Shown one piece after another: positions 1 through 64,000 of a stretch of 64,000 nt of DNA. Each line of letters starts with the position of its first letter. Position 1 is the stretch's first letter. Origin of the DNA: Takakia lepidozioides (taxonomy: Eukaryota > Plantae > Bryophyta); the NCBI GenBank assembly GCA_030704615.1, contig CM060733.1, positions 5,456,001-5,520,000 on the forward strand, given 5' to 3'. A program made the position numbers and the translations under genes. The notes beneath the pieces were generated by a model that saw only the letters and a program-made list of their open reading frames with translations, was not told the DNA's origin and ran no database searches.

Positions 1-519
1 GGAGTTATCAACCCATATAGCAGATCCGTACTCCAAGGCAGGTCTAATAACGCGACAAAGCATGGTTTTCTTAACCTCAGAGGTGACCCCACAGAAGACA
101 CATAAGAGAGAGGGACAGAGACAGACCTCTAATGGTGTCAACGGGCATTTCCCATTCATCCTAATAGCTCCAGGGTTGATCATACGACCAGTTTTGCTGA
201 ACTTGCCCCTCCATGCACTCTCCCGCGCACCATCCAATTCAAGTTTCTCTTCCTTGCCACCCTCGTATACACAACATGAAAAGGCTACCATATCCTGCTA
301 CCATGGCCAATATTTAAGGGACTTCCTATTAAAATCTGACAAAAGTGACCTTCACCATGTGATGGTAATTTACCATTACCACAATGCCGAGTAAACTTTT
401 AACGCTTTTGAACCTACTATAGATAGCATCACTTCTAGCCTCTCATACAGTAAATGGGAACTCTTTAATGGGCCACTTTAAATGCAACTAAGGCCTATTC
501 TGCCCTGGTAAAATTCCTA

Positions 520-690
520 TTGCTCCTCCTTTGCATACAAAGTGCATGTCAGGCACATACCCGGCCTCCTTCATCCATCCAGAGAATCTCTGCAGCTCAG
601 CATATGATTCTCTAATCTGTGGATGTGATTTGTCTGCTACAATTCATCCATCCAGTTTCCAACCTCAATGCAGCTGTATCCTTCCTCCTT
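520..690 (-). pseudogene. Frameshifted E+/PG-box remnant of the PPR gene
   Basis: After GVRK-stop, shifted frames read KEEGYSCIEV...DKSHPQIRESYAELQRFSGWMKEAGYVPDMHFV, matching the E+ region and GYVPD start of DYW. No HSEKLA/CxxC seen further on. Confidence 0.8.
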
Positions 691-3412
691 ACTTTCTGAC
701 ACCTCTGTCCTGCATCATTTGTCTCACCTTCGCCGTATCGTCCCACCTGCCAGCTGCTGCGTAGATGTTTGATAACACCACATAAGTTGCAGCATCCAGT
801 GGATTCAGCTTGAGCAGGCATTTGGCTGCATGTTCTGCTAGCTCTACATTGCCATGAATCCGGCAAGCACCAAGCAAGGCACCCCACACTGAAGCATCTG
901 GATAGATTTGCATTTCGTTAATGAACTTTTCTGCCTCATCGAATCGTCCTGCACGGCCAAAAAGGCCCACAATGCAGCCAAAATGCTGCACTGATGGAGC
1001 GAGGCCATAGACTTGACCCATGGAATCAAAGTAGTGACGGCCTTCATCCACTAGACCTACATGGTTACATGCTGATAGAAGACAAGTAAAAGTGATACAG
1101 TCCGGTTTCAACCCCTCCTGTTGCATTTGCTCAAACAGTTGCACAGCCTCCCTACCACACCCATGCTGAGCATATGCTGCGATCATCACAGTCCATGAAA
1201 CCACATTTCTTTGAGCAATATTGTCGAACACTTGACGTGCATCCTTTATGCTCCCACATTTTGCATACATGTGGATGAGGGTATTGTCCAGATGTATGCA
1301 TGATACAATGCCAGCATTCGTGATTTGACTATGGACCTCTTTGCCCTTTTCCAAGGCTTCCATGCTGGCACACGCATTGACAACGCAAATGTATGTGACT
1401 TTGTTGGGTGTCACCCCTTCCCGTATCATTTGCTCATAAGTTTTAAAAGCCTCCATACCACACTTATGCTGAGCATATCCTGCAATCATTGCATTCCATG
1501 AGACCACATCCCGTTCAGTCATGTTGTCGAACACTAGACATGCATGCTTGAGGCTCCCGCATTTCGCATACATATTGAGAAGGGTTGTCTCCAAATTAAG
1601 ATATGATGCAATTCCAGCTTTGATGATGGTCATATGGACCTGTTTGCCTTTTTCTAGGCATCCCAGGTTTGCACATGCATCAATGACGCCAATGAATGTG
1701 GCCTCTGTGGGAGTCACTCCATCCCGTATCATTGTCTCGTACATTTTGAAAGCCTCCATACCAAAACCATTTTGAGTATATCCTGTGATCATTGCATTCC
1801 ATGAGACCACATCTCGTTGAGCCATATTATCAAACACTTGACGTGCATACTCCGTACTCCTGCATTTGGCATACATGCTAACAAGAGCATTATCCAAATC
1901 AACATATGGTGCAATTCCAGCTTTGATGATGTCAGCATGGACCTGTTTGCCCTTTTCCAGGTCTGCCAGGCTGGCACACGCATTGAGAACGCAAATGAAT
2001 AGAACATTGTTGGGCGCCACACCTTCCCGAATCATTTGCTCATAGGTCTTGAAGGCTTCCATACCACACCCTTGCTGAGCATATCCAGCAATCATTGCAC
2101 TCCAGGAGATTACATCTCGTTGAACCATATTGTCGAACACTCGTTGGGCATCCTCCATGTGCCCACACTTGGCATACATGTTGACAAGGGCGGTCTCGAC
2201 TATCATATCCGGTGTAGCTCTAGCTTTAATAATGTTATCATGGATCATTTTGCCCTTTTCCACGGCAGTCAAAATGGCACATGCATTCAAAATGCAACTA
2301 AAAGTGACCTTGGAGGGCATCACCCCTTCCCGTAGCATTTGCTCATACATATCCAAAGCCTCCCTACCACACCCTTGCTGAGTATATCCTGCAATGACCG
2401 TATTCCATGAGACTACGTTTCGTTCAGCCATATCATCAAACACTTGACGTGCCCCTTTCATATGCCCACATTTGGCATACATGTTAACAAGGGTATTTTC
2501 CAAAGTTATGAAAGACACAATTCCAGCTTTCATGATGTCAGCATGGACCTCTTTGCCCTTTTCCAGGTCTTGTAGGCTGGCACACGCATTGACAACCGAA
2601 ATGAATGTGACCTTGCTGGGCTTCACTGCTTCCCGTATCATTTGCTCATACAATTGGAGAGCCTCCTTACCCCATCCATGCTGAGCATATCCTGAGATCA
2701 TCACATTCCATGAGACCACATCTCGTTCATCCATATTGTCAAACACGCTACGTGCATTTCTTATGCTCCCACATTTAACATACATGGCAGCAAGGGAAGT
2801 GCCAAGAATGACATCTGACACGATTCCAGCCGTGACGATGCTAGCATGGACCTCCTTGCCCTTATCCAGGTCTCCTAAACTGGCACACGCCTTGACAACA
2901 GAAATGAACGTAACCTTGTTGGGTGTCATCCCTTCCTGCATCATTTGCTGATAGACCTCAAAGGCCTCCCTAACACATCCATACTTCACATATCCTGCCA
3001 TCATCGTAGTCCATGTAAACACATCACGTTTAGGGATTGTGTCAAACAAATGGCGTGCATCCACCACGCTTCCACACCTCACATACATGTTGACAAGGGT
3101 GTTAAGTACAAATAAGTTCGGCGTGTATTTACTTTGAATAATGTGGGTGTGCACCTGCTTTCCCCTTTCAAGGTCTCTAGTTTTGATACACTCCCGCAAG
3201 ACACAAACATAAGTATCCGAGTCTGGCCAAACGTCTTGTTTGTTCAGAATGTACAGCGCCTCTTTCAGCTCTCCTGCCTTACATAGTCTCCTCACATCCT
3301 CAAAAGTGCCAGAAAAGTTGTTGACAATCCGCTCCCTTGCTCCTCTTTCAAAAGGAGTGATCATGGCGGAAGTTCTTGACTCCAACAATCGCATCTGATT
3401 CAATCCTGCCAT
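689..3412 (-). CDS. PLS-class pentatricopeptide repeat protein with E domain (organellar RNA-editing factor type); DYW absent
   Basis: Intronless 907-aa ORF of regular P-L-S triplets (RDVVSWNAMIAGYAQHG / TFISVVNACASL / LVNMYAKCG) followed by E motifs (VQHFGCIVGLFGRAG...VWGALLGACRIHGN...YVVLSNIYAAAGRW). Confidence 0.95.
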   Translation of the reverse strand: MAGLNQMRLLESRTSAMITPFERGARERIVNNFSGTFEDVRRLCKAGELKEALYILNKQDVWPDSDTYVCVLRECIKTRDLERGKQVHTHIIQSKYTPNLFVLNTLVNMYVRCGSVVDARHLFDTIPKRDVFTWTTMMAGYVKYGCVREAFEVYQQMMQEGMTPNKVTFISVVKACASLGDLDKGKEVHASIVTAGIVSDVILGTSLAAMYVKCGSIRNARSVFDNMDERDVVSWNVMISGYAQHGWGKEALQLYEQMIREAVKPSKVTFISVVNACASLQDLEKGKEVHADIMKAGIVSFITLENTLVNMYAKCGHMKGARQVFDDMAERNVVSWNTVIAGYTQQGCGREALDMYEQMLREGVMPSKVTFSCILNACAILTAVEKGKMIHDNIIKARATPDMIVETALVNMYAKCGHMEDAQRVFDNMVQRDVISWSAMIAGYAQQGCGMEAFKTYEQMIREGVAPNNVLFICVLNACASLADLEKGKQVHADIIKAGIAPYVDLDNALVSMYAKCRSTEYARQVFDNMAQRDVVSWNAMITGYTQNGFGMEAFKMYETMIRDGVTPTEATFIGVIDACANLGCLEKGKQVHMTIIKAGIASYLNLETTLLNMYAKCGSLKHACLVFDNMTERDVVSWNAMIAGYAQHKCGMEAFKTYEQMIREGVTPNKVTYICVVNACASMEALEKGKEVHSQITNAGIVSCIHLDNTLIHMYAKCGSIKDARQVFDNIAQRNVVSWTVMIAAYAQHGCGREAVQLFEQMQQEGLKPDCITFTCLLSACNHVGLVDEGRHYFDSMGQVYGLAPSVQHFGCIVGLFGRAGRFDEAEKFINEMQIYPDASVWGALLGACRIHGNVELAEHAAKCLLKLNPLDAATYVVLSNIYAAAGRWDDTAKVRQMMQDRGVRK

Positions 3413-3645
3413 CCTGTCTGATTCAAGAACCTTAGTATAGAGTTTTCCAACTAGACTCCCAAAATATATCTCAAATCTCCTCAGGGCCTCAAGACAGATT
3501 TCTGATCAAGACAGGCTTGTTGCTGCTTGATTCCAACAATTGCATCTGATTCAACCCTGCAATCCTGCCTGATTCTAACTATAAGCTTTTCAAATATATC
3601 TCAAATCTCCTCAGAACCTCAAAACTCTCATCAAGACAGGCCACA
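3375..3645. repeat. Degenerate tandem duplication (~130-150 bp) spanning the PPR start
   Basis: tccaacaat(c/t)gcatctgattcaa at ~3381 and ~3532; aaatatatctcaaatctcctcag at ~3462 and ~3592. Confidence 0.7.
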
Positions 3646-6214
3646 TATTAGCAGGTCTAGTCCTGCAGATACATCGTTATTTTGCTGATGATTCAAGGCA
3701 TCCAACTCAAACAGATAGAATTGGTACTATTTATTCTCAATGTATGAGATGTCCTAAACGTCCTCAATCAAGATATCCTCACCTTATCAAACCTGATATT
3801 GCACCACTGTGAAAGATCTGAGAAGTACTCTTGCCAGAGCTGTTCTGTGATGGCTTGACCTGTGTAAGACTACAAGAACATGAGAATTTTGCCTCACTCA
3901 AACTTCAAGAAGATGCAGTCAGCTCCACATAAGAAGACACATCTGTGAGGAGGTGGTATTCAAACTCAGTTATCACTCCCACAACATTACATATATTGAA
4001 ACTTGAGGGCCAAGAAGCGATGGAGGAGGCACATGGAGTCATTGCAGATCTCCTTTCTAAAAAGATAGTTGAGGCTCAGAGCACCGAACCCTTGAAATAC
4101 TTCGGCTGAGTTACACATTGAAGTTTGAGGCCATATGGAGGATCATCATCCTCCTGGACAGGCTCAAATTGATGCCAGACAATTGGCTACCAACGAAAAC
4201 CTGGCCTACACAAACTCCTGGTTCAGCACACTGAGCAGTTTTCTACTTGGGCACGGACTTGGCAAGAAAATTGGCCACCGTTCGATGGCCCCAGGGGGTT
4301 GCATCGCAAAGCAGCAGGAATGGGCTAATCAGTCAGGATCTTTGCAAGATCCAGGTGCTACGTACATGGGGCCATGGTGCCTGCTCACTCCTACACTCTG
4401 GGTTTAAATGAAAATCTCCTAAACCATACGAACGACCACATTCCAATACCTTATTACTTGTCGGCCAGGAAGTTCATCAGAGTCAGTTACACAATCTCCA
4501 CATCAAAACATGCATTGGCTCAACATGCCATGAGCATAGGATGTGCCCAGCTTTTACCATGCAAGAAGTCAAAGATATAGCATGGACTACTCCTCGGACA
4601 CCCCCGTATTGGGAGAGAGGCCAGTACTCTCCTCTCCCTCTTTTTTTGAATAATAAACAAAAGGGGACAGAGGCCCCAAAATGAATTCAAAAGCGCAAGG
4701 AGAAATAAACCTTGCCAAACAACAGGGGCCAGAGCACTGCCCTGTAGCCAGCCCCCTAAAAACAGAAAAGATAGAGAAAAGAGGGACAAAGCCAAAGCCC
4801 CATCGCCCCAAGCCAACCACTGGGCCAGCAGGAGCGGAGAACCAAGGGATCCACGCACTCTCTCCTCTCTTTTATGACATTGCCCTGGCAGGAGCATTTA
4901 TTTCTCAAGACCACCTTCACAAGGTGCCAATCAGCTGCCTGATTTTCCAGTATTTTGTTGTGTTCTTCACCGTGGTTCCTTGCTATCTTTCTCTACCCTT
5001 TCATAAGCATGATGTGACTGGCAGTGCCATCACCAACACATTTCCCATCTGTGTCAGACTGGGACTGGAGAACGAGTGTTAGAATCAACAAAGTATTTTC
5101 TGGCATGATGTTTACCCACCCTTACACAAATACTCAATTCCCTGCGGTATCCACAACAAGGTCCAGGGGGTTACTATCCCAGAGGAACCATGTGTTCAAG
5201 GGTTTCTCCTTGCCAATATTCGTAGGAACTACCCGTGAGAACATCCTTCTCCGCCATTATCCATCCTTCACTGAGACAGGCATTGCGTTGAAGGAATCAC
5301 AACACTGCTGTCACATCCGGGTCACTAGCCCTATAATCTTAATCTGACAAAGAACCTGCTGGGCTGTCCTCCCCCTAAAGATGGTACGTCACACGGCCTA
5401 AGGGTCCAAGGAATCTATGGCAACGAGAACCTCTTTCTCTCTCTCTCCCCCTAGATATACCAGAAGATTCCAGGAGATACAAGAGAAGCTTTATGGAAGG
5501 AGGACAACGTTGTTGTTGACGATTACACTCACGTTTCTCTACATTCCCATTTATGCCCACAAAGTGAATCCCTAGCTGGGTCCTGGAGAATTTGGAGTCT
5601 GGAGCACTCCGCACAAAAGGCTACCAGAATGTACCTTTCTTGAGTCTCCCTGCAGGCTGAGGAGGCGTCACAACCATCACTTGCAAGGGTCTCGGACACG
5701 GCGTTGCCAAGGTGGACGCCGGGTTCAGCTCCACGGCCCGGTCCATTAATCTGCTGCACGATGTGAGGCCTCCCGCCCTTTCCCCCAAGAAGAGAGGGCC
5801 TTCGATAAGTCTTCCGATTGCGCGAACAGAAGAAAAAGAAAAGATGAAGAGGAAACGAGTAGCAACAAAACCGCAACACGAAAGAGATCGAAGGGGACTG
5901 CTACAGATTTCAAGCCATCGTGGCACTGGGGAACCTTCAAATCATGAAATGAAATCAACCCCAATTCTTTGGATGGGCAACTTTGCAAGGTCGAAAATGC
6001 CAAGAGTAGTGAATGAGTTGGCCAGCGTTGAGCCCTCGTCCTCAGGTGAGATTGAGTTTGCAGGTGATCGTTTGCCCATGTGTGACGGCCCGAAAGATTT
6101 CCCAACTATCGTTGATTCCCCCCTGCATTTCTTGGTTTCAAAGTATCAAGTGTCCCCTGAAAAGCTAACCTCAGCCCATGTCCATGTCAGCTCCACATCC
6201 GTCCAACATCAAAA

Positions 6215-6327
6215 ACTTATCTGGAATAGTTTCAGCTTGCAGAGGAGGAAATCATGCTGCCCCAAACTCTGGTTCTGCAAGAGCTACATAGCAGCGTGAA
6301 TTAGCCTACTTCACCCTTCACCACTGG
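6215..6327. repeat. Dispersed ~115-bp duplicate, second copy at ~12005-12116
   Basis: atctggaa...ccaaactctggttc...aagagctacatag...gtgaattagcctacttcacccttca present at both loci. Confidence 0.75.
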
Positions 6328-7169
6328 CCTCCTCAGCACAAAGTCTTAATGGACCTCTTTCATAGCACAGAGAGGGTCCCTGGAAAGATGTCTTAGTTTG
6401 CAAGCAGTGTTGCTAGTAAATTGCAAAACTAATCTAACTTAGTGTGCTTCTAAACCAAAGGAGTTTGTCAAAAAACCTAGGTCAGTGAACAAACTAAGAC
6501 GTAACTCTCTGAAGATCACAAAGTTTTGTGATAAAAGAGAGAAGCTATACATGATAAGAGGACGGAGAATTTTTTGATGTCTGCTTGAAGCCCAGGGGCA
6601 CCTTGGACAAAGCAGCACAACACTATAAAAGAGAAAGACGCAATCAGATTCCAACTGTTGCAAGAAGGTGGAGTGGACCTCATCTACAGAGACCAAATTA
6701 GGGTTTCTGTTCTCTAAGCCGTTCCCTCCTCGTCTTTTCCTTGTGATCTGGGCCGGGCAGGGAATCACATAACCAGCTCAGAGAGAATATCAGGATTTCG
6801 GAAGAGAAGATCGAGAGAGTGGAAAGTTGACATTGCGAAGGTGGAAGGTGAGATCGCGAGGGTGGAAGGTGAGATCTCGAGGGTGGAATCCGAGATCAGA
6901 AGCTGTTCCGATTCTAAAGAGAAGGAGAGACTTCAAACGTATGAAGACCGACTGTGGGAGGAGGAAAAGGGTTGCGGGAGGAGAAAAAGGGCTCCGGGAT
7001 GAGAGAGGGCAGCTTCAAGTGTTTCAACTGAAAGAGAGATCCAAACTTTCCGATAGAGGTGATTTGTCTCCTTCACGTAGAGCTTTGCTCTTGGATAGTT
7101 GCCTTGTTCTTGCAGCTTGATGATCTTGAAATTGTTTTCGTTTTTGGCAGAAGCAGCTGTGGAAGAGAG

Positions 7170-7640
7170 TGCAAGCGGCAAACGGAGACGACAAAGTCAC
7201 GAGTCGTATGTGCAAGAAAGTAGTTTTGAGAAGAAAGTGAGTGAGTATGTGGTGAAATATCTGGGTATTGAACCAGAAGTACATGATTCACCAGAAGGGA
7301 GTCTTTCACCGGGACATTAAGCCCAGCAACATCCTTATCTTTGTAGAAGATGGCCAGAATGTGTTGAAGATCAATGATTATGACCTCTCTTGTGAGAAGT
7401 CCGATAGTGTTGCCTTAGAGCAAAATGTTGGTCTCTATGAATCACCCTCTTCCACCCTGCAAGGAGGAGGATGATATTCTTTCCTTGGGATTGACATTTT
7501 TAGGAGTCTTGGGCATTACACACCAAAAGAAGGAAGGCAGACGTAGTCTTTTGAAAGTTGCTGTCGATTCTGAAAGAAAGTACCCGTGTTCTATGCGAAG
7601 GAGTATCTCAGAAGCCCTGTGTATAGACTGCTTTTGTGAT
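7170..7640 (+). pseudogene. Degenerate Ser/Thr protein kinase fragment
   Basis: IHQKGVFHRDIKPSNILI...VLKINDYDL (subdomains VIb-VII, DFG degenerate), then DILSLGLTF; frameshifted. Confidence 0.7.
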
Positions 7641-7994
7641 CAGCTGTGTCCATTGCCATCCTTGAAATGCATAGGTAATGTTTACCTTTGTCCAGGTGTA
7701 AAAAATTTGCCTATGAATGAAATTTTGGGAACTTCGGATTGTTCTTCTTTCAAATAAAGGGTTGTGCCTTCAGAGGTAGTATGAGGTAGAATTGATTTTT
7801 ATATTTACATACCACTCCCTCGAAGATGGGATGTGTGCAGGAGGGCATTGCTGGATGGTAAATTTCCTATCCAATTCTTTCCTGCCCTTCCTGTTGTCGT
7901 TCAACCTTTTTCCTTCTACCTTCACATTTTATATAGCAAGATAGTGAAAGAGATCCAGAGAAGCACCTTACAATTTGTGCTTATCCTTCCTTGA

Positions 7995-8400
7995 AAAGGT
8001 GGTGCCACAGAAACACTGCCCCTTTGTGCCATCCACAATTCTTTTCATAGGTCTTCAAATCAGAATTTATTGGCGTTGCACTTGGTGCAAGTAAAAGCTT
8101 AGGGCAATGACTGGCAGTAGTAGTTTTTTTACATACAAGATTGTTTTCAGTGGCTGAAACTTGGGGGGCTTTATATTTCGCTTACAACCCATATAGGGAC
8201 AGGAAGACCGTCGAGGCCAAAGACAGGGGGTTCTGAGAGGGAGCTAGAGCAGGTGGGGTCTTATACTCGTCACCATGCCCACGCATATGCATTCTCCGGT
8301 TTGAAACCTTCCCACAAATCTGGCACAAGTGGGTGTGCTGTGCTCCGCCAAGATTTCCTTGGAATCCATTTTCACCAAAATCCAAGGAGCCCCCTCTGCA
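7995..8400 (-). pseudogene. STOP1-like C2H2 zinc-finger pseudogene
   Basis: Across frameshifts: EILAE(P)[10 protein letters not shown]...[13 protein letters not shown]...[10 protein letters not shown]...FQPLKTILYVKNY...FTCTKC, the STOP1 family signature. Confidence 0.8.
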
Positions 8401-8658
8401 TCGTCATCTTTGTCACGTGAGATGACCGCTAATACCTCTTGTTGCGATAGCACTAGGTGGCCCACCATCCCCAGGCGAATTGGATACCGCACTAGTCAAG
8501 CATCTCCCCCCCCACTACTCCCAACTCCAAATCCGTTGCCAGGAGGGTTTATAGAATTTGGATGTGAATGTTCCATTAAGCAGCTCGCTTTTGGTTGAAT
8601 ATAGGTGTGTTTTTGTGGGTGGCGGCAGGTTTGGACAACAAATCAACATGCAAGCAAA

Positions 8659-10229
8659 TCAGCGGGGGAGCAATGAGTTGAGATTAGCAATGGAGTAAGC
8701 CCAGACCGCGAGCGCAGCTGCGCGGTGTTGCAGTTGCTGAGGGGACAGCTTGTCCACTGTGTCCGCCGCTGTGTGGTGGTACCTGCACACCCACAAAATG
8801 ATCTCAGTCTGGTGCTTATTATGTTCTTCGATGTTTTGAGGAAAAATTCAATCTGCAGGATGGTCATTGTACAATTGTTGGAAGGGAAAGTTGGGCAGTA
8901 CCAGAGGTAGGCACTCCTGCCAGGATCAAATTCAGGATAGGGCTGATGGCTGAAGCCTCTGCAGGGATTGTTAGGCTGGTCTCCAATTCTTGGGTCCAAT
9001 GTGTTAAGATTCCCTCCAGGGACTCCTTGTTCACACATATAGGAGATGTCTTCACCAACACCAGCTCCAGAGATATTGCCAGCACCAATGCCTGCCAGCA
9101 ATTCGTCCCCCATGGACTTGAGGATGGCTCGGGCTGCCTTGGAGCCTTGGAAGGAGATGCCCATTGGAGTGAATGTGCCTTCGTCCGACTCTATCGCAAC
9201 ACTGGTTGCGTTGAGCTCGTGCTGGTGATCTCGAGCATACTGTATCCCCCCTCGACTGCCATTCTCCTCATTCACAAACAACACCGCCCGCACTGTCCGC
9301 TTCGGCTTTAGACCCAGCGTGTGCAAGAGGCGCACTGCCTCCCATGAGACAAAAGCACCACCCCCATCATCCATCGCACCGTCTGCAATGTCCCAGCTAT
9401 CCATTTGGCCGCCGACGATCACAAACTCCTTGGGCTCCTCGCTCCCTTCAATCTCCACTAACAAGTTACGGGATTGCTGATCTGGCACCACGTGCGCCTC
9501 CATGTAGAGCTCAATAACAACGTCCTGACCGCGGGTCTGCATTCGAGAGAACATGAGCGCATCTTCCAGCGTTATGGCCGCTGCCGGTATGTCAGAGTCT
9601 CCCATTGCTCCCGTGTGCACGGTCTGCATCCCATAAGGAGCGATGGAGCGCACGAGGGCAGCCACAGCACCATGCTTCTGTGCTCGAGCACCCGCAGAAT
9701 ATCGATTGTCCACTGTTGCAGAATACGACTCAAATTTGGCATTGAATACCACAATCTTTCCTTTTGCCTCCCCACTGTGTTTCTCCAGATCATCAAACGA
9801 AGAAACCACCAGCACTTTCGCGATGATGGGCTTGCCCTCCGGAGTGGCCACACTGCCCCCAAGGCCGGCCATGCGTAAGCTTTTGACGCGGGGAGACAGG
9901 AGTGTAGCATACTCATGGCCCCGCACCCATGACGGAATTTTCACGGCTTCTTCCCGCACTATGAGCCCATCCTTCTCAGCCTCCTCCTTCACCCAATCCA
10001 GGGCCCTCTCCAGTGCAGTGTCGGTCAAGAAGGCCAAGCGTTGGTATACTATGGTCGTGGAGAAGGCAGTGTTGATGATCAGGTCAGCATCCTCCTTTGC
10101 CTTACTAGACTCCACACCCACCCATCCCGGGCCTGGCATTTCCAATCCAGAGCTGCATGACCCCACCAGGAATCGCAAGCAGAGCAACAGAACGGCCACC
10201 ACCAAATCTCTCATCATTTGCAAACCCAT
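8659..10229 (-). CDS. Carboxypeptidase Q / plasma glutamate carboxypeptidase-like (M28 with PA domain), secreted; 2 exons (intron 8783-8901)
   Basis: Signal peptide; motifs WVRG, KGKIVV, GAVAALVRS, DSWD, GAMDDGGG, NEENG, ESDEG. Removing a GT..AG intron (8901-8783) restores YLWYHHTAADTVDKL...AVWAYSIANLNSLLPR-stop, the CPQ C-terminus. Confidence 0.88.
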
Positions 10230-12120
10230 TCAAACCACAATGCAAAATCCTGGTTGAGACAAGCTTTCGGGAATCCAAGCTCATCACCCCCTTCAATCTC
10301 AGCACCCAAGGTCATTGCAGGGACCCACTTGATCCAGGCTGTGGGGATCAGCCTCAACTTTTTGCGCTCCCTTCCTTCCACGATCAACAAGCAGCCCATA
10401 AACAAGAACTACTTACCCAGTTATAAGGTCCCTTATTTTGGGATGACTGAGAAGTTTGAATAGTTTAGTTTAGCTTGTTTCCCTTTCCTCCCTTCTTTGT
10501 CATTTCGCAGGTTTTGGGGTTTTTCTATCATATGTTCAAATACCTCATGTTTCCTGTAAATAAAGCTGTACAGGTTTTCATCATCTTAAGGTCCCTTAAT
10601 TGACATTTCTATTAAATAGTAGATGGTCCTGCGGGCAGAGAGGCTCTCTCTACAAGTATAAACAGTGTAAAGTATCCGTATTAGCAATAAATGTTAAGAA
10701 AATTTTACTCCCCTAGTTGTGCACACTAGCAAATGTTAAGTGTTATTTGTTAACAATTGTTTACTCCCCTCTTTGTTAATTTGCCCTCAATAAATTTTAA
10801 GTGCACCATAAAGGCTTCAACTAAAAGGAGATATGCTCCATAATTATAAATTCCAAACTAGATTAGATTATGATAAGATTACATCCCAATCAAAAGACTA
10901 GAAAGTAGGCGGGAGGTAATACTAAAGTGATCAGGTCATAAGCGAATACCTTGATACAAGGAGTGTATGTTTGTATGTTCCACATTTCGACACTTAACAT
11001 GGAGGTTGTTTTTGAGAGACCAGACCACATAAGCTTATGTGGTATTTGCATTTGTGTTAGATGTTTTGCAAGTAGATGGTAGCATTCAAAGATGCCACAA
11101 AATGGCCATAGCTGCAATTTCTCAATGTTTGGAACAAAGGCCTTATGACGTTATGAAACTATTTTAGCCATGAAACACCTAGAGAAAGAAGTCCATGATA
11201 TGCATATTAGATATACTCATCAGACCACAATTGTTTCATATTTCCTACCCATAACTGAATGACTCCATATAATTACACTTTGTTTCATTTCATAAAACTT
11301 ATATTTGTTAAATGTTACCTTCCGTAAATGCTAATGTGTAACAATTAGCAACTTCATAACTATTTTAAATGTGTTAACCTTGTCTAAATGTTATTTTTTT
11401 CCTACTCCCGACTGTTAACATTTATCCAGGGCAGACTGTATCTGTCATTCCCGAAGAGACTACTTGAGAGACTATTGTACTCCACGAAATGAGGGCCCAA
11501 TGGAGAAGAGGGTGTTGAGTTCCTATGAGATCTTAGCGCACAGAATAAGTCATAGCTTAGGTTCACATGCCCCGTCTATTTGTTTGCCACTTGCTTAACT
11601 GGTTGTCAATCTTGAACTATGCCAATTACTGTCTCTCTGTCATGTGAACTTGGTGGCACATTGGTTTTGCGACAAGCCAGAGCCACGCTTAATCTAACAA
11701 GGGGGCTAAGGGAACGTAATGGTAGAATAGTCACACCATGGGGATGGATTGTATTGAATCATCACTAATACAGAGCTTGGTGGAGCAATCTTTCTTATAA
11801 TACTACAAAAGAGCTCTGACTTTGATGAAGATAGAATGACGATTTACTTCCATGGTACTTACGACCGAGCTTAGCCAATCAATGGTCAATAGGATTTGGA
11901 ACTCTCACATGCATCGAACAGCAAGATGCTTGCAGAATGTGCCTCAAGTGGTGCAAATTAGCATTTTTATTTACTGACAAAGCAGGCTGGTGGATATGAC
12001 AATTTTATCTGGAACAGTTCCAACTTGCAGAGAAGGAATGCTGCTCCAAACTCTGGTTCGGTAAGAGCTACATAGTACTTTAGTGTGAATTAGCCTACTT
12101 CACCCTTCATCACTGGACAC

Positions 12121-13040
12121 TGGTAACTGATCCCGGGTGATTCTGAACCAAAAGAGAACTTATTAGAAGTCAACACAAAATCGAGGGCAAAATGTCCATA
12201 GTTTGTCAATCAACCCCAAAAAAACTCAGGTCAATAAGGACCCAAGGTTTGTGTCAGGTGTAAAGATTATAAGATGATGGTCTAGGAATTCACCCCTAAG
12301 CACCCAGTGCCTTCCTTTGATTTTTTGAAAAATCGAAACCTCTCGTCGGAAAAATCGTTGGCATTTTATGAAAAAATTTAATTTGGAAGGTTCTAAAAGA
12401 CAAGATCTCTTACAGGTCGGAGTCCGGTTCTGAAGAAGAGACTTTAGATGCCAATTCCCCCAGAGGAAATCCAAGCATGGGACAAAGCACCCCAACATGA
12501 GCGCATGGACATTATTATAATGTCGAGTTGGGGTACACATTTGGGGTTGGGATATAGAGAAAACTTATAGGAGGCGGTGTTACGGCCCTGTAAGAGTTCC
12601 CCAACATGATCACATGGACATTAATTTGTCGAGTTGGGGTACACGGTTGGGGTTGGACCGGAGTCAATGGTCAACTAGTTTTTGAAATTCAAAATTCAAA
12701 TTTAAATTTAAATTCAAATTTTCCCACCTAAATTCAAATGTACCCCCTACTGTGACGTCTGGGGGTCGCATTTACGACCCCCGGACGTCGTTAATGCGAC
12801 GTCGCAAATTTTATTTTATTTTATTTTTATTTTATTTTTTGCGATGCCTGGACGTCGCAAGTCGCGCCGGCGCCGCGGCCGGGGGGTCCTGGGGGGTTTG
12901 CAATTCCCCGACGTCGCAAAATGCCCTCGGTGCGCCTCGGGCCTCGTAGGGTATTTCCGTCGCTAATCGCGGCGGTTGGAGGTCTATGGGGCATCGCTAA
13001 ACCCCCCCAAAGTAGTGACCAAGTTACCGGGAGTTTACCA
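12121..13040. mobile_element. Putative non-autonomous DNA transposon-like segment
   Basis: Imperfect inverted ends (tggtaactgatcccgg / ccgggagtttacca), internal 50-bp direct repeat (12490, 12598), GC-rich tract with repeated GACGTC and hairpins. It begins where the 6215-type duplicate breaks off. No TSD verified. Confidence 0.3.
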
Positions 13041-14340
13041 AATTATTGAGAGCAACTTGGGAAACTGCTCAGGAAGCTTCTTTTGGAGGAAAATTCTCCA
13101 TCAAGTCTATGGACTTTATTACGGACCTTCCAATTTCCAAGACCACCGATTCAATCCTTGTTATTGTAGATCGTTTTACGAAGATGACACATTTCATTCC
13201 ATGTAATAAGACGGTTAGCGGCGAGGAAACTGCAAGACTTTTCCTCAATAATATCTACCGCATTCATGGACTACCGAAGGAGATCGTATCTGATCGAGGA
13301 CCACAGTTCATATCAAATTTTTGGAGGGGATTATTTCACATATTGGATACTAAGATCAACCTCTCTACAGCTAATCATCCATAGACTGATGGTCAAACCG
13401 AACGTGTAAACCAGATTTTGGAGCAGTGTCTTCGATGTACGATAAATTATCACCAAGATAAAATCGAAATATCTCCACAAAAGCACTTTTGGACTCAGGC
13501 GCTTCAGCGTGTTTTATTGGCAAAGACTTTGCGAAGCAACACAATTTAACGTTCGTAAGAAAAAAAAAATTCCGGCCTCTGTTGAAGTCATCAATGGACG
13601 ACCGTTAGCATCAGGAAACATTGACCATGAAACTCGACCCCTTGAAGAGAAGCTTAGAATTCAAGCATCACAGATTGTTTTCAACGTCATCCAGTCTCCA
13701 ACGAATCGTGTGATCCTTGGACTTCCCTGGTTTGTACTTCATAATCCTGACATCGACTGGCGATCACGAAAAAATTCGGCAAAACAAAAATGCAAAAGTA
13801 CCAAAGGTATTCAACCTTTGTTTCTTGAAGCTAAAGCCTTCATGAGAACTACAAAGAAAGACGCGACATTTGCACTTTATGTGACTTCGATCAAGACTAC
13901 AACAGACCAAGGTACTTCGACGTTATCCACTCAATATCAAAATTTCAAGGATGTCTTCGAGAAGAAAAATGCAAACATGTTGCCAGAACATCGACCTTAT
14001 GATTGTACGATTGAGTTGCAAGAAAGACCCCATCCTCCATTCGGCCCAATCTACAATTTATCTCAGGCGAACTTGGCTGCTTTACGCGAATCGAAGAATT
14101 TGTCGAAGAATTTCATTTGACATTCGAAATCACCCGCGGAAGCACCTATCTTATTTATGAAGAAGAAGGACGGATCGTTACGCATGTGTGTGGACTATCG
14201 TGGGCTCAACAAAGCCACTATCAAAAATCATTATCCACTGCCAATGATTTCTGGGCTTCTCGATCAGCTGGGACGAGCGAAGATATTCACCAAAATTGAC
14301 TTGAGATGAGCTTATAACCTTGTACGGATGAGACGAATGG
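13041..14340 (+). mobile_element. Rearranged Ty3/gypsy (chromovirus-like) pol fragments: integrase core followed by protease/RT start
   Basis: SMDFITDLP...VDRFTKMTHF...HGLPKEIVSDRGPQF...[10 protein letters not shown]; then [32 protein letters not shown]; stops and frameshifts; domain order scrambled. Confidence 0.9.
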
Positions 14341-15960
14341 AAGAAGAAGACTCCGGACTAAACCGGCGTATAAACCAAGACCACTTCACCTTGCGGCTAC
14401 TGCCCCTTCTCAGGGGTGGGCCCTATAAAGAACAGATGTCCATGGGACATCATATGGTAGGTGAGAATGGGGGAGGGAAGATGCACTCATGGCGCCGAGG
14501 GCACCGCGTGGAACTCGTGGGCCCATGGGGTACCTCATGGGTACTAGCAGCGGCTAGGAGGCCTAGAGAGCTGGGGGGAGAGTACTGGATTCAAGCTGTT
14601 GTTTGTTGGTGATGATGGCAGTGAGAGATCGGAGCTCGATGAGGTCTATGGCTTTGAAGCACTTGTGGATAAAGGTGAGAGGGATATGAAAATTGTTGTG
14701 TAGGGCCGAGATAGTGTCATTGTGGATGCCTCCTTCGGTGCCGGCTGTGATGACAGTAAGTGGGCCAATGGCCCACCCCTGTTGGCGAATAGCCAGGATA
14801 AGGGGTGCGTATTTTTGACGTTTTTCAAGAATAGAGGGACCAGGGAAGCGGTCATGGCAATACGTAAATTTGATGAAATGTATGGTGATGGCGGAGGAGG
14901 GTGTCGAGGGGGGTGGGCTGTTGATGGGGAGTCCCTGAGCGAGGAGGATGTCTGGACACAACCTAGCGGGACAGGTGGATGACGAGTGAGGCTGGCACCT
15001 ACAGGGTAGGAACCAAGCAGGCACCGTATGGTCCGGGAGCCTGCCTTGATAGGTATCAGCGTTGATCAAAGTGAGCCATCTAGTTTCTGGGCGGCGTAGT
15101 AAGAGTTTATGAATATGCCATACGACATGGTTGTGTCTGGCGATGCGAAGTCCATGTATGACTGGGTGAGGCACTCGCTAAGAAGATGAGGCCAGGTGTC
15201 TCGTGTTGCGTGGATGTGGGAGCATAGTAGGCAATGTGGGGATGGAAAATGGGTTGGCCAGAAAGTATGCTTACATTGATGGCCCATGTATTGGGCGTAT
15301 CGGAATTTAAGCGTTTGTCGTATTTGTACGTCAGACGCAGCGTTAGTGTTCCAGAAATGGTTAGATAGTTTGTGGTGTAGGACATTGGAGAGGGTCCATT
15401 TTTGGATATGCAATTTGATGTGGCTTAGAGAAGCGGAGGCTTGTTTGTTGGCTTCTTTAGTAAGGGTGTGGAGAAGATCCCGGATGGGCCTAGGTTCGGG
15501 AGGATCGGGTACGGGGTGTATCATCCAGGAAGGGTATGTGTGGGCTATGTGGAAGGGGTCGTCCGATGGCTCTGCTTGGGGTTTAGAGGCCCCAGCCTGG
15601 GCAAGGAGGTCTGCTTCTTCGTTGCCAATAATACCTGTGTGTGAACGGACTTTGAGGAAGTGTATGGGTTTATCGATGGTGATAGCGAGGTTGATAATAG
15701 CGGATATAAGGTTTCGGTCGGAGTGGTGGTGGTGTGAGGAGGGGCAAGCTAGATGGTTGCGGAGTATAAAAAATGAGTTGAGACTGTCAGTGAAGATGTA
15801 GTATGGCGGTGGGAATGAGACTAATTGTGTTAGGGCTTCAAAAATAGCCATGAGTTCGGCTCGGTTGTGGGACCTGGGAGGCGGTGGGCCGTCCCAGTGC
15901 TGGTGGCGGCATGGTACACGCCATATCCGGCAAGAGAGCCAGATTGGGAGCCATCTGTGC

Positions 15961-17505
15961 CCTACCCACTAGTACTCCGAACGCACTCATCCAACCCCCA
16001 CAAGCGAATTATGGCATAGGCTCCAGCCCATTAATTCTCTCCTACGCATGAACCTTAGGATCGCAAATTCAAGAAGCCCTAAACGACCCTGGCCGCCTTG
16101 GATGCATATTCCGAGGGCTTCTTCAACATATGGCCGTTAAATACAATGGACTACATTCCCTCCCTACCCTGCACCCTCAGTCATGCCTCCACTCCCCAAC
16201 CGCTCGCACACTACTCATTCTGCGACAATTGAAGATCAACATACAAACCGATTTACCAGGGTACTCCAACACTTTATCACCAAGCTAGAACGGGCATGGC
16301 TCCAAAGCCCATTCCTCTCACAATTCGAAACTTCACACCCTCGTCAAAAGAAACTCATTCTTGCCTACTTCAAAGCCCGCCACATATCTAACCTCACCCA
16401 ACTCACCACAGCTACTGGTATTTGTCTTTTAACCCCTAGTCAATTTACCCTAAAGCATTCCCGGGCCACCATTAAAACACAAAGATATCTGATACACCTC
16501 CGCTCCCTATTTTGTCACCCGTTGACTTCTTGTACCCTCGAGTGTGATCTCCCGTGCCCACTCTTTCCCCACAACCGACAAGACCTTCTCCCAGAATTTA
16601 GAAGAGCCCCAGCTACTTCTATACTCCAGAAGCTCCGAGCCTCCCACGCATCCCGCACCGCCCCTGGTCTTCCTACTCCAAACATCTCATCCCGTTCCCC
16701 CCCCCCCCCCCACTAACCCAACTAACCCCCCTGCTCTCCGATCCCTACCGCCACTTCACCCAACCCTAAACCCACCAACCTTGACCATCCCAAGGCATTC
16801 ATTATTGAGGCCATCCAAGGTCTCAAAACCCAGACCTCCCTAGACGCTTTTGGTGCTACATGTGTAGATACATACTACCTATGTAAATGGGCTGACTACC
16901 CCAATGAAGACAACACTTGGCAAATAGAAGACGACCTTTTTGGAACCCATGAAGACTATGACCCTGCCCACAATCGCATGCTTCTCATCGCATTCCATAA
17001 ATCAACCAACACCAAATACCTCGCACACACCCACAAACAACATGTCTCGCAACCCCAATTGATGGACACCCGATACATCCATACCCAACTAGACGCCCCC
17101 AATATTCATATTACAACCTCCAAATGTAACCCTGACAAAAGATATCAGCCACATCTCCCCCATCATATGCCCAAGCCGCACCATATCCAATATTTATATG
17201 CATAATGGTCACTTTGCCGGGTCAATCCCTCATGTCAGGATAGCCTGGATTTGGGACCGATATACCGCCTCCGCCACCCTCAACAGTCAACTCCAACCCC
17301 CCGAGGCAAGACTTCGCCACCGAAGTCGGCTGGCTGGTAGAAAGATACATATGTGACACCCCCCCAAAAAAAACCCCCCTCCCACACAAACTTGCTCACG
17401 CATATTGCCATAGCACTATCCCCCCCGACATCCTCAAGTTTCTCATCACCTCCTTTCGGTTTACCCACTCATATTACTCAAGCCCTCTCACATGTCCCCT
17501 TGAAC
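15961..17505 (+). mobile_element. Inverted internal segment of the non-LTR element, including a chromodomain-like motif
   Basis: Strand skew flips at 15960/15961; post-RT-like PTSTPNALIQPPQANYGIG; YYLCKWADYPNEDNTWQIEDDL at ~16873-16938. Confidence 0.7.
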
Positions 17506-17639
17506 TTGTGGCTTTAAACCCATTGATTGTAGGAGTGTATGTTGTCGATTCCTATACTACCCTAGATAGAATTATACTGAAAAATGGGTCAGCTGATGAA
17601 ATACTGGTGTGTTTTTTATGTGCGTCTTATGGGGAACAG

Positions 17640-17697
17640 ATGGGACAATTGAAGTTAACTCCACGAGTCCTAATTGGCCATAGCTTTGGTGGTAAAG
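17640..17697 (+). pseudogene. Isolated exon of an alpha/beta-hydrolase (ABHD11-like), with flanking intron sequence
   Basis: cag|MGQLKLTPRVLIGHSFGGK|gtatgt; GHSxGG nucleophile elbow; embedded in the LINE remnant. Confidence 0.7.
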
Positions 17698-20574
17698 GTA
17701 TGTTCTCCAATCCATGAAATTTCAACTCTGGAAGATGATGACCGTACACATTCCACATGGGCACACATGGCTGGGTTTGCCTGTCTGAACAAAACCCTCT
17801 CCTATATCCACACCCTTTGGTTGGAAACAGGCTAGCACTGGGAGGGAGCATCAGGAGGGTGTCTGTCTTTTAAGATCAGTCCTTCATGGTTTGTTTCATC
17901 TGTTGCATGCTAGTGAATAGTTTGTAAATGGTGTTAGTAAGGGCTATGGGTCTGTAGTTGTTGAGGTCGGTGGGGTCACCTTTTTTAAATAACAAAATGG
18001 TCCAACTGTGTTTCCAGGAGTGTGGTATACGATGTATTTGGTAGCAGAGGCGGAAGAATTTAAAGAGGAGCTCCTGGAACTGTGGGTCAAGAGCTTGAAG
18101 TATGGCATTGGGGATGAGGTCTGGGCCGGGGGCCTTGGCTTTGGAGAGGGTTTTTAGGCATGAGTCATATAAATCTTTGGTGAATGAGCTCAGAATGTGG
18201 TCTAAGGGAAGGCCCCTCTTTTCTAAGGAGAAGCCATCTAAGTCATGCCACGGGTAGTGTTTGGCTTTGCATAAGCAATTGAGTGTGTGTAGGTTGGGAT
18301 GTAGACAGTTAGTGACGGTTGGCTTATAGGAGGACGATGCCTGAAGCCAGATTTCATTTTTAATGTCATCTGGTTTAATTAGCAAGTGGCCTAATCTGAG
18401 TTTAAGGCAGTCAATAGGGGGGTTAGTTGCAGGATTGAAGATAGCTTTGTGGGCTCTTTTGGGGTGCTCATGTACTAATTTGCTAAAAGAAGCAACAATT
18501 TTTTTGTGATTGGCAGTGGCTTTGTGCTTAGTGATGGTATAAACTGCTTTCTTGGCGTCTCGGCCCAGTTTGGATAGGGAGGCAATCCACTGGGGGAGAG
18601 AGGCAGGATCACATGGTGGGGGCATAAGTGAGTGGCACACAGTCAAGGTACTTAAGCTGGTAATGCGACGATCGGATCTCTAGTCGTTCTGTGGGCGGGA
18701 TGAGGCGGGGTTTATGATAGCTAGAGCTCGGCGAATGGTGTGATAGATATTTAGGTTGGTAGTTCATTCCCGTTTTTGTGTTCTGGTGAGGTATCCACCG
18801 AGCGAGTGGTTTGGAGAAGGTCTGGAGAGGTAGAGCATGTGGCAAGAACACTTGTAGTCAATGCTAGTAATGTAGAGGTGAGTATGCCCTCGGCTTGAGC
18901 CTGGCAAGCAGCCTCAGGGGATAGGGCGTATGCTGGTATCAGAGAGTGCGGGGGTAATTTTGTGTATGAAAATGGAGGAGGCTAGGTGGAAATGATGTTG
19001 GAACGCCTTGATGTTACTGTGGTGAATAGGGGATAGAATTCTGGGTTGAGGGGGTGGGGCATGCATGTCTGGGATGGGCCGGAATGGGACAAGGGAGGGG
19101 GGGAGGAAGATAGAGACCGGGTAGTGATCCGAGTTGCAGAGGCTATTGATATGGACATGGCTCTGGAGGTAAGTTGGGATATCATTACAGGTTCTGAGAT
19201 AGAAGCCATCAAATAGGCTTAAAGAGGAGTAGTGGAGGCCACCTTGTCGAGAGTAGTGATAGTCGGCTGGAATGTATTTAAGTTTTAGGAGGTGGGTGAA
19301 TGCAGCCCATTCATGGTCTGCCGGGGAGGGGGCCTTGTGGGTTCCGTTGTATGAGTGACCTGACATTACAATATCTCTGTTGAAGTTGCCGGCGAGTATG
19401 ACATGGTGTTGCTGATAATCAGGATGAGTGACTGTGTTGGAGATGGTGTGTAGGATGTCCGGTATAAGGGAGAGATCATCAGTATGAAAGGGCATACATA
19501 GGTGTATAAGGGTAATGGGGCATAAGGCTTGTGGGTGTAGTTGAACTATTTGGAGATGTGAGCGGATGGGGATGGGGATGGTTATTTTGGTGGTAGTGTT
19601 GGGAGCGGAGGATCCCTAGTGCTATGCCTCCCCTGGTGGGCTTGTATGGGGCGGATCAACGCAGAAGGCATTGGGGTGCTATGTAGGGGTTTCCATATAG
19701 TAGATGATAGTCCGGTAGTAGTTTATTAATATAAGAGATGCTCGTGTTGGTGGTGTTGCTAGTGTTACTTGTAGGAGGAAGATGTGTGGTTGTGAGGTGT
19801 TGGAGAAGAGGTGAAGCAGGCTTTGTATACTGGTAGCCAAGGAGCCCACATTCCATGAGGTGAGAGTGAGTGTATTATGGCAGGCCTCGAGGGACGCGGT
19901 AGGGGTGGGATGGGACAGGGGGGCCGATAGGGGCTCCGTGACATGAGTTCTGGTAGGTGGGGGGCATAGCCTGGTATTGGGGTGATGGCATTGAGTGTGG
20001 CGTCTAGAATATTGGCCGAAAGGAAGGGGAATTTGTTAATGATGTTTTGTTGGTCATGATCTGGAGTGGTAACAGTTGCTAGGTAGTCCCCCAAAATATT
20101 GTGGACAACCTTGGTTTGTGAATCTAAGAGTTTGAGGGAGCGGTGGATCTCGGTTAAGCAGTGCGGATGGGCCAGATATTGGTAGGGGAGCGAAGGTAGC
20201 TCTTTTAGTTGACGGAGGAGGGAGCGGGGTTGGGAGATTGAGTGTGAATGTAGATATCCATTGCAAGTTTCGGGGAGAGGGGAGATAGTAACGATTAGCG
20301 AGAAAAGGAGTTGGGATGTGGTGAACGTCCTAAGTTTGTGGAGGGCCTTAGTGAGAGCTGGGTAGGAGTTTGGGGGGAGCCCGAAAGTTTCAATGTGGTG
20401 CGTGGGTACGTGTGTCGGGGTTGGTGGGTTAGGGAAGAAAGGGATGAAGCGGTCATGGATGTGTCGGTAGCTATGTGTGGAGATTTACGTCTTTATCCGC
20501 GAGGATGACCACCCAGTAATTGGGTAATTAGGGGGCCCCACTTTGACAATCAAGGCCGCAGGCTTTATTGACGG

Positions 20575-23500
20575 AACTACCTTGTCCCCAACTTCTTCCA
20601 AAGTGCCCTCCAAAATTTATTTGTTAACTTTGGATCGCGGTCCGAGACAATATCCTTCGGGAGTCCATGATGCTTGAAGACGTGGGCGAAGTAAAGTCGC
20701 CCCGTCTCCTGCGCCGTTGTCGTCTCCTTGGTGGGAATGAAATGGCCCATTTTACTGAACCTATCAACCACCACCATGATTGCGTCGAATCCTTTTGACA
20801 GCGGCATAGCAGTCATGAAATCCATCGAGACACTTTCCCAAGACCCCTCTGGAATCGGTAAGGGTTGTAACAGCCCCGCTTGCTTTTTGTACTCGCTCCG
20901 CTTTTGTTGGCATGTGGTGCATGTCTTGACATACTCCTCGGCATCCTCCCTCAGCTTGGGCCAGAAATACTCTTTCTTCAAGAGTGCCGCGGTGCGCTTG
21001 GCTCCGCCGTGGCCCGCAAGCTGGCCATCGTGGCATTCTCTCAGGAGACTATCTCTGATCCCTCCCTACGGCACGTAGAGGCGCTTTTGCTTGTACCGGA
21101 GTAGTCCATTGTGCAAGTGGAACTGCAATTTAACCCCCATCCTCAAGTCCCGCATCACGGACTTCATCATCTCATCCTTCCGGTAAGCCTTCCGGATCTT
21201 CCTTTGGAGCGTCGTCTCGCCCCTGTACACCAACATGAGCTGCTGCTTTGTACTTAAAGCATCGGCCACCACATTGTCCCATCCCGGTTTGTACTGGATA
21301 TCCACGTCGAACACCGCCAAAGTGTCTTGCCACCTAAATTGTTTTGGGGACAACTTAGGCTGCGTGGCAAAGTACTTCACCGTGACATTGTCTGTGAACA
21401 CCTTCACCGGGTTGGAACCAACATAGTGGCACCAAAGCTCAAGGCAATGCACCGCCGCCTTCATTTCTTTCCCTTGCGTAGGCCACCTTCGCTCCACTTC
21501 ATTCAATTTCTTACTTTCGTAAGCCACTGGACGTCCATCCTGCATGAGAACACCCCCAATTGCGAAGTCCGACGCATCCGTATGAATCTCAAATGGACGG
21601 TTGAACTCCGGGATTTTGAGGACTGGAGCTTCCGCCATCCGCTGCTTCAACTCGACAAAAGCTTGGCCATAAAAAGTGTTCCATACCTACATTTTGGACT
21701 TACATAGAAGGTCTGACAGCGGCCCCGCGATCTTGGCGAAATTTCTCACATACTTCCGGTAATAGGAGGCGAGTCCTAGGAAGGATCGCACTCCCGGGAC
21801 CGAAGTCGGAGGCTCCCAGTCCAAGATCGCCCTCACCTTCTGTCATCCATTTTAATCCCATCCTGTGTAATCACATGCCCTAGGAACTCCTCTTTAGTAA
21901 CCCCGAATTTGCACTTTGAAGCTTTGACATACAGCTTCCCTTCCCGCAGTTTCTGGAACACCCTTTTGAGGTGCTCCAGGTGCTCTTCCTTTGTTTTCGA
22001 GTACACCAAGATGTCGTCGATGTACACGATCACAAAGTCATCCAACCACTCTTGGAAAAGGCTGTTCATTAGCGTGCTAAAGGTTGCGGGTGCGTTGGTA
22101 AGCCCAAAAGACATCACCAATAACTCATACGAACCATATCTTGTCTTGCACGCGGTCTTCTCCTTATCTCCTTCCGCCACTTGTATTTGATGGTAGCCAG
22201 AGTGCAAATCGATCCGGCTGAAATACTTCGCTCCTGCCAACCAATCGAAGAGGTCGTCGATCCTTGGCAAAGGGTACCGGTTCTTGATAGTCACCTTATT
22301 CAGAGCCCTATAATCGACACACATCCGCAGCGTCCCATCATTTTTGTCTGCAAATAGCACCGGGGCTCCGTAAGGTGACTTACTCGGCCGGATGTACCCT
22401 TTTGACATTAGATCCTTGAGCTGAGCCTTCAGCTCGACCAACTCTCTGTGGCTCAACCGGTAGGGTGCCTTGGCAAGCGGCTCCGATCCCAGTATCACCT
22501 CAATCTTGTGGTCAACTCCTCTTCGCGGTGGCAAGCCGCTTGGTAAATCCTCCGGCATCACATCCTGGTATTTCTTCAAAATCCCCTTGATCCAATCTGG
22601 GCTCGGCTCCCCATCGTCTTCTCCCTTCACTTGTCTTATGTAAAGCAAAAATTAGGGCTCGTGTGGCTCCTCCACGCCCACTCCCTTGCTGACAGCAGGT
22701 TTATTTGCCCTCCCACTGGGTTGGGCGTTTCCGACACTCGTAAAATTTCGCCACCATTCCCACACGGTAACGTGACTATTCTCTTGCGGCCATCTATGAC
22801 CGCTCTTGATTTGCTCAAAAAGGTCATCCCAAAAATGAGATCCACTCCATCGATCTCGCAAATGGTGAAGTTCTCACGTCCCTCCCAACTCCCCAGCTGA
22901 AGAGGAACATCAAACGCCAACCTCGTCGTCCGTTGTGGTTCTCTTTTGGCCTAACGCACTTCAATGGAGGCCCCCACATCACTTGTCGGGAGCCCCAGCT
23001 TCCGTGCCATTGCCGGTGTCATGAAGGAGTGCGACGCTCCTATGTCCACCAACAACGATACGTTAGTTCCGGAGATTATCCCACTCACGAACAAAACTGA
23101 TTCCCTTTACGCAAGGCGCCAGTTTCCTGATACAACTCATGACAAGAGTAGTTGCCTACCTTGCAAGTCTTGGCGACCACCGCCTCCACCAAGCGGCTGA
23201 TGGCTTCTTTGGACAACTCCGTGGAAGCCCGATTCATGTTCAATTGTTGGGGTTTCGTACACTTCTTAGCTATGTGCCCGGGCTCCTCACAATTAAAACA
23301 TACTCCATCGAAGGTCGCCTTCTGTCCGCCATAAGCCGCCGCACCTGATTTTCTTTCGGAGCGCCGGGTGCCGCCTTGACGTGAGAAGGACCTCCCTTTG
23401 ATTTCCTCGTGCCATTGTCACAGCGTGGCCTATCCCATTTCTTTTCCGGTCAAAAAGAGTCACCCTCCCCACGGGTCTTCTTGTGGTTCAACTCCGTACG

Positions 23501-25078
23501 GCCTTGTATTTCGCCCCTAGGGACATCCGAGAAACATTCAGCCCTCTCAATTGCCTCGTTCAAAGTCTTAGGTAGCTTCTCCTCCAACTTCCGCCTGGCC
23601 CATGGGGCGAGTCCCGCCACAAAGTTGAAGACCATTTCTGGTTCCGCCATGTCCGCAACTTCGAACAATATCACATTGAAAGCCTGAACATATCCCCGAA
23701 TATCATCCGTTTGCTTCAAATTCCTCATCTTGTCTCGGGCGAGCCAGGATGCGTTGAGGGGAACAAAATGTCTTTTCATAAGTTCCTTGAACCCACTCCA
23801 GTTCAAGGTTTTCGGGTTTGGACCTTGGTCGTGAAGGCATTTCTGCCACCATTGTTGGGCATAGCCCCTCAAATAGGTGGGAGCCACTTCCACCCGATCG
23901 TCGTCACCAACCTTGGCCGCCTGGAAGTATTGCTCTAGCTCCAAGAGCCAGGTGCTGAGTGCCCTCTGATTGCGGATGCCCTTGAAGGTGTCAGGTTCCT
24001 TAGGCTTCACCTTAAACTTTGTCTTTTTGGAAATGGCTTCAACACGTCTTTTAACGTCATGCCAAACTGCGCCAACAACCCTTTCCAAAAGGCTGCTGGC
24101 ATGGGAGACATCTGTTGGTCTGGCGGAGCCTCCACGAGGTCCTCGGGCTCCGACTCCCAGATTCCTCCCGTTCTTGAGTGGCCTCGCTATCAAAAGCATG
24201 AATCGTCTCCTCAAATTGCCGCTTCGGTGACACGTCGCCCCCATGGGGCTCACCAGAATGATCATCTTTGGAGTCGTTCCGCTTTTGCTTCGGCTTGCCC
24301 AACCCCATGATGAGGCCGATCTCAAGGACAATTGCGTACTGAACTATAAGCTCTAATACCAAGTGTCGCGCACCTTACTTCGGTAAGCTCCCCTTCAAGT
24401 CATAGTTACTCACTTTGATGCGCGCGCCTAACTCCCAAATTGGCCGCGGGCCAACTCGGAGCTTCGGCTACTCACCGGGACATAACGGTCCCCCTTTACT
24501 CCTCCACTTGACCCTCTCTCAATTTGGGCCTAGTGGAAATCCCCTTTGGTCGATGATAGTCCGGAACAGCTCCCCACACCTTGGTCGCTTTCCGGCTCGC
24601 ACGCTTACTCACTAGTTTTTGGTCACCAATGGGCTTGCACCGTTCTCAGGGTTACTACTCCCCATATATACTTTTGTGACTGTCCGCGGGGGTTTCACAA
24701 ACAACCATGCCATTTTATGGCAAACCACCACGAAAACCCTCGATTCCCGGTGATGAGTCGCGGTGAGTATTGGCCCACCCACCACGCGTGGACCGTGATG
24801 AGTCCCAAGACTCCCCACGACTCCCACCACAAGGTTTCTGCCCCCATGGTGAGTCCTATGCCACCCCCACTAAGTCCCACTAAGCTACCACCACCCCTCG
24901 TGGAACCACCCCCACCGCAACCCGGTGTGCGGGGCTCCACCTAGTGAGTGCCTCCGCCTCCTTGAGTGTCATAGGCACTCAACGGTACTTCAGCCCTCGT
25001 ATCTATTGTTGCCACTTCCCCCACCATAGGGGCAGCCCCTCTTGTGTCCCAACCCCCTGCCTTGAAGGTGCCGCGATA
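20575..25078 (-). mobile_element. Chromovirus Ty3/gypsy copy A, 3'-truncated within integrase
   Basis: 5' LTR 24364-25078, PBS-like TGGTATTAGAGC, gag (23450-24331), protease (VDIGASHSF), RT (YIDD), RNase H ([10 protein letters not shown]), integrase to SDRD; same family as 29745-36702. Confidence 0.93.
24364..25078 (-). repeat. 5' LTR of copy A
   Basis: Reverse complement of the 29745-30465 LTR; adjacent to the PBS. Confidence 0.9.
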
Positions 25079-25083
25079 CTGCA

Positions 25084-25801
25084 TGTCGCGCACCTTACTT
25101 CGGTAAGCTCCCCTTCAAGTCATAGTTACTCGCTTTAATACGCGCGCCTAACTCCCAAACTGGCCGCCGGGCCAACTCGGAGCTTCGGCTGCTCACCGGG
25201 ACATAACGGTCCCCCTTTTACTCCTCCACAAGACCCTCTCTCAATTTGGGCCTAGTGGAAATTCCTTTTGGTCAATGGCAGTCCGGAGCAGCTCCCCACA
25301 CCTTGGTCGCTTTCCGGCTCGCACGCTTACTCACTAGTTTTTGGTCACCAATGGGCTTGCACCGTTCTAGGGGTTACCCCATATATACTTATGTGACTGT
25401 CCACGGGGGTTTCACAAACAACCATGCCATTTTATGGCAAACCACCACGAAAACCCTCGATTCCCGGTGATGAGTTGTGGTGAGTCTTGGCCACCCACCA
25501 CGGCCCCATTGGACCGTGATGAGTCCCAAGACTCCCCACGACTCCCACCACAAGGTCTCCGCCCCATGGTGAGTCCTATGCCACCCCACTAAGACCACTA
25601 AGCTACCACCACCCCTCGTGGAACCACCCCCACCGCAACCCGGTGTGCGGGGCTCCACCTAGTGAATGTCTCCGCCTCCTTGAGTGCCTTGGGTATTCAA
25701 GGGTGCTGCAGCCCCCGCATCTATTGGTGCCACTGCCCCCCCCACCGAGGCAACCCCTCTTGTGTCCCGACCCCCTGCCCTCAAGGTGAAGGGCCGCGAC
25801 A
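25084..25801 (-). repeat. 3' LTR of copy B
   Basis: TGTCGCG...CGCGACA ends; homologous to the other LTRs. Confidence 0.9.
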
Positions 25802-28616
25802 CACACCCCTACCAACAGGGAGTCGATGTCCTCATCGACTTGTCTATTTTGTAGAAACAAACATCCAAGTTGTGGCATTCCACATCAAGGAGTTTGTTTC
25901 CGTACCATGGTGTCCCATGGCAAAGAACCAAACCCCCACTTGACTCAACTCTCCACTAGCTAGCTCGGCCGACTTCCTCCAAGTCCCGGCCAAGGGTGGA
26001 GCCTCTCAAGCTCCTCCCAGTGCACTCTTCTTGGCCCACTTCAAGGCCAAGGAATGATCCTCCCCGAGGATCGAATCGCCTTACTGCAACAACATTACTT
26101 GCGACCGCTCATGATGTTGCTTTTGGCATCACCTTGAGCAAGGGTTCAACCTTGCGCACTAGCACGTGAACACCCAAAGAAGGCGCAAGTTTATTTGCCC
26201 CTTGGATGGGAGTCACCCGATTTCGGCACTACGCAAACACACGATTAATCCAATTTACCTCTCTTATTTTTGTAAGCTAGCATGCATTCTACACACTAGC
26301 CAACCATACCATGCATCACCATTCCAAACAAAATAGGACACACAACATTTGGAAACCATTTCATTTATAACAAAATTTGTACAATACAAGTTTTTGCAAT
26401 CGGATTCCTGAGCTAGCTAAGTCGGGCTAAGCATGCATTTCCTCCCCCACGCTCCAAGGTTGATGTCCCCATCAACGCTTCTTCCGCTTTTGAGGTCGCC
26501 CTTCAAAAGCTGTAACCGCCTCGGATGCGTTTCCCATTTCTGAGGCACGCACCCAAGTTGTCTCCACTTGATGATAGCCCTTCCATTTCACGAGATACTC
26601 CATTTCTCGATTCTTGAACCTCCTTGACTTAAACATTGCCTCCACCTCGTACTCAGGTTCATTTTCATGATCCAACAGCATAGGTGGCAGACGCAACACT
26701 TGATGCCGATTCGGACGCGATTCATCTTTGAAGTAAGGCTTCAAAAAAGAGACGTGGAATACCGGATGCACCTTGCTGTTTGACGACAGCTCCAATTCAT
26801 ACACATCCTCATTCATAACCTTTCGGATGCGAAAGGGTCCCGCATACGGAGGCACGAACTTCGGACTCACTTCCGGAGGTAGTCGAAAATTCTTGATGTT
26901 CAACCAGACCTCCGTGCCTACCTCAAACTTAACTTCCCTCCGCTTCCGATTCGCCTGCCATTCATACCGTTTCCTAGCTTTGGCTATGTTGTACTTTGCG
27001 AGCTTCAACAAACAATCGTGTTCTTCCAGCACCGCTGCTGCTGCCGGTTCCTCAACGTCCTGGGCGGCCCAACTTGTCGGCACCAAAGGTGTTTTTCCAT
27101 AGACCAATACGAAAGGGGAAACTCCCGTTGCGGTGTGTTTTGTGTTATTATAACAGAACTCTGCCGCATCCAAGTGCTCCACCTAGTCTGATTGGTCTGC
27201 CGACACATAATTCCACAAGATTTGCTTTGACACCACGGAATTCACTCTTTCCGTTTGGCCGTCCGTCGTAGGTCGGAAGGCGGTGCTCATCTTGAGCCTC
27301 AATTCTGGAGGTAGTCGAAAATTCTTGATGTTCAACCAGTCCTCCGTGCCTGCCTCAAACTTAACTTCCCTCCGCTTCCGATTCGCCTGCCGTTCATACC
27401 GTTTCCTAGCTTTGGCTATGTTGTACTTTGCGAGCTTCAACAAACGATCGTGTTCTTCCAGCACCGCTGCTGCTGCCGGTTCCTTAACGTCCTGGGCGGC
27501 CCAACTTGTCGGCACCAAAGGTGCTTTTCCATAGATCAATACGAAAGGGGAAACTCCCGTTGCGGAGTGTTTTGTGTTATTATTACAGAACTCTGCCACA
27601 TCCATGTGCTCCACCCAGTCCGATTGGTCTCCCGACACGTAATTCCGCAAGATCTGCTTCACCACGGAATTCACCCTTTCCATTTGGCCATCCGTCGTAG
27701 GTCGGAAGGCGGTGTTCATCTTGAGCCTTGTCCCCGTTTTCTTCCAGAACCCTCTAAAATTTACTTGTGAACTTTGGATCGCGGTCCGAGACAATATCCT
27801 TTGGGAGTCCATGATGCTTGAAGACGTGGGCGAAGTAAAGTTGTCTCGTCTCCTTGGTGGGAATGAAATTTGCCCATTTCAGGTTCCGCCATGTCCGCGA
27901 CTTTGAACAACTGCACATTGAAAGCCTGAACATATCCCTGAATATCATCCGTTTGCTTCAAATTCCTCATCTTGTCTCGGGCGAGCTAGGACGCGTTGAG
28001 GGGAACAAACTGTCTTTTCATAAGTTCCTTGAACCCACTCCAGTTCAAGGTTTCCGGGTTTAGACCTTGGTCATGAAGGCGTTTCTGCCACCATTGTTGG
28101 GCATAGCCCCTCAAATAGGTGGGAGCCACTTCCACCCGATCCTCGTCACTCAACTTGGCCGCCCGGAAGTACTGCTCTAGCTCCTAGAGCTAGGTGTTGA
28201 ATGCCTTCCGATTTTGGACGCCCTCGAAGGTGTTGGGTTCCTTAGGCTTCACCTTAAACTTTGCCTTTTTGGAAATGGCATTAGCCGCCATTAATACATC
28301 TTCCAACGTCCCGCCAAACTGCGCCAACAACCCTTCCCAAAAGGCTGCTGGCATGGGAGACATCTGTTGGTCTGGCGGAGCCTCCGGGATGTCCTCGGGC
28401 TTCGACTCCCCAGATTCCTCCCGCTCTTGAGTGGCCTCGCTTTCAAAAGCATGAATCGCCTCCTCAAATTGCCGCTTCGGTGACACGTCGCCCCCTTGCG
28501 GCTCACCAGAATCATCATCTTTCGGGCCGTTCCGCTTTCGCTTTGGCGTGCCCGACCCCATGATGAGGCCGATCTCAAGGACGATCGCGTACTAAACTCT
28601 AAGCTCCACTACCAAG

Positions 28617-29341
28617 TGTCGCACACCTTACTTCGGTAAGCTCCCCTTCAAGTCATAGTTACTCGCTTTGATGCGCGCGCCTAACTCCCAAACTGGCCGC
28701 CGGGCCAACTCGGAGCTTTGGCTGCTCACCGGGACATAACGGTCCCCCTTTACTCCTCCACTTGACCCTCTCTCAATTTGGGCCTAGTGGAAATTCCCTT
28801 TGGTCGATGGTAGTCCGGAACAGCTCCCCAACCTTGGTCGCTTTCCGGCTCGCACGCTTACTCACTAGTTTTTGGTCACCAACGGGCTTGTACCGTTCGC
28901 GGGATTACTACTCCCCATATATACTTTTGTGACTGTCCACGGGGGTTTCACAAACAACCATGCCATTTTATGGCAAACCACCACGAAAACCCTCGATTCC
29001 CGGTGATGAGTTGTGGTGAGTCTTGGCCACCCACCACGGCCCCATTGGACCGTGATGAGTCCCAAGACTCCCCACGACTCCCACCACAAGGTTTCTGCCC
29101 CCATGGTGAGTCCTATGCCACCCCCACTAAGACCCACTAAGCTACCACCGCCCCTCGTGGAACCACCCCCACCGCAACCCGGTGTGTGGGGCTCCACCTA
29201 GTGAGTGCCTCCGCCTCCTTGAGTGCCTTGGGCAATCAAGGGTGCTGCAGCCCCCGCATCTATTGTTGTCACCGCCCCCACCATAGGGGCAGCCCCTCTT
29301 GTGTCCCGACCCCCTGCCCTCAAGGCAAAGGGGCCGCGATA
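28617..29341 (-). repeat. 5' LTR of copy B
   Basis: Homologous LTR next to a degenerate PBS (TGGTAGTGGAGC). Confidence 0.9.
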
Positions 29342-29744
29342 GTGCATTTCACTCAGATATATCACATACCACAGACTTGTGCCTGATTCCGCTTGTTACG
29401 AAGGATCACTACCACCTTGGGCGGCTCACTCTGTGCGAAAGGTCCTCTAACAACTACTCTATGCATGCTGCGCTTCGTCATTGGTCAACAACACCCAACT
29501 CAGGGAGCCATCTATCTGCTCCAAAATGGTTGGTCTCCTTGGGCTTGCAGCGGGCACAAACAGATCGCGCTGCAAGGACCTGTTGGACATGGTCTGTGAG
29601 GCCATCATCACAGGCGGACTTGTATTAGGTGCCTTTGCTCGAACTTCCTCGGTTTCCATGCATTACCCCTGTCACCCGGGTTTCAATAATGTGCATCGGC
29701 TTAGCGGACATCTCTATAGAAATAGAGCAAGTTCACACAATTTG

Positions 29745-30465
29745 TGTCGCGGCCCTTTGCCTTGAGGGCAGGGGGTCGGGACACATCAGGGCTGCCCCTG
29801 GTGGGGCAGCGGCAGCGATAGGTATGGGGGGGGGCTGAGGCACCCTTGAGTGCCCAAGGCACCCAGGGAAGCGGAGGCGCTCACTAGGTGGAGCCCCGCA
29901 CACCGGGTTGCGGTGGGGGTGGCTCCACAAGGGGTGGTGGTAGCTTAGTGGGACTTAGTGGGGGTGGCATAGGACTCACCATGGGGCGGAGACCTCGTGG
30001 TGGGAGTCGTGGGGAGTCTTGGGACTCATCACGGTCCATAGGGGCCGTGGTGAGCGGGCCAAGACTCACCGCGACTCACCACCGGGAGTCGAGGGTTTTC
30101 GTGGTGGTTCGCCATAAAATGGCATGGCTGGTTGTGGAACCCCCGCGGACAGCTACAGAAGTATATATAGGGAGTAGTAACCCCGAGAACGGTGCAAGCC
30201 CGTTGGTGACCAAAACTAGTGAGTAAGCGTGCGAGCCGGAAAGCGACCAAGAGTGGGGAGCTGTTCCGGACTGCCATCTACCAAAGGGAATTCTCCTAGT
30301 CCCAAATAGGTGGAGGGTTAGGAGGAAGCGAAGGGGGACCGTTATGTCCCGGTGAGCAGCCGAAGCTCCAAGTTGGCCCGGGCGGCCAGGTTGGGAGTCA
30401 GGCGCGCGCATCAAAGCGAGTAACTATGACTTGAAGGGGAGCTTACCGGAGTGAGGTGCGCGACA
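29745..30465 (+). repeat. 5' LTR of copy C
   Basis: TGTCGC...CGCGACA; TATA-like gtatatata near 30161. Confidence 0.95.
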
Positions 30466-30467
30466 TT

Positions 30468-30479
30468 TGGTATCAGAGC
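30468..30479 (+). promoter_or_regulatory. Primer binding site, tRNA-iMet
   Basis: TGGTATCAGAGC two nt after the 5' LTR. Confidence 0.95.
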
Positions 30480-30519
30480 TTAGAGTTCAGTACGCGATCG
30501 TCCTTGGGATTGGCCTCAT

Positions 30520-33500
30520 CATGGGGTCGGGCAAGCCAAAGCGAAAGCGGAACGGCCCAAAAGATGATGATCCCGGTGAGCCCGATGGGGCGACGTGTCA
30601 CCGAGGCGGCCGTCTGAGGAAGCGATGAATGTTTCCAAAAACGAGGCCGCTCAGGAGCGGGAGGAATCCGAGGAGTCGGAGCCCGAGGAATCCTTGAGAG
30701 CTCCGACAAACCAAGAGATGCCTCCCATGCCGGCAGCCTTTTGGGAAGGGTTGTTGGCGCATTTTGGCGGGACGTTGAAAGACGTGTTGAAGGCGGCTAA
30801 TGCCACTTCCACTAAGGCAAAGTTTAAAGTGAAGCCTAAGGAACCCGGCACCTTTGAGGGCGTTCGAACCGGAAGGCACTCAACACCTGGCTCCTGGAGC
30901 TAGAGCAGTACTTCCGGGCGGCCAAGTTGAGTGACGAGGATCGGGTGGAAGTGGCTCCCACCTATTTGAGGGGATATGCTCAACAATGGTGGCAGAAACG
31001 CCTTCACGACCGAGGCCCAAGCCCGGAAACCTTGAACTGGAGTGGGTTCAAGGAATTGATGAAGAGACAGTTTGTGCCCCTCAACGCGTCCTGGCTTGCC
31101 CGGGACAAGATGAGGAATTTGAAGCAAACAGATGACATTCGGGGGTACGTCCAGGCTTTCAATGTGCTGTTGCTCGAAGTCGCGGACATGGCAGAACCAG
31201 AAATGGTCTTCAACTTTGTGGCGGGACTGGCCCCATGGGCCAGGCGGAAGTTGGAGGAGAAGCCACCCAAGACTTTGAACGAGGCAATTGAGAGGGCTGA
31301 ATGTTTCTCGGATGTCCCTAGGGGTGAAAGACAAGGCCGTACGGAGCTGAACCACAAGAAGATTCGGCGGGAAGGTGACCCCTTCCGACCGGAAAAGAAG
31401 TGGGATAGGCCACGCGGCGATAATGGCACGTGGAAATCGAAGGGAGGGCCTTCGTACGTCAAGGCGGCACCCGGTGCTCCGAAAGGAAAAGCGGGTGGAG
31501 CGGCTTATGGCGGACAGAAGGCGACCTTTGATGGAGTGTGTTTCAATTGCGGGGAGCCCGGGCACATGGCCAAGAAGTGCACGAAGCCCCGGCAATTGAA
31601 CATGACTCGGGCGACCACGGAGCTGTCGAAGATACCATCAGTCGCTTGGTGGAAGCGGTAGTCGCCAGGACTTGCAAGGTAGGCAACTATTCTTGTGAGT
31701 TGTATCAGGAAACTGGCGCCCTACGAAAAGGGAGTCAATTATTGTTCGTGGATGGATAATATCCGGAACTAACGTTCGTTGTTGGTGGACACAGGAGCGT
31801 CGCACTCCTTCATGACGCCGGTGGCGGCACGAAAGTTGGGACTCCCGACAAGTGACGTGGGGGCCTCTATTGAGGTGCGCTCTGCCAAAGGAGAACCTCA
31901 GTTGGCGACAAGGTTGGCGTTTGATGTTCCTCTTCAACTGGGGAGTTGGGAGGGACGTAAGAACTTCACTATCTGCGAGATCGATGGAGTGGATCTCATT
32001 TTAGGGATGACCTTCTTGAGCAAATCCGGAGCGGTCATAGATGGCCGCAAGAGAGTAGTCACGCTGCCATGTGGGAATGGTGGCGAGGTTTTACGAGTGT
32101 CGGAAACGCCCAAATCCGTGGGAGGGCGAATAAACCTTCTGTCAGCAAAGGAGTGGGCCGTGGAGGAGGCACACGAGTCCCAGTTTTTGCTTTACATTAG
32201 AGAAGTGAAAGGAGAAGGCGATGGGGAGCCGAGCCCAGATTGGATCAAGGGGATTTTGGAGAAATACCAGGATGTGATGCCGGAGGATTTACCAAGCGGC
32301 TTGCCTCCGCGAAGAGGAGTTGACCACAAGATTGAGGTGATACCGGGATCGGACCGCCTGCCAAGGCGCCCTACCGGTTGAGCCACAGAGAGTTGGTAGA
32401 GCTGAAGACTCAGCTCAAGGATCTAATGTCAAAGGGGTACATCCGGCCGAGTAAGTCACCTTACGGAGCCCCGGTGCTATTTGCAGACAAGAAGGATGGG
32501 ACGCTGCGGATGTGTGTCGATTACAGGGCTCTGAATAAGGTGACTATCAAAAACCGGTACCCTTTGCCAAGGATCGACGACCTCTTCGATCGGTTGGCAG
32601 GAGCAAAGTATTTCAGCCGGATCGACTTGCGCTCCGGCTATCACCAAATTCGGGTGGCAAAGGAGATGAGGAGAAGACCGCGTGCAGGACAAGGTATGGT
32701 TCATATGAGTTCTTGGTGATGCCTTTTGGGCTCACCAATGCACCAGCGACATTTAGCACGCTGATGAACAGCCTTTTCCAGGAGTGGTTGGATGACTTTG
32801 TGATCGTGTACATCGACGACATCTTGGTGTACTCGAAAACAAAGGAGGAGCACCTGGAGCACCTCAAAAGGGTGTTCCAAAAATTGCGAGAAGGGAAGCT
32901 GTATGCCAAAGCTTCAAAGTGCGAATTCGGGGTCACAAAAGTGGAGTTCTTGGGGCATGTGATTACACAGGATGGGATCAAAATGGATGACAGAAAGGTG
33001 AGGGCGATCTTGGACTGGGAGCCTCCGACTTCGGTCCCGGGAGTGCGATCCTTCCTAGGACTCGCCTCCTATTACCGAAAGTATGTGAGAAATTTCGCCA
33101 AGATCGCGGGGCCGCTGTCGGACCTTCTGTGTAAATCCAAAGTCTGGGTATGGAACACATTTTGTGGCCAAGCTTTTGCTGAATTGAAGCAGCGGATGAC
33201 GGAAGCTCCAGTCTTGAAAATCCCGGAGTTCGATCGTCCGTTTGAGATTCATACAGATGCATCAGACTTCGCAATTGGGGGTGTACTTATGCAAGATGGA
33301 CGTCCAGTGGCTTACGAAAGTAAGAAACTGAATGAAGTGGAGCGACGGTGGCCGACGCACGAAAAAGAGATGAAGGCGGTGGTGCATTGCCTTGAACTCT
33401 GGCGCCACTATGTTGGTTCCAACCCAGTGAAGGTGTTCTCGGACAATGTCACGGTGAAGTATTTTGCCACGCAGCCCAAGTTGTCCCCAAAACAACTTAG

Positions 33501-35073
33501 GTGGCAAGATACTTTGGCAGTATTCGACGTGGATATCCAGTACAAACCGGGACGGGACAATGTGGTGGCCGATGCTTTAAGTAGAAAGCAGCAGCTCTTG
33601 TTGGTGTACAAGGGCGAGACGGCGCTCCAAAGGAAGATCCGGAAGGCTTGCTGGAAGGATGAGCTGGCAAGTGCGTGATGCAGGACTTGAGAATGGGGGT
33701 TAAATCGCAGTTCCACTTGCAAAACGGACTGCTCCGGTATAAGCAAAAACGTCTCTATGTGCCAAAGGGAGGGATCAGGGATAGTCTCTTGAGAGAATGC
33801 CATGATAGCCCGCTTGCGGGCCACGTGGAGCCAAGCGCACTGCGGCACTCTTGAAGAAAGAATATTTCTGGCCCAAACTGAGGGAGGAGGCAGAGGAGTA
33901 TGTCAAGACATGCACCACATGCCAACAAAACCGGAGCGAGTACAAAAAGCAAGCGGTGCTGTTACAACCCTTGCCGATTCCAGAGGGACTTGGGAAAGCG
34001 TCTCGATGGATTTCATGACTGCTATGGCCGCTGTCAAAAGGATTCGAATGCAATCATGGTGGTGTAGATAGGTTCAGTAAAATGGCCCATTTCATCATCC
34101 CCACCAAGGAGACGGCAACGGCGCAGGAGACAGGGCGACTTTACTTCGCCCACGTCTTAAAGCATCATGGAGTCCCGAAGGATATTGTCTCTACCGCGAT
34201 CCAAAGTTTACGAGTAATTCTGGAGAGCACTTTGGAAGAAGATGGGGACGAGGCTGAAGATGAGCACCGCCTTCCGACCTACGACGGACGGCCAAACGGA
34301 AAGAGTGAATTCCGTAGTGAAGCAATTCTTGCGGAATTACGTGTCGGCAGACCAATCAGACTGGATGGGACACTTAGACGCGGCAGAGTTCTGTTATAAT
34401 AACACAGAACACTCCGCGACGGGAGTTTCCCCTTTTGTGTTGGTCTATGGAAAAGCACCTCTGGTGCCGACAAGTTGGGCCGCCCAGGACGTTGAGGAAC
34501 CGGCAGTAGCGGCGGTACTGGAAGAACGCGAGCGTTTGTTGAAGCTCGCAAAGTACAACATTGCCAAAGCTAGGAAACGGTATGAAAGGCAGGCGAATCG
34601 GAAGCGGAGGGAAGTGAAGTTTGAGGCAGGCACAGAGGTCTGGTTGAACATCAAGAATTTTCGACTACCTCCGGAAGTGAGTCCGAAGTTCGTACCTCCG
34701 TATGCGGGTCCCTTTCGCATTCGGAGGTTATGAATGAGGATGTGTATGAATTGGAGCTGCCGGCAAACAGCAAGGTGCACCCAGTATTCCATTCTCCCTT
34801 TTGAAGCCTTACTTCAAAGATGAAGCACGTCCGAATCGGCAGCAAGTGTTGCGTCCGCCACCTATGCTGTTGGATCATGAAAATGAACCTGAGTACGAGG
34901 TGGAGGCAATACTTAAGTCGAGGAGGTTCAAGAACCGAGAAACGGAGTATCTCGTCAAATGGAAGGGCTATCATCTTGTGGAGGCATCTTGGGTGCGTGC
35001 CTCAGAAATGGGAAACGCATCCGAGGCAGTTGCAGCGTTCGAAGGGCGACCTCAAAAGCGGAAGAAACGTTGA
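30520..35073 (+). CDS. gag-pol polyprotein of copy C (multiple 1-bp frameshifts)
   Basis: Consecutive ORF pieces 30595-30903, 30927-31661, 31779-32381, 32378-32719, 32713-33678, 34242-34733, 34801-35073 give gag-PR-RT-RH-IN-chromo in order. Confidence 0.9.
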
Positions 35074-35979
35074 TGGGGACATCAACCTTGGAGCGTGGAG
35101 GAGGAAATGCATGCTTAGCCCGGTTTAGCTAGCTCAGGAATCCGATTGCAAAAAACTTGTATTGTACAAACATTTGTTATAAAGGAAATGGGTTCCAAAT
35201 ATTGTGCGTCCTATTGTGTTTGGAATGGTGATGCATGGTGTGTTTGGCTAGTGTGTAGAATGCATGCTAGCTTACAAAAGTGGGAGAGGTAAATTGGGTA
35301 ATCGTGTGTTTGCGCAGTGCCGAAATCGGGTGACTCCCATCCCAGGGGCAAGGAAACTTGCGCCTTCTTTGGGAGTTCACGTGCTAGTGCGCACCTGGCG
35401 CGTGCGCGTACTATAATTGCGCTACCGAGGGGGTTGCCTTGTAGTGCGGGCTAACGCGGAAGCTACGTGCTTCCGTTCACGTACTATAATCGTGTAACCT
35501 CGGGACGAAGTCGTAGTGCGGCTTCGACGTGTTCCCGTACCTCAGGCCAGCATTCCAAGGCGGACCCAATTGTAGTGATTGAGGCGCACGGTTGGTTCAA
35601 GTTTATCTTCCTAGTCAAAGAGGGTTCCAGGTGAACCCTTGCTCAAGGTGATGCCAAAAGCGGCATCATGAGCGATCGCAAGCAATGTTGTTGCAGTAAG
35701 GCGATTCGATCCTCGGGAGGATCGTTCCTTGGCCTTGAAGTAGGCCAAGAAGAGTGCACTGGGAGGAGCTGGAGAGGCTCCACCCTTGGCCGGGACTTGG
35801 AGGAAGTCGGCCGAACTAGCTAGTGGAGAGTAGAGTCAAGTGTGGGGTTTGGTTCTTTGCCATGGGACGCCATGGTACAGGAAACAAACTCCTTGATGTG
35901 GGACGCCACAACTTGGATGTTCGTTTCTACAAAATGGACAAGTCGATGAGGACATCGACTCCCTGTTGGTAGGGGTGTG

Positions 35980-36702
35980 TGTCACGGCCCTTTGCCTTGA
36001 GGGCAGGGGGTCGGGACACATCAGGGGCTGCCCCTGTGGTGGGGGCAGCGGCAGCGATAGGTATGGGGGGGCTGAGGCACCCTTGAGTGCCCAAGGCACC
36101 AGGGAAGCGGAGGCGCTCACTAGGTGGAGCCCCGCACACCGGGTTGCGGTGGGGTGGCTCCACAAGGGGTGGTGGTAGCTTAGTGGGACTTAGTGGGGTG
36201 GCATAGGACTCACCATGGGGCGGAGACCTCGTGGTGGGAGTCGTGGGGAGTCTTGGGACTCATCACGGTCCATAGGGGCCGTGGTGATCGGGCCAAGACT
36301 CACCGCGACTCACCACCGGAGTCGAGGGTTTTCGTGGTGGTTCGCCATAAAATGGCATGGCTGGTTGTGGAACCCCCGCGGACAGCTACAGAAGTATATA
36401 TAGGGAGTAGTAACCCCGAGAACGGTGCAAGCCCGTTGGTGACCAAAAACAAGTGAGTAAGCGTGCGAGCCGGAAAGCGACCAAAGAGTGGGGAGCTGTT
36501 CCGGACTGCCATCTACCAAAGGGAATTCTCCTAGTCCCAAATAGGTGGAGGGTTTAGGAGGAAGCGAAGGGGGGACCGTTATGTCCCGGTGAGCAGCCGA
36601 AGCTCCAAGTTGGCCCGGGCGGCCAGGTTGGGAGTCAGGCGCGCGCATCAAAGCGAGTAACTATGACTTGAAGGGGAGCTTACCGGAGTGAGGTGCGCGA
36701 CA
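35980..36702 (+). repeat. 3' LTR of copy C
   Basis: Copy of the 5' LTR followed by TSD ATTTG. Confidence 0.95.
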
Positions 36703-37334
36703 ATTTGTAGGTTATACAAGAAACCATTAAGAGCGCCAATGCAAGTTGATCATTGTTGTACAAGTACGCACCCTCGGCCATAGCGAGACCTTGTCTGGAC
36801 GAACAGAAATACCACACAGCAGTGGTATGCATCATGTGGCCATGCGCTGCGCTCGATCAAGGAAACGGAGGCGGGTGCTGCTCAGCGCCAAAGCCTTACT
36901 GCACACGGTTGAAACGGCATCAAGGCCAGGGGCACCCGCCATGCTCACAGATATGCTACTGTACCAGAATACATGAGGTTCACGGAGCTATGTTGAGGTC
37001 CCCGGTTTGCCTCTACTGACAACCAGACTGACGCCCAAGCATCCCCGCCTACATTGCCTTACAATATGCTGCGGTAGAGTTCCCACGCTTCTTGGCCACG
37101 AATCAGCGGGGCCACCGGGCACGCCTACAAAGGTTGTGAGACAAACCCCTACTCCCCACCATTTGAATTCTGCTATGCTTTCTACAGGCACGATGATCTG
37201 GAAAACCAAACTCATCCTCCCCTCTCTTACACTGCATTAGCATTCTGCTACACCGTTAGCAACTGCTGTTCTAAGCCACCCAAAGGGCGACCGTTTGGAG
37301 GCTGTGATGGCTGCATATGTGTGGGGGAAAAGAA

Positions 37335-38480
37335 GCGAAGGGATAGAGTGTGGCCAGATTTTAGGCACAAGATTACTTATGATTCCCTGTGAATCAATAG
37401 CTACTAGCAACCTGCATGGGTAGATGGTCAACTGGAAGCTGCAGCAGCAACAACACAAATAGATAAATTCAGGCACTACTAATGAAGGCACCTTCTTCAA
37501 CACATTTCACCCTGTTTTTCCCTCTTATCAGAATCGGCCCTGAATTTTCATGTTGAATTCTGCAAGGTGTTGGTTGAGTAAACCTTTGATAGTTTGGAGT
37601 GACTGACTGATATTGCCAATGTGACAACAGGAAAGTATCCAGAAACAGGTAACAGAGACAACGAGACCAGGAGTTGTGGAATGAATACTTTTCTGACCCC
37701 AATCAATGGTGGGACAATCGAGGCAAAAGGTAAATGCCTGTTGGATTACAGAGAATAGCAAATGCAATTGAGCATAGGAACTAGTGTGATAAGTTGAGTT
37801 GGGTGTTTCCTAGAACAATTCTAGGCTTTCATTGTCAGTTGCTAGCAGCACAAAAAGGGTGAATGCATGATTTGTGCAAAGGCATGGATAGCTGAAGGAG
37901 CAGGGATAGAGTGTGGGTCCAGATTCATCTAAGAGGGCCAGATTTCAAGCTCCACATTACCTGTGATTCCCTGTGGATCAATAGCTACCAGAAACCTGCA
38001 TGGGTAGATGGTCAACTGGCAGCAGCGGCACAATTGATATAATCAGGCACTTGCTAATGAAAGCATCTTCTTCATTACATTTCCCTCTTATTAGAATATG
38101 CCCTAACTTTCCATGTTGAATTCTGCAAGTTAGTTGGTTGAGTGAATCTAGTTTGGAGTGACTTTGACATGATACTGCCGATGTGACAACAGGAAAGTAT
38201 CCAAAACTAGGTAACAGAGACGAGGACAAGCTGTGGAATGAATACTTTTCTGACCCCAGTCAATGGTGGGACAATCGAGGCAAGAAGGTGAATGCTTGTT
38301 GGATTATAGAGAGTAGCAGATGCAATTGAGCATAGGAACTAGTGTGATAAGTTGAGTTGGGTGTTTCCTAGAACAAATCTAGGCTGTCATCGTCAGCTGC
38401 TAGCAGCAAGACAAGGATGTATGCTTGATTTGTGCAGAGGCATGGATAGCTGAAGGAGCAAGGATATAGTGTGGGTCCAG
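37335..38480. repeat. Tandem duplication, two ~570-bp units
   Basis: Blocks such as acctgcatgggtagatggtcaactgg and gcaattgagcataggaactagtgtgataagttgagttgggtgtttcctagaacaa occur twice, ~560-585 bp apart. Confidence 0.9.
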
Positions 38481-38899
38481 AGTCAGTGTTTTCCGCCTTG
38501 GCAGGTTGCTCAGTGACCTTCCCTGATAGCTTTGGAGTATAGTGAGTGTCTCACAATGCAATGTTGTTGGTGCATCTTATGCAGGAACTTGGAAAACAAA
38601 CAAATGTCGTTTTTTGGAGCTTTAGGCTGAACGTCTGTGCTAGGCTGCATTGTGCAGCCTGGCCTCTACCTCAGACTCAGACTCAGATCTTTGATCTCAG
38701 ACTCAAACTCAAACTCAAACTCTTTGATGTCAGACTGAAGTGTATTTGGGCACTGAAACACTTATGTAATTTTGAATTATCGTTGCATCTGCTCATTCTA
38801 TCTGTTGTTCTGGCCATGCTTAGTCAGTTTTTCATGTCATGAGCATGTTGTTGCCATGATGCTTTGGAATTGTGTTTAGGTGTCTTTAGATCGTGATAC

Positions 38900-39454
38900 T
38901 GACCACAAGCAACCTACGGTGAACTGTGGTATCCTCCACATTTATGTGGAATGTCCTACAACGTAGGTCGTAGTATATTTCACACCCGCTATGGTCTTCT
39001 CCATAGTTATGTGGAATGACCTATAGTATAGGCAGTAAAATACTCCACACCCACACCAAGAGTTGCTCCAAAATACGCCACGTGTTGCCCTGACAAAAAT
39101 ACACGTGGTGCCCATACCGTTGCCCAGATGTCGTCAAGCCATGGTGACAGGTCGTCGCATAATTTTCCCGTAGGTGTGGACAAGTCCACACCCTTTGTAC
39201 GCCTAGGATCCACGTGGCGGTGTTCGCCAAAGCACACATCGCCCGTGGAAAAAGCCATTCACCCCGTGAAAAAAGCCACCTCTGGATTCAGCCACCCATG
39301 GACTTTTCCACAGAGCCACCCGAGAGTCAGGCCGTCCACGGGGTGTCCGAAAGCACTAGTCATTTCTTACACCCACGACAGGTGTGGATTGCGGCTGATT
39401 CCACACCAAAAAGTGTGGAAAAAGCCGTGGAAAAAGCCGGTTTCTCTTCTAGTG
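38900..39454. mobile_element. Right terminus of a CACTA (En/Spm) element with subterminal repeats
   Basis: Ends ...GTTTCTCTTCTAGTG (reverse complement CACTAGAAGAGAAAC), preceded by many direct and inverted TCCAC/GTGGA motifs (ccgtggaaaaagcc). Confidence 0.75.
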
Positions 39455-41552
39455 TATGAGACGGATGCTGGGGGTTATGGACGTCCGACTTTCCAAGGAG
39501 GCATAGTTGGGTTGCATGGAAGCTTTAGTATGCATGGCATCTGAGGGCCTAGTGGGGGTGTGTGGGAGTGCTTTGTGTGATGGTGTGATGGGGAGGGTTA
39601 ATACTCTAGCAGTGCGCTGATGGTTGGGTGATAGAGGGAAGGTCATTGGTCGTTGGTGGTGATTTTGATGAACATTAGGTGTCTCTTGTGTAGGATTATT
39701 TAACCGCGGCAAACATAAAGAGAAGGGGCGTGCTTGTTTGATCATATGAGGGGTGTTTGTATCAGCAGTTGGCTCGGATTGTGTGGAAGAGTGGCACATG
39801 CAATGAGTGTGAGAGAGTATTGTGAGAAAGTAGTGTGGGTAGAGAGTGTAAGGAAGTTGTGGGAAGGTATTGTATTGGGTATGAGCCAGAATTAAGAGTG
39901 CCCCATGTGGGTAAATAATAATGCAGTAACCGAAGAGTATGATTTGAGCACCATAACTGGGTACCATCCTGTACCGTGAGCAAGCTAATTGAGTAGTGCT
40001 AAAGGAGGCATAAACAACAAATGTGACACCAACATATGATGAAATTGGGGGGGCTGGTGATGTAACTGGCAAAGTAGCTTGCGAGATGATGACAATCCCC
40101 TCGGTGGTAGGAAGGAGAGCTGCAGTTGGTGAGAAAATCAGTTGCCGATTTGGGAAGGGGCAAGTCTCAAGCTGGTGGGTGGCTGTGGAAGTTGGTGAGG
40201 GGCCTGCAATCATTCCCCGTAGAGTGTCAGTAGAGGGCCGGTAAGATGGTAGTGCACACTGTAAGCTATCAAAGGTAAAGGCACTAGTGACTGAACTAAA
40301 GAGAGTGGCATGGTGGGCACAAGCATAGACGACATAAGAGGGGTACGAGACTCCTGTTGGTGGGACACCATTAGATTCAATGGGAGTGATCTGCCGGCAG
40401 CAGGAGGTAGCGGGTGTCAGCAATCGGAGCAGCAGGTCGGCTGCCCTGAGCAGGTCTTGTGGAGGAAATCTGTGATCTGTTGGTGAGTAGTATACATTAA
40501 TGATGATGGCAGAGGAGCAGGCACCTGGGAGGCAGACCTGTCATTGGCAATCCATACAATTGAGGGTGTCAGTACCTCACTCGGGTCAGCAGCAATTGGT
40601 AATGTATTAGCCTTGGAACGGGAAGCTGGGGTATTGTAAGCATATGCCAGCATACTTTGAGGGGCACTTTGGATCTGTAAAGGGCTAGTGTAGCAGCAAG
40701 AGGGGGGTTTGATGGAGCATACCTGGATAATATTAGGTGGGACAAGGAAGAGAGGAGCATTTGAGGGGCAGTAAACCTGGCACCAGCAGTGCGACGGGCA
40801 GAACCCAGTAGGGAGTGAAGACGGGAAGTCCAGATTGTGTTGAGGGTGAGTGCAAGGCCAAGCTCTGTCCTTGCTTCAAACTGCTGACAACTGAGGGTGA
40901 TATAGGAGGGCACCACAGCTGATGGCCCTAGCTTCCACGGCGTCCCGGTTTGTTGGTCTGATCCTGTGGGGTCGTTCCGATGGTGACAGAGCTGAATTGG
41001 ACGTGGTGTACACCAGGATTGAACAAATGCAGAGCCGACATTACTCCCATAGTTGGCTTGCGCTAAGTTCATTGGTGTAACAGGGTGGTTTGTATATGTC
41101 ATACAAGCAAAAAGATGGTCAGAGGGCATAATGTAGTAGATAATGGGCGGGGGTGATGGTGCAATAGTCAGATTTTGTATCTGCATTCCTGTTGTGTGAG
41201 GGAAGCCTTTTGTAAAGGTTGTAAATTGGTTGAGGTTTACAGAAGTGGCAGGGCAAGCATCAAAAAGGCAGATACTGGAAATCCGAGATATGTAGCTTGC
41301 AGCTGGAAGTATTGAATACCATAGTGTGTGCAATGCCGCATTGTTTGGTAGTCATGGATCTAGGACCCATCATTTGCAGTGTAGGGAGTATAACACAGCG
41401 ATGATGGTAAGCATACTTAGCCTCAGGGGTAGCAACTAATTTGATAACAGACTAGTGACGGGGGGAGTGGGCCCATCATTTGCTCATAGGTATCCAAAGC
41501 CTCCATCCCGTGAATGTGCAGCCATCTTATCAAACACTACCTTTGCATCCTT

Positions 41553-41870
41553 CACTACAAGAGAGGAGCATTTTTAGGACTACGGCTTTGGCGGAGTCAT
41601 AAAAACTGCACTAGGTACATGACTACAGAGCGCTGAAATGCATTACAGTTTTAGTTTTATGACTTTGTAGTATGGATATCACTACGGACTCCGGAAGAGT
41701 TAGGGACATTGGTCAAACATTGTTGACCATGATGACAGGGATGGTTTATATGACTAGTGTGATATGTTCGACTACACGTGGACGACGTTTCATGGAATCT
41801 TATGACTCCATGACTGAAGATGGTTTCAGAGCTCTATTTATACGACTACATCACTACACGTGTCATTGAA
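41553..41870. mobile_element. Left terminus of a second CACTA element with subterminal repeats
   Basis: Starts CACTACAAGAGA, followed by about 10 copies of (AT)GACTAC / GACTCC-like motifs in both orientations. Confidence 0.75.
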
Positions 41871-42944
41871 GGCACATATAATGCAAATAAGTTGCCCATT
41901 AGGTTGAAAAGTTACAAATTGCTAATAAGGTTGCCCATTAGTGTATCGTGAACAAAAAGGAGGGCTGGACTTGGCGTTTTTTTGTCTCCTGCGCACCACA
42001 CCACATAGCTGAGGGATGAACACGATGATAGCAGGATATGCAGCGTGGGATGAGGCGTTCAGCAAATGATGCACGAAGGAGAAGAGGAGGAGGAGACGAG
42101 ACAAGAGAAGCGAGCTCGCCGTTCTTGGGGAGTCAGCTTGGTCTTAGCAAGCATGTTTCAATCCTGACTACTCATCTACGACGTAGTGTTCGATCTCACA
42201 GACCAATCCGACATTACCTGACTACAGACACAAGAGCACACCAGAGGTCATCGGTCAATCCTCCTGGGTCATGGGACTACGGTGAGCATGTTCATAGCAG
42301 CGGGACAGGTCAAGGACAATGCGGTAGGCACCTTCTTCTTCACCCTATTTCAGCCTGTGTTGCCCTCTCCATCAGACTCGCCGCAAGATGCATATTGAAT
42401 TCTGTAGGTTAGGTCTTTGAGGTAGATCTGTGGTGGTTTTGGAGTGACTTTGGCAAGTTTAACTTGCCAGTGTGGGCCGCAGGGGGGGCTGCTATTTCAT
42501 GAGCCATGAGCCATGAGCGGCATGAGCCATGAGCAGAGTCGTAAGTGTGGAAAAAACATGAGCAGCACTATTTTCCGGAAATGAGTGTCCGCGGAATAGG
42601 GTTTAGGGTGCCACGGTCATAGGGGGAGAAGGACCTCCCGATGAAGGAGGTTCGGCAATGTTATTTAGAATTATATATTGAAAGGCAATGTTTCGCGAAT
42701 GGTAGGGTGGTACTGCTCTGTACAATGGGGGCCCATTTCAGCCTACCAGCCACTTGCAAAATCCACCCACACTCCCAATCCCAAACGAAATGAGCAATGA
42801 CGCATTCTGGGAACGATGGACACAGAATAGAATAAAAAGAGGGCACAATGAGGTTTTTATTGATCCACATGAATTGCATTTGAAGCACGTCTACTGTGCT
42901 GATTGTGCAATCAAATCTTTAGCCCTGTGCCTACTGAATACAAG

Positions 42945-43504
42945 TCACGTTGTCAATGGGACTTCGACTGCTCTCAGAACTAGCTCATGAGTCATGGGGC
43001 TCCTCCTGTAAAGTCGATTGCAGCCGTTGTACCGCCCCTAGTGATGTTCACCACAATGTCCTGCCCTTCAATCATACCACCATCGAATATGGAAATCTTC
43101 ACGTTTTCGTCGTCCACACCAATGCGAATGTCCCCATACAATGGAGAAGAGGAGCGCACTCCTTGAGGAGAATAGGTCTCTCCGATGGAGTCCACCCATG
43201 TCCAGTGGCAGCAGTTCCACCGCAAAGCATAGCAGTGCGCCTTCTTCTGCATGGGTGACCGTCGTAGCTGGGAAAATCGGAATCGAGGATGCGCAGGAGC
43301 CACGGACTCCTCAGACCAAGATCGTCACCCCGCTCGAAGGCGTAGTGGCCCAGGATATACTCAAAAGCCACCAATGTTTCCACAATCGAACCAGTATCTT
43401 CTGTGTAATCTGTGTACCAGATAACAATGTCTTCCGATGTGGCCGAATACATTGCATAATCGATGCCTCCAAATGGGCAAGGGTCCGGTTCCGAAGCACG
43501 GCAT
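42945..43504 (-). CDS. Unknown protein (~185 aa), paralog of 44060-44638; frameshifted in this assembly
   Basis: Joined frames: MPC..DPCPFGGIDYAMY...DIVIW...FEYILGHYAFERG...PWLLRILDSDFPSYDG...RWNCCHWT...PLYGDIRI...IFDGGMIEGQDIVV...HELVLRAVEVPLTT-stop; collinear with the paralog. Confidence 0.7.
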
Positions 43505-44059
43505 CCTTGCAAAGGAGGACCTGAGGACGACTTGGATGCAGATGACAATGACCTGCGGACAGCTACGAAGCCCTTAGATTTTGAAATGATGCGAAGCGGA
43601 AGAGCAGTCCGGCCTCCAATAATGGAGCATCTGGGTCCCACGTACCCACCGACGGAGGTGGAACGTGTTCATCACGCCGGCAGTGGATGAACCCATACAT
43701 CTTTCTCATCAACAAGTTATAGTTTGAGATCTGCCACCAAAGTCCATCCCCCCGGATAGAAATTCGGCGCCGCATTTACATCGAAGAGGGGATGGACTTC
43801 GTCGTGTCCAGTGGCTATCGGCCCACCTGGCAGTGAGTGCCCATAGTTTGCATGGCAGGGTAGGAAACTGAAACGGCTACATTCATGACAGCAGCCAATC
43901 TTCATCGGTCCAGGATCCTGTAGGGGGGAAATTTAAATGTGCCCTGGAGTGTTTGTGAGGAATTGCAGCGTTAGCTTGAACTTTTTCCAGCTACCGCGCT
44001 GCTCCTCCTCCATCCGGGAGCTGCTGTCATTGAGCGTACTCCGCTACTCTTTTTCAAGG

Positions 44060-44638
44060 ATGTCGTGTCGCCGAAATCCAGCCGACTGCCCTTATCATGG
44101 CCACGATTATGCTATGTTCAAACCAGAATCAGGAGACATCATTGTCTGGCTCTCTGTTTTCACAGACGCTGCTGGAATCAAGCAGAGTCTTTGCGCGCAA
44201 TGGAGTATCTGGAGGGCTATTACCGCTTTGAGCGAGGTGAGGGCGAGGGTCAATGCGGTCCGTGGGTCCTGAAAATTGTTGACCTCGATATACCAAGCTG
44301 GAAAGGGATGCCGGACAGATCACGCACGGCCTCGCTTTGGCGCTGGAACTGCTGCCAGTGGACCAGGGAGGACGGCACCGGGGAAAAACTATATACGTGC
44401 AGATCACTCCGCTCTTCCAGTGTATGGAGACATTCGGCTGAGTTGCGAAGACGAATCACACGGGCACATGAGGCCCACAGTGACCTTGTCAATGTATGAT
44501 TGTGGTATCATTGATGGACATGACATTGTCGTCGGCTCCAGCAAGGGCAGCAGAACGACCGAATTGCAGTTTACCTCGAGGTGCCGCAGCAGTGATGAGC
44601 TTGTTTTGAGAGGTATCGAAGTTTCGTCGACTTGGTGA
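44060..44638 (+). CDS. Unknown protein (~190 aa), paralog of 42945-43504; frameshifted in this assembly
   Basis: Joined frames: MSCRRNPADCPYHGHDYAMF...DIIVW...MEYLEGYYRFERG...PWVLKIVDLDIPSWKG...RWNCCQWT...PVYGDIRL...MYDCGIIDGHDIVV...DELVLRGIEVSSTW-stop. Confidence 0.7.
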
Positions 44639-44894
44639 AGCCCATGTAGAAGGAGGAAGGGCTTAGTTTTGTCTGCAGTTGGTAAATGTGAGACATCGTG
44701 TCCGATCAATAAACCCATCGTACCTCACTTCTGTATGATTGTGTTTCATTCTGTTGAATAACTGTCGGAATTGGCCCACTGTTTACAATTTGATGTCTCA
44801 TTTCTACAATGTGTCTGTCCGGATGAATATAGCAGAGTAACCGGTATGTGAGTCATGTGTCAAGAATATACCAGAGTAACGCCATGTCGGACAT

Positions 44895-45595
44895 TGAAAT
44901 GCGCCACCACATTTCCATGTGGGACAAGGAAATGCGGTGCATCATTTCCGTCCAGGTACACGAAATACCAACACGGGTCTATAAATTGGACAGACAACGA
45001 GGTTGGCATTGCAAATGCGGCGACGCATTTCCAGCTTGGCAATGGAAACTTCTTTTGGACAAGGGAATGCGGTGCCGCATTTCCGTCCAACACTTCGAAA
45101 AGTGTGACATTTCCGACCAGCGCGATGGAATGCGTTACCGCATTTCCGTGAGAGGGTCTGCAAATGGACAAATTGCGATGTCCGTTCTGGAAATGCGGCG
45201 CCGCATTTCCATGTCCGTCATCACTTTTTTTTACAATGGAATGCGGTGCCAATTTTTGCTGATGGGCCTGCAGTTCGAACAACGACCATCCCCAATATGG
45301 AAATGCGGCACCGCATTTTCAATTCCGCCATCTCGACCTCCTTGTTCGACCTCCTTGTTCGACCTCTGTAAGCGTGGTGGCATCCATGCAATGAGCGGGA
45401 GAGGCCAAACTGGCGTGTGGACAAAGGAAATTTTGGAAATGCGGCACCGCATTTCCAATCGGCCGATTACTTTTTACTATGCCAACATTGAAATGGAAAA
45501 TTTAGTCCCTCCCCTGTTTTGGAAATGCGGTGCCACATTTCCAAAAGAGGTTCTTAGAGTTGCCAAAATTTTGGAAATGCGGCGCCCATTTCTGA
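44895..45595. repeat. Left array of ~11 palindromes GGAAATGCGGYRCCGCATTTCC with irregular, mostly unrelated spacers
   Basis: Copies at approximately 44895, 44929, 45011, 45064, 45127, 45189, 45238, 45299, 45435, 45521, 45573. Confidence 0.92.
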
Positions 45596-45704
45596 TTTTG
45601 GGAGCGTCGTGGTTTGGGCGATTGTGTGGCTGGAATGCACACTGGAGAGGGGTCACGAATGTCGGGGAGAATTTCCTTTATATACTCTGGAAGAGAATTT
45701 ACAT

Positions 45705-48700
45705 TTACAGAGACTTCATTAAAATTCTATTAATCTTGAAATCATCCGAATCCTCATCCTGTTCTAGACTGTCCTGCTCCGCCTCCACCCCCTCAGTGCC
45801 TTTCTCATCTCCAGCGGACTGCTCGTTGGCCAGGCTTTCGAAAATCCCATCTTCCCCTTGCGGAACTGTCCATCTCACCTCCGTTGGGTCGTCTTCCTCC
45901 CTGTCTGCGTCGCTCTCATCCGCTGAATCACATATGTACTTTCGTACCCGTCTACCTGTCTGAGCTGCTGCCAACTCTTTCCTTATCCTTCTGTCCTCCC
46001 TAGCCCTCTCCAAAATCTGCTCTACTTTACTGGGATTCTCACTTCTTCTAATCGCTGTATTTGCGAGTTTAGCTGCATAACTAGGAGGGAGTAGTCCCTC
46101 ACCGGCTCGTCATGAAGTCGGCCCTCGCAAAGAACGGGACATTCTTCCTGGCAGGAAGTGTAGGCCCTACATGTTTCGACCCGGACCCTGCAATCCTGCA
46201 CATGACAATCATCAACGAGACTAATGAGAACCACAGTCGGGAAATTCCTTTGACAAAAATGACCCAGAAGGCTTTGCAAACTTACAATGTTTGCACTCAC
46301 TCGTATTCCGGGTTTCTCCTCCGCATCAATGTCCACTGTGTCTTCCTCGGACTCCGACGAATCCGAGGAGACTTCCGCTCTGTCGGGAGACTTAACATTC
46401 CGTTGCAGCCCTTCCAGATGGGATCCCCACACGGATGAATCCTCCTCGTAGGCAAAGAGGTGCCGGTCGAAAAACCGCCCAGCCCACATTGAGGCACCTG
46501 TTACAATGCCATCCACACATTACCACATGGCGCTTCAGATGTTGCGAACTACATCCTAACGAGAATTTGCAGAACAGCATAGATCAAGATTCTGCATACC
46601 TGTCCCACAGATGAGGTCGAGCACTGTGCCCCCCACGTCTGTGCATGTCTCCATAATTGTCTGAATGAAGGCAGGGCTCCGAGTCCGTGAGTACCGCAGG
46701 GGTTCCGTTGAAGTGAGGCTATGAGGGAGAAGTTCCTTGGGAACGTTGTTGAACAGAACGTCGTAATCGAGGGGGTCGCAGTTCGGGTCAACCTTTCCTC
46801 CCTCCTTCCGGAAAGCAAAGGTGGAGTTCTCCTTCACAAAGCAGTATGCATCGAACTGCTTCGTCTGCATACACATGGGGGAACGATTAGAAACCGAATG
46901 CGGCACCGCATTTGAAAACACCCAAGCAAATGAATGGACGAGTGCCAGTGTCGTAATCACCTTCTTCCCTTCCGACCGAAGGCCCAGTGTGTTGATGCAC
47001 GTCCACTTCTTTTTCAAATCGGGACGGCGCTCTTGCGGGTCCACTTCGCAATTCCTGTCTGAGTGTTTTTCCTCTGCTCGCCAGGACAACCACACAGCCT
47101 CTGTCGTCCAACACCATGCGGGCAAGCCCGAATCCTTTCTTCCAAAAGTCCTCCGAGTACCTGTTCCAAGATGGCAAAGCTTGCAGTCCTTCCACAGGCT
47201 CTCCGTCCGGAATATCCAAGATGATCATATCGCAAGACCACTCGGTGGCATTTCCGCCCTCCTACAATCCTTGTCTGCACACACCCTCTCAAAGAACGAG
47301 ACCATATTCTGAAATCCTGGGGTGTCGGAAGGCTCTTCGGCAGTCGCCTTCTTCAGTGCTCTGCCCTTCAGACCCTCCATGGTCTTCATGTATGCCAACT
47401 TGGCTGCCCGTCCATCCAAAGCCGCCAAGAAACTCTCATTTACACACTGGACTACTGTTTCGGGAGCCACTTTCGGCCTCTTCATTTCCACCGGCTCGAA
47501 AGGGTGCCCCCTTGGGGGGTTGAAGAGTGCCTTCTTTGCCGAGCCAGTTCTCGTGCCTCTCGTGACAACGGTGGGCACAGGGGAGGCAGCCTGCGTTTGG
47601 GGGGTGGGCTGGTTGCAAAGTCTCCATCGGAGTCCTCTTCCTCACCCTCTTCCTGAACAGGCTGTTTCTGCTTCTTCGTTTTGGCGGGTGTCACAACAGC
47701 TGCTCCTTGCTGGCGAGTCCTCTTCTTCGACCCCTTCTGTTGGGCCTGCACAGCTGCATCCACCGTCTTTTGTGCCATCTCAGCTGCCTTTCTGGATTCT
47801 TCCAGAGCAGCAGATTCCTTTGCCGACTTTGGCCCAGCAGGGACACGTCTTTCCTTTCTCTTCTCTTCTGCCAAGGGTGCAGATCTTTCTCAGACTCGTC
47901 AACAATACCGCCAGACATGTCCAGGTACCACGGGCATCCAACGAGATGCGCGGGATGCCATTGTTTCTGCATCTCGGGTGTGTAGACACAGCTTGGGCCC
48001 GCCACGGTCCAAGCCATGAAGAACGGGGGCTCTTGAGCCAGGGCCCCTGTCTGAAGGAGCACGTATTTTCATATACCTGCAAGGCAGTCAGCATGCGTGA
48101 GCAAAGTTGAGACCAACCTACTCGCAGAGTGCCACCGAAAACATAAAATGCGAATGCGGTGCCGCATTTCCGAGACAAACCTCGTAACCAGGCTTCGCAT
48201 ACAAGGGCAGCTGTGCTTCACCTGTAAACAATTCGCATTGCAGCTTTCCCCGCTCCCTCCTGATGTGTAAACTCCACGCTCCTTCTTGCTGTCTGTAGCT
48301 CTCTGGCGAAAAGGTTGTCCTTGTACGCACATCTGAAACGTGTCACGTAGTCTTCCAATGTCTGTGTTCCATCCCATTTGACGTACAAGCCGAACGAATT
48401 TGTGTGCATTACGACTTGCTCCTTCGCATTCGACATTACCTGCGATTCCCAAATGCATTGTCACGTAGCAGTTCAGGGAATTCATTTCAGAAAAGCAAAT
48501 CTGGGGAAGTACCTTGAATTACCTGGAACCACCAAGTCATACGGTTGAGCCACACATCCACTGCAGGGTCGGAAACTTCGAGTGGAAAAGACCACATTGT
48601 CCTTATGCTCTCGGATGCATTCCAGATCGACAGCCACCGTGTCTGCCATTTCCGATCCAATGTCAGGAGCTGGAAGAGAGTGGCTATTGCTAGGAAGGAA

Positions 48701-50840
48701 CTTCAGTGCATTGAAACCTCACCTTCTCTTTCGCCTCCACACATGCCGTTGAGAGTGATGCAGTTTCTCCAATTGCATGGTCGGCTGCATGGCCCGAGAA
48801 TAGTGTTTTGCAATCTCGGGGATGAAGTCCTTTCCAAGTGCCGGATCTGCAATTGCCACCAGCTTCACAAGCTTTGACTTGTATTTGGTTCTGGACTTGA
48901 CACCGGCTTCCTTCAAGTGCTCAGTCAATGACTGCAACGTTTTCACCTGCCCTCACTTTCCATGAAGAAGCGTTTGGCATGGCCCAATCCAGCTTGATGT
49001 TTGACTGCCAACAAAAACATGCAGAAGCGTTACATTCGATTCATGTGGAAAGATTACTGGAAATTGGGGAAGGATGAGCAGAGGGAAATTGGAGGACGAC
49101 TTACTTCGTATATCACCTCCACCATTCCATCCATAGTGAGACGATACCATGTCCGGTCTGTTTTTGCAACGGCTTTCTGAATGAGCTCGGGCTCCAGCAT
49201 TTCCGCAAACATCTGCGGATCAGTGAGACCAGTTTTCCTCACCCTGTACAGCATATGTGCCATGTGGGTATGCACGTACGCATTCTCAGTGACCCTGCAA
49301 GGCACACTCTCCAGTTCAGTACACGGAAGCACGGAAACAAACCAGAATGGAAACCGAAATGCGGCACCGCATTTCGAACGTGCTAGGGAGGGTATGAGTA
49401 TCTTACGAGTTGAGGTCCGCCATGGCATTCTTGAGCAGGAGGAGTCTGCCGCCTTCACCTTCAGGATGACACACTCCACCATGTAATGCCAGCCAATGTG
49501 CTTGGCATGGTTCTGCTTGATGTACTCCACCAGGCGAGAAGTCGGTGATTCCCGTCCCACACAAAGAACATTTTACCAGACATATGGCCGAAGTCTGGAT
49601 CACCCTTCAGCGTCGCCTCGAATTCGTCGTTGCGAGTGTGCCAGTGGGTATCCCACGTTGACAATTCATCGGCAGTGGGTCCACGAGTTTCGCCGTCCTC
49701 ATTCTCAATGGAAACGTAAAACGCTGCCGATCCCAGACGGTACCCTTCTCGAAATGCGAACTTCAGCTTATCCACATCTCCGGGAAGGGCCTGCCTGACG
49801 ATGGAAGGGAGACCATGCGACAGAGTGGGATTGAAGAGTCCGCTGGAATACCCTGTTGCCCAGAACTCTGCCAATGCTACTGTGTGTCTCCTCCAACATT
49901 TTATCCGCTGCACTTTTGAAATCCTCCGGAGACATGTCTGTAGGTGCCGGTAGTGGCTGAGCAGCTGGAGCATCCTCAACTGGAGCTGCACTCTAGGGCC
50001 TGTCGCGGGCAATTCTGCCATTGCAGAGGCCTCCTCCGGGCCTGCTTGCTCATCGGTGGTGAGGTCTTGCTGCGAACGTTGAGCGACAGCACCCTCCTCC
50101 GGTACCAAATCGAGATCAACGGTCGATCCCATTGCCTTCGCTGCAGCAGAGTCGGCCCCAACATCTGCAGGCGGGAAATCCTCCAGGAACTGAGCTTCAG
50201 CTCGTGGAAGCGGTTTTGCGGGAGATTGTTCGGCCGTCGCCCTGATTGCCTTCTGCTTCCCTCATCCTTGCAGGTGAAGGTGTCTGCTGCAATTGAATCT
50301 GTCTTTTACCCTGCTGCTTCATTCGCGTTGGGGGGGGTGAATCGGCCTGAGCCGGTTCAGAAGCCAGTAGAGGGACGGGCTGCTTCTTCTTCGACTTTGC
50401 TGGAGAAGGGCCCGACCCTGCTGGCGATTCTCCATGACCAAAGAACGCGAGTCGATCTCTGGGGCTTTGAACTTGCCCTTCGAAGCCGCGTCTTTGAATC
50501 GCACAGGGCTAGGCCCGGCAGGAATACCCGCGCTCGGGATCGGGTGGGTGTACGTGCTGCAGCTAGCTCCTCGGACTCTTCCTGCGGCTCTTCGGATTCC
50601 TGCGATCCCTCCAGCACGTCCACCTTTCCTGTTAGGCATGCAAACATGTTCTGCATTCAAGTCTCCTAGCATTCAGTCTAAGAATTACAGAAGCAAAATG
50701 GGGGGTTCGGTGCTCGATCAGCTGCGCACAGCCCGATCGCATGGAGCTCTCACTGGTGGCTGGGTTGCCTGAGTGGCCTGCTGCTCGGAGATGGCAATCT
50801 CCTCCTGTAGACGCATCTGCTTCCTCCCCTTCGGCATTGG
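45705..50840 (-). CDS. Multi-exon gene: ParB/Srx-like domain plus beta-class amino (N4-C/N6-A) DNA methyltransferase-like domain; frameshifted in this assembly
   Basis: FFVWDGNHRLLAW (DGNHR 49542-49556); motif IV-like DMIILDIPDG (~47203-47230); RTRSPAFIQTIMETCTDVGGTVLDLICGT|GASMWAGRFFDRHLFAYEED (motifs X, I, II), joined by removing GT..AG intron 46498-46599. Further GT..AG introns at 49295-49406, 49005-49104, 48077-48180 and probably ~46865-46960. Acidic and basic low-complexity linkers. Start codon uncertain. Confidence 0.75.
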
Positions 50841-51230
50841 CCTACGTCCGAAGTATAATTTCCGGAGCTTGCGACGAGGTCTCCTGTCTGGTGCACGAAC
50901 TCCCCCTCTCAGGTTCGAGCATAAGAAGAACAGAGAGAGGGAAAAGGGCAAAGAGTGCAGATGGAAAGGGCGCGAGAGGGGTGACTGAGGAGACACGACA
51001 AAAGTAGATGAAACGGCGGTGATGCACCACTTGGGTTCGAAAGGGTTGGACGAAATGTTCTCCTCGTGGAGTTTGCGTCATTACGAAATTCGAATCGTTC
51101 AGGGTACGCCTGCCGTCCGAAAAACAAACATCATTATCCAACGGTCAGGCCCGCCGCCTCATGCCCCTTCAGTCAGATAGAGTGCCGACATGTGCAGCAA
51201 TTCCGTTGCTCCACGTGTTCACATTTCAAG

Positions 51231-52623
51231 GCATTTCCGTCCCAGCGTCTGATGAGTTGGAGTGAAAATGCGAATGCGGCGCCGCAATTCCGTTAAGTAC
51301 CATCACGAAGCTACACATCCGTACTTGTTGGAAGAAAATGCGGCACCGCATTTCCGTTCCACCTTCACATACCTTAGTTGTTGAACGGAAATACGGTGCC
51401 GCATTTCCGTCCCACAGCTCCATGTATGAGATACAAAAGGGAAATGCGGCGCCGCATTTCCGTTCTGGAATGTCGAAAGGTGCGATTCGGACGGAATGAG
51501 GCACAACATTTCAGTTCCCGTGGTTCATGATTTTCAATGTGAACGGAAATGCGGTACCGCATTTCCGTTCCCCTTCACATACGTTAGTTGATGAACGGAA
51601 ATGTCGTGCCACATTTCCGTCGGGAAAGTATAGAGGTCTCACTGGGACAGAAATGCGGTGCCGCATTTCCGGTCTGGAAAGTTTGAAGGTCTCACATGGA
51701 TGGAAATGCGGCACCACATTTCCGTACCACAGCTCCAGGCCCATATACAAAACGGAAATGCGGCGCCGCATTTCCGTTCTAGAATGTCGGAAGGTGCGAC
51801 TCGGACGGAAATGCGGTGCCGCATTTCTGTTCCCGTTGCGCACGATTTTCAGTCAGAACGGAAATGCGGTACCGCATTTCCGTTCTGTAGAGTATTAACG
51901 TCTGACGCTGGCGGAAATGCTGTGCCGCATTTTCGTTCCACAGCTCCATGCCTCACATACAAAACGGAAATGCGGCGCCGCATTTCCGTTTTGGAATGTC
52001 GGAAGGTGCGACTCCGACGGAAATGCGGTACCGCGTTTCAGTTCCGATGTTTCAGGATATTTCATCAGAACGGAAATGCGGTGCCGCATTTCCGTCTGGA
52101 ATGTTTGGAGTGCGACTCGATGGAAATGCGCTGCCGCATTTCAGTTCCGATGGTTCACGATTTTCAGTCAGAACGGAAATGCGGTACCGCATTTCCGTTC
52201 TGGATAGTATGAATGTCTCAAGGGTCGGAATTGCGCTGTCTCAAGCGGTCGGAATCGCACTCGGCTCCATGCATCAGATACAAAATGGAAATGCGGCGCC
52301 GCATTTCCGTTCTGGAATGTCGGAAAGTGCGACTCCGACAGAAATCGGTGCCGCATTTCTGTTCCCGTTGTTCATAATTCTCAATCAGAACGGAAATGCG
52401 GTACCGCATTTCCGTTCCACCTTCACATACCGTGCTTGTTGATGGAAATGCGGTACCGCATTTCCGTTATGGAGAGTATGAATGTCTTTTAAGGACGGAA
52501 ATGTGCTGCAGCATTTCTATCCTCAGCTCCATGCATCAGATACAAAATGGAAATGCGGCGCCGCATTTCCGTTCTGGAATGTCGAAAAGTGCGACTCGGA
52601 CGGAAATGCGGTGCCGCATTTCT
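51231..52623. repeat. Right array: ~26 copies of the 26-bp palindrome ACGGAAATGCGGYRCCGCATTTCCGT, 52-53 bp period, running into the gap
   Basis: Starts at approximately 51385, 51438, 51491, 51543, 51595, 51647, 51700, 51752, 51805, 51858, 51911, 51964, 52017, 52070 ... 52390, 52442, 52495, 52547, 52600; about five recurring spacer types. Confidence 0.97.
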
Positions 52624-53123
52624 NNNNNNNNNNNNNNNNNNNNNNNNNNNNNNNNNNNNNNNNNNNNNNNNNNNNNNNNNNNNNNNNNNNNNNNNNNNNN
52701 NNNNNNNNNNNNNNNNNNNNNNNNNNNNNNNNNNNNNNNNNNNNNNNNNNNNNNNNNNNNNNNNNNNNNNNNNNNNNNNNNNNNNNNNNNNNNNNNNNNN
52801 NNNNNNNNNNNNNNNNNNNNNNNNNNNNNNNNNNNNNNNNNNNNNNNNNNNNNNNNNNNNNNNNNNNNNNNNNNNNNNNNNNNNNNNNNNNNNNNNNNNN
52901 NNNNNNNNNNNNNNNNNNNNNNNNNNNNNNNNNNNNNNNNNNNNNNNNNNNNNNNNNNNNNNNNNNNNNNNNNNNNNNNNNNNNNNNNNNNNNNNNNNNN
53001 NNNNNNNNNNNNNNNNNNNNNNNNNNNNNNNNNNNNNNNNNNNNNNNNNNNNNNNNNNNNNNNNNNNNNNNNNNNNNNNNNNNNNNNNNNNNNNNNNNNN
53101 NNNNNNNNNNNNNNNNNNNNNNN
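52624..53123. other. Assembly gap (500 N)
   Basis: Run of N. Confidence 1.
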
Positions 53124-53299
53124 CGTTCTTGTCCTCTTTCTTTTTGACACCTTCTTGCACTTCCTTCTCAGCTGTGTGTCGCGCCCTGACCTCCACGTGT
53201 CTATTTTTAAAGTAATTTCCGTTTCCTCTTCCGTCAGCCATTTTCCTGAAGTTATTATGCGTCCACTTGTCACTGATTCTATGGATCGTGTAACTTTAG

Positions 53300-53592
53300 T
53301 AGGCTGTGTTGAGCTGTGACAGGCTGTGTCATACTGTGTTACGCTGTGATAGGCTGTGATGCACTGTGGTAAGCTGTGATAGGCTGTGACACGCTGTGGT
53401 AGCTTGTGATAGGCTGTGTTGCGCCGTGCTGGGCTGTGATAGGCTGTGTCACGTCGTGATGGGCTGTGATAGGCTGTGTTGCGCCGTGCTGGGCTGTGAT
53501 AGGCTGTGTCACGTTGTGATAGGCTGTGTCACGTCGTGATGGGCTGTGATAGGCTGTGCTTTGCCTTGATGGGCTGTGATAGGATGTGTCAC
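53300..53592. repeat. Tandem 10/30-bp repeats (aggctgtgat / ggctgtgtc)
   Basis: Direct reading; the same GGCTGTG core occurs in the LTR repeats. Confidence 0.9.
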
Positions 53593-54814
53593 GTTTGTTT
53601 TGCCCACCCTGGTCATATATGCTGGGCCTAGCGACAAGTGCTCCATACTCCGTTCGTAACACTGGTGCAGCCCGTGACTGCTCTTGCGGTTCAACATGCA
53701 AATCATGTTGCAAGGGTTTGTCATGGATACCACTGTACCCCTTCAACTTATTTGCATTGACTCTTCCCAGCATTTCTTTGTTAATGGTTTGTAACATGGC
53801 GGTGTTGTTATCATACATTTTTTGTATGACATAAGGTCCTTTCCATGGTGATTTAAGCTTAGAAGCTTGAATCTTTCCTTTCTTCTGCAACCATAGAACC
53901 AAATCCCCCATCTTAAAAGTCTTTAACTTGCCTTCATCAAACTGTTCCTTTCGCTTCATCTGAATTCTGGTCATATTATCAGCTGCATCAGCACGTACTT
54001 CTTCCACATGGTATAATTCATGTTTCCTGACCTTGATGGAGTCTTGCAATTCCATTCTCTTTCCCCACTCCGTTCTCATGGTAGGTAACAGGAATTCCAC
54101 TGGAAGTAAGGCTTCCATACCATAAACTAATTGGAATGGTGTATACTTAGTGGTGACTTTATATGAAGTCCTGTATGACCACAAAGCTGTCAGCAGCTTC
54201 GTATCCCAATCTGTTCTGTTTGCATTGACTATCTTAGCCAAGATAGTACATAGTATTTTGTTGGTAGCCTCTGCCTGCCCATTACCCTGTGGGTAATATG
54301 TTGTACTCTTTCTATGCACAATCATAAACTCTTTAGTCAACAACTCAATGGTCTCATTCATGAAGTGACTTCCTTGATCACTGATAAATTCTAAGGGACA
54401 GCCAAATCGTGTAAGTATGTTCTCGTACAGGAACCTTGCTGTGGACTTGGCTGTGTTGTCCCTCAAAGCTTTAGCTTCCACCCACTTTGTAGTATAATCA
54501 GTGGCTGTAATTATGTACCTGTTTCGTGTATTCTTGGATGGTGGGTTAATTGGTCCAACAAAGTCTAGTCCCCATTTCTGAAATGGTTCCGTAGGCATTG
54601 TAGGATGCAAGGCCATCCTTCCAGATCTCTGCAAAGGTCCTAGCCTCTGACATTCATCACACTTCTGACAATACTCGTGTACATCTTTGAACAAAGTAGG
54701 CCACCAGTATCCTGCGAGTAGTATCTTTCTACTGGTAGTCTCTTCTCCAAAATGACCTCCAGCCACTCCTTTATGAACTTCCGCCAAAACTTTATTCACT
54801 TCATGGTGGTACAA
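53339..54814 (-). CDS. Integrase with repetitive C-terminal extension
   Basis: H..GHFG...CDEC zinc finger, WGLDFVGP, SDQGSHF, GNGQAE, WKGPY; tail of TQPITAHH repeats. Confidence 0.92.
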   Translation of the reverse strand: MYHHEVNKVLAEVHKGVAGGHFGEETTSRKILLAGYWWPTLFKDVHEYCQKCDECQRLGPLQRSGRMALHPTMPTEPFQKWGLDFVGPINPPSKNTRNRYIITATDYTTKWVEAKALRDNTAKSTARFLYENILTRFGCPLEFISDQGSHFMNETIELLTKEFMIVHRKSTTYYPQGNGQAEATNKILCTILAKIVNANRTDWDTKLLTALWSYRTSYKVTTKYTPFQLVYGMEALLPVEFLLPTMRTEWGKRMELQDSIKVRKHELYHVEEVRADAADNMTRIQMKRKEQFDEGKLKTFKMGDLVLWLQKKGKIQASKLKSPWKGPYVIQKMYDNNTAMLQTINKEMLGRVNANKLKGYSGIHDKPLQHDLHVEPQEQSRAAPVLRTEYGALVARPSIYDQGGQNKRDTSYHSPSRQSTAYHSPSRRDTAYHNVTQPITAQHGATQPITAHHDVTQPITAQHGATQPITSYHSVSQPITAYHSASQPITA

Positions 54815-57800
54815 GCATCATTTTAGTACTCCATCAGGTCCTAACTTATACATTCTGCTTCCTACCATAGTATAAGGTAAAGCTTTGATAGCGATTCTCT
54901 TCCTCTGCTCCTTACCATAGCTAGGTGGGCACTGACCATGAAAGGTAGTATCTGATTGGCCACTTGCCAATCTAACCAGTCATCTGCACTTCCCTGCACC
55001 TCCACTGCAAAGAGACTCGCATCTGGTAATTGATCATCTATTCCTGTGGCTGGTTCTCCTGTTGACAATCGTGACAAATGATCCGCCACAAGATGCAAGT
55101 CTTCTAGGCTTGTAAACAACCTCGAACTCAAACTCGTGCAAGATTATCAACCATCTTGCTATTCTTCCGCTTATCAGAGGTTTGTTTACCAGGTATATCA
55201 GAGCCTGGTGATCCACATAGAACATAAACTTCTTGCCCAACAGGTAATGCTTGAATTTCTTCACTGCATAGATCATTGCCAATTGCTTCTCTTTCCGTTG
55301 TGCTATAGTTCCTCTCAGCACTGTTCATCAACCGGCTAGCATAGTACACAGGTGAATCTATATTCCCTGTAACATTCTGGGCTAACAACGCTCCAACGCT
55401 TTCTCCTGATGCATGCAGTGAACATGGAATACTACATGCCAGTGAGGGTTAATCAGCACAGGTGTAGTTGTTACTGACAGTGTAAGTTCCTCAAATGCCT
55501 GTTGACATTCCGCTGTCCAGGCAAACACTGCATCTTTCTTCAGTAGTTTGCTCATGGTGCTTGCTATTTGTGCATACCTTTTGACAAATCTCCTATAATA
55601 ACTGGTTTTGCCCAAGGAATCTTCGTAGACTTTTAACATTCACTGGTGGTGGAGAGGCTTTAATGGACTCTGTCTTTCTGGGATCCACAAGGAGTCCCTT
55701 CTTACACACAATGTGTCCCTGAAGCACCCCTAAGTTCACACAGAAAGTACACTTCTCTGGATTCAGGCCCAGACCTATCCCATGCATCTGGCCAAACATA
55801 ACTCCAATTTATGCAAGTGCTCACTCTTAGAGCTGTACACACTGAAATCATCCAAAAATACATGCATGAAATCATCCAGATACTCATGAAAAGATTCACT
55901 TATCACTCTTTGAAAGGTCGCTGGTGCATTACAAAGTCCAAAGGGCATGACTTTGTATGCATAAGCCCCCCAGTCTGTGATGAAAGCTGTTTTCCCTTGG
56001 TCTTCTTCTGCCACTTGCACTTGATTATAACCACTGAAGCCATCCATGAATGAGTACATCTCATGGCCGCCACAGTGTCTAATACTGCTTCTGTGAATGG
56101 CAAAGGGAAATGATCTTTCTTCGTACAAGCATTCAGCTTCTTATAGTTCACACCAACTCTTAGTTTGCCATTCTTCTTGGGAACTATTACAATGGGTGAC
56201 AACCAAGTTGTATACTCTATGGGATATATAAACTTAGCCTCAGCCAACTTCTTTATCTCTTCTCCAACCTCTGTGCGTAGTTGGGATTCATTCTATACCT
56301 CGCCTGCTTGATGGTACTGACCCTGGTTCCAGTTCAATCTTATGCTGACAGACTCAGGTGGTATCCCTTTTAGATCCTCATAGCTCCAAGCAAATACATC
56401 TCTGTATTTTGATGAACAAGCTTTTAGCTTCTTCGAAGAATTCCGGCTCCAAATCAGCTCCTACTTCACCATCCTCGGTTCCTCTTTAGTTCCCACATTT
56501 ACTTCTCTCACCTGCTCATCAGCTGTGATGGTCCAACCAGTCACCACTTCATCCTGTAAGCTCACAGTGGCTGGTTCTTCTAGGATTTCTATTTTCCTTC
56601 TCTTTCTTCATAGAAATGTGATGGGTAAATGCTGGTTTCCTCTTCAATTGGTGTTGCTGTCACTACACCACAGCAGATACCTCTCAAAAAACTTAGGCTT
56701 TCCAGCCGCATCTCTGCAACCTGCTCCCACTCGGGTGTGCAGCAAATAGGGTAGCTTCCTGCTCCTCATCCAGTCCTCCTTTCCAGTCATACTCTCTGAC
56801 TCCTCGAGGTCTTCTTGTAGCAGGTAATCTACTAGATTTCTTTGTGGTAATTGTATCTCGTGTATCCATTATGCACGGTTAGTAACTGAGAATTCCAGTC
56901 ATGGAATACCCTGGCCTGTTTCAGCCACGGTCGTCCCCAATAATAAGGAGTAAGCCTCCATGACTTCATCCATTTCTAATACAGTTACTGTGATCATAAA
57001 GATCATTTTCTGTATCTGTATCTTGGGAATGGGGGCTTTTTCATGTTACTTTAGACCAAAGCTTCTTCCTAAGTTGTCTGTCATGATATTTACTTACTCC
57101 ATAACCACCACCATCTATCATACATCCTTAGGTCTGTGCTTCCAATTCTCAATTGGATTAAACTGGCATGAATCATCAAAGTCCATGACTGTTTCTCTTC
57201 TCCGCCCTTCCGCGTCACATTTATAACTGGGCACCTTGCTTTCCGGTCTTGTTTCCTGTCTCTTGGGCAATTCGATTGATTGCTTGATACAGCCTGTGCC
57301 TACAATAAGGTGCCACAGCTAATAGCTGTCCGCAATGGTAATTTCGCTTTGGTCTGACATATTACTTCAGCCAAAGTCTCTTCATTAGCGTTGGCATGTC
57401 TGCATCTTCTTTTTTTCCTTTCTTCCTCACTCCCTTCTTTTTCTCCATTCCGATCAGAGGAATCTGCCAACAGGAATATCAGTACTCTTTTTCATTTCCC
57501 TTATAGTATCTGCCACTTCCTTGTGCAGTTCCTTCTCATCTTCCAGTCTCTTCATCTTCAGGCATATCATTGCCACTCCCCTTTCTCATCTTCCTTCCTC
57601 GTCTACTGGAGTATTAGTTTGGCTTTACTTTCTTGTTACTACCTTGTACGTACTACTTCTGGTACAACACATGGATATGGCCTAACCATGTGAGCTGCCC
57701 CCACTGGGCCCTCATTCACAGGACTCTATCATCTCATTCTGGTGTCTTATTCAGAATGAACAGGCTGCCTGCGATGTCCTGGCTGATTACAATAGTAACA

Positions 57801-60453
57801 TAGCTCTTCACCATTGGTCCTCGCCCTTGGTCTGTTCTTGGATTATTCTATAATCCTTATCCCGGGCTGGTATTCCCCCCCCTTGGATTACCCTGTAGTT
57901 GCCTCTGGAATTTCCTTGGTAATTCCCTCCCTCTTGAATTACCTCTCCCTTCCATGCCCATTGTTATAACCACCAGACCTACCATATGGTCCGGTATGAT
58001 CATTGTTTTCTTCTTCTTGGTTGGGCTGCACCTGATGCACCCTTACTTGCCTAGGTTCTCTTCAGCTGTCCTTCTGTTTGTAGTAACAATTCTCAATAGA
58101 ATGGTTATCCATTTTACAGATAGTACAAGTGTTTCTCCTTCATGTGGCATTCTGTGGTGGTATGGCCTTCATTCTAAAGCACTTTGCAAACACCATACAC
58201 CCCTTCCTCCAATGTGTTCAAAACAGCCTCTGGGCATACTTCTTCAAGATTTCTTCCAAATTTTTTTCATAGTTATCCCTCTTCAACTTCTCCTTTCTCT
58301 TACTCTTTTCTTTTTAGTTCTTGCTCTTCTTCTCATCTGACTCATCCTCAGAGTCCTCCTCTTCTTTTTCTCTTTTCCTCTCCTCCTCGCATTCCCAATT
58401 GCTCAATTTCTGTTCCGCATTTTCAAATGCCTCCTCCACTGTATATGGGGTCATATCCACTTTCTTTTGCAACTCTGGTCTTAGTCCACTCACAAACCAA
58501 GTCTTCTGTAACCCGGGCGCTGGTACTTACTGCAGCAGCTTTTTCATCATCATTCCATCTTCTCCATATACTCTTCAACAGTTTCATGCTTCTTCGCTTC
58601 AGCTGTTGTAAACTTCCATACATTTCATCCTCATTTTTACTTGTCCTGAACCTATTTCGAAATGCTGTATTCAAGCCATTCCAGGTTAGAAATGATTATC
58701 AGGGAATCTTGCATACCATTCACTTGCTTTCTTGATAAGTGAACAAGGAAACAGTCTCATATTGGCATCATCGCCATTCTCATTGTTCACTATACACATG
58801 TGCTCAAATTGGCTAATGTGTACATCGGGATCCCCTTTTCTGAATATATTGGAAAGGGTGTTTTTGCCCGTGTTGGTTGCAACGCCATCTGTGGCCCTAC
58901 CTTCTGCCCACTGACAGATGCTAGCACCCTTGCTGGTGCTGGTCCTTCTGGACCTGTTGTTTTTGTGGTGGATTTTCCACCAAGTGGTGGCCCTGAGCAC
59001 TCTTGCTTTCTGCCCCACGATATTCACAGTTTTCCCAGCTTCAGTTGCACTACTTCCCACACTCCCTGTCCCCCCAGAGCCAGATCCAGGCAGCCCCGCC
59101 TGATCCCCCTGAGCCGACACCTTCGTTGGCCTGTGATCAAGTGCTCCACTTGATCCAGGTCCAACGGGTTGGGATGTCCTGGTTGTAGTCTCAACCTCAG
59201 TGTTGGGTCTACTTCTTCATATTCTTCCTCTTCTAATTTCTTCTCTCTCTGTTTTCATCCTCCAAGTTCTGCCCTTGGGTTTCTTCTTCACTCATGTAAC
59301 TCAACTGTAATGGTGTTGGAGATTCTGAACTCTCCGTTAGCTCTGCCACATCCTCTTCTCTTTCTTCACCTCTGCTTCAGAAACTGGAGTTCCTGCTTTT
59401 GGTGTTCCATGCCAACTCTTATCAAAGATTTCTGTCAAGTCTTTTATCCAAGGATGTACCCTCAGATCTTTCACCTCGTGATTGATCTTCTTCCTGTACC
59501 AATTCCCCTTAATCTTTCTTGCAAAGAAACACAAGGAGTGGCATCCAACTCTAGTTTCTTCCGGATAGGTGATGCACTCTTTGATCTTAATGGTGTGAGA
59601 GGTCCAGATGATTCCCCTATGTCTATTCATCTCTCCCAAAGATATGGATAATTAGCTTTCAGATAGCTTTCTCTTTTTGCTGAATATCTCTGTCGTCTAG
59701 CTTCTCTTTCATCACTCATGTCCCATGTCTTTCATTTCTTTTAATGTGGCAATAACCAAAACTCTCTTCTGTAATATCTCTCGTATATGCCTGGGTTTCT
59801 TTCAAGCTTCAATGCACCCTTGGTTATACTTGAAGTCTCCGTTACCATATAACCATATGGCAAACAAGTCTGAAAAGCTGTTCTTGGTGTGAGTTTGATC
59901 CACAAAAATATCCTTTGGAATCCAATTCTTTACCAGTACAAGCTCTTCATGCATATGAGTATAAACATTCACCTTTCTTTTCTTCCCAGCCTTCAAACTC
60001 TACTCGTTTAATGGATAGCAATGCTATCACATAAACCAATGTTTGGTAACCAACGTGCTCTTCCTCTACAGGCTACCTGATAAATCTTTATCACTCCTTT
60101 CTCCAAACCCCATTCTGGATCAGCATCATGCACTCGCTTAAGAATATTTTCTTTACAACCGTCTGGCAATTCCAAGAACCTTTGAAAGAATTGTTTGGAC
60201 AATCTTTCTTCCTTCGTTCCACAGGGAATTTGATTCACTTCAAATTCTTTAATGGTCCAACCTCCATGATCCCACCAGATGCCTGTCACATCTGGTTGTT
60301 CATGTCTCAGTTTCCCCAGTATGGTCGCCAAATGTCGCGCGGCTTTTACTCACCCATCCCTTCGCTATTCGAGGCGGAAACTCCAAGATTGAAGAGTTGG
60401 AAATCTCTAAGTACTCAGCCCGCGCAGAACAATCAGTCATGACCTACAGCTAG

Positions 60454-61255
60454 TGTATCATGGGGGTGTTTCCTATTTGTTTCCCTTTTGGTATTCAAAT
60501 TAACTATCTTACCATTGATAATTAAGTATCAGTTTGCTTTATCAATCTATTGAATTCCATCAACTCATCCATTCATTCCACAGCTTCACTCAGATCTCTC
60601 TACACAGTGTGATTGTATCGTAAAAGTATCCGATTATGATTTATCAGGTATCAGGCCGAAGCCATTGTGTCTCTAATCTACTCTACAATATCATTACAGC
60701 CTTGCATATATCAAGCATCTACTCATCATCTCTCTATCTTCACTTCCGTTCTTCATCTCTACCCGATCCCCTCTCCTCCATGACCAAGAAGTCCTCCTCC
60801 CAATGATATCCCTCCATTCCCCGTTTCTCCCTTTATCTTCCTATCCGCGGTTCTAACCGTTTCCCTCACTAACCGTCGTCTGTGAACTAACATGTTCCCT
60901 TCGCAGGTGTTGTTCCCCACAGTCGTTCCCTGTCCTACTCTTCGTTCCCTATGATCGTGACAGCTGTGTCAAGCTGTGACTGGCTGTGTGAAACTGTGAC
61001 GGGCTGTGACTGGCTGTGCGACTGTGTTTGGCTGTGTCGGGTTGTGACTGGCTGTGTGGCTGTGTCGGGCTGTGTCGGCTGTGTCGGCTGTGTCTGCTAT
61101 GACGACTGTGACGGGCTGTGTTGGCTGTGTCGGCTGTGACGACTGTGACGGGCTGTGTCGGATGTGTCGACTGTGACAACTGTGACGGGCTGTGTTGGCT
61201 GTGTCGGCTGTGACGACTGTGACGACTGTGACGGGCTGTGTAACCCCATTCTACA
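60454..61255 (-). repeat. 5' LTR of the non-chromovirus element, containing (ggctgtg[a/t]c)n at 60955-61240
   Basis: Terminal inverted repeats TGTAGAATGGGG ... CCCCATGATACA (10/12 match) on the minus strand; flanks differ, so not a solo LTR. Confidence 0.75.
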
Positions 61256-61729
61256 GTGCGCTGCTGTCACCCCTAAGGCTCCTGTTGGTCTCAGTCTGTG
61301 CAAAAATTAAGGGTACCCTACAGATCCCGTATAAGTGTCTAAGTCCTCGACAGTCCTCTAACAACTACCACCATGTCCACTTTGGCCTCCACTGTAGTTG
61401 GTGGTGAATGCGCTATAGTTGGTGGTGGCCTGAGATGGAGGTCCTGGTCTTCGTTTGTTGGCATCAATGAAGCCATCATCTGCTATCACACCTACACCAT
61501 TACAACTGGTTTGAGAAGGCTGAATTATCACTTGGTGCCTACTGTCTACCAATACAACATTAACTGTAATTTGAGTCCAGACAAGTCATTGTAGTCCTTA
61601 CCATTGGCCGAAGTCCCAACAGTTGGACTACAATAATTATGTGGGGAGTGCACAGTCCATCATAATGGACTTTTTGTCCCCCATATTAGACTTCCAAGTT
61701 CTATGCAGCTGATGGTGGGACTACAAGCA

Positions 61730-62200
61730 AGATTCACACTCCCTAATTAGGACTCACACTCCATCTGGGCCATGACTCAGATTCCAAGTTGAGAAGCAAG
61801 CTCCTCAAAAAGGACTTGCATTCCACATCCATTATTTTGCAATTGGACTCACACTCCACATGATTAAGCACATGGACTGACCCTCCACAGGACTCTGATT
61901 CCAAACTGGAAATCAGTGGAAATCATTAAGGACTCATATTCCCAGTAATTAGTCAGCAAGTGGACTCACACTCCCCATGACTAAACACATCGACTCATAC
62001 TCCACATGAGTCAGCACTTGGACTCACACTCCACATGATTGAAGACTCAGAATTCTAGTTAAGAATGACACTCCTCAATAAGGACTCCCCAGTAAGGATT
62101 CACTCCACTAAAAGGACAAATAATAACATTTGCAGTCCCACATTCAGACTCATAGTCAGTTGAAGGGGTTGAAGGTCCAATCTTGGGACTACAGTCCTGA
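61730..62200. repeat. Interspersed array of GGACTCACACTCC(ACATG) motifs
   Basis: More than 10 variant copies (e.g. 61750, 61844, 61962, 62020), spaced ~20-30 bp. Confidence 0.8.
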
Positions 62201-62325
62201 GGATTGGACATGAAGAGGTACAGCCTTGGACCACACAAGTTTTCTGAAGAAGAAAACATGGAAATGTTGCAATCAATCTTACCTGGAACTTGGGTGTTTC
62301 TAACCCTGGCTTCGTGAAGTTGCTT

Positions 62326-63798
62326 TTACATCCACCTTTGGCGCAGCTCAACCACTCTCAGCTTTTCCGCAAGTGCCTGCACCTCTGGGTCAAGAATCCT
62401 AAACCCAAAACTAGAACACCAATCAGGATGCATGATCTCTGAACAGCTGAAGTCCCTACACCTGTTTGACGTCTTCATATGGGATGCCATACAAGCAGGA
62501 TGGTAAGTGTGCTTACAAGATGCCACCACCATGTCCCAACAGTGGAAACCTTTGTGGCAAACAGGGCAAGGAGAGACCTTCAGGAAATCCTTGATGGACG
62601 TACTATCTTTGATCACTTGAGGATGACATATAGGCATAGGATAGATGGCGAGTCCTTTGTCCCCATTTGTCAAGGCCTCAATCTGACCTTGGATAAGACT
62701 CCTCTCTGTGTCAGCAACATCAACCACATTCTCTGCCACTCTAATGTCCCTGTCTTCCTGGTCCTCTGCATCACACAAAGCATTGAACTCTTTTTCGATC
62801 TTATCAGCATTGAGCCAAAATTCTGCTTCAATTGATTTCTTCTGGTCAAGTTCCCTTTGCATCTCAGACTGTCTTCCCTTTCCACAAGTCAGTAACCCAA
62901 CACTCTCTTCCCCGGCTCGGATTGTGGCACCCTCGTGGGAGAGTTTGGCCTCTAGGTCTGCAATCTTGTTCCGACACTCTGCAAGACACCATTGTCTGTC
63001 TTCCATTTGCACCCGAACAGTCCGCGTCTTCTCCATCAAGTCCAACTTCCCTTTCTTTAACCTCTCCAACTCTTCCTTTGCCCCACACATCTCCTCATAC
63101 TTCAAATCATGTAGTTCCTGAAGACTCGCTAGGGCAGTTGCCACATACTCTTGCTCATGTTTTTTCCTTTCCATCTCTGCAATCACTTGCTCAGGCGTTT
63201 GTTTCAGTCCTTCTTTGCCTCTACCTGGGGTTTTGCGTAGCCTGTCTTTCAATTCACAAACTCCTAGCTTTGGCTTACTGTCTGTGCTTGCAGGGTCCTT
63301 TGCTTCTCGATGCTCCTTCATTCTTTCTTGTTGCTTAGCTGTCCATGCCGCGTATGCTGCCCAATTGAGTTTTTGTCCAGTCCTTTTTTCATAGACAATG
63401 CCCCTTGCCATCAAGTTTGCAATGATACCACCGGTTGGCTTACAATCATACCCATGAACCTTACTCCACAGGTCCTCGATTTTGGGAATCATACTCTTGT
63501 CAGTACAACCCATGTAAAAGTAGCCATTCTTGTTTGCAGGTTGTCCAAACAACTTTGCACATTGTTCTTTGGTGATGTCTTTGTCTAAGAGAAGTTGTTT
63601 GGGATTCTTGCCTGTCGCATTCAGCTTGAGGACATCCCTGAAGTAATCTGCTGATTTGTGCCCCCCTCTTTCGCCCATAGTATCTTCAGATGCTGCATTG
63701 CAACTCTTCCCATTTGTAGGTGAATTCTGTAACTTACTCCCTGACTGCACCATTGTTTTGAACCGCTTCCTGAGTGCCCTACATACTCCCAGCCCCAC
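62326..63798 (-). CDS. Coiled-coil plus RING-H2 finger protein with unknown N-terminal domain, possibly transposon cargo
   Basis: 490-aa ORF; long E/K-rich heptad region; CPVC-x11-C-x-H-x2-H-x2-C-x10-C-x4-C near the C-terminus. Confidence 0.8.
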   Translation of the reverse strand: MGLGVCRALRKRFKTMVQSGSKLQNSPTNGKSCNAASEDTMGERGGHKSADYFRDVLKLNATGKNPKQLLLDKDITKEQCAKLFGQPANKNGYFYMGCTDKSMIPKIEDLWSKVHGYDCKPTGGIIANLMARGIVYEKRTGQKLNWAAYAAWTAKQQERMKEHREAKDPASTDSKPKLGVCELKDRLRKTPGRGKEGLKQTPEQVIAEMERKKHEQEYVATALASLQELHDLKYEEMCGAKEELERLKKGKLDLMEKTRTVRVQMEDRQWCLAECRNKIADLEAKLSHEGATIRAGEESVGLLTCGKGRQSEMQRELDQKKSIEAEFWLNADKIEKEFNALCDAEDQEDRDIRVAENVVDVADTERSLIQGQIEALTNGDKGLAIYPMPICHPQVIKDSTSIKDFLKVSPCPVCHKGFHCWDMVVASCKHTYHPACMASHMKTSNRCRDFSCSEIMHPDWCSSFGFRILDPEVQALAEKLRVVELRQRWM

Positions 63799-64000
63799 AT
63801 TCCCATTAAACTAGTTTTTTACAACTCCAGGTTGGTTATGTACGGAGACAGCAACATGAGGGGGCAAGGATGGAGCTACAAACCAACACCCTACCGACAT
63901 TTCCAGCTTCATGAGAACCAACAAACCAACAAAACAACAAACCAACAAACCCTAAACCCTACTGATATTTCCAGCTTCATGACAACCATACTACCTAATT

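Follow-up and report, generated by a model that had tools for sequence, protein, structure and literature searches.

A palindrome-flanked gene for a predicted ParB-like and amino-methyltransferase-like fusion protein in a probable Mutator-like transposon of Takakia lepidozioides

The window analysed here, 64,000 nucleotides of contig CM060733.1 of Takakia lepidozioides (assembly GCA_030704615.1, positions 5,456,001 to 5,520,000 of the forward strand), contains a spliced gene in which a ParB/sulfiredoxin (Srx)-like domain is joined through a helical middle region to a beta-class amino-methyltransferase (MTase)-like domain. Around and within this gene lie many copies of one palindrome, and beyond the downstream copies lies a mirror-image pair of paralogs. 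The features, in window coordinates, are as follows.

41553-41900, plus strand: CACTA-type terminus with subterminal repeats, probably of a separate, lower-copy element
42484-42540, no strand: probable end of the high-copy element, a G-run followed by (CATGAGC)n, with a depth step and one diverging contig
42993-43745, minus strand: paralog A, about 200 aa, frameshifted, with depth like the rest of the element
43758-43779, no strand: single palindrome on the symmetry axis between paralogs A and B, with 12-bp inverted repeat flanks
43794-44638, plus strand: paralog B, 44-51% identical to A in amino acids, probable intron 43835-43991
44895-45594, no strand: downstream palindrome array, 9-10 copies, irregular spacing
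45705-50837, minus strand: spliced gene for the ParB/Srx, helical middle and beta-class amino-MTase-like protein (GT-AG model)
46400-47261, minus strand: beta-class amino-MTase-like domain, motif IV DIPD (47216), motif I DLICGTG (46618), intron-split
46894-46915, no strand: single degenerate palindrome inside GT-AG intron 46960-46865
48150-48171, no strand: single palindrome inside GT-AG intron 48221-48077
49355-49376, no strand: single palindrome inside GT-AG intron 49406-49295
49407-49865, minus strand: ParB/Srx-like nucleotide-binding domain with IPLCR, VR, WDGNHR and AMxDxN; 296 relatives
51270-52624, no strand: upstream palindrome array, 23-25 copies at a 52-53 bp period, ending in an assembly gap

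The GT-AG model of the minus-strand gene (50837-45705) comprises roughly ten exons and 1,400 codons and is uncertain at the start, the first intron, the last intron and the acceptor of intron 4. The exons, those of the middle region included, align with homologs in the same order, and the same layout recurs in relatives from Riccia, Adiantum and moss- and peat-associated metagenomes, the sources from which related loci were fetched; the spliced gene with DGNHR and MTase motifs put forward in the original prediction is thus upheld. In this assembly the gene is interrupted throughout by 1-bp frameshifts (single-base deletions). Given that homopolymer runs contain or adjoin about 9 of the 12 listed indels, and that the missing bases are present in near-identical contigs of another sample, these frameshifts are probably long-read assembly errors, and a true pseudogene is disfavoured on the same two grounds; copy-specific decay may be an alternative source of them. 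The exons of the window were searched one by one and entered in alignments as separate rows, and structures were predicted from intact relatives. The MTase exons gave no signal in the single possible RNA run (X8).

That the ParB and MTase parts belong to one gene, as had also been claimed, is confirmed by the relatives. Long annotated proteins of Riccia sorocarpa and Adiantum nelumboides, annotated independently, align with the DGNHR exon as well as with the DIPDG exon and contain the fusion. Of the 21 related loci that extend far enough downstream, 19 have MTase exons after the ParB exon.

The palindrome has a 22-bp core, GGAAATGCGG-YR-CCGCATTTCC, or 26 bp counting its AC/GT ends, and occurs in the window 29 times at no more than two mismatches and 36 times at no more than five, against 0-0.2 in shuffled sequence. 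All copies fall between 43758 and 52624, most of them in two arrays on either side of the gene, which agrees with the earlier description of one 26-bp palindrome arrayed on both sides. The 52-53 bp period of the upstream array corresponds to five helical turns; the array is cut at 52624 by a 500-N assembly gap, beyond which lies a Gypsy element. In the downstream array the spacings are 52, 63, 63, 83, 86, 110 and 136. The additional copies described in introns and between the paralogs are likewise present: all three single copies internal to the gene are intronic, which has a chance of about 0.5% because introns make up about 18% of the gene, and the copy at 43758 marks the point about which the two paralogs mirror each other. 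Palindrome sites are confined to non-coding DNA, introns and this shared centre included. The exact palindrome found no match in metagenome contigs. A CRISPR reading of the arrays was rejected, since the spacers repeat in a higher-order cycle and nothing resembling a cas gene was seen.

The two paralogs are diverged mirror images of one another, and both of their putative ATGs lie inside the 12-bp inverted repeat, 12-15 bp from the palindrome. The pair found no match in the 5.8-billion set, Atlas, Pfam, PHROGs, phages, viral contigs or the fetched loci.

Searched alone, the exon carrying the DGNHR motif (49556-49542, minus strand) identified its relatives at a best E of 6e-21, and across 54 alignment rows the G, N, H and R of the motif are each at least 90% conserved. 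The model of one relative, P0002 (pLDDT 84), which shares 50% identity with the exon in the window, has eight VIA matches with Z of at least 5, all of them ParB/Srx proteins (KorB 8.0, PadC 8.0, Srx 6.6), the next match standing at 3.9; the best Foldseek matches are Srx, Noc and ParB, with E of 3e-3 or weaker. The predicted ParB/Srx fold holds, then, at the level of the family. Since the same fold is also found in sulfiredoxin, in the kinases SerK and SbnI and in DndB, it does not of itself establish a CTP clamp. The segment after the ParB core is helical and matches HTH-type proteins at Z about 3 only; a profile of the middle region had no match in the PDB, and no DNA-binding domain or HTH was identified there. 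With bacterial ParB, KorB and Noc the family shares the ParB/Srx fold, the DGxHR motif, an Arg conserved upstream and an Asn conserved downstream, and clustered palindromes. It differs from them in its domain insertion, its introns and its fusion to an MTase, in the lack of a detected HTH and of a ParA ATPase, none being seen in the inspected ORFs of the window and related loci, and in a palindrome whose sequence is unlike parS, so that the label 'parS-like' is not supported at sequence level, palindromy being the sole trait in common. No viral relatives of the ParB exon and no true bacterial members of the family were found among the relatives; one 'bacterial' match, L085 from a Synechococcales MAG, was set aside as plant contamination because it is spliced. 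The window copy was not placed in the ParB-core tree.

The MTase domain is spread over exons with DIPDG at 47216-47202 and DLICGT at 46618-46600, both on the minus strand, and both exons are matched by the family HMM. Ten pieces of the window had no Pfam match and a phmmer search of the motif I piece against the PDB had none; it is at family level that the predicted Rossmann fold of the beta class of amino-MTases stands. The Riccia protein P0153 matches Pfam N6_N4_Mtase at E 5e-5, the family HMM matches the PDB at E 3e-6, and the modelled Riccia C-terminal domain (pLDDT 69) matches CcrM (Z 14.4), MboIIA and PvuII (13.7) in VIA, at Z 13.7-14.4, and M1.HpyAVI in Foldseek at E 6.6e-9. This family-level model has the permuted Rossmann fold with the motif order IV-TRD-I, which is the fold and order common to CcrM, M.MboIIA, M.PvuII, M1.HpyAVI, the rotifer N4CMT and the Marchantia DN4MT1. 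The difference from these enzymes is in the catalytic loop, which reads D/N-[ILV]-P-x in the relatives and DIPD in the window, with D-[LIV]-P-x in place of a motif IV ending in an aromatic residue and with no SPPY; identity with DN4MT1 or N4CMT was rejected on the absence of SPPY, the Marchantia protein, with its TSPPY, being a different one.

One possibility is that the protein, after loading at the palindromes, actively writes 4mC, 6mA or another modification on its own element, thereby blocking host 5mC or marking the element as self. The complete beta-class fold is compatible with such an activity, as are a first residue of motif IV that is D or N in 80 of 81 relatives, a Pro at its third position in 51 of 81, the SAM-site Asp and glycines of motif I (DxFxGxG), which are partly kept (DLICGTG, DFAGGWG, DVAASTG), and the CG and CCG sites present within the palindrome; the same idea has been proposed for the Ectocarpus element Sola1-1 (PMC12477816). 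However, it is unlikely for three reasons: first, the aromatic residue of D/N/S-P-P-Y/F/W is absent from motif IV in 80 of 81 relatives, the sole exception being a Phe at the fourth residue in one Adiantum protein; second, there is no TSPPY such as MpDN4MT1 has; third, motif I is degenerate (DLICGTG, DVAASTG, DWNASTG). In amino-MTase chemistry the motif IV aromatic residue stacks the flipped base. As this residue is missing across the family, canonical 4mC or 6mA writing, one of the two activities (deposition or reading) first suggested for the protein, is doubtful.

Co-occurrence of homologs with palindrome arrays is supported by 30 non-redundant related loci, 12 of which have a palindrome family of at least six copies, each family with its own, different sequence, against a maximum of four copies in shuffles and in control DNA (other DNA of the window). 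A CGG-NN-CCG core recurs in several of these families, and in one locus (L002) the gene is flanked by arrays that lie near the element ends. The remaining 18 loci have fewer than six copies, many of them being short or decayed. It could be argued from these 18 loci, from the absence of an identified binding domain and from the fact that any two parts of one element co-occur anyway, that the arrays have nothing to do with the ParB-MTase protein, being transposase-binding sites or a passenger minisatellite, and that the protein has another job such as autoregulation or host interference. This is improbable in view of the precision with which single copies are placed inside introns and midway between the paralogs, the recurrence of different palindromes in unrelated families, and the inverted-repeat arrays of red algae, next to which stands a ParB gene carried by another transposon superfamily (bioRxiv 2025.02.11.637652).

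The related loci also bear on the carrier. Of the 17 loci that extend 5 kb or more upstream, 7-8 have the gene head-to-head with a gene bearing MULE-type transposase motifs (weak matches to Pfam SWIM, E 0.002, and ZSWIM RNaseH-like, E 0.18). In the window, contigs from four runs show high, flat depth over 42544-47300, the paralog pair included. The head-to-head MULE-type transposase of the relatives supports the earlier view of the gene as transposon cargo. The CACTA terminus recognised earlier is also present, as CACTACAA at 41553 with ATGACT/GACTAC subterminal repeats. Assignment of the module to the CACTA element that starts there, either as a subfamily with a changed carrier or as a nested composite that moves as one, would be consistent with a terminus that looks genuine, with a depth drop of only about 2-fold in run X4 and with the movement of algal ParB cargo between superfamilies. 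It is nevertheless hardly probable: depth over the CACTA end (41549-42145) falls about 10-fold in run X1 and 3-20-fold in X3, PPR and other repeat fragments occupy the space between that end and about 42484, a contig of another sample departs from the window sequence upstream of 42484, the point at which the G-run and (CATGAGC)n start, and the transposases of the relatives are Mutator-like. Since contig depth is not a copy number, the depth step is moderate evidence for an element end. From the depth step and the diverging contig, together with the MULE-type transposases of the relatives, the carrier is probably an abundant Mutator-like DNA transposon ending near 42484, rather than the CACTA element originally named, and this carrier probably adjoins or is nested within a distinct CACTA piece. 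No MULE transposase is present in the window, which contains just one end of the element (about 42484), and neither TnpD nor TnpA was seen in the ORFs scanned in the window or the related loci; the transposase arm is presumed to lie past the upstream array, on the far side of the assembly gap. The CpG observed/expected ratio within the element is 0.7-1.4 and that of the neighbouring Gypsy is 0.78, so this ratio is not distinctive.

The locus is read as the accessory (cargo) arm of a transposon of a seed-free land plant, for which there are precedents in algae. In Ectocarpus, Sola1-1_Ec32 carries, opposite its transposase, an accessory gene for a 1,104-aa protein with ParB-like and N4C/N6A methyltransferase parts, and such proteins were termed a possible new class that binds and modifies its own element (PMC12477816, Genome Biol 2025). 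The likeness is in a ParB-like and an N4/N6 MTase part within one accessory gene opposite a transposase, the transposase being seen here in the relatives only; the searches retrieved no algal sequences, and the comparison is one of architecture, between a Sola carrier in a brown alga and a Mutator-like carrier in land plants with palindrome arrays and a motif IV without the aromatic residue. In Bostrychia, a Plavaka element of the EnSpm lineage has a PAG2/PAG3 cassette in which a ParB-like gene lies beside tandem inverted-repeat arrays, and Chondrus Mutators carry it also (bioRxiv 2025.02.11.637652). That cassette resembles the present locus in a ParB-like accessory gene adjoining inverted-repeat arrays and in an N6-methylase, but there the ParB part is joined to a 2OG oxygenase and the methylase is encoded by its own gene, with SET, whereas here ParB and MTase form one protein. 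Phage and chlorophyte ParB-linked methylases have also been reviewed (PMC4738411). Literature searches found no paper on the land-plant family; the claim of a new system is too broad, however, as the same domain pair and the same hypothesis have been published for algal transposons (PMC12477816; bioRxiv 2025.02.11.637652). What is present is a real, evolutionarily old transposon accessory system with a putative function, of a kind predicted in algae and new as a land-plant form.

The other precedent is that of the Arabidopsis VANDAL Mutators, whose VANC-associated motifs are amplified as tandem repeats and vary between families (PMC5735166). The two cases have in common a cargo gene on a Mutator element and family-specific motifs amplified in non-coding tandem repeats; they differ in that no homology is detected and in that VANC function is experimentally demonstrated, while the function here is predicted from sequence and models. 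To our knowledge VANC is the only transposon accessory protein demonstrated to recognise and de-silence its own family, and it is not known to us as a ParB or MTase protein. The present family cannot be classed with either the ParABS systems or the active amino-MTases; its predicted mode of action is that of the algal cargo and perhaps that of VANC.

It is suggested, with a probability of about one half, that the protein is a VANC-like self-recognition and anti-silencing factor. It would bind the palindrome of its own family as a dimer, at sites that the 52-53 bp phasing would place on one helical face; the ParB-type NTP site may act as a loading or dimer switch by which the protein occupies or spreads along the element; and the altered MTase fold would serve mainly as a DNA- or SAM-binding module (a reader or base-flipping module), not as a canonical writer. 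The outcome would be that element promoters stay accessible and host 5mC silencing is resisted, as VANC achieves for VANDAL Mutators. Counted for self-recognition are the folds, the fusion, the Mutator-like neighbour in relatives, the family-specific arrays, the non-coding sites, the flat depth and the VANC precedent. Counted against it are that no DNA-binding domain was identified, that the palindromes could be transposase-binding sites, that more than half of the related loci lack an array, that the MTase exons lack RNA signal (X8), that proteins of other kinds also have the ParB/Srx fold and that the window has no transposase.

An alternative role in transposition itself would have the protein bind the arrays to compact or bridge an element of 11-20 kb, or to bring its ends together for a Mutator transposase with weak or no TIRs, as TnpA does for En/Spm. 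ParB-family proteins are generally known to bridge and condense DNA, the arrays flank the gene and in L002 lie near the element ends, and the gene has long been co-inherited with the transposase. Such a cofactor would leave the retention of an MTase fold unexplained, and the sites cluster at promoters and introns, not only at termini; this role is quite unlikely. The self-recognition reading has a bolder form, in which transposons of liverworts, mosses and ferns would use a true nucleotide-gated ParB sliding clamp that loads at parS-like palindromes and carries an unconventional amino-MTase or modified-base reader along the element, as a spreading, sequence-programmed epigenetic mark or shield, with the paralog pair as a further palindrome-controlled component; this we regard as speculative and as having a small chance of being correct.

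The algal ParB-methylase cargo genes are so far predictions only. Because a distinct palindrome can be read for every subfamily of the abundant and diverse land-plant family, and because the hosts have tractable models among their relatives, the algal prediction becomes directly testable. Such a test would show whether the bacterial ParB switch works on eukaryotic chromatin and might yield new sequence-specific epigenome tools. For annotation, the family accounts for many Riccia and Adiantum genes now listed as 'hypothetical' or mislabelled as trimethylguanosine synthase.

The mirror-image paralog pair (42993-44638) is centred on one copy of the palindrome, with the putative ATGs of its two members lying ~50 bp apart. 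The members share 44-51% amino acid identity, and comparison by codon position (identities of 0.67, 0.70 and 0.56 for positions 1, 2 and 3) indicates that position 3 is the most diverged. No relatives of the pair were identified in any search made (the 5.8-billion set, Atlas, Pfam, PHROGs, phages, viral contigs and the fetched loci), and the pair may represent subfamily-specific cargo under palindrome control. Single intronic palindromes at 45573-49355 are separated by intervals of ~1.2-1.3 kb (1321, 1256 and 1205), a spacing like that of regularly placed loading sites.

Palindromes in two of the related loci are arranged as follows:
L001, 1239-16152: 36 copies with a ~330-bp period, found both in an intron and throughout an upstream region that is very long
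L002 (Riccia sorocarpa), 2629-15077: two related variants within a single element, the first lying upstream of the gene and the second near the element ends

The contig of L085 (CADCWO010000058.1), binned in a Synechococcales genome, carries a spliced member of the gene family and is a probable plant contamination of that MAG. The UniRef name 'Trimethylguanosine synthase', given to family members that include the Riccia sorocarpa proteins P0151, P0153, P0154 and P0174, is probably wrong.

Also in the window are:
692-3505, minus strand: intact PPR gene, 938 codons
8646-10229, minus strand: intact ORF, 528 codons
~14500-20500 and ~39400-41450: LINE-like pieces
20580-36710: Gypsy-type LTR retroelement in which rearrangement has produced large inverted duplications
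37352-38485: 560-bp unit present as two tandem copies whose coding sequence includes a WWDNR-type motif, possibly the one known from ssDNA-binding and PPR proteins of plant organelles
41553-42480: CACTA terminus, after which come fragments of PPR genes along with other repeat pieces; this may be a Pack-CACTA-like element
53125-61250: Gypsy-type LTR retroelement

Whereas the PPR gene and the 528-codon ORF are intact, repeats near them contain many 1-bp frameshifts, which is consistent with poor polishing in repeats.
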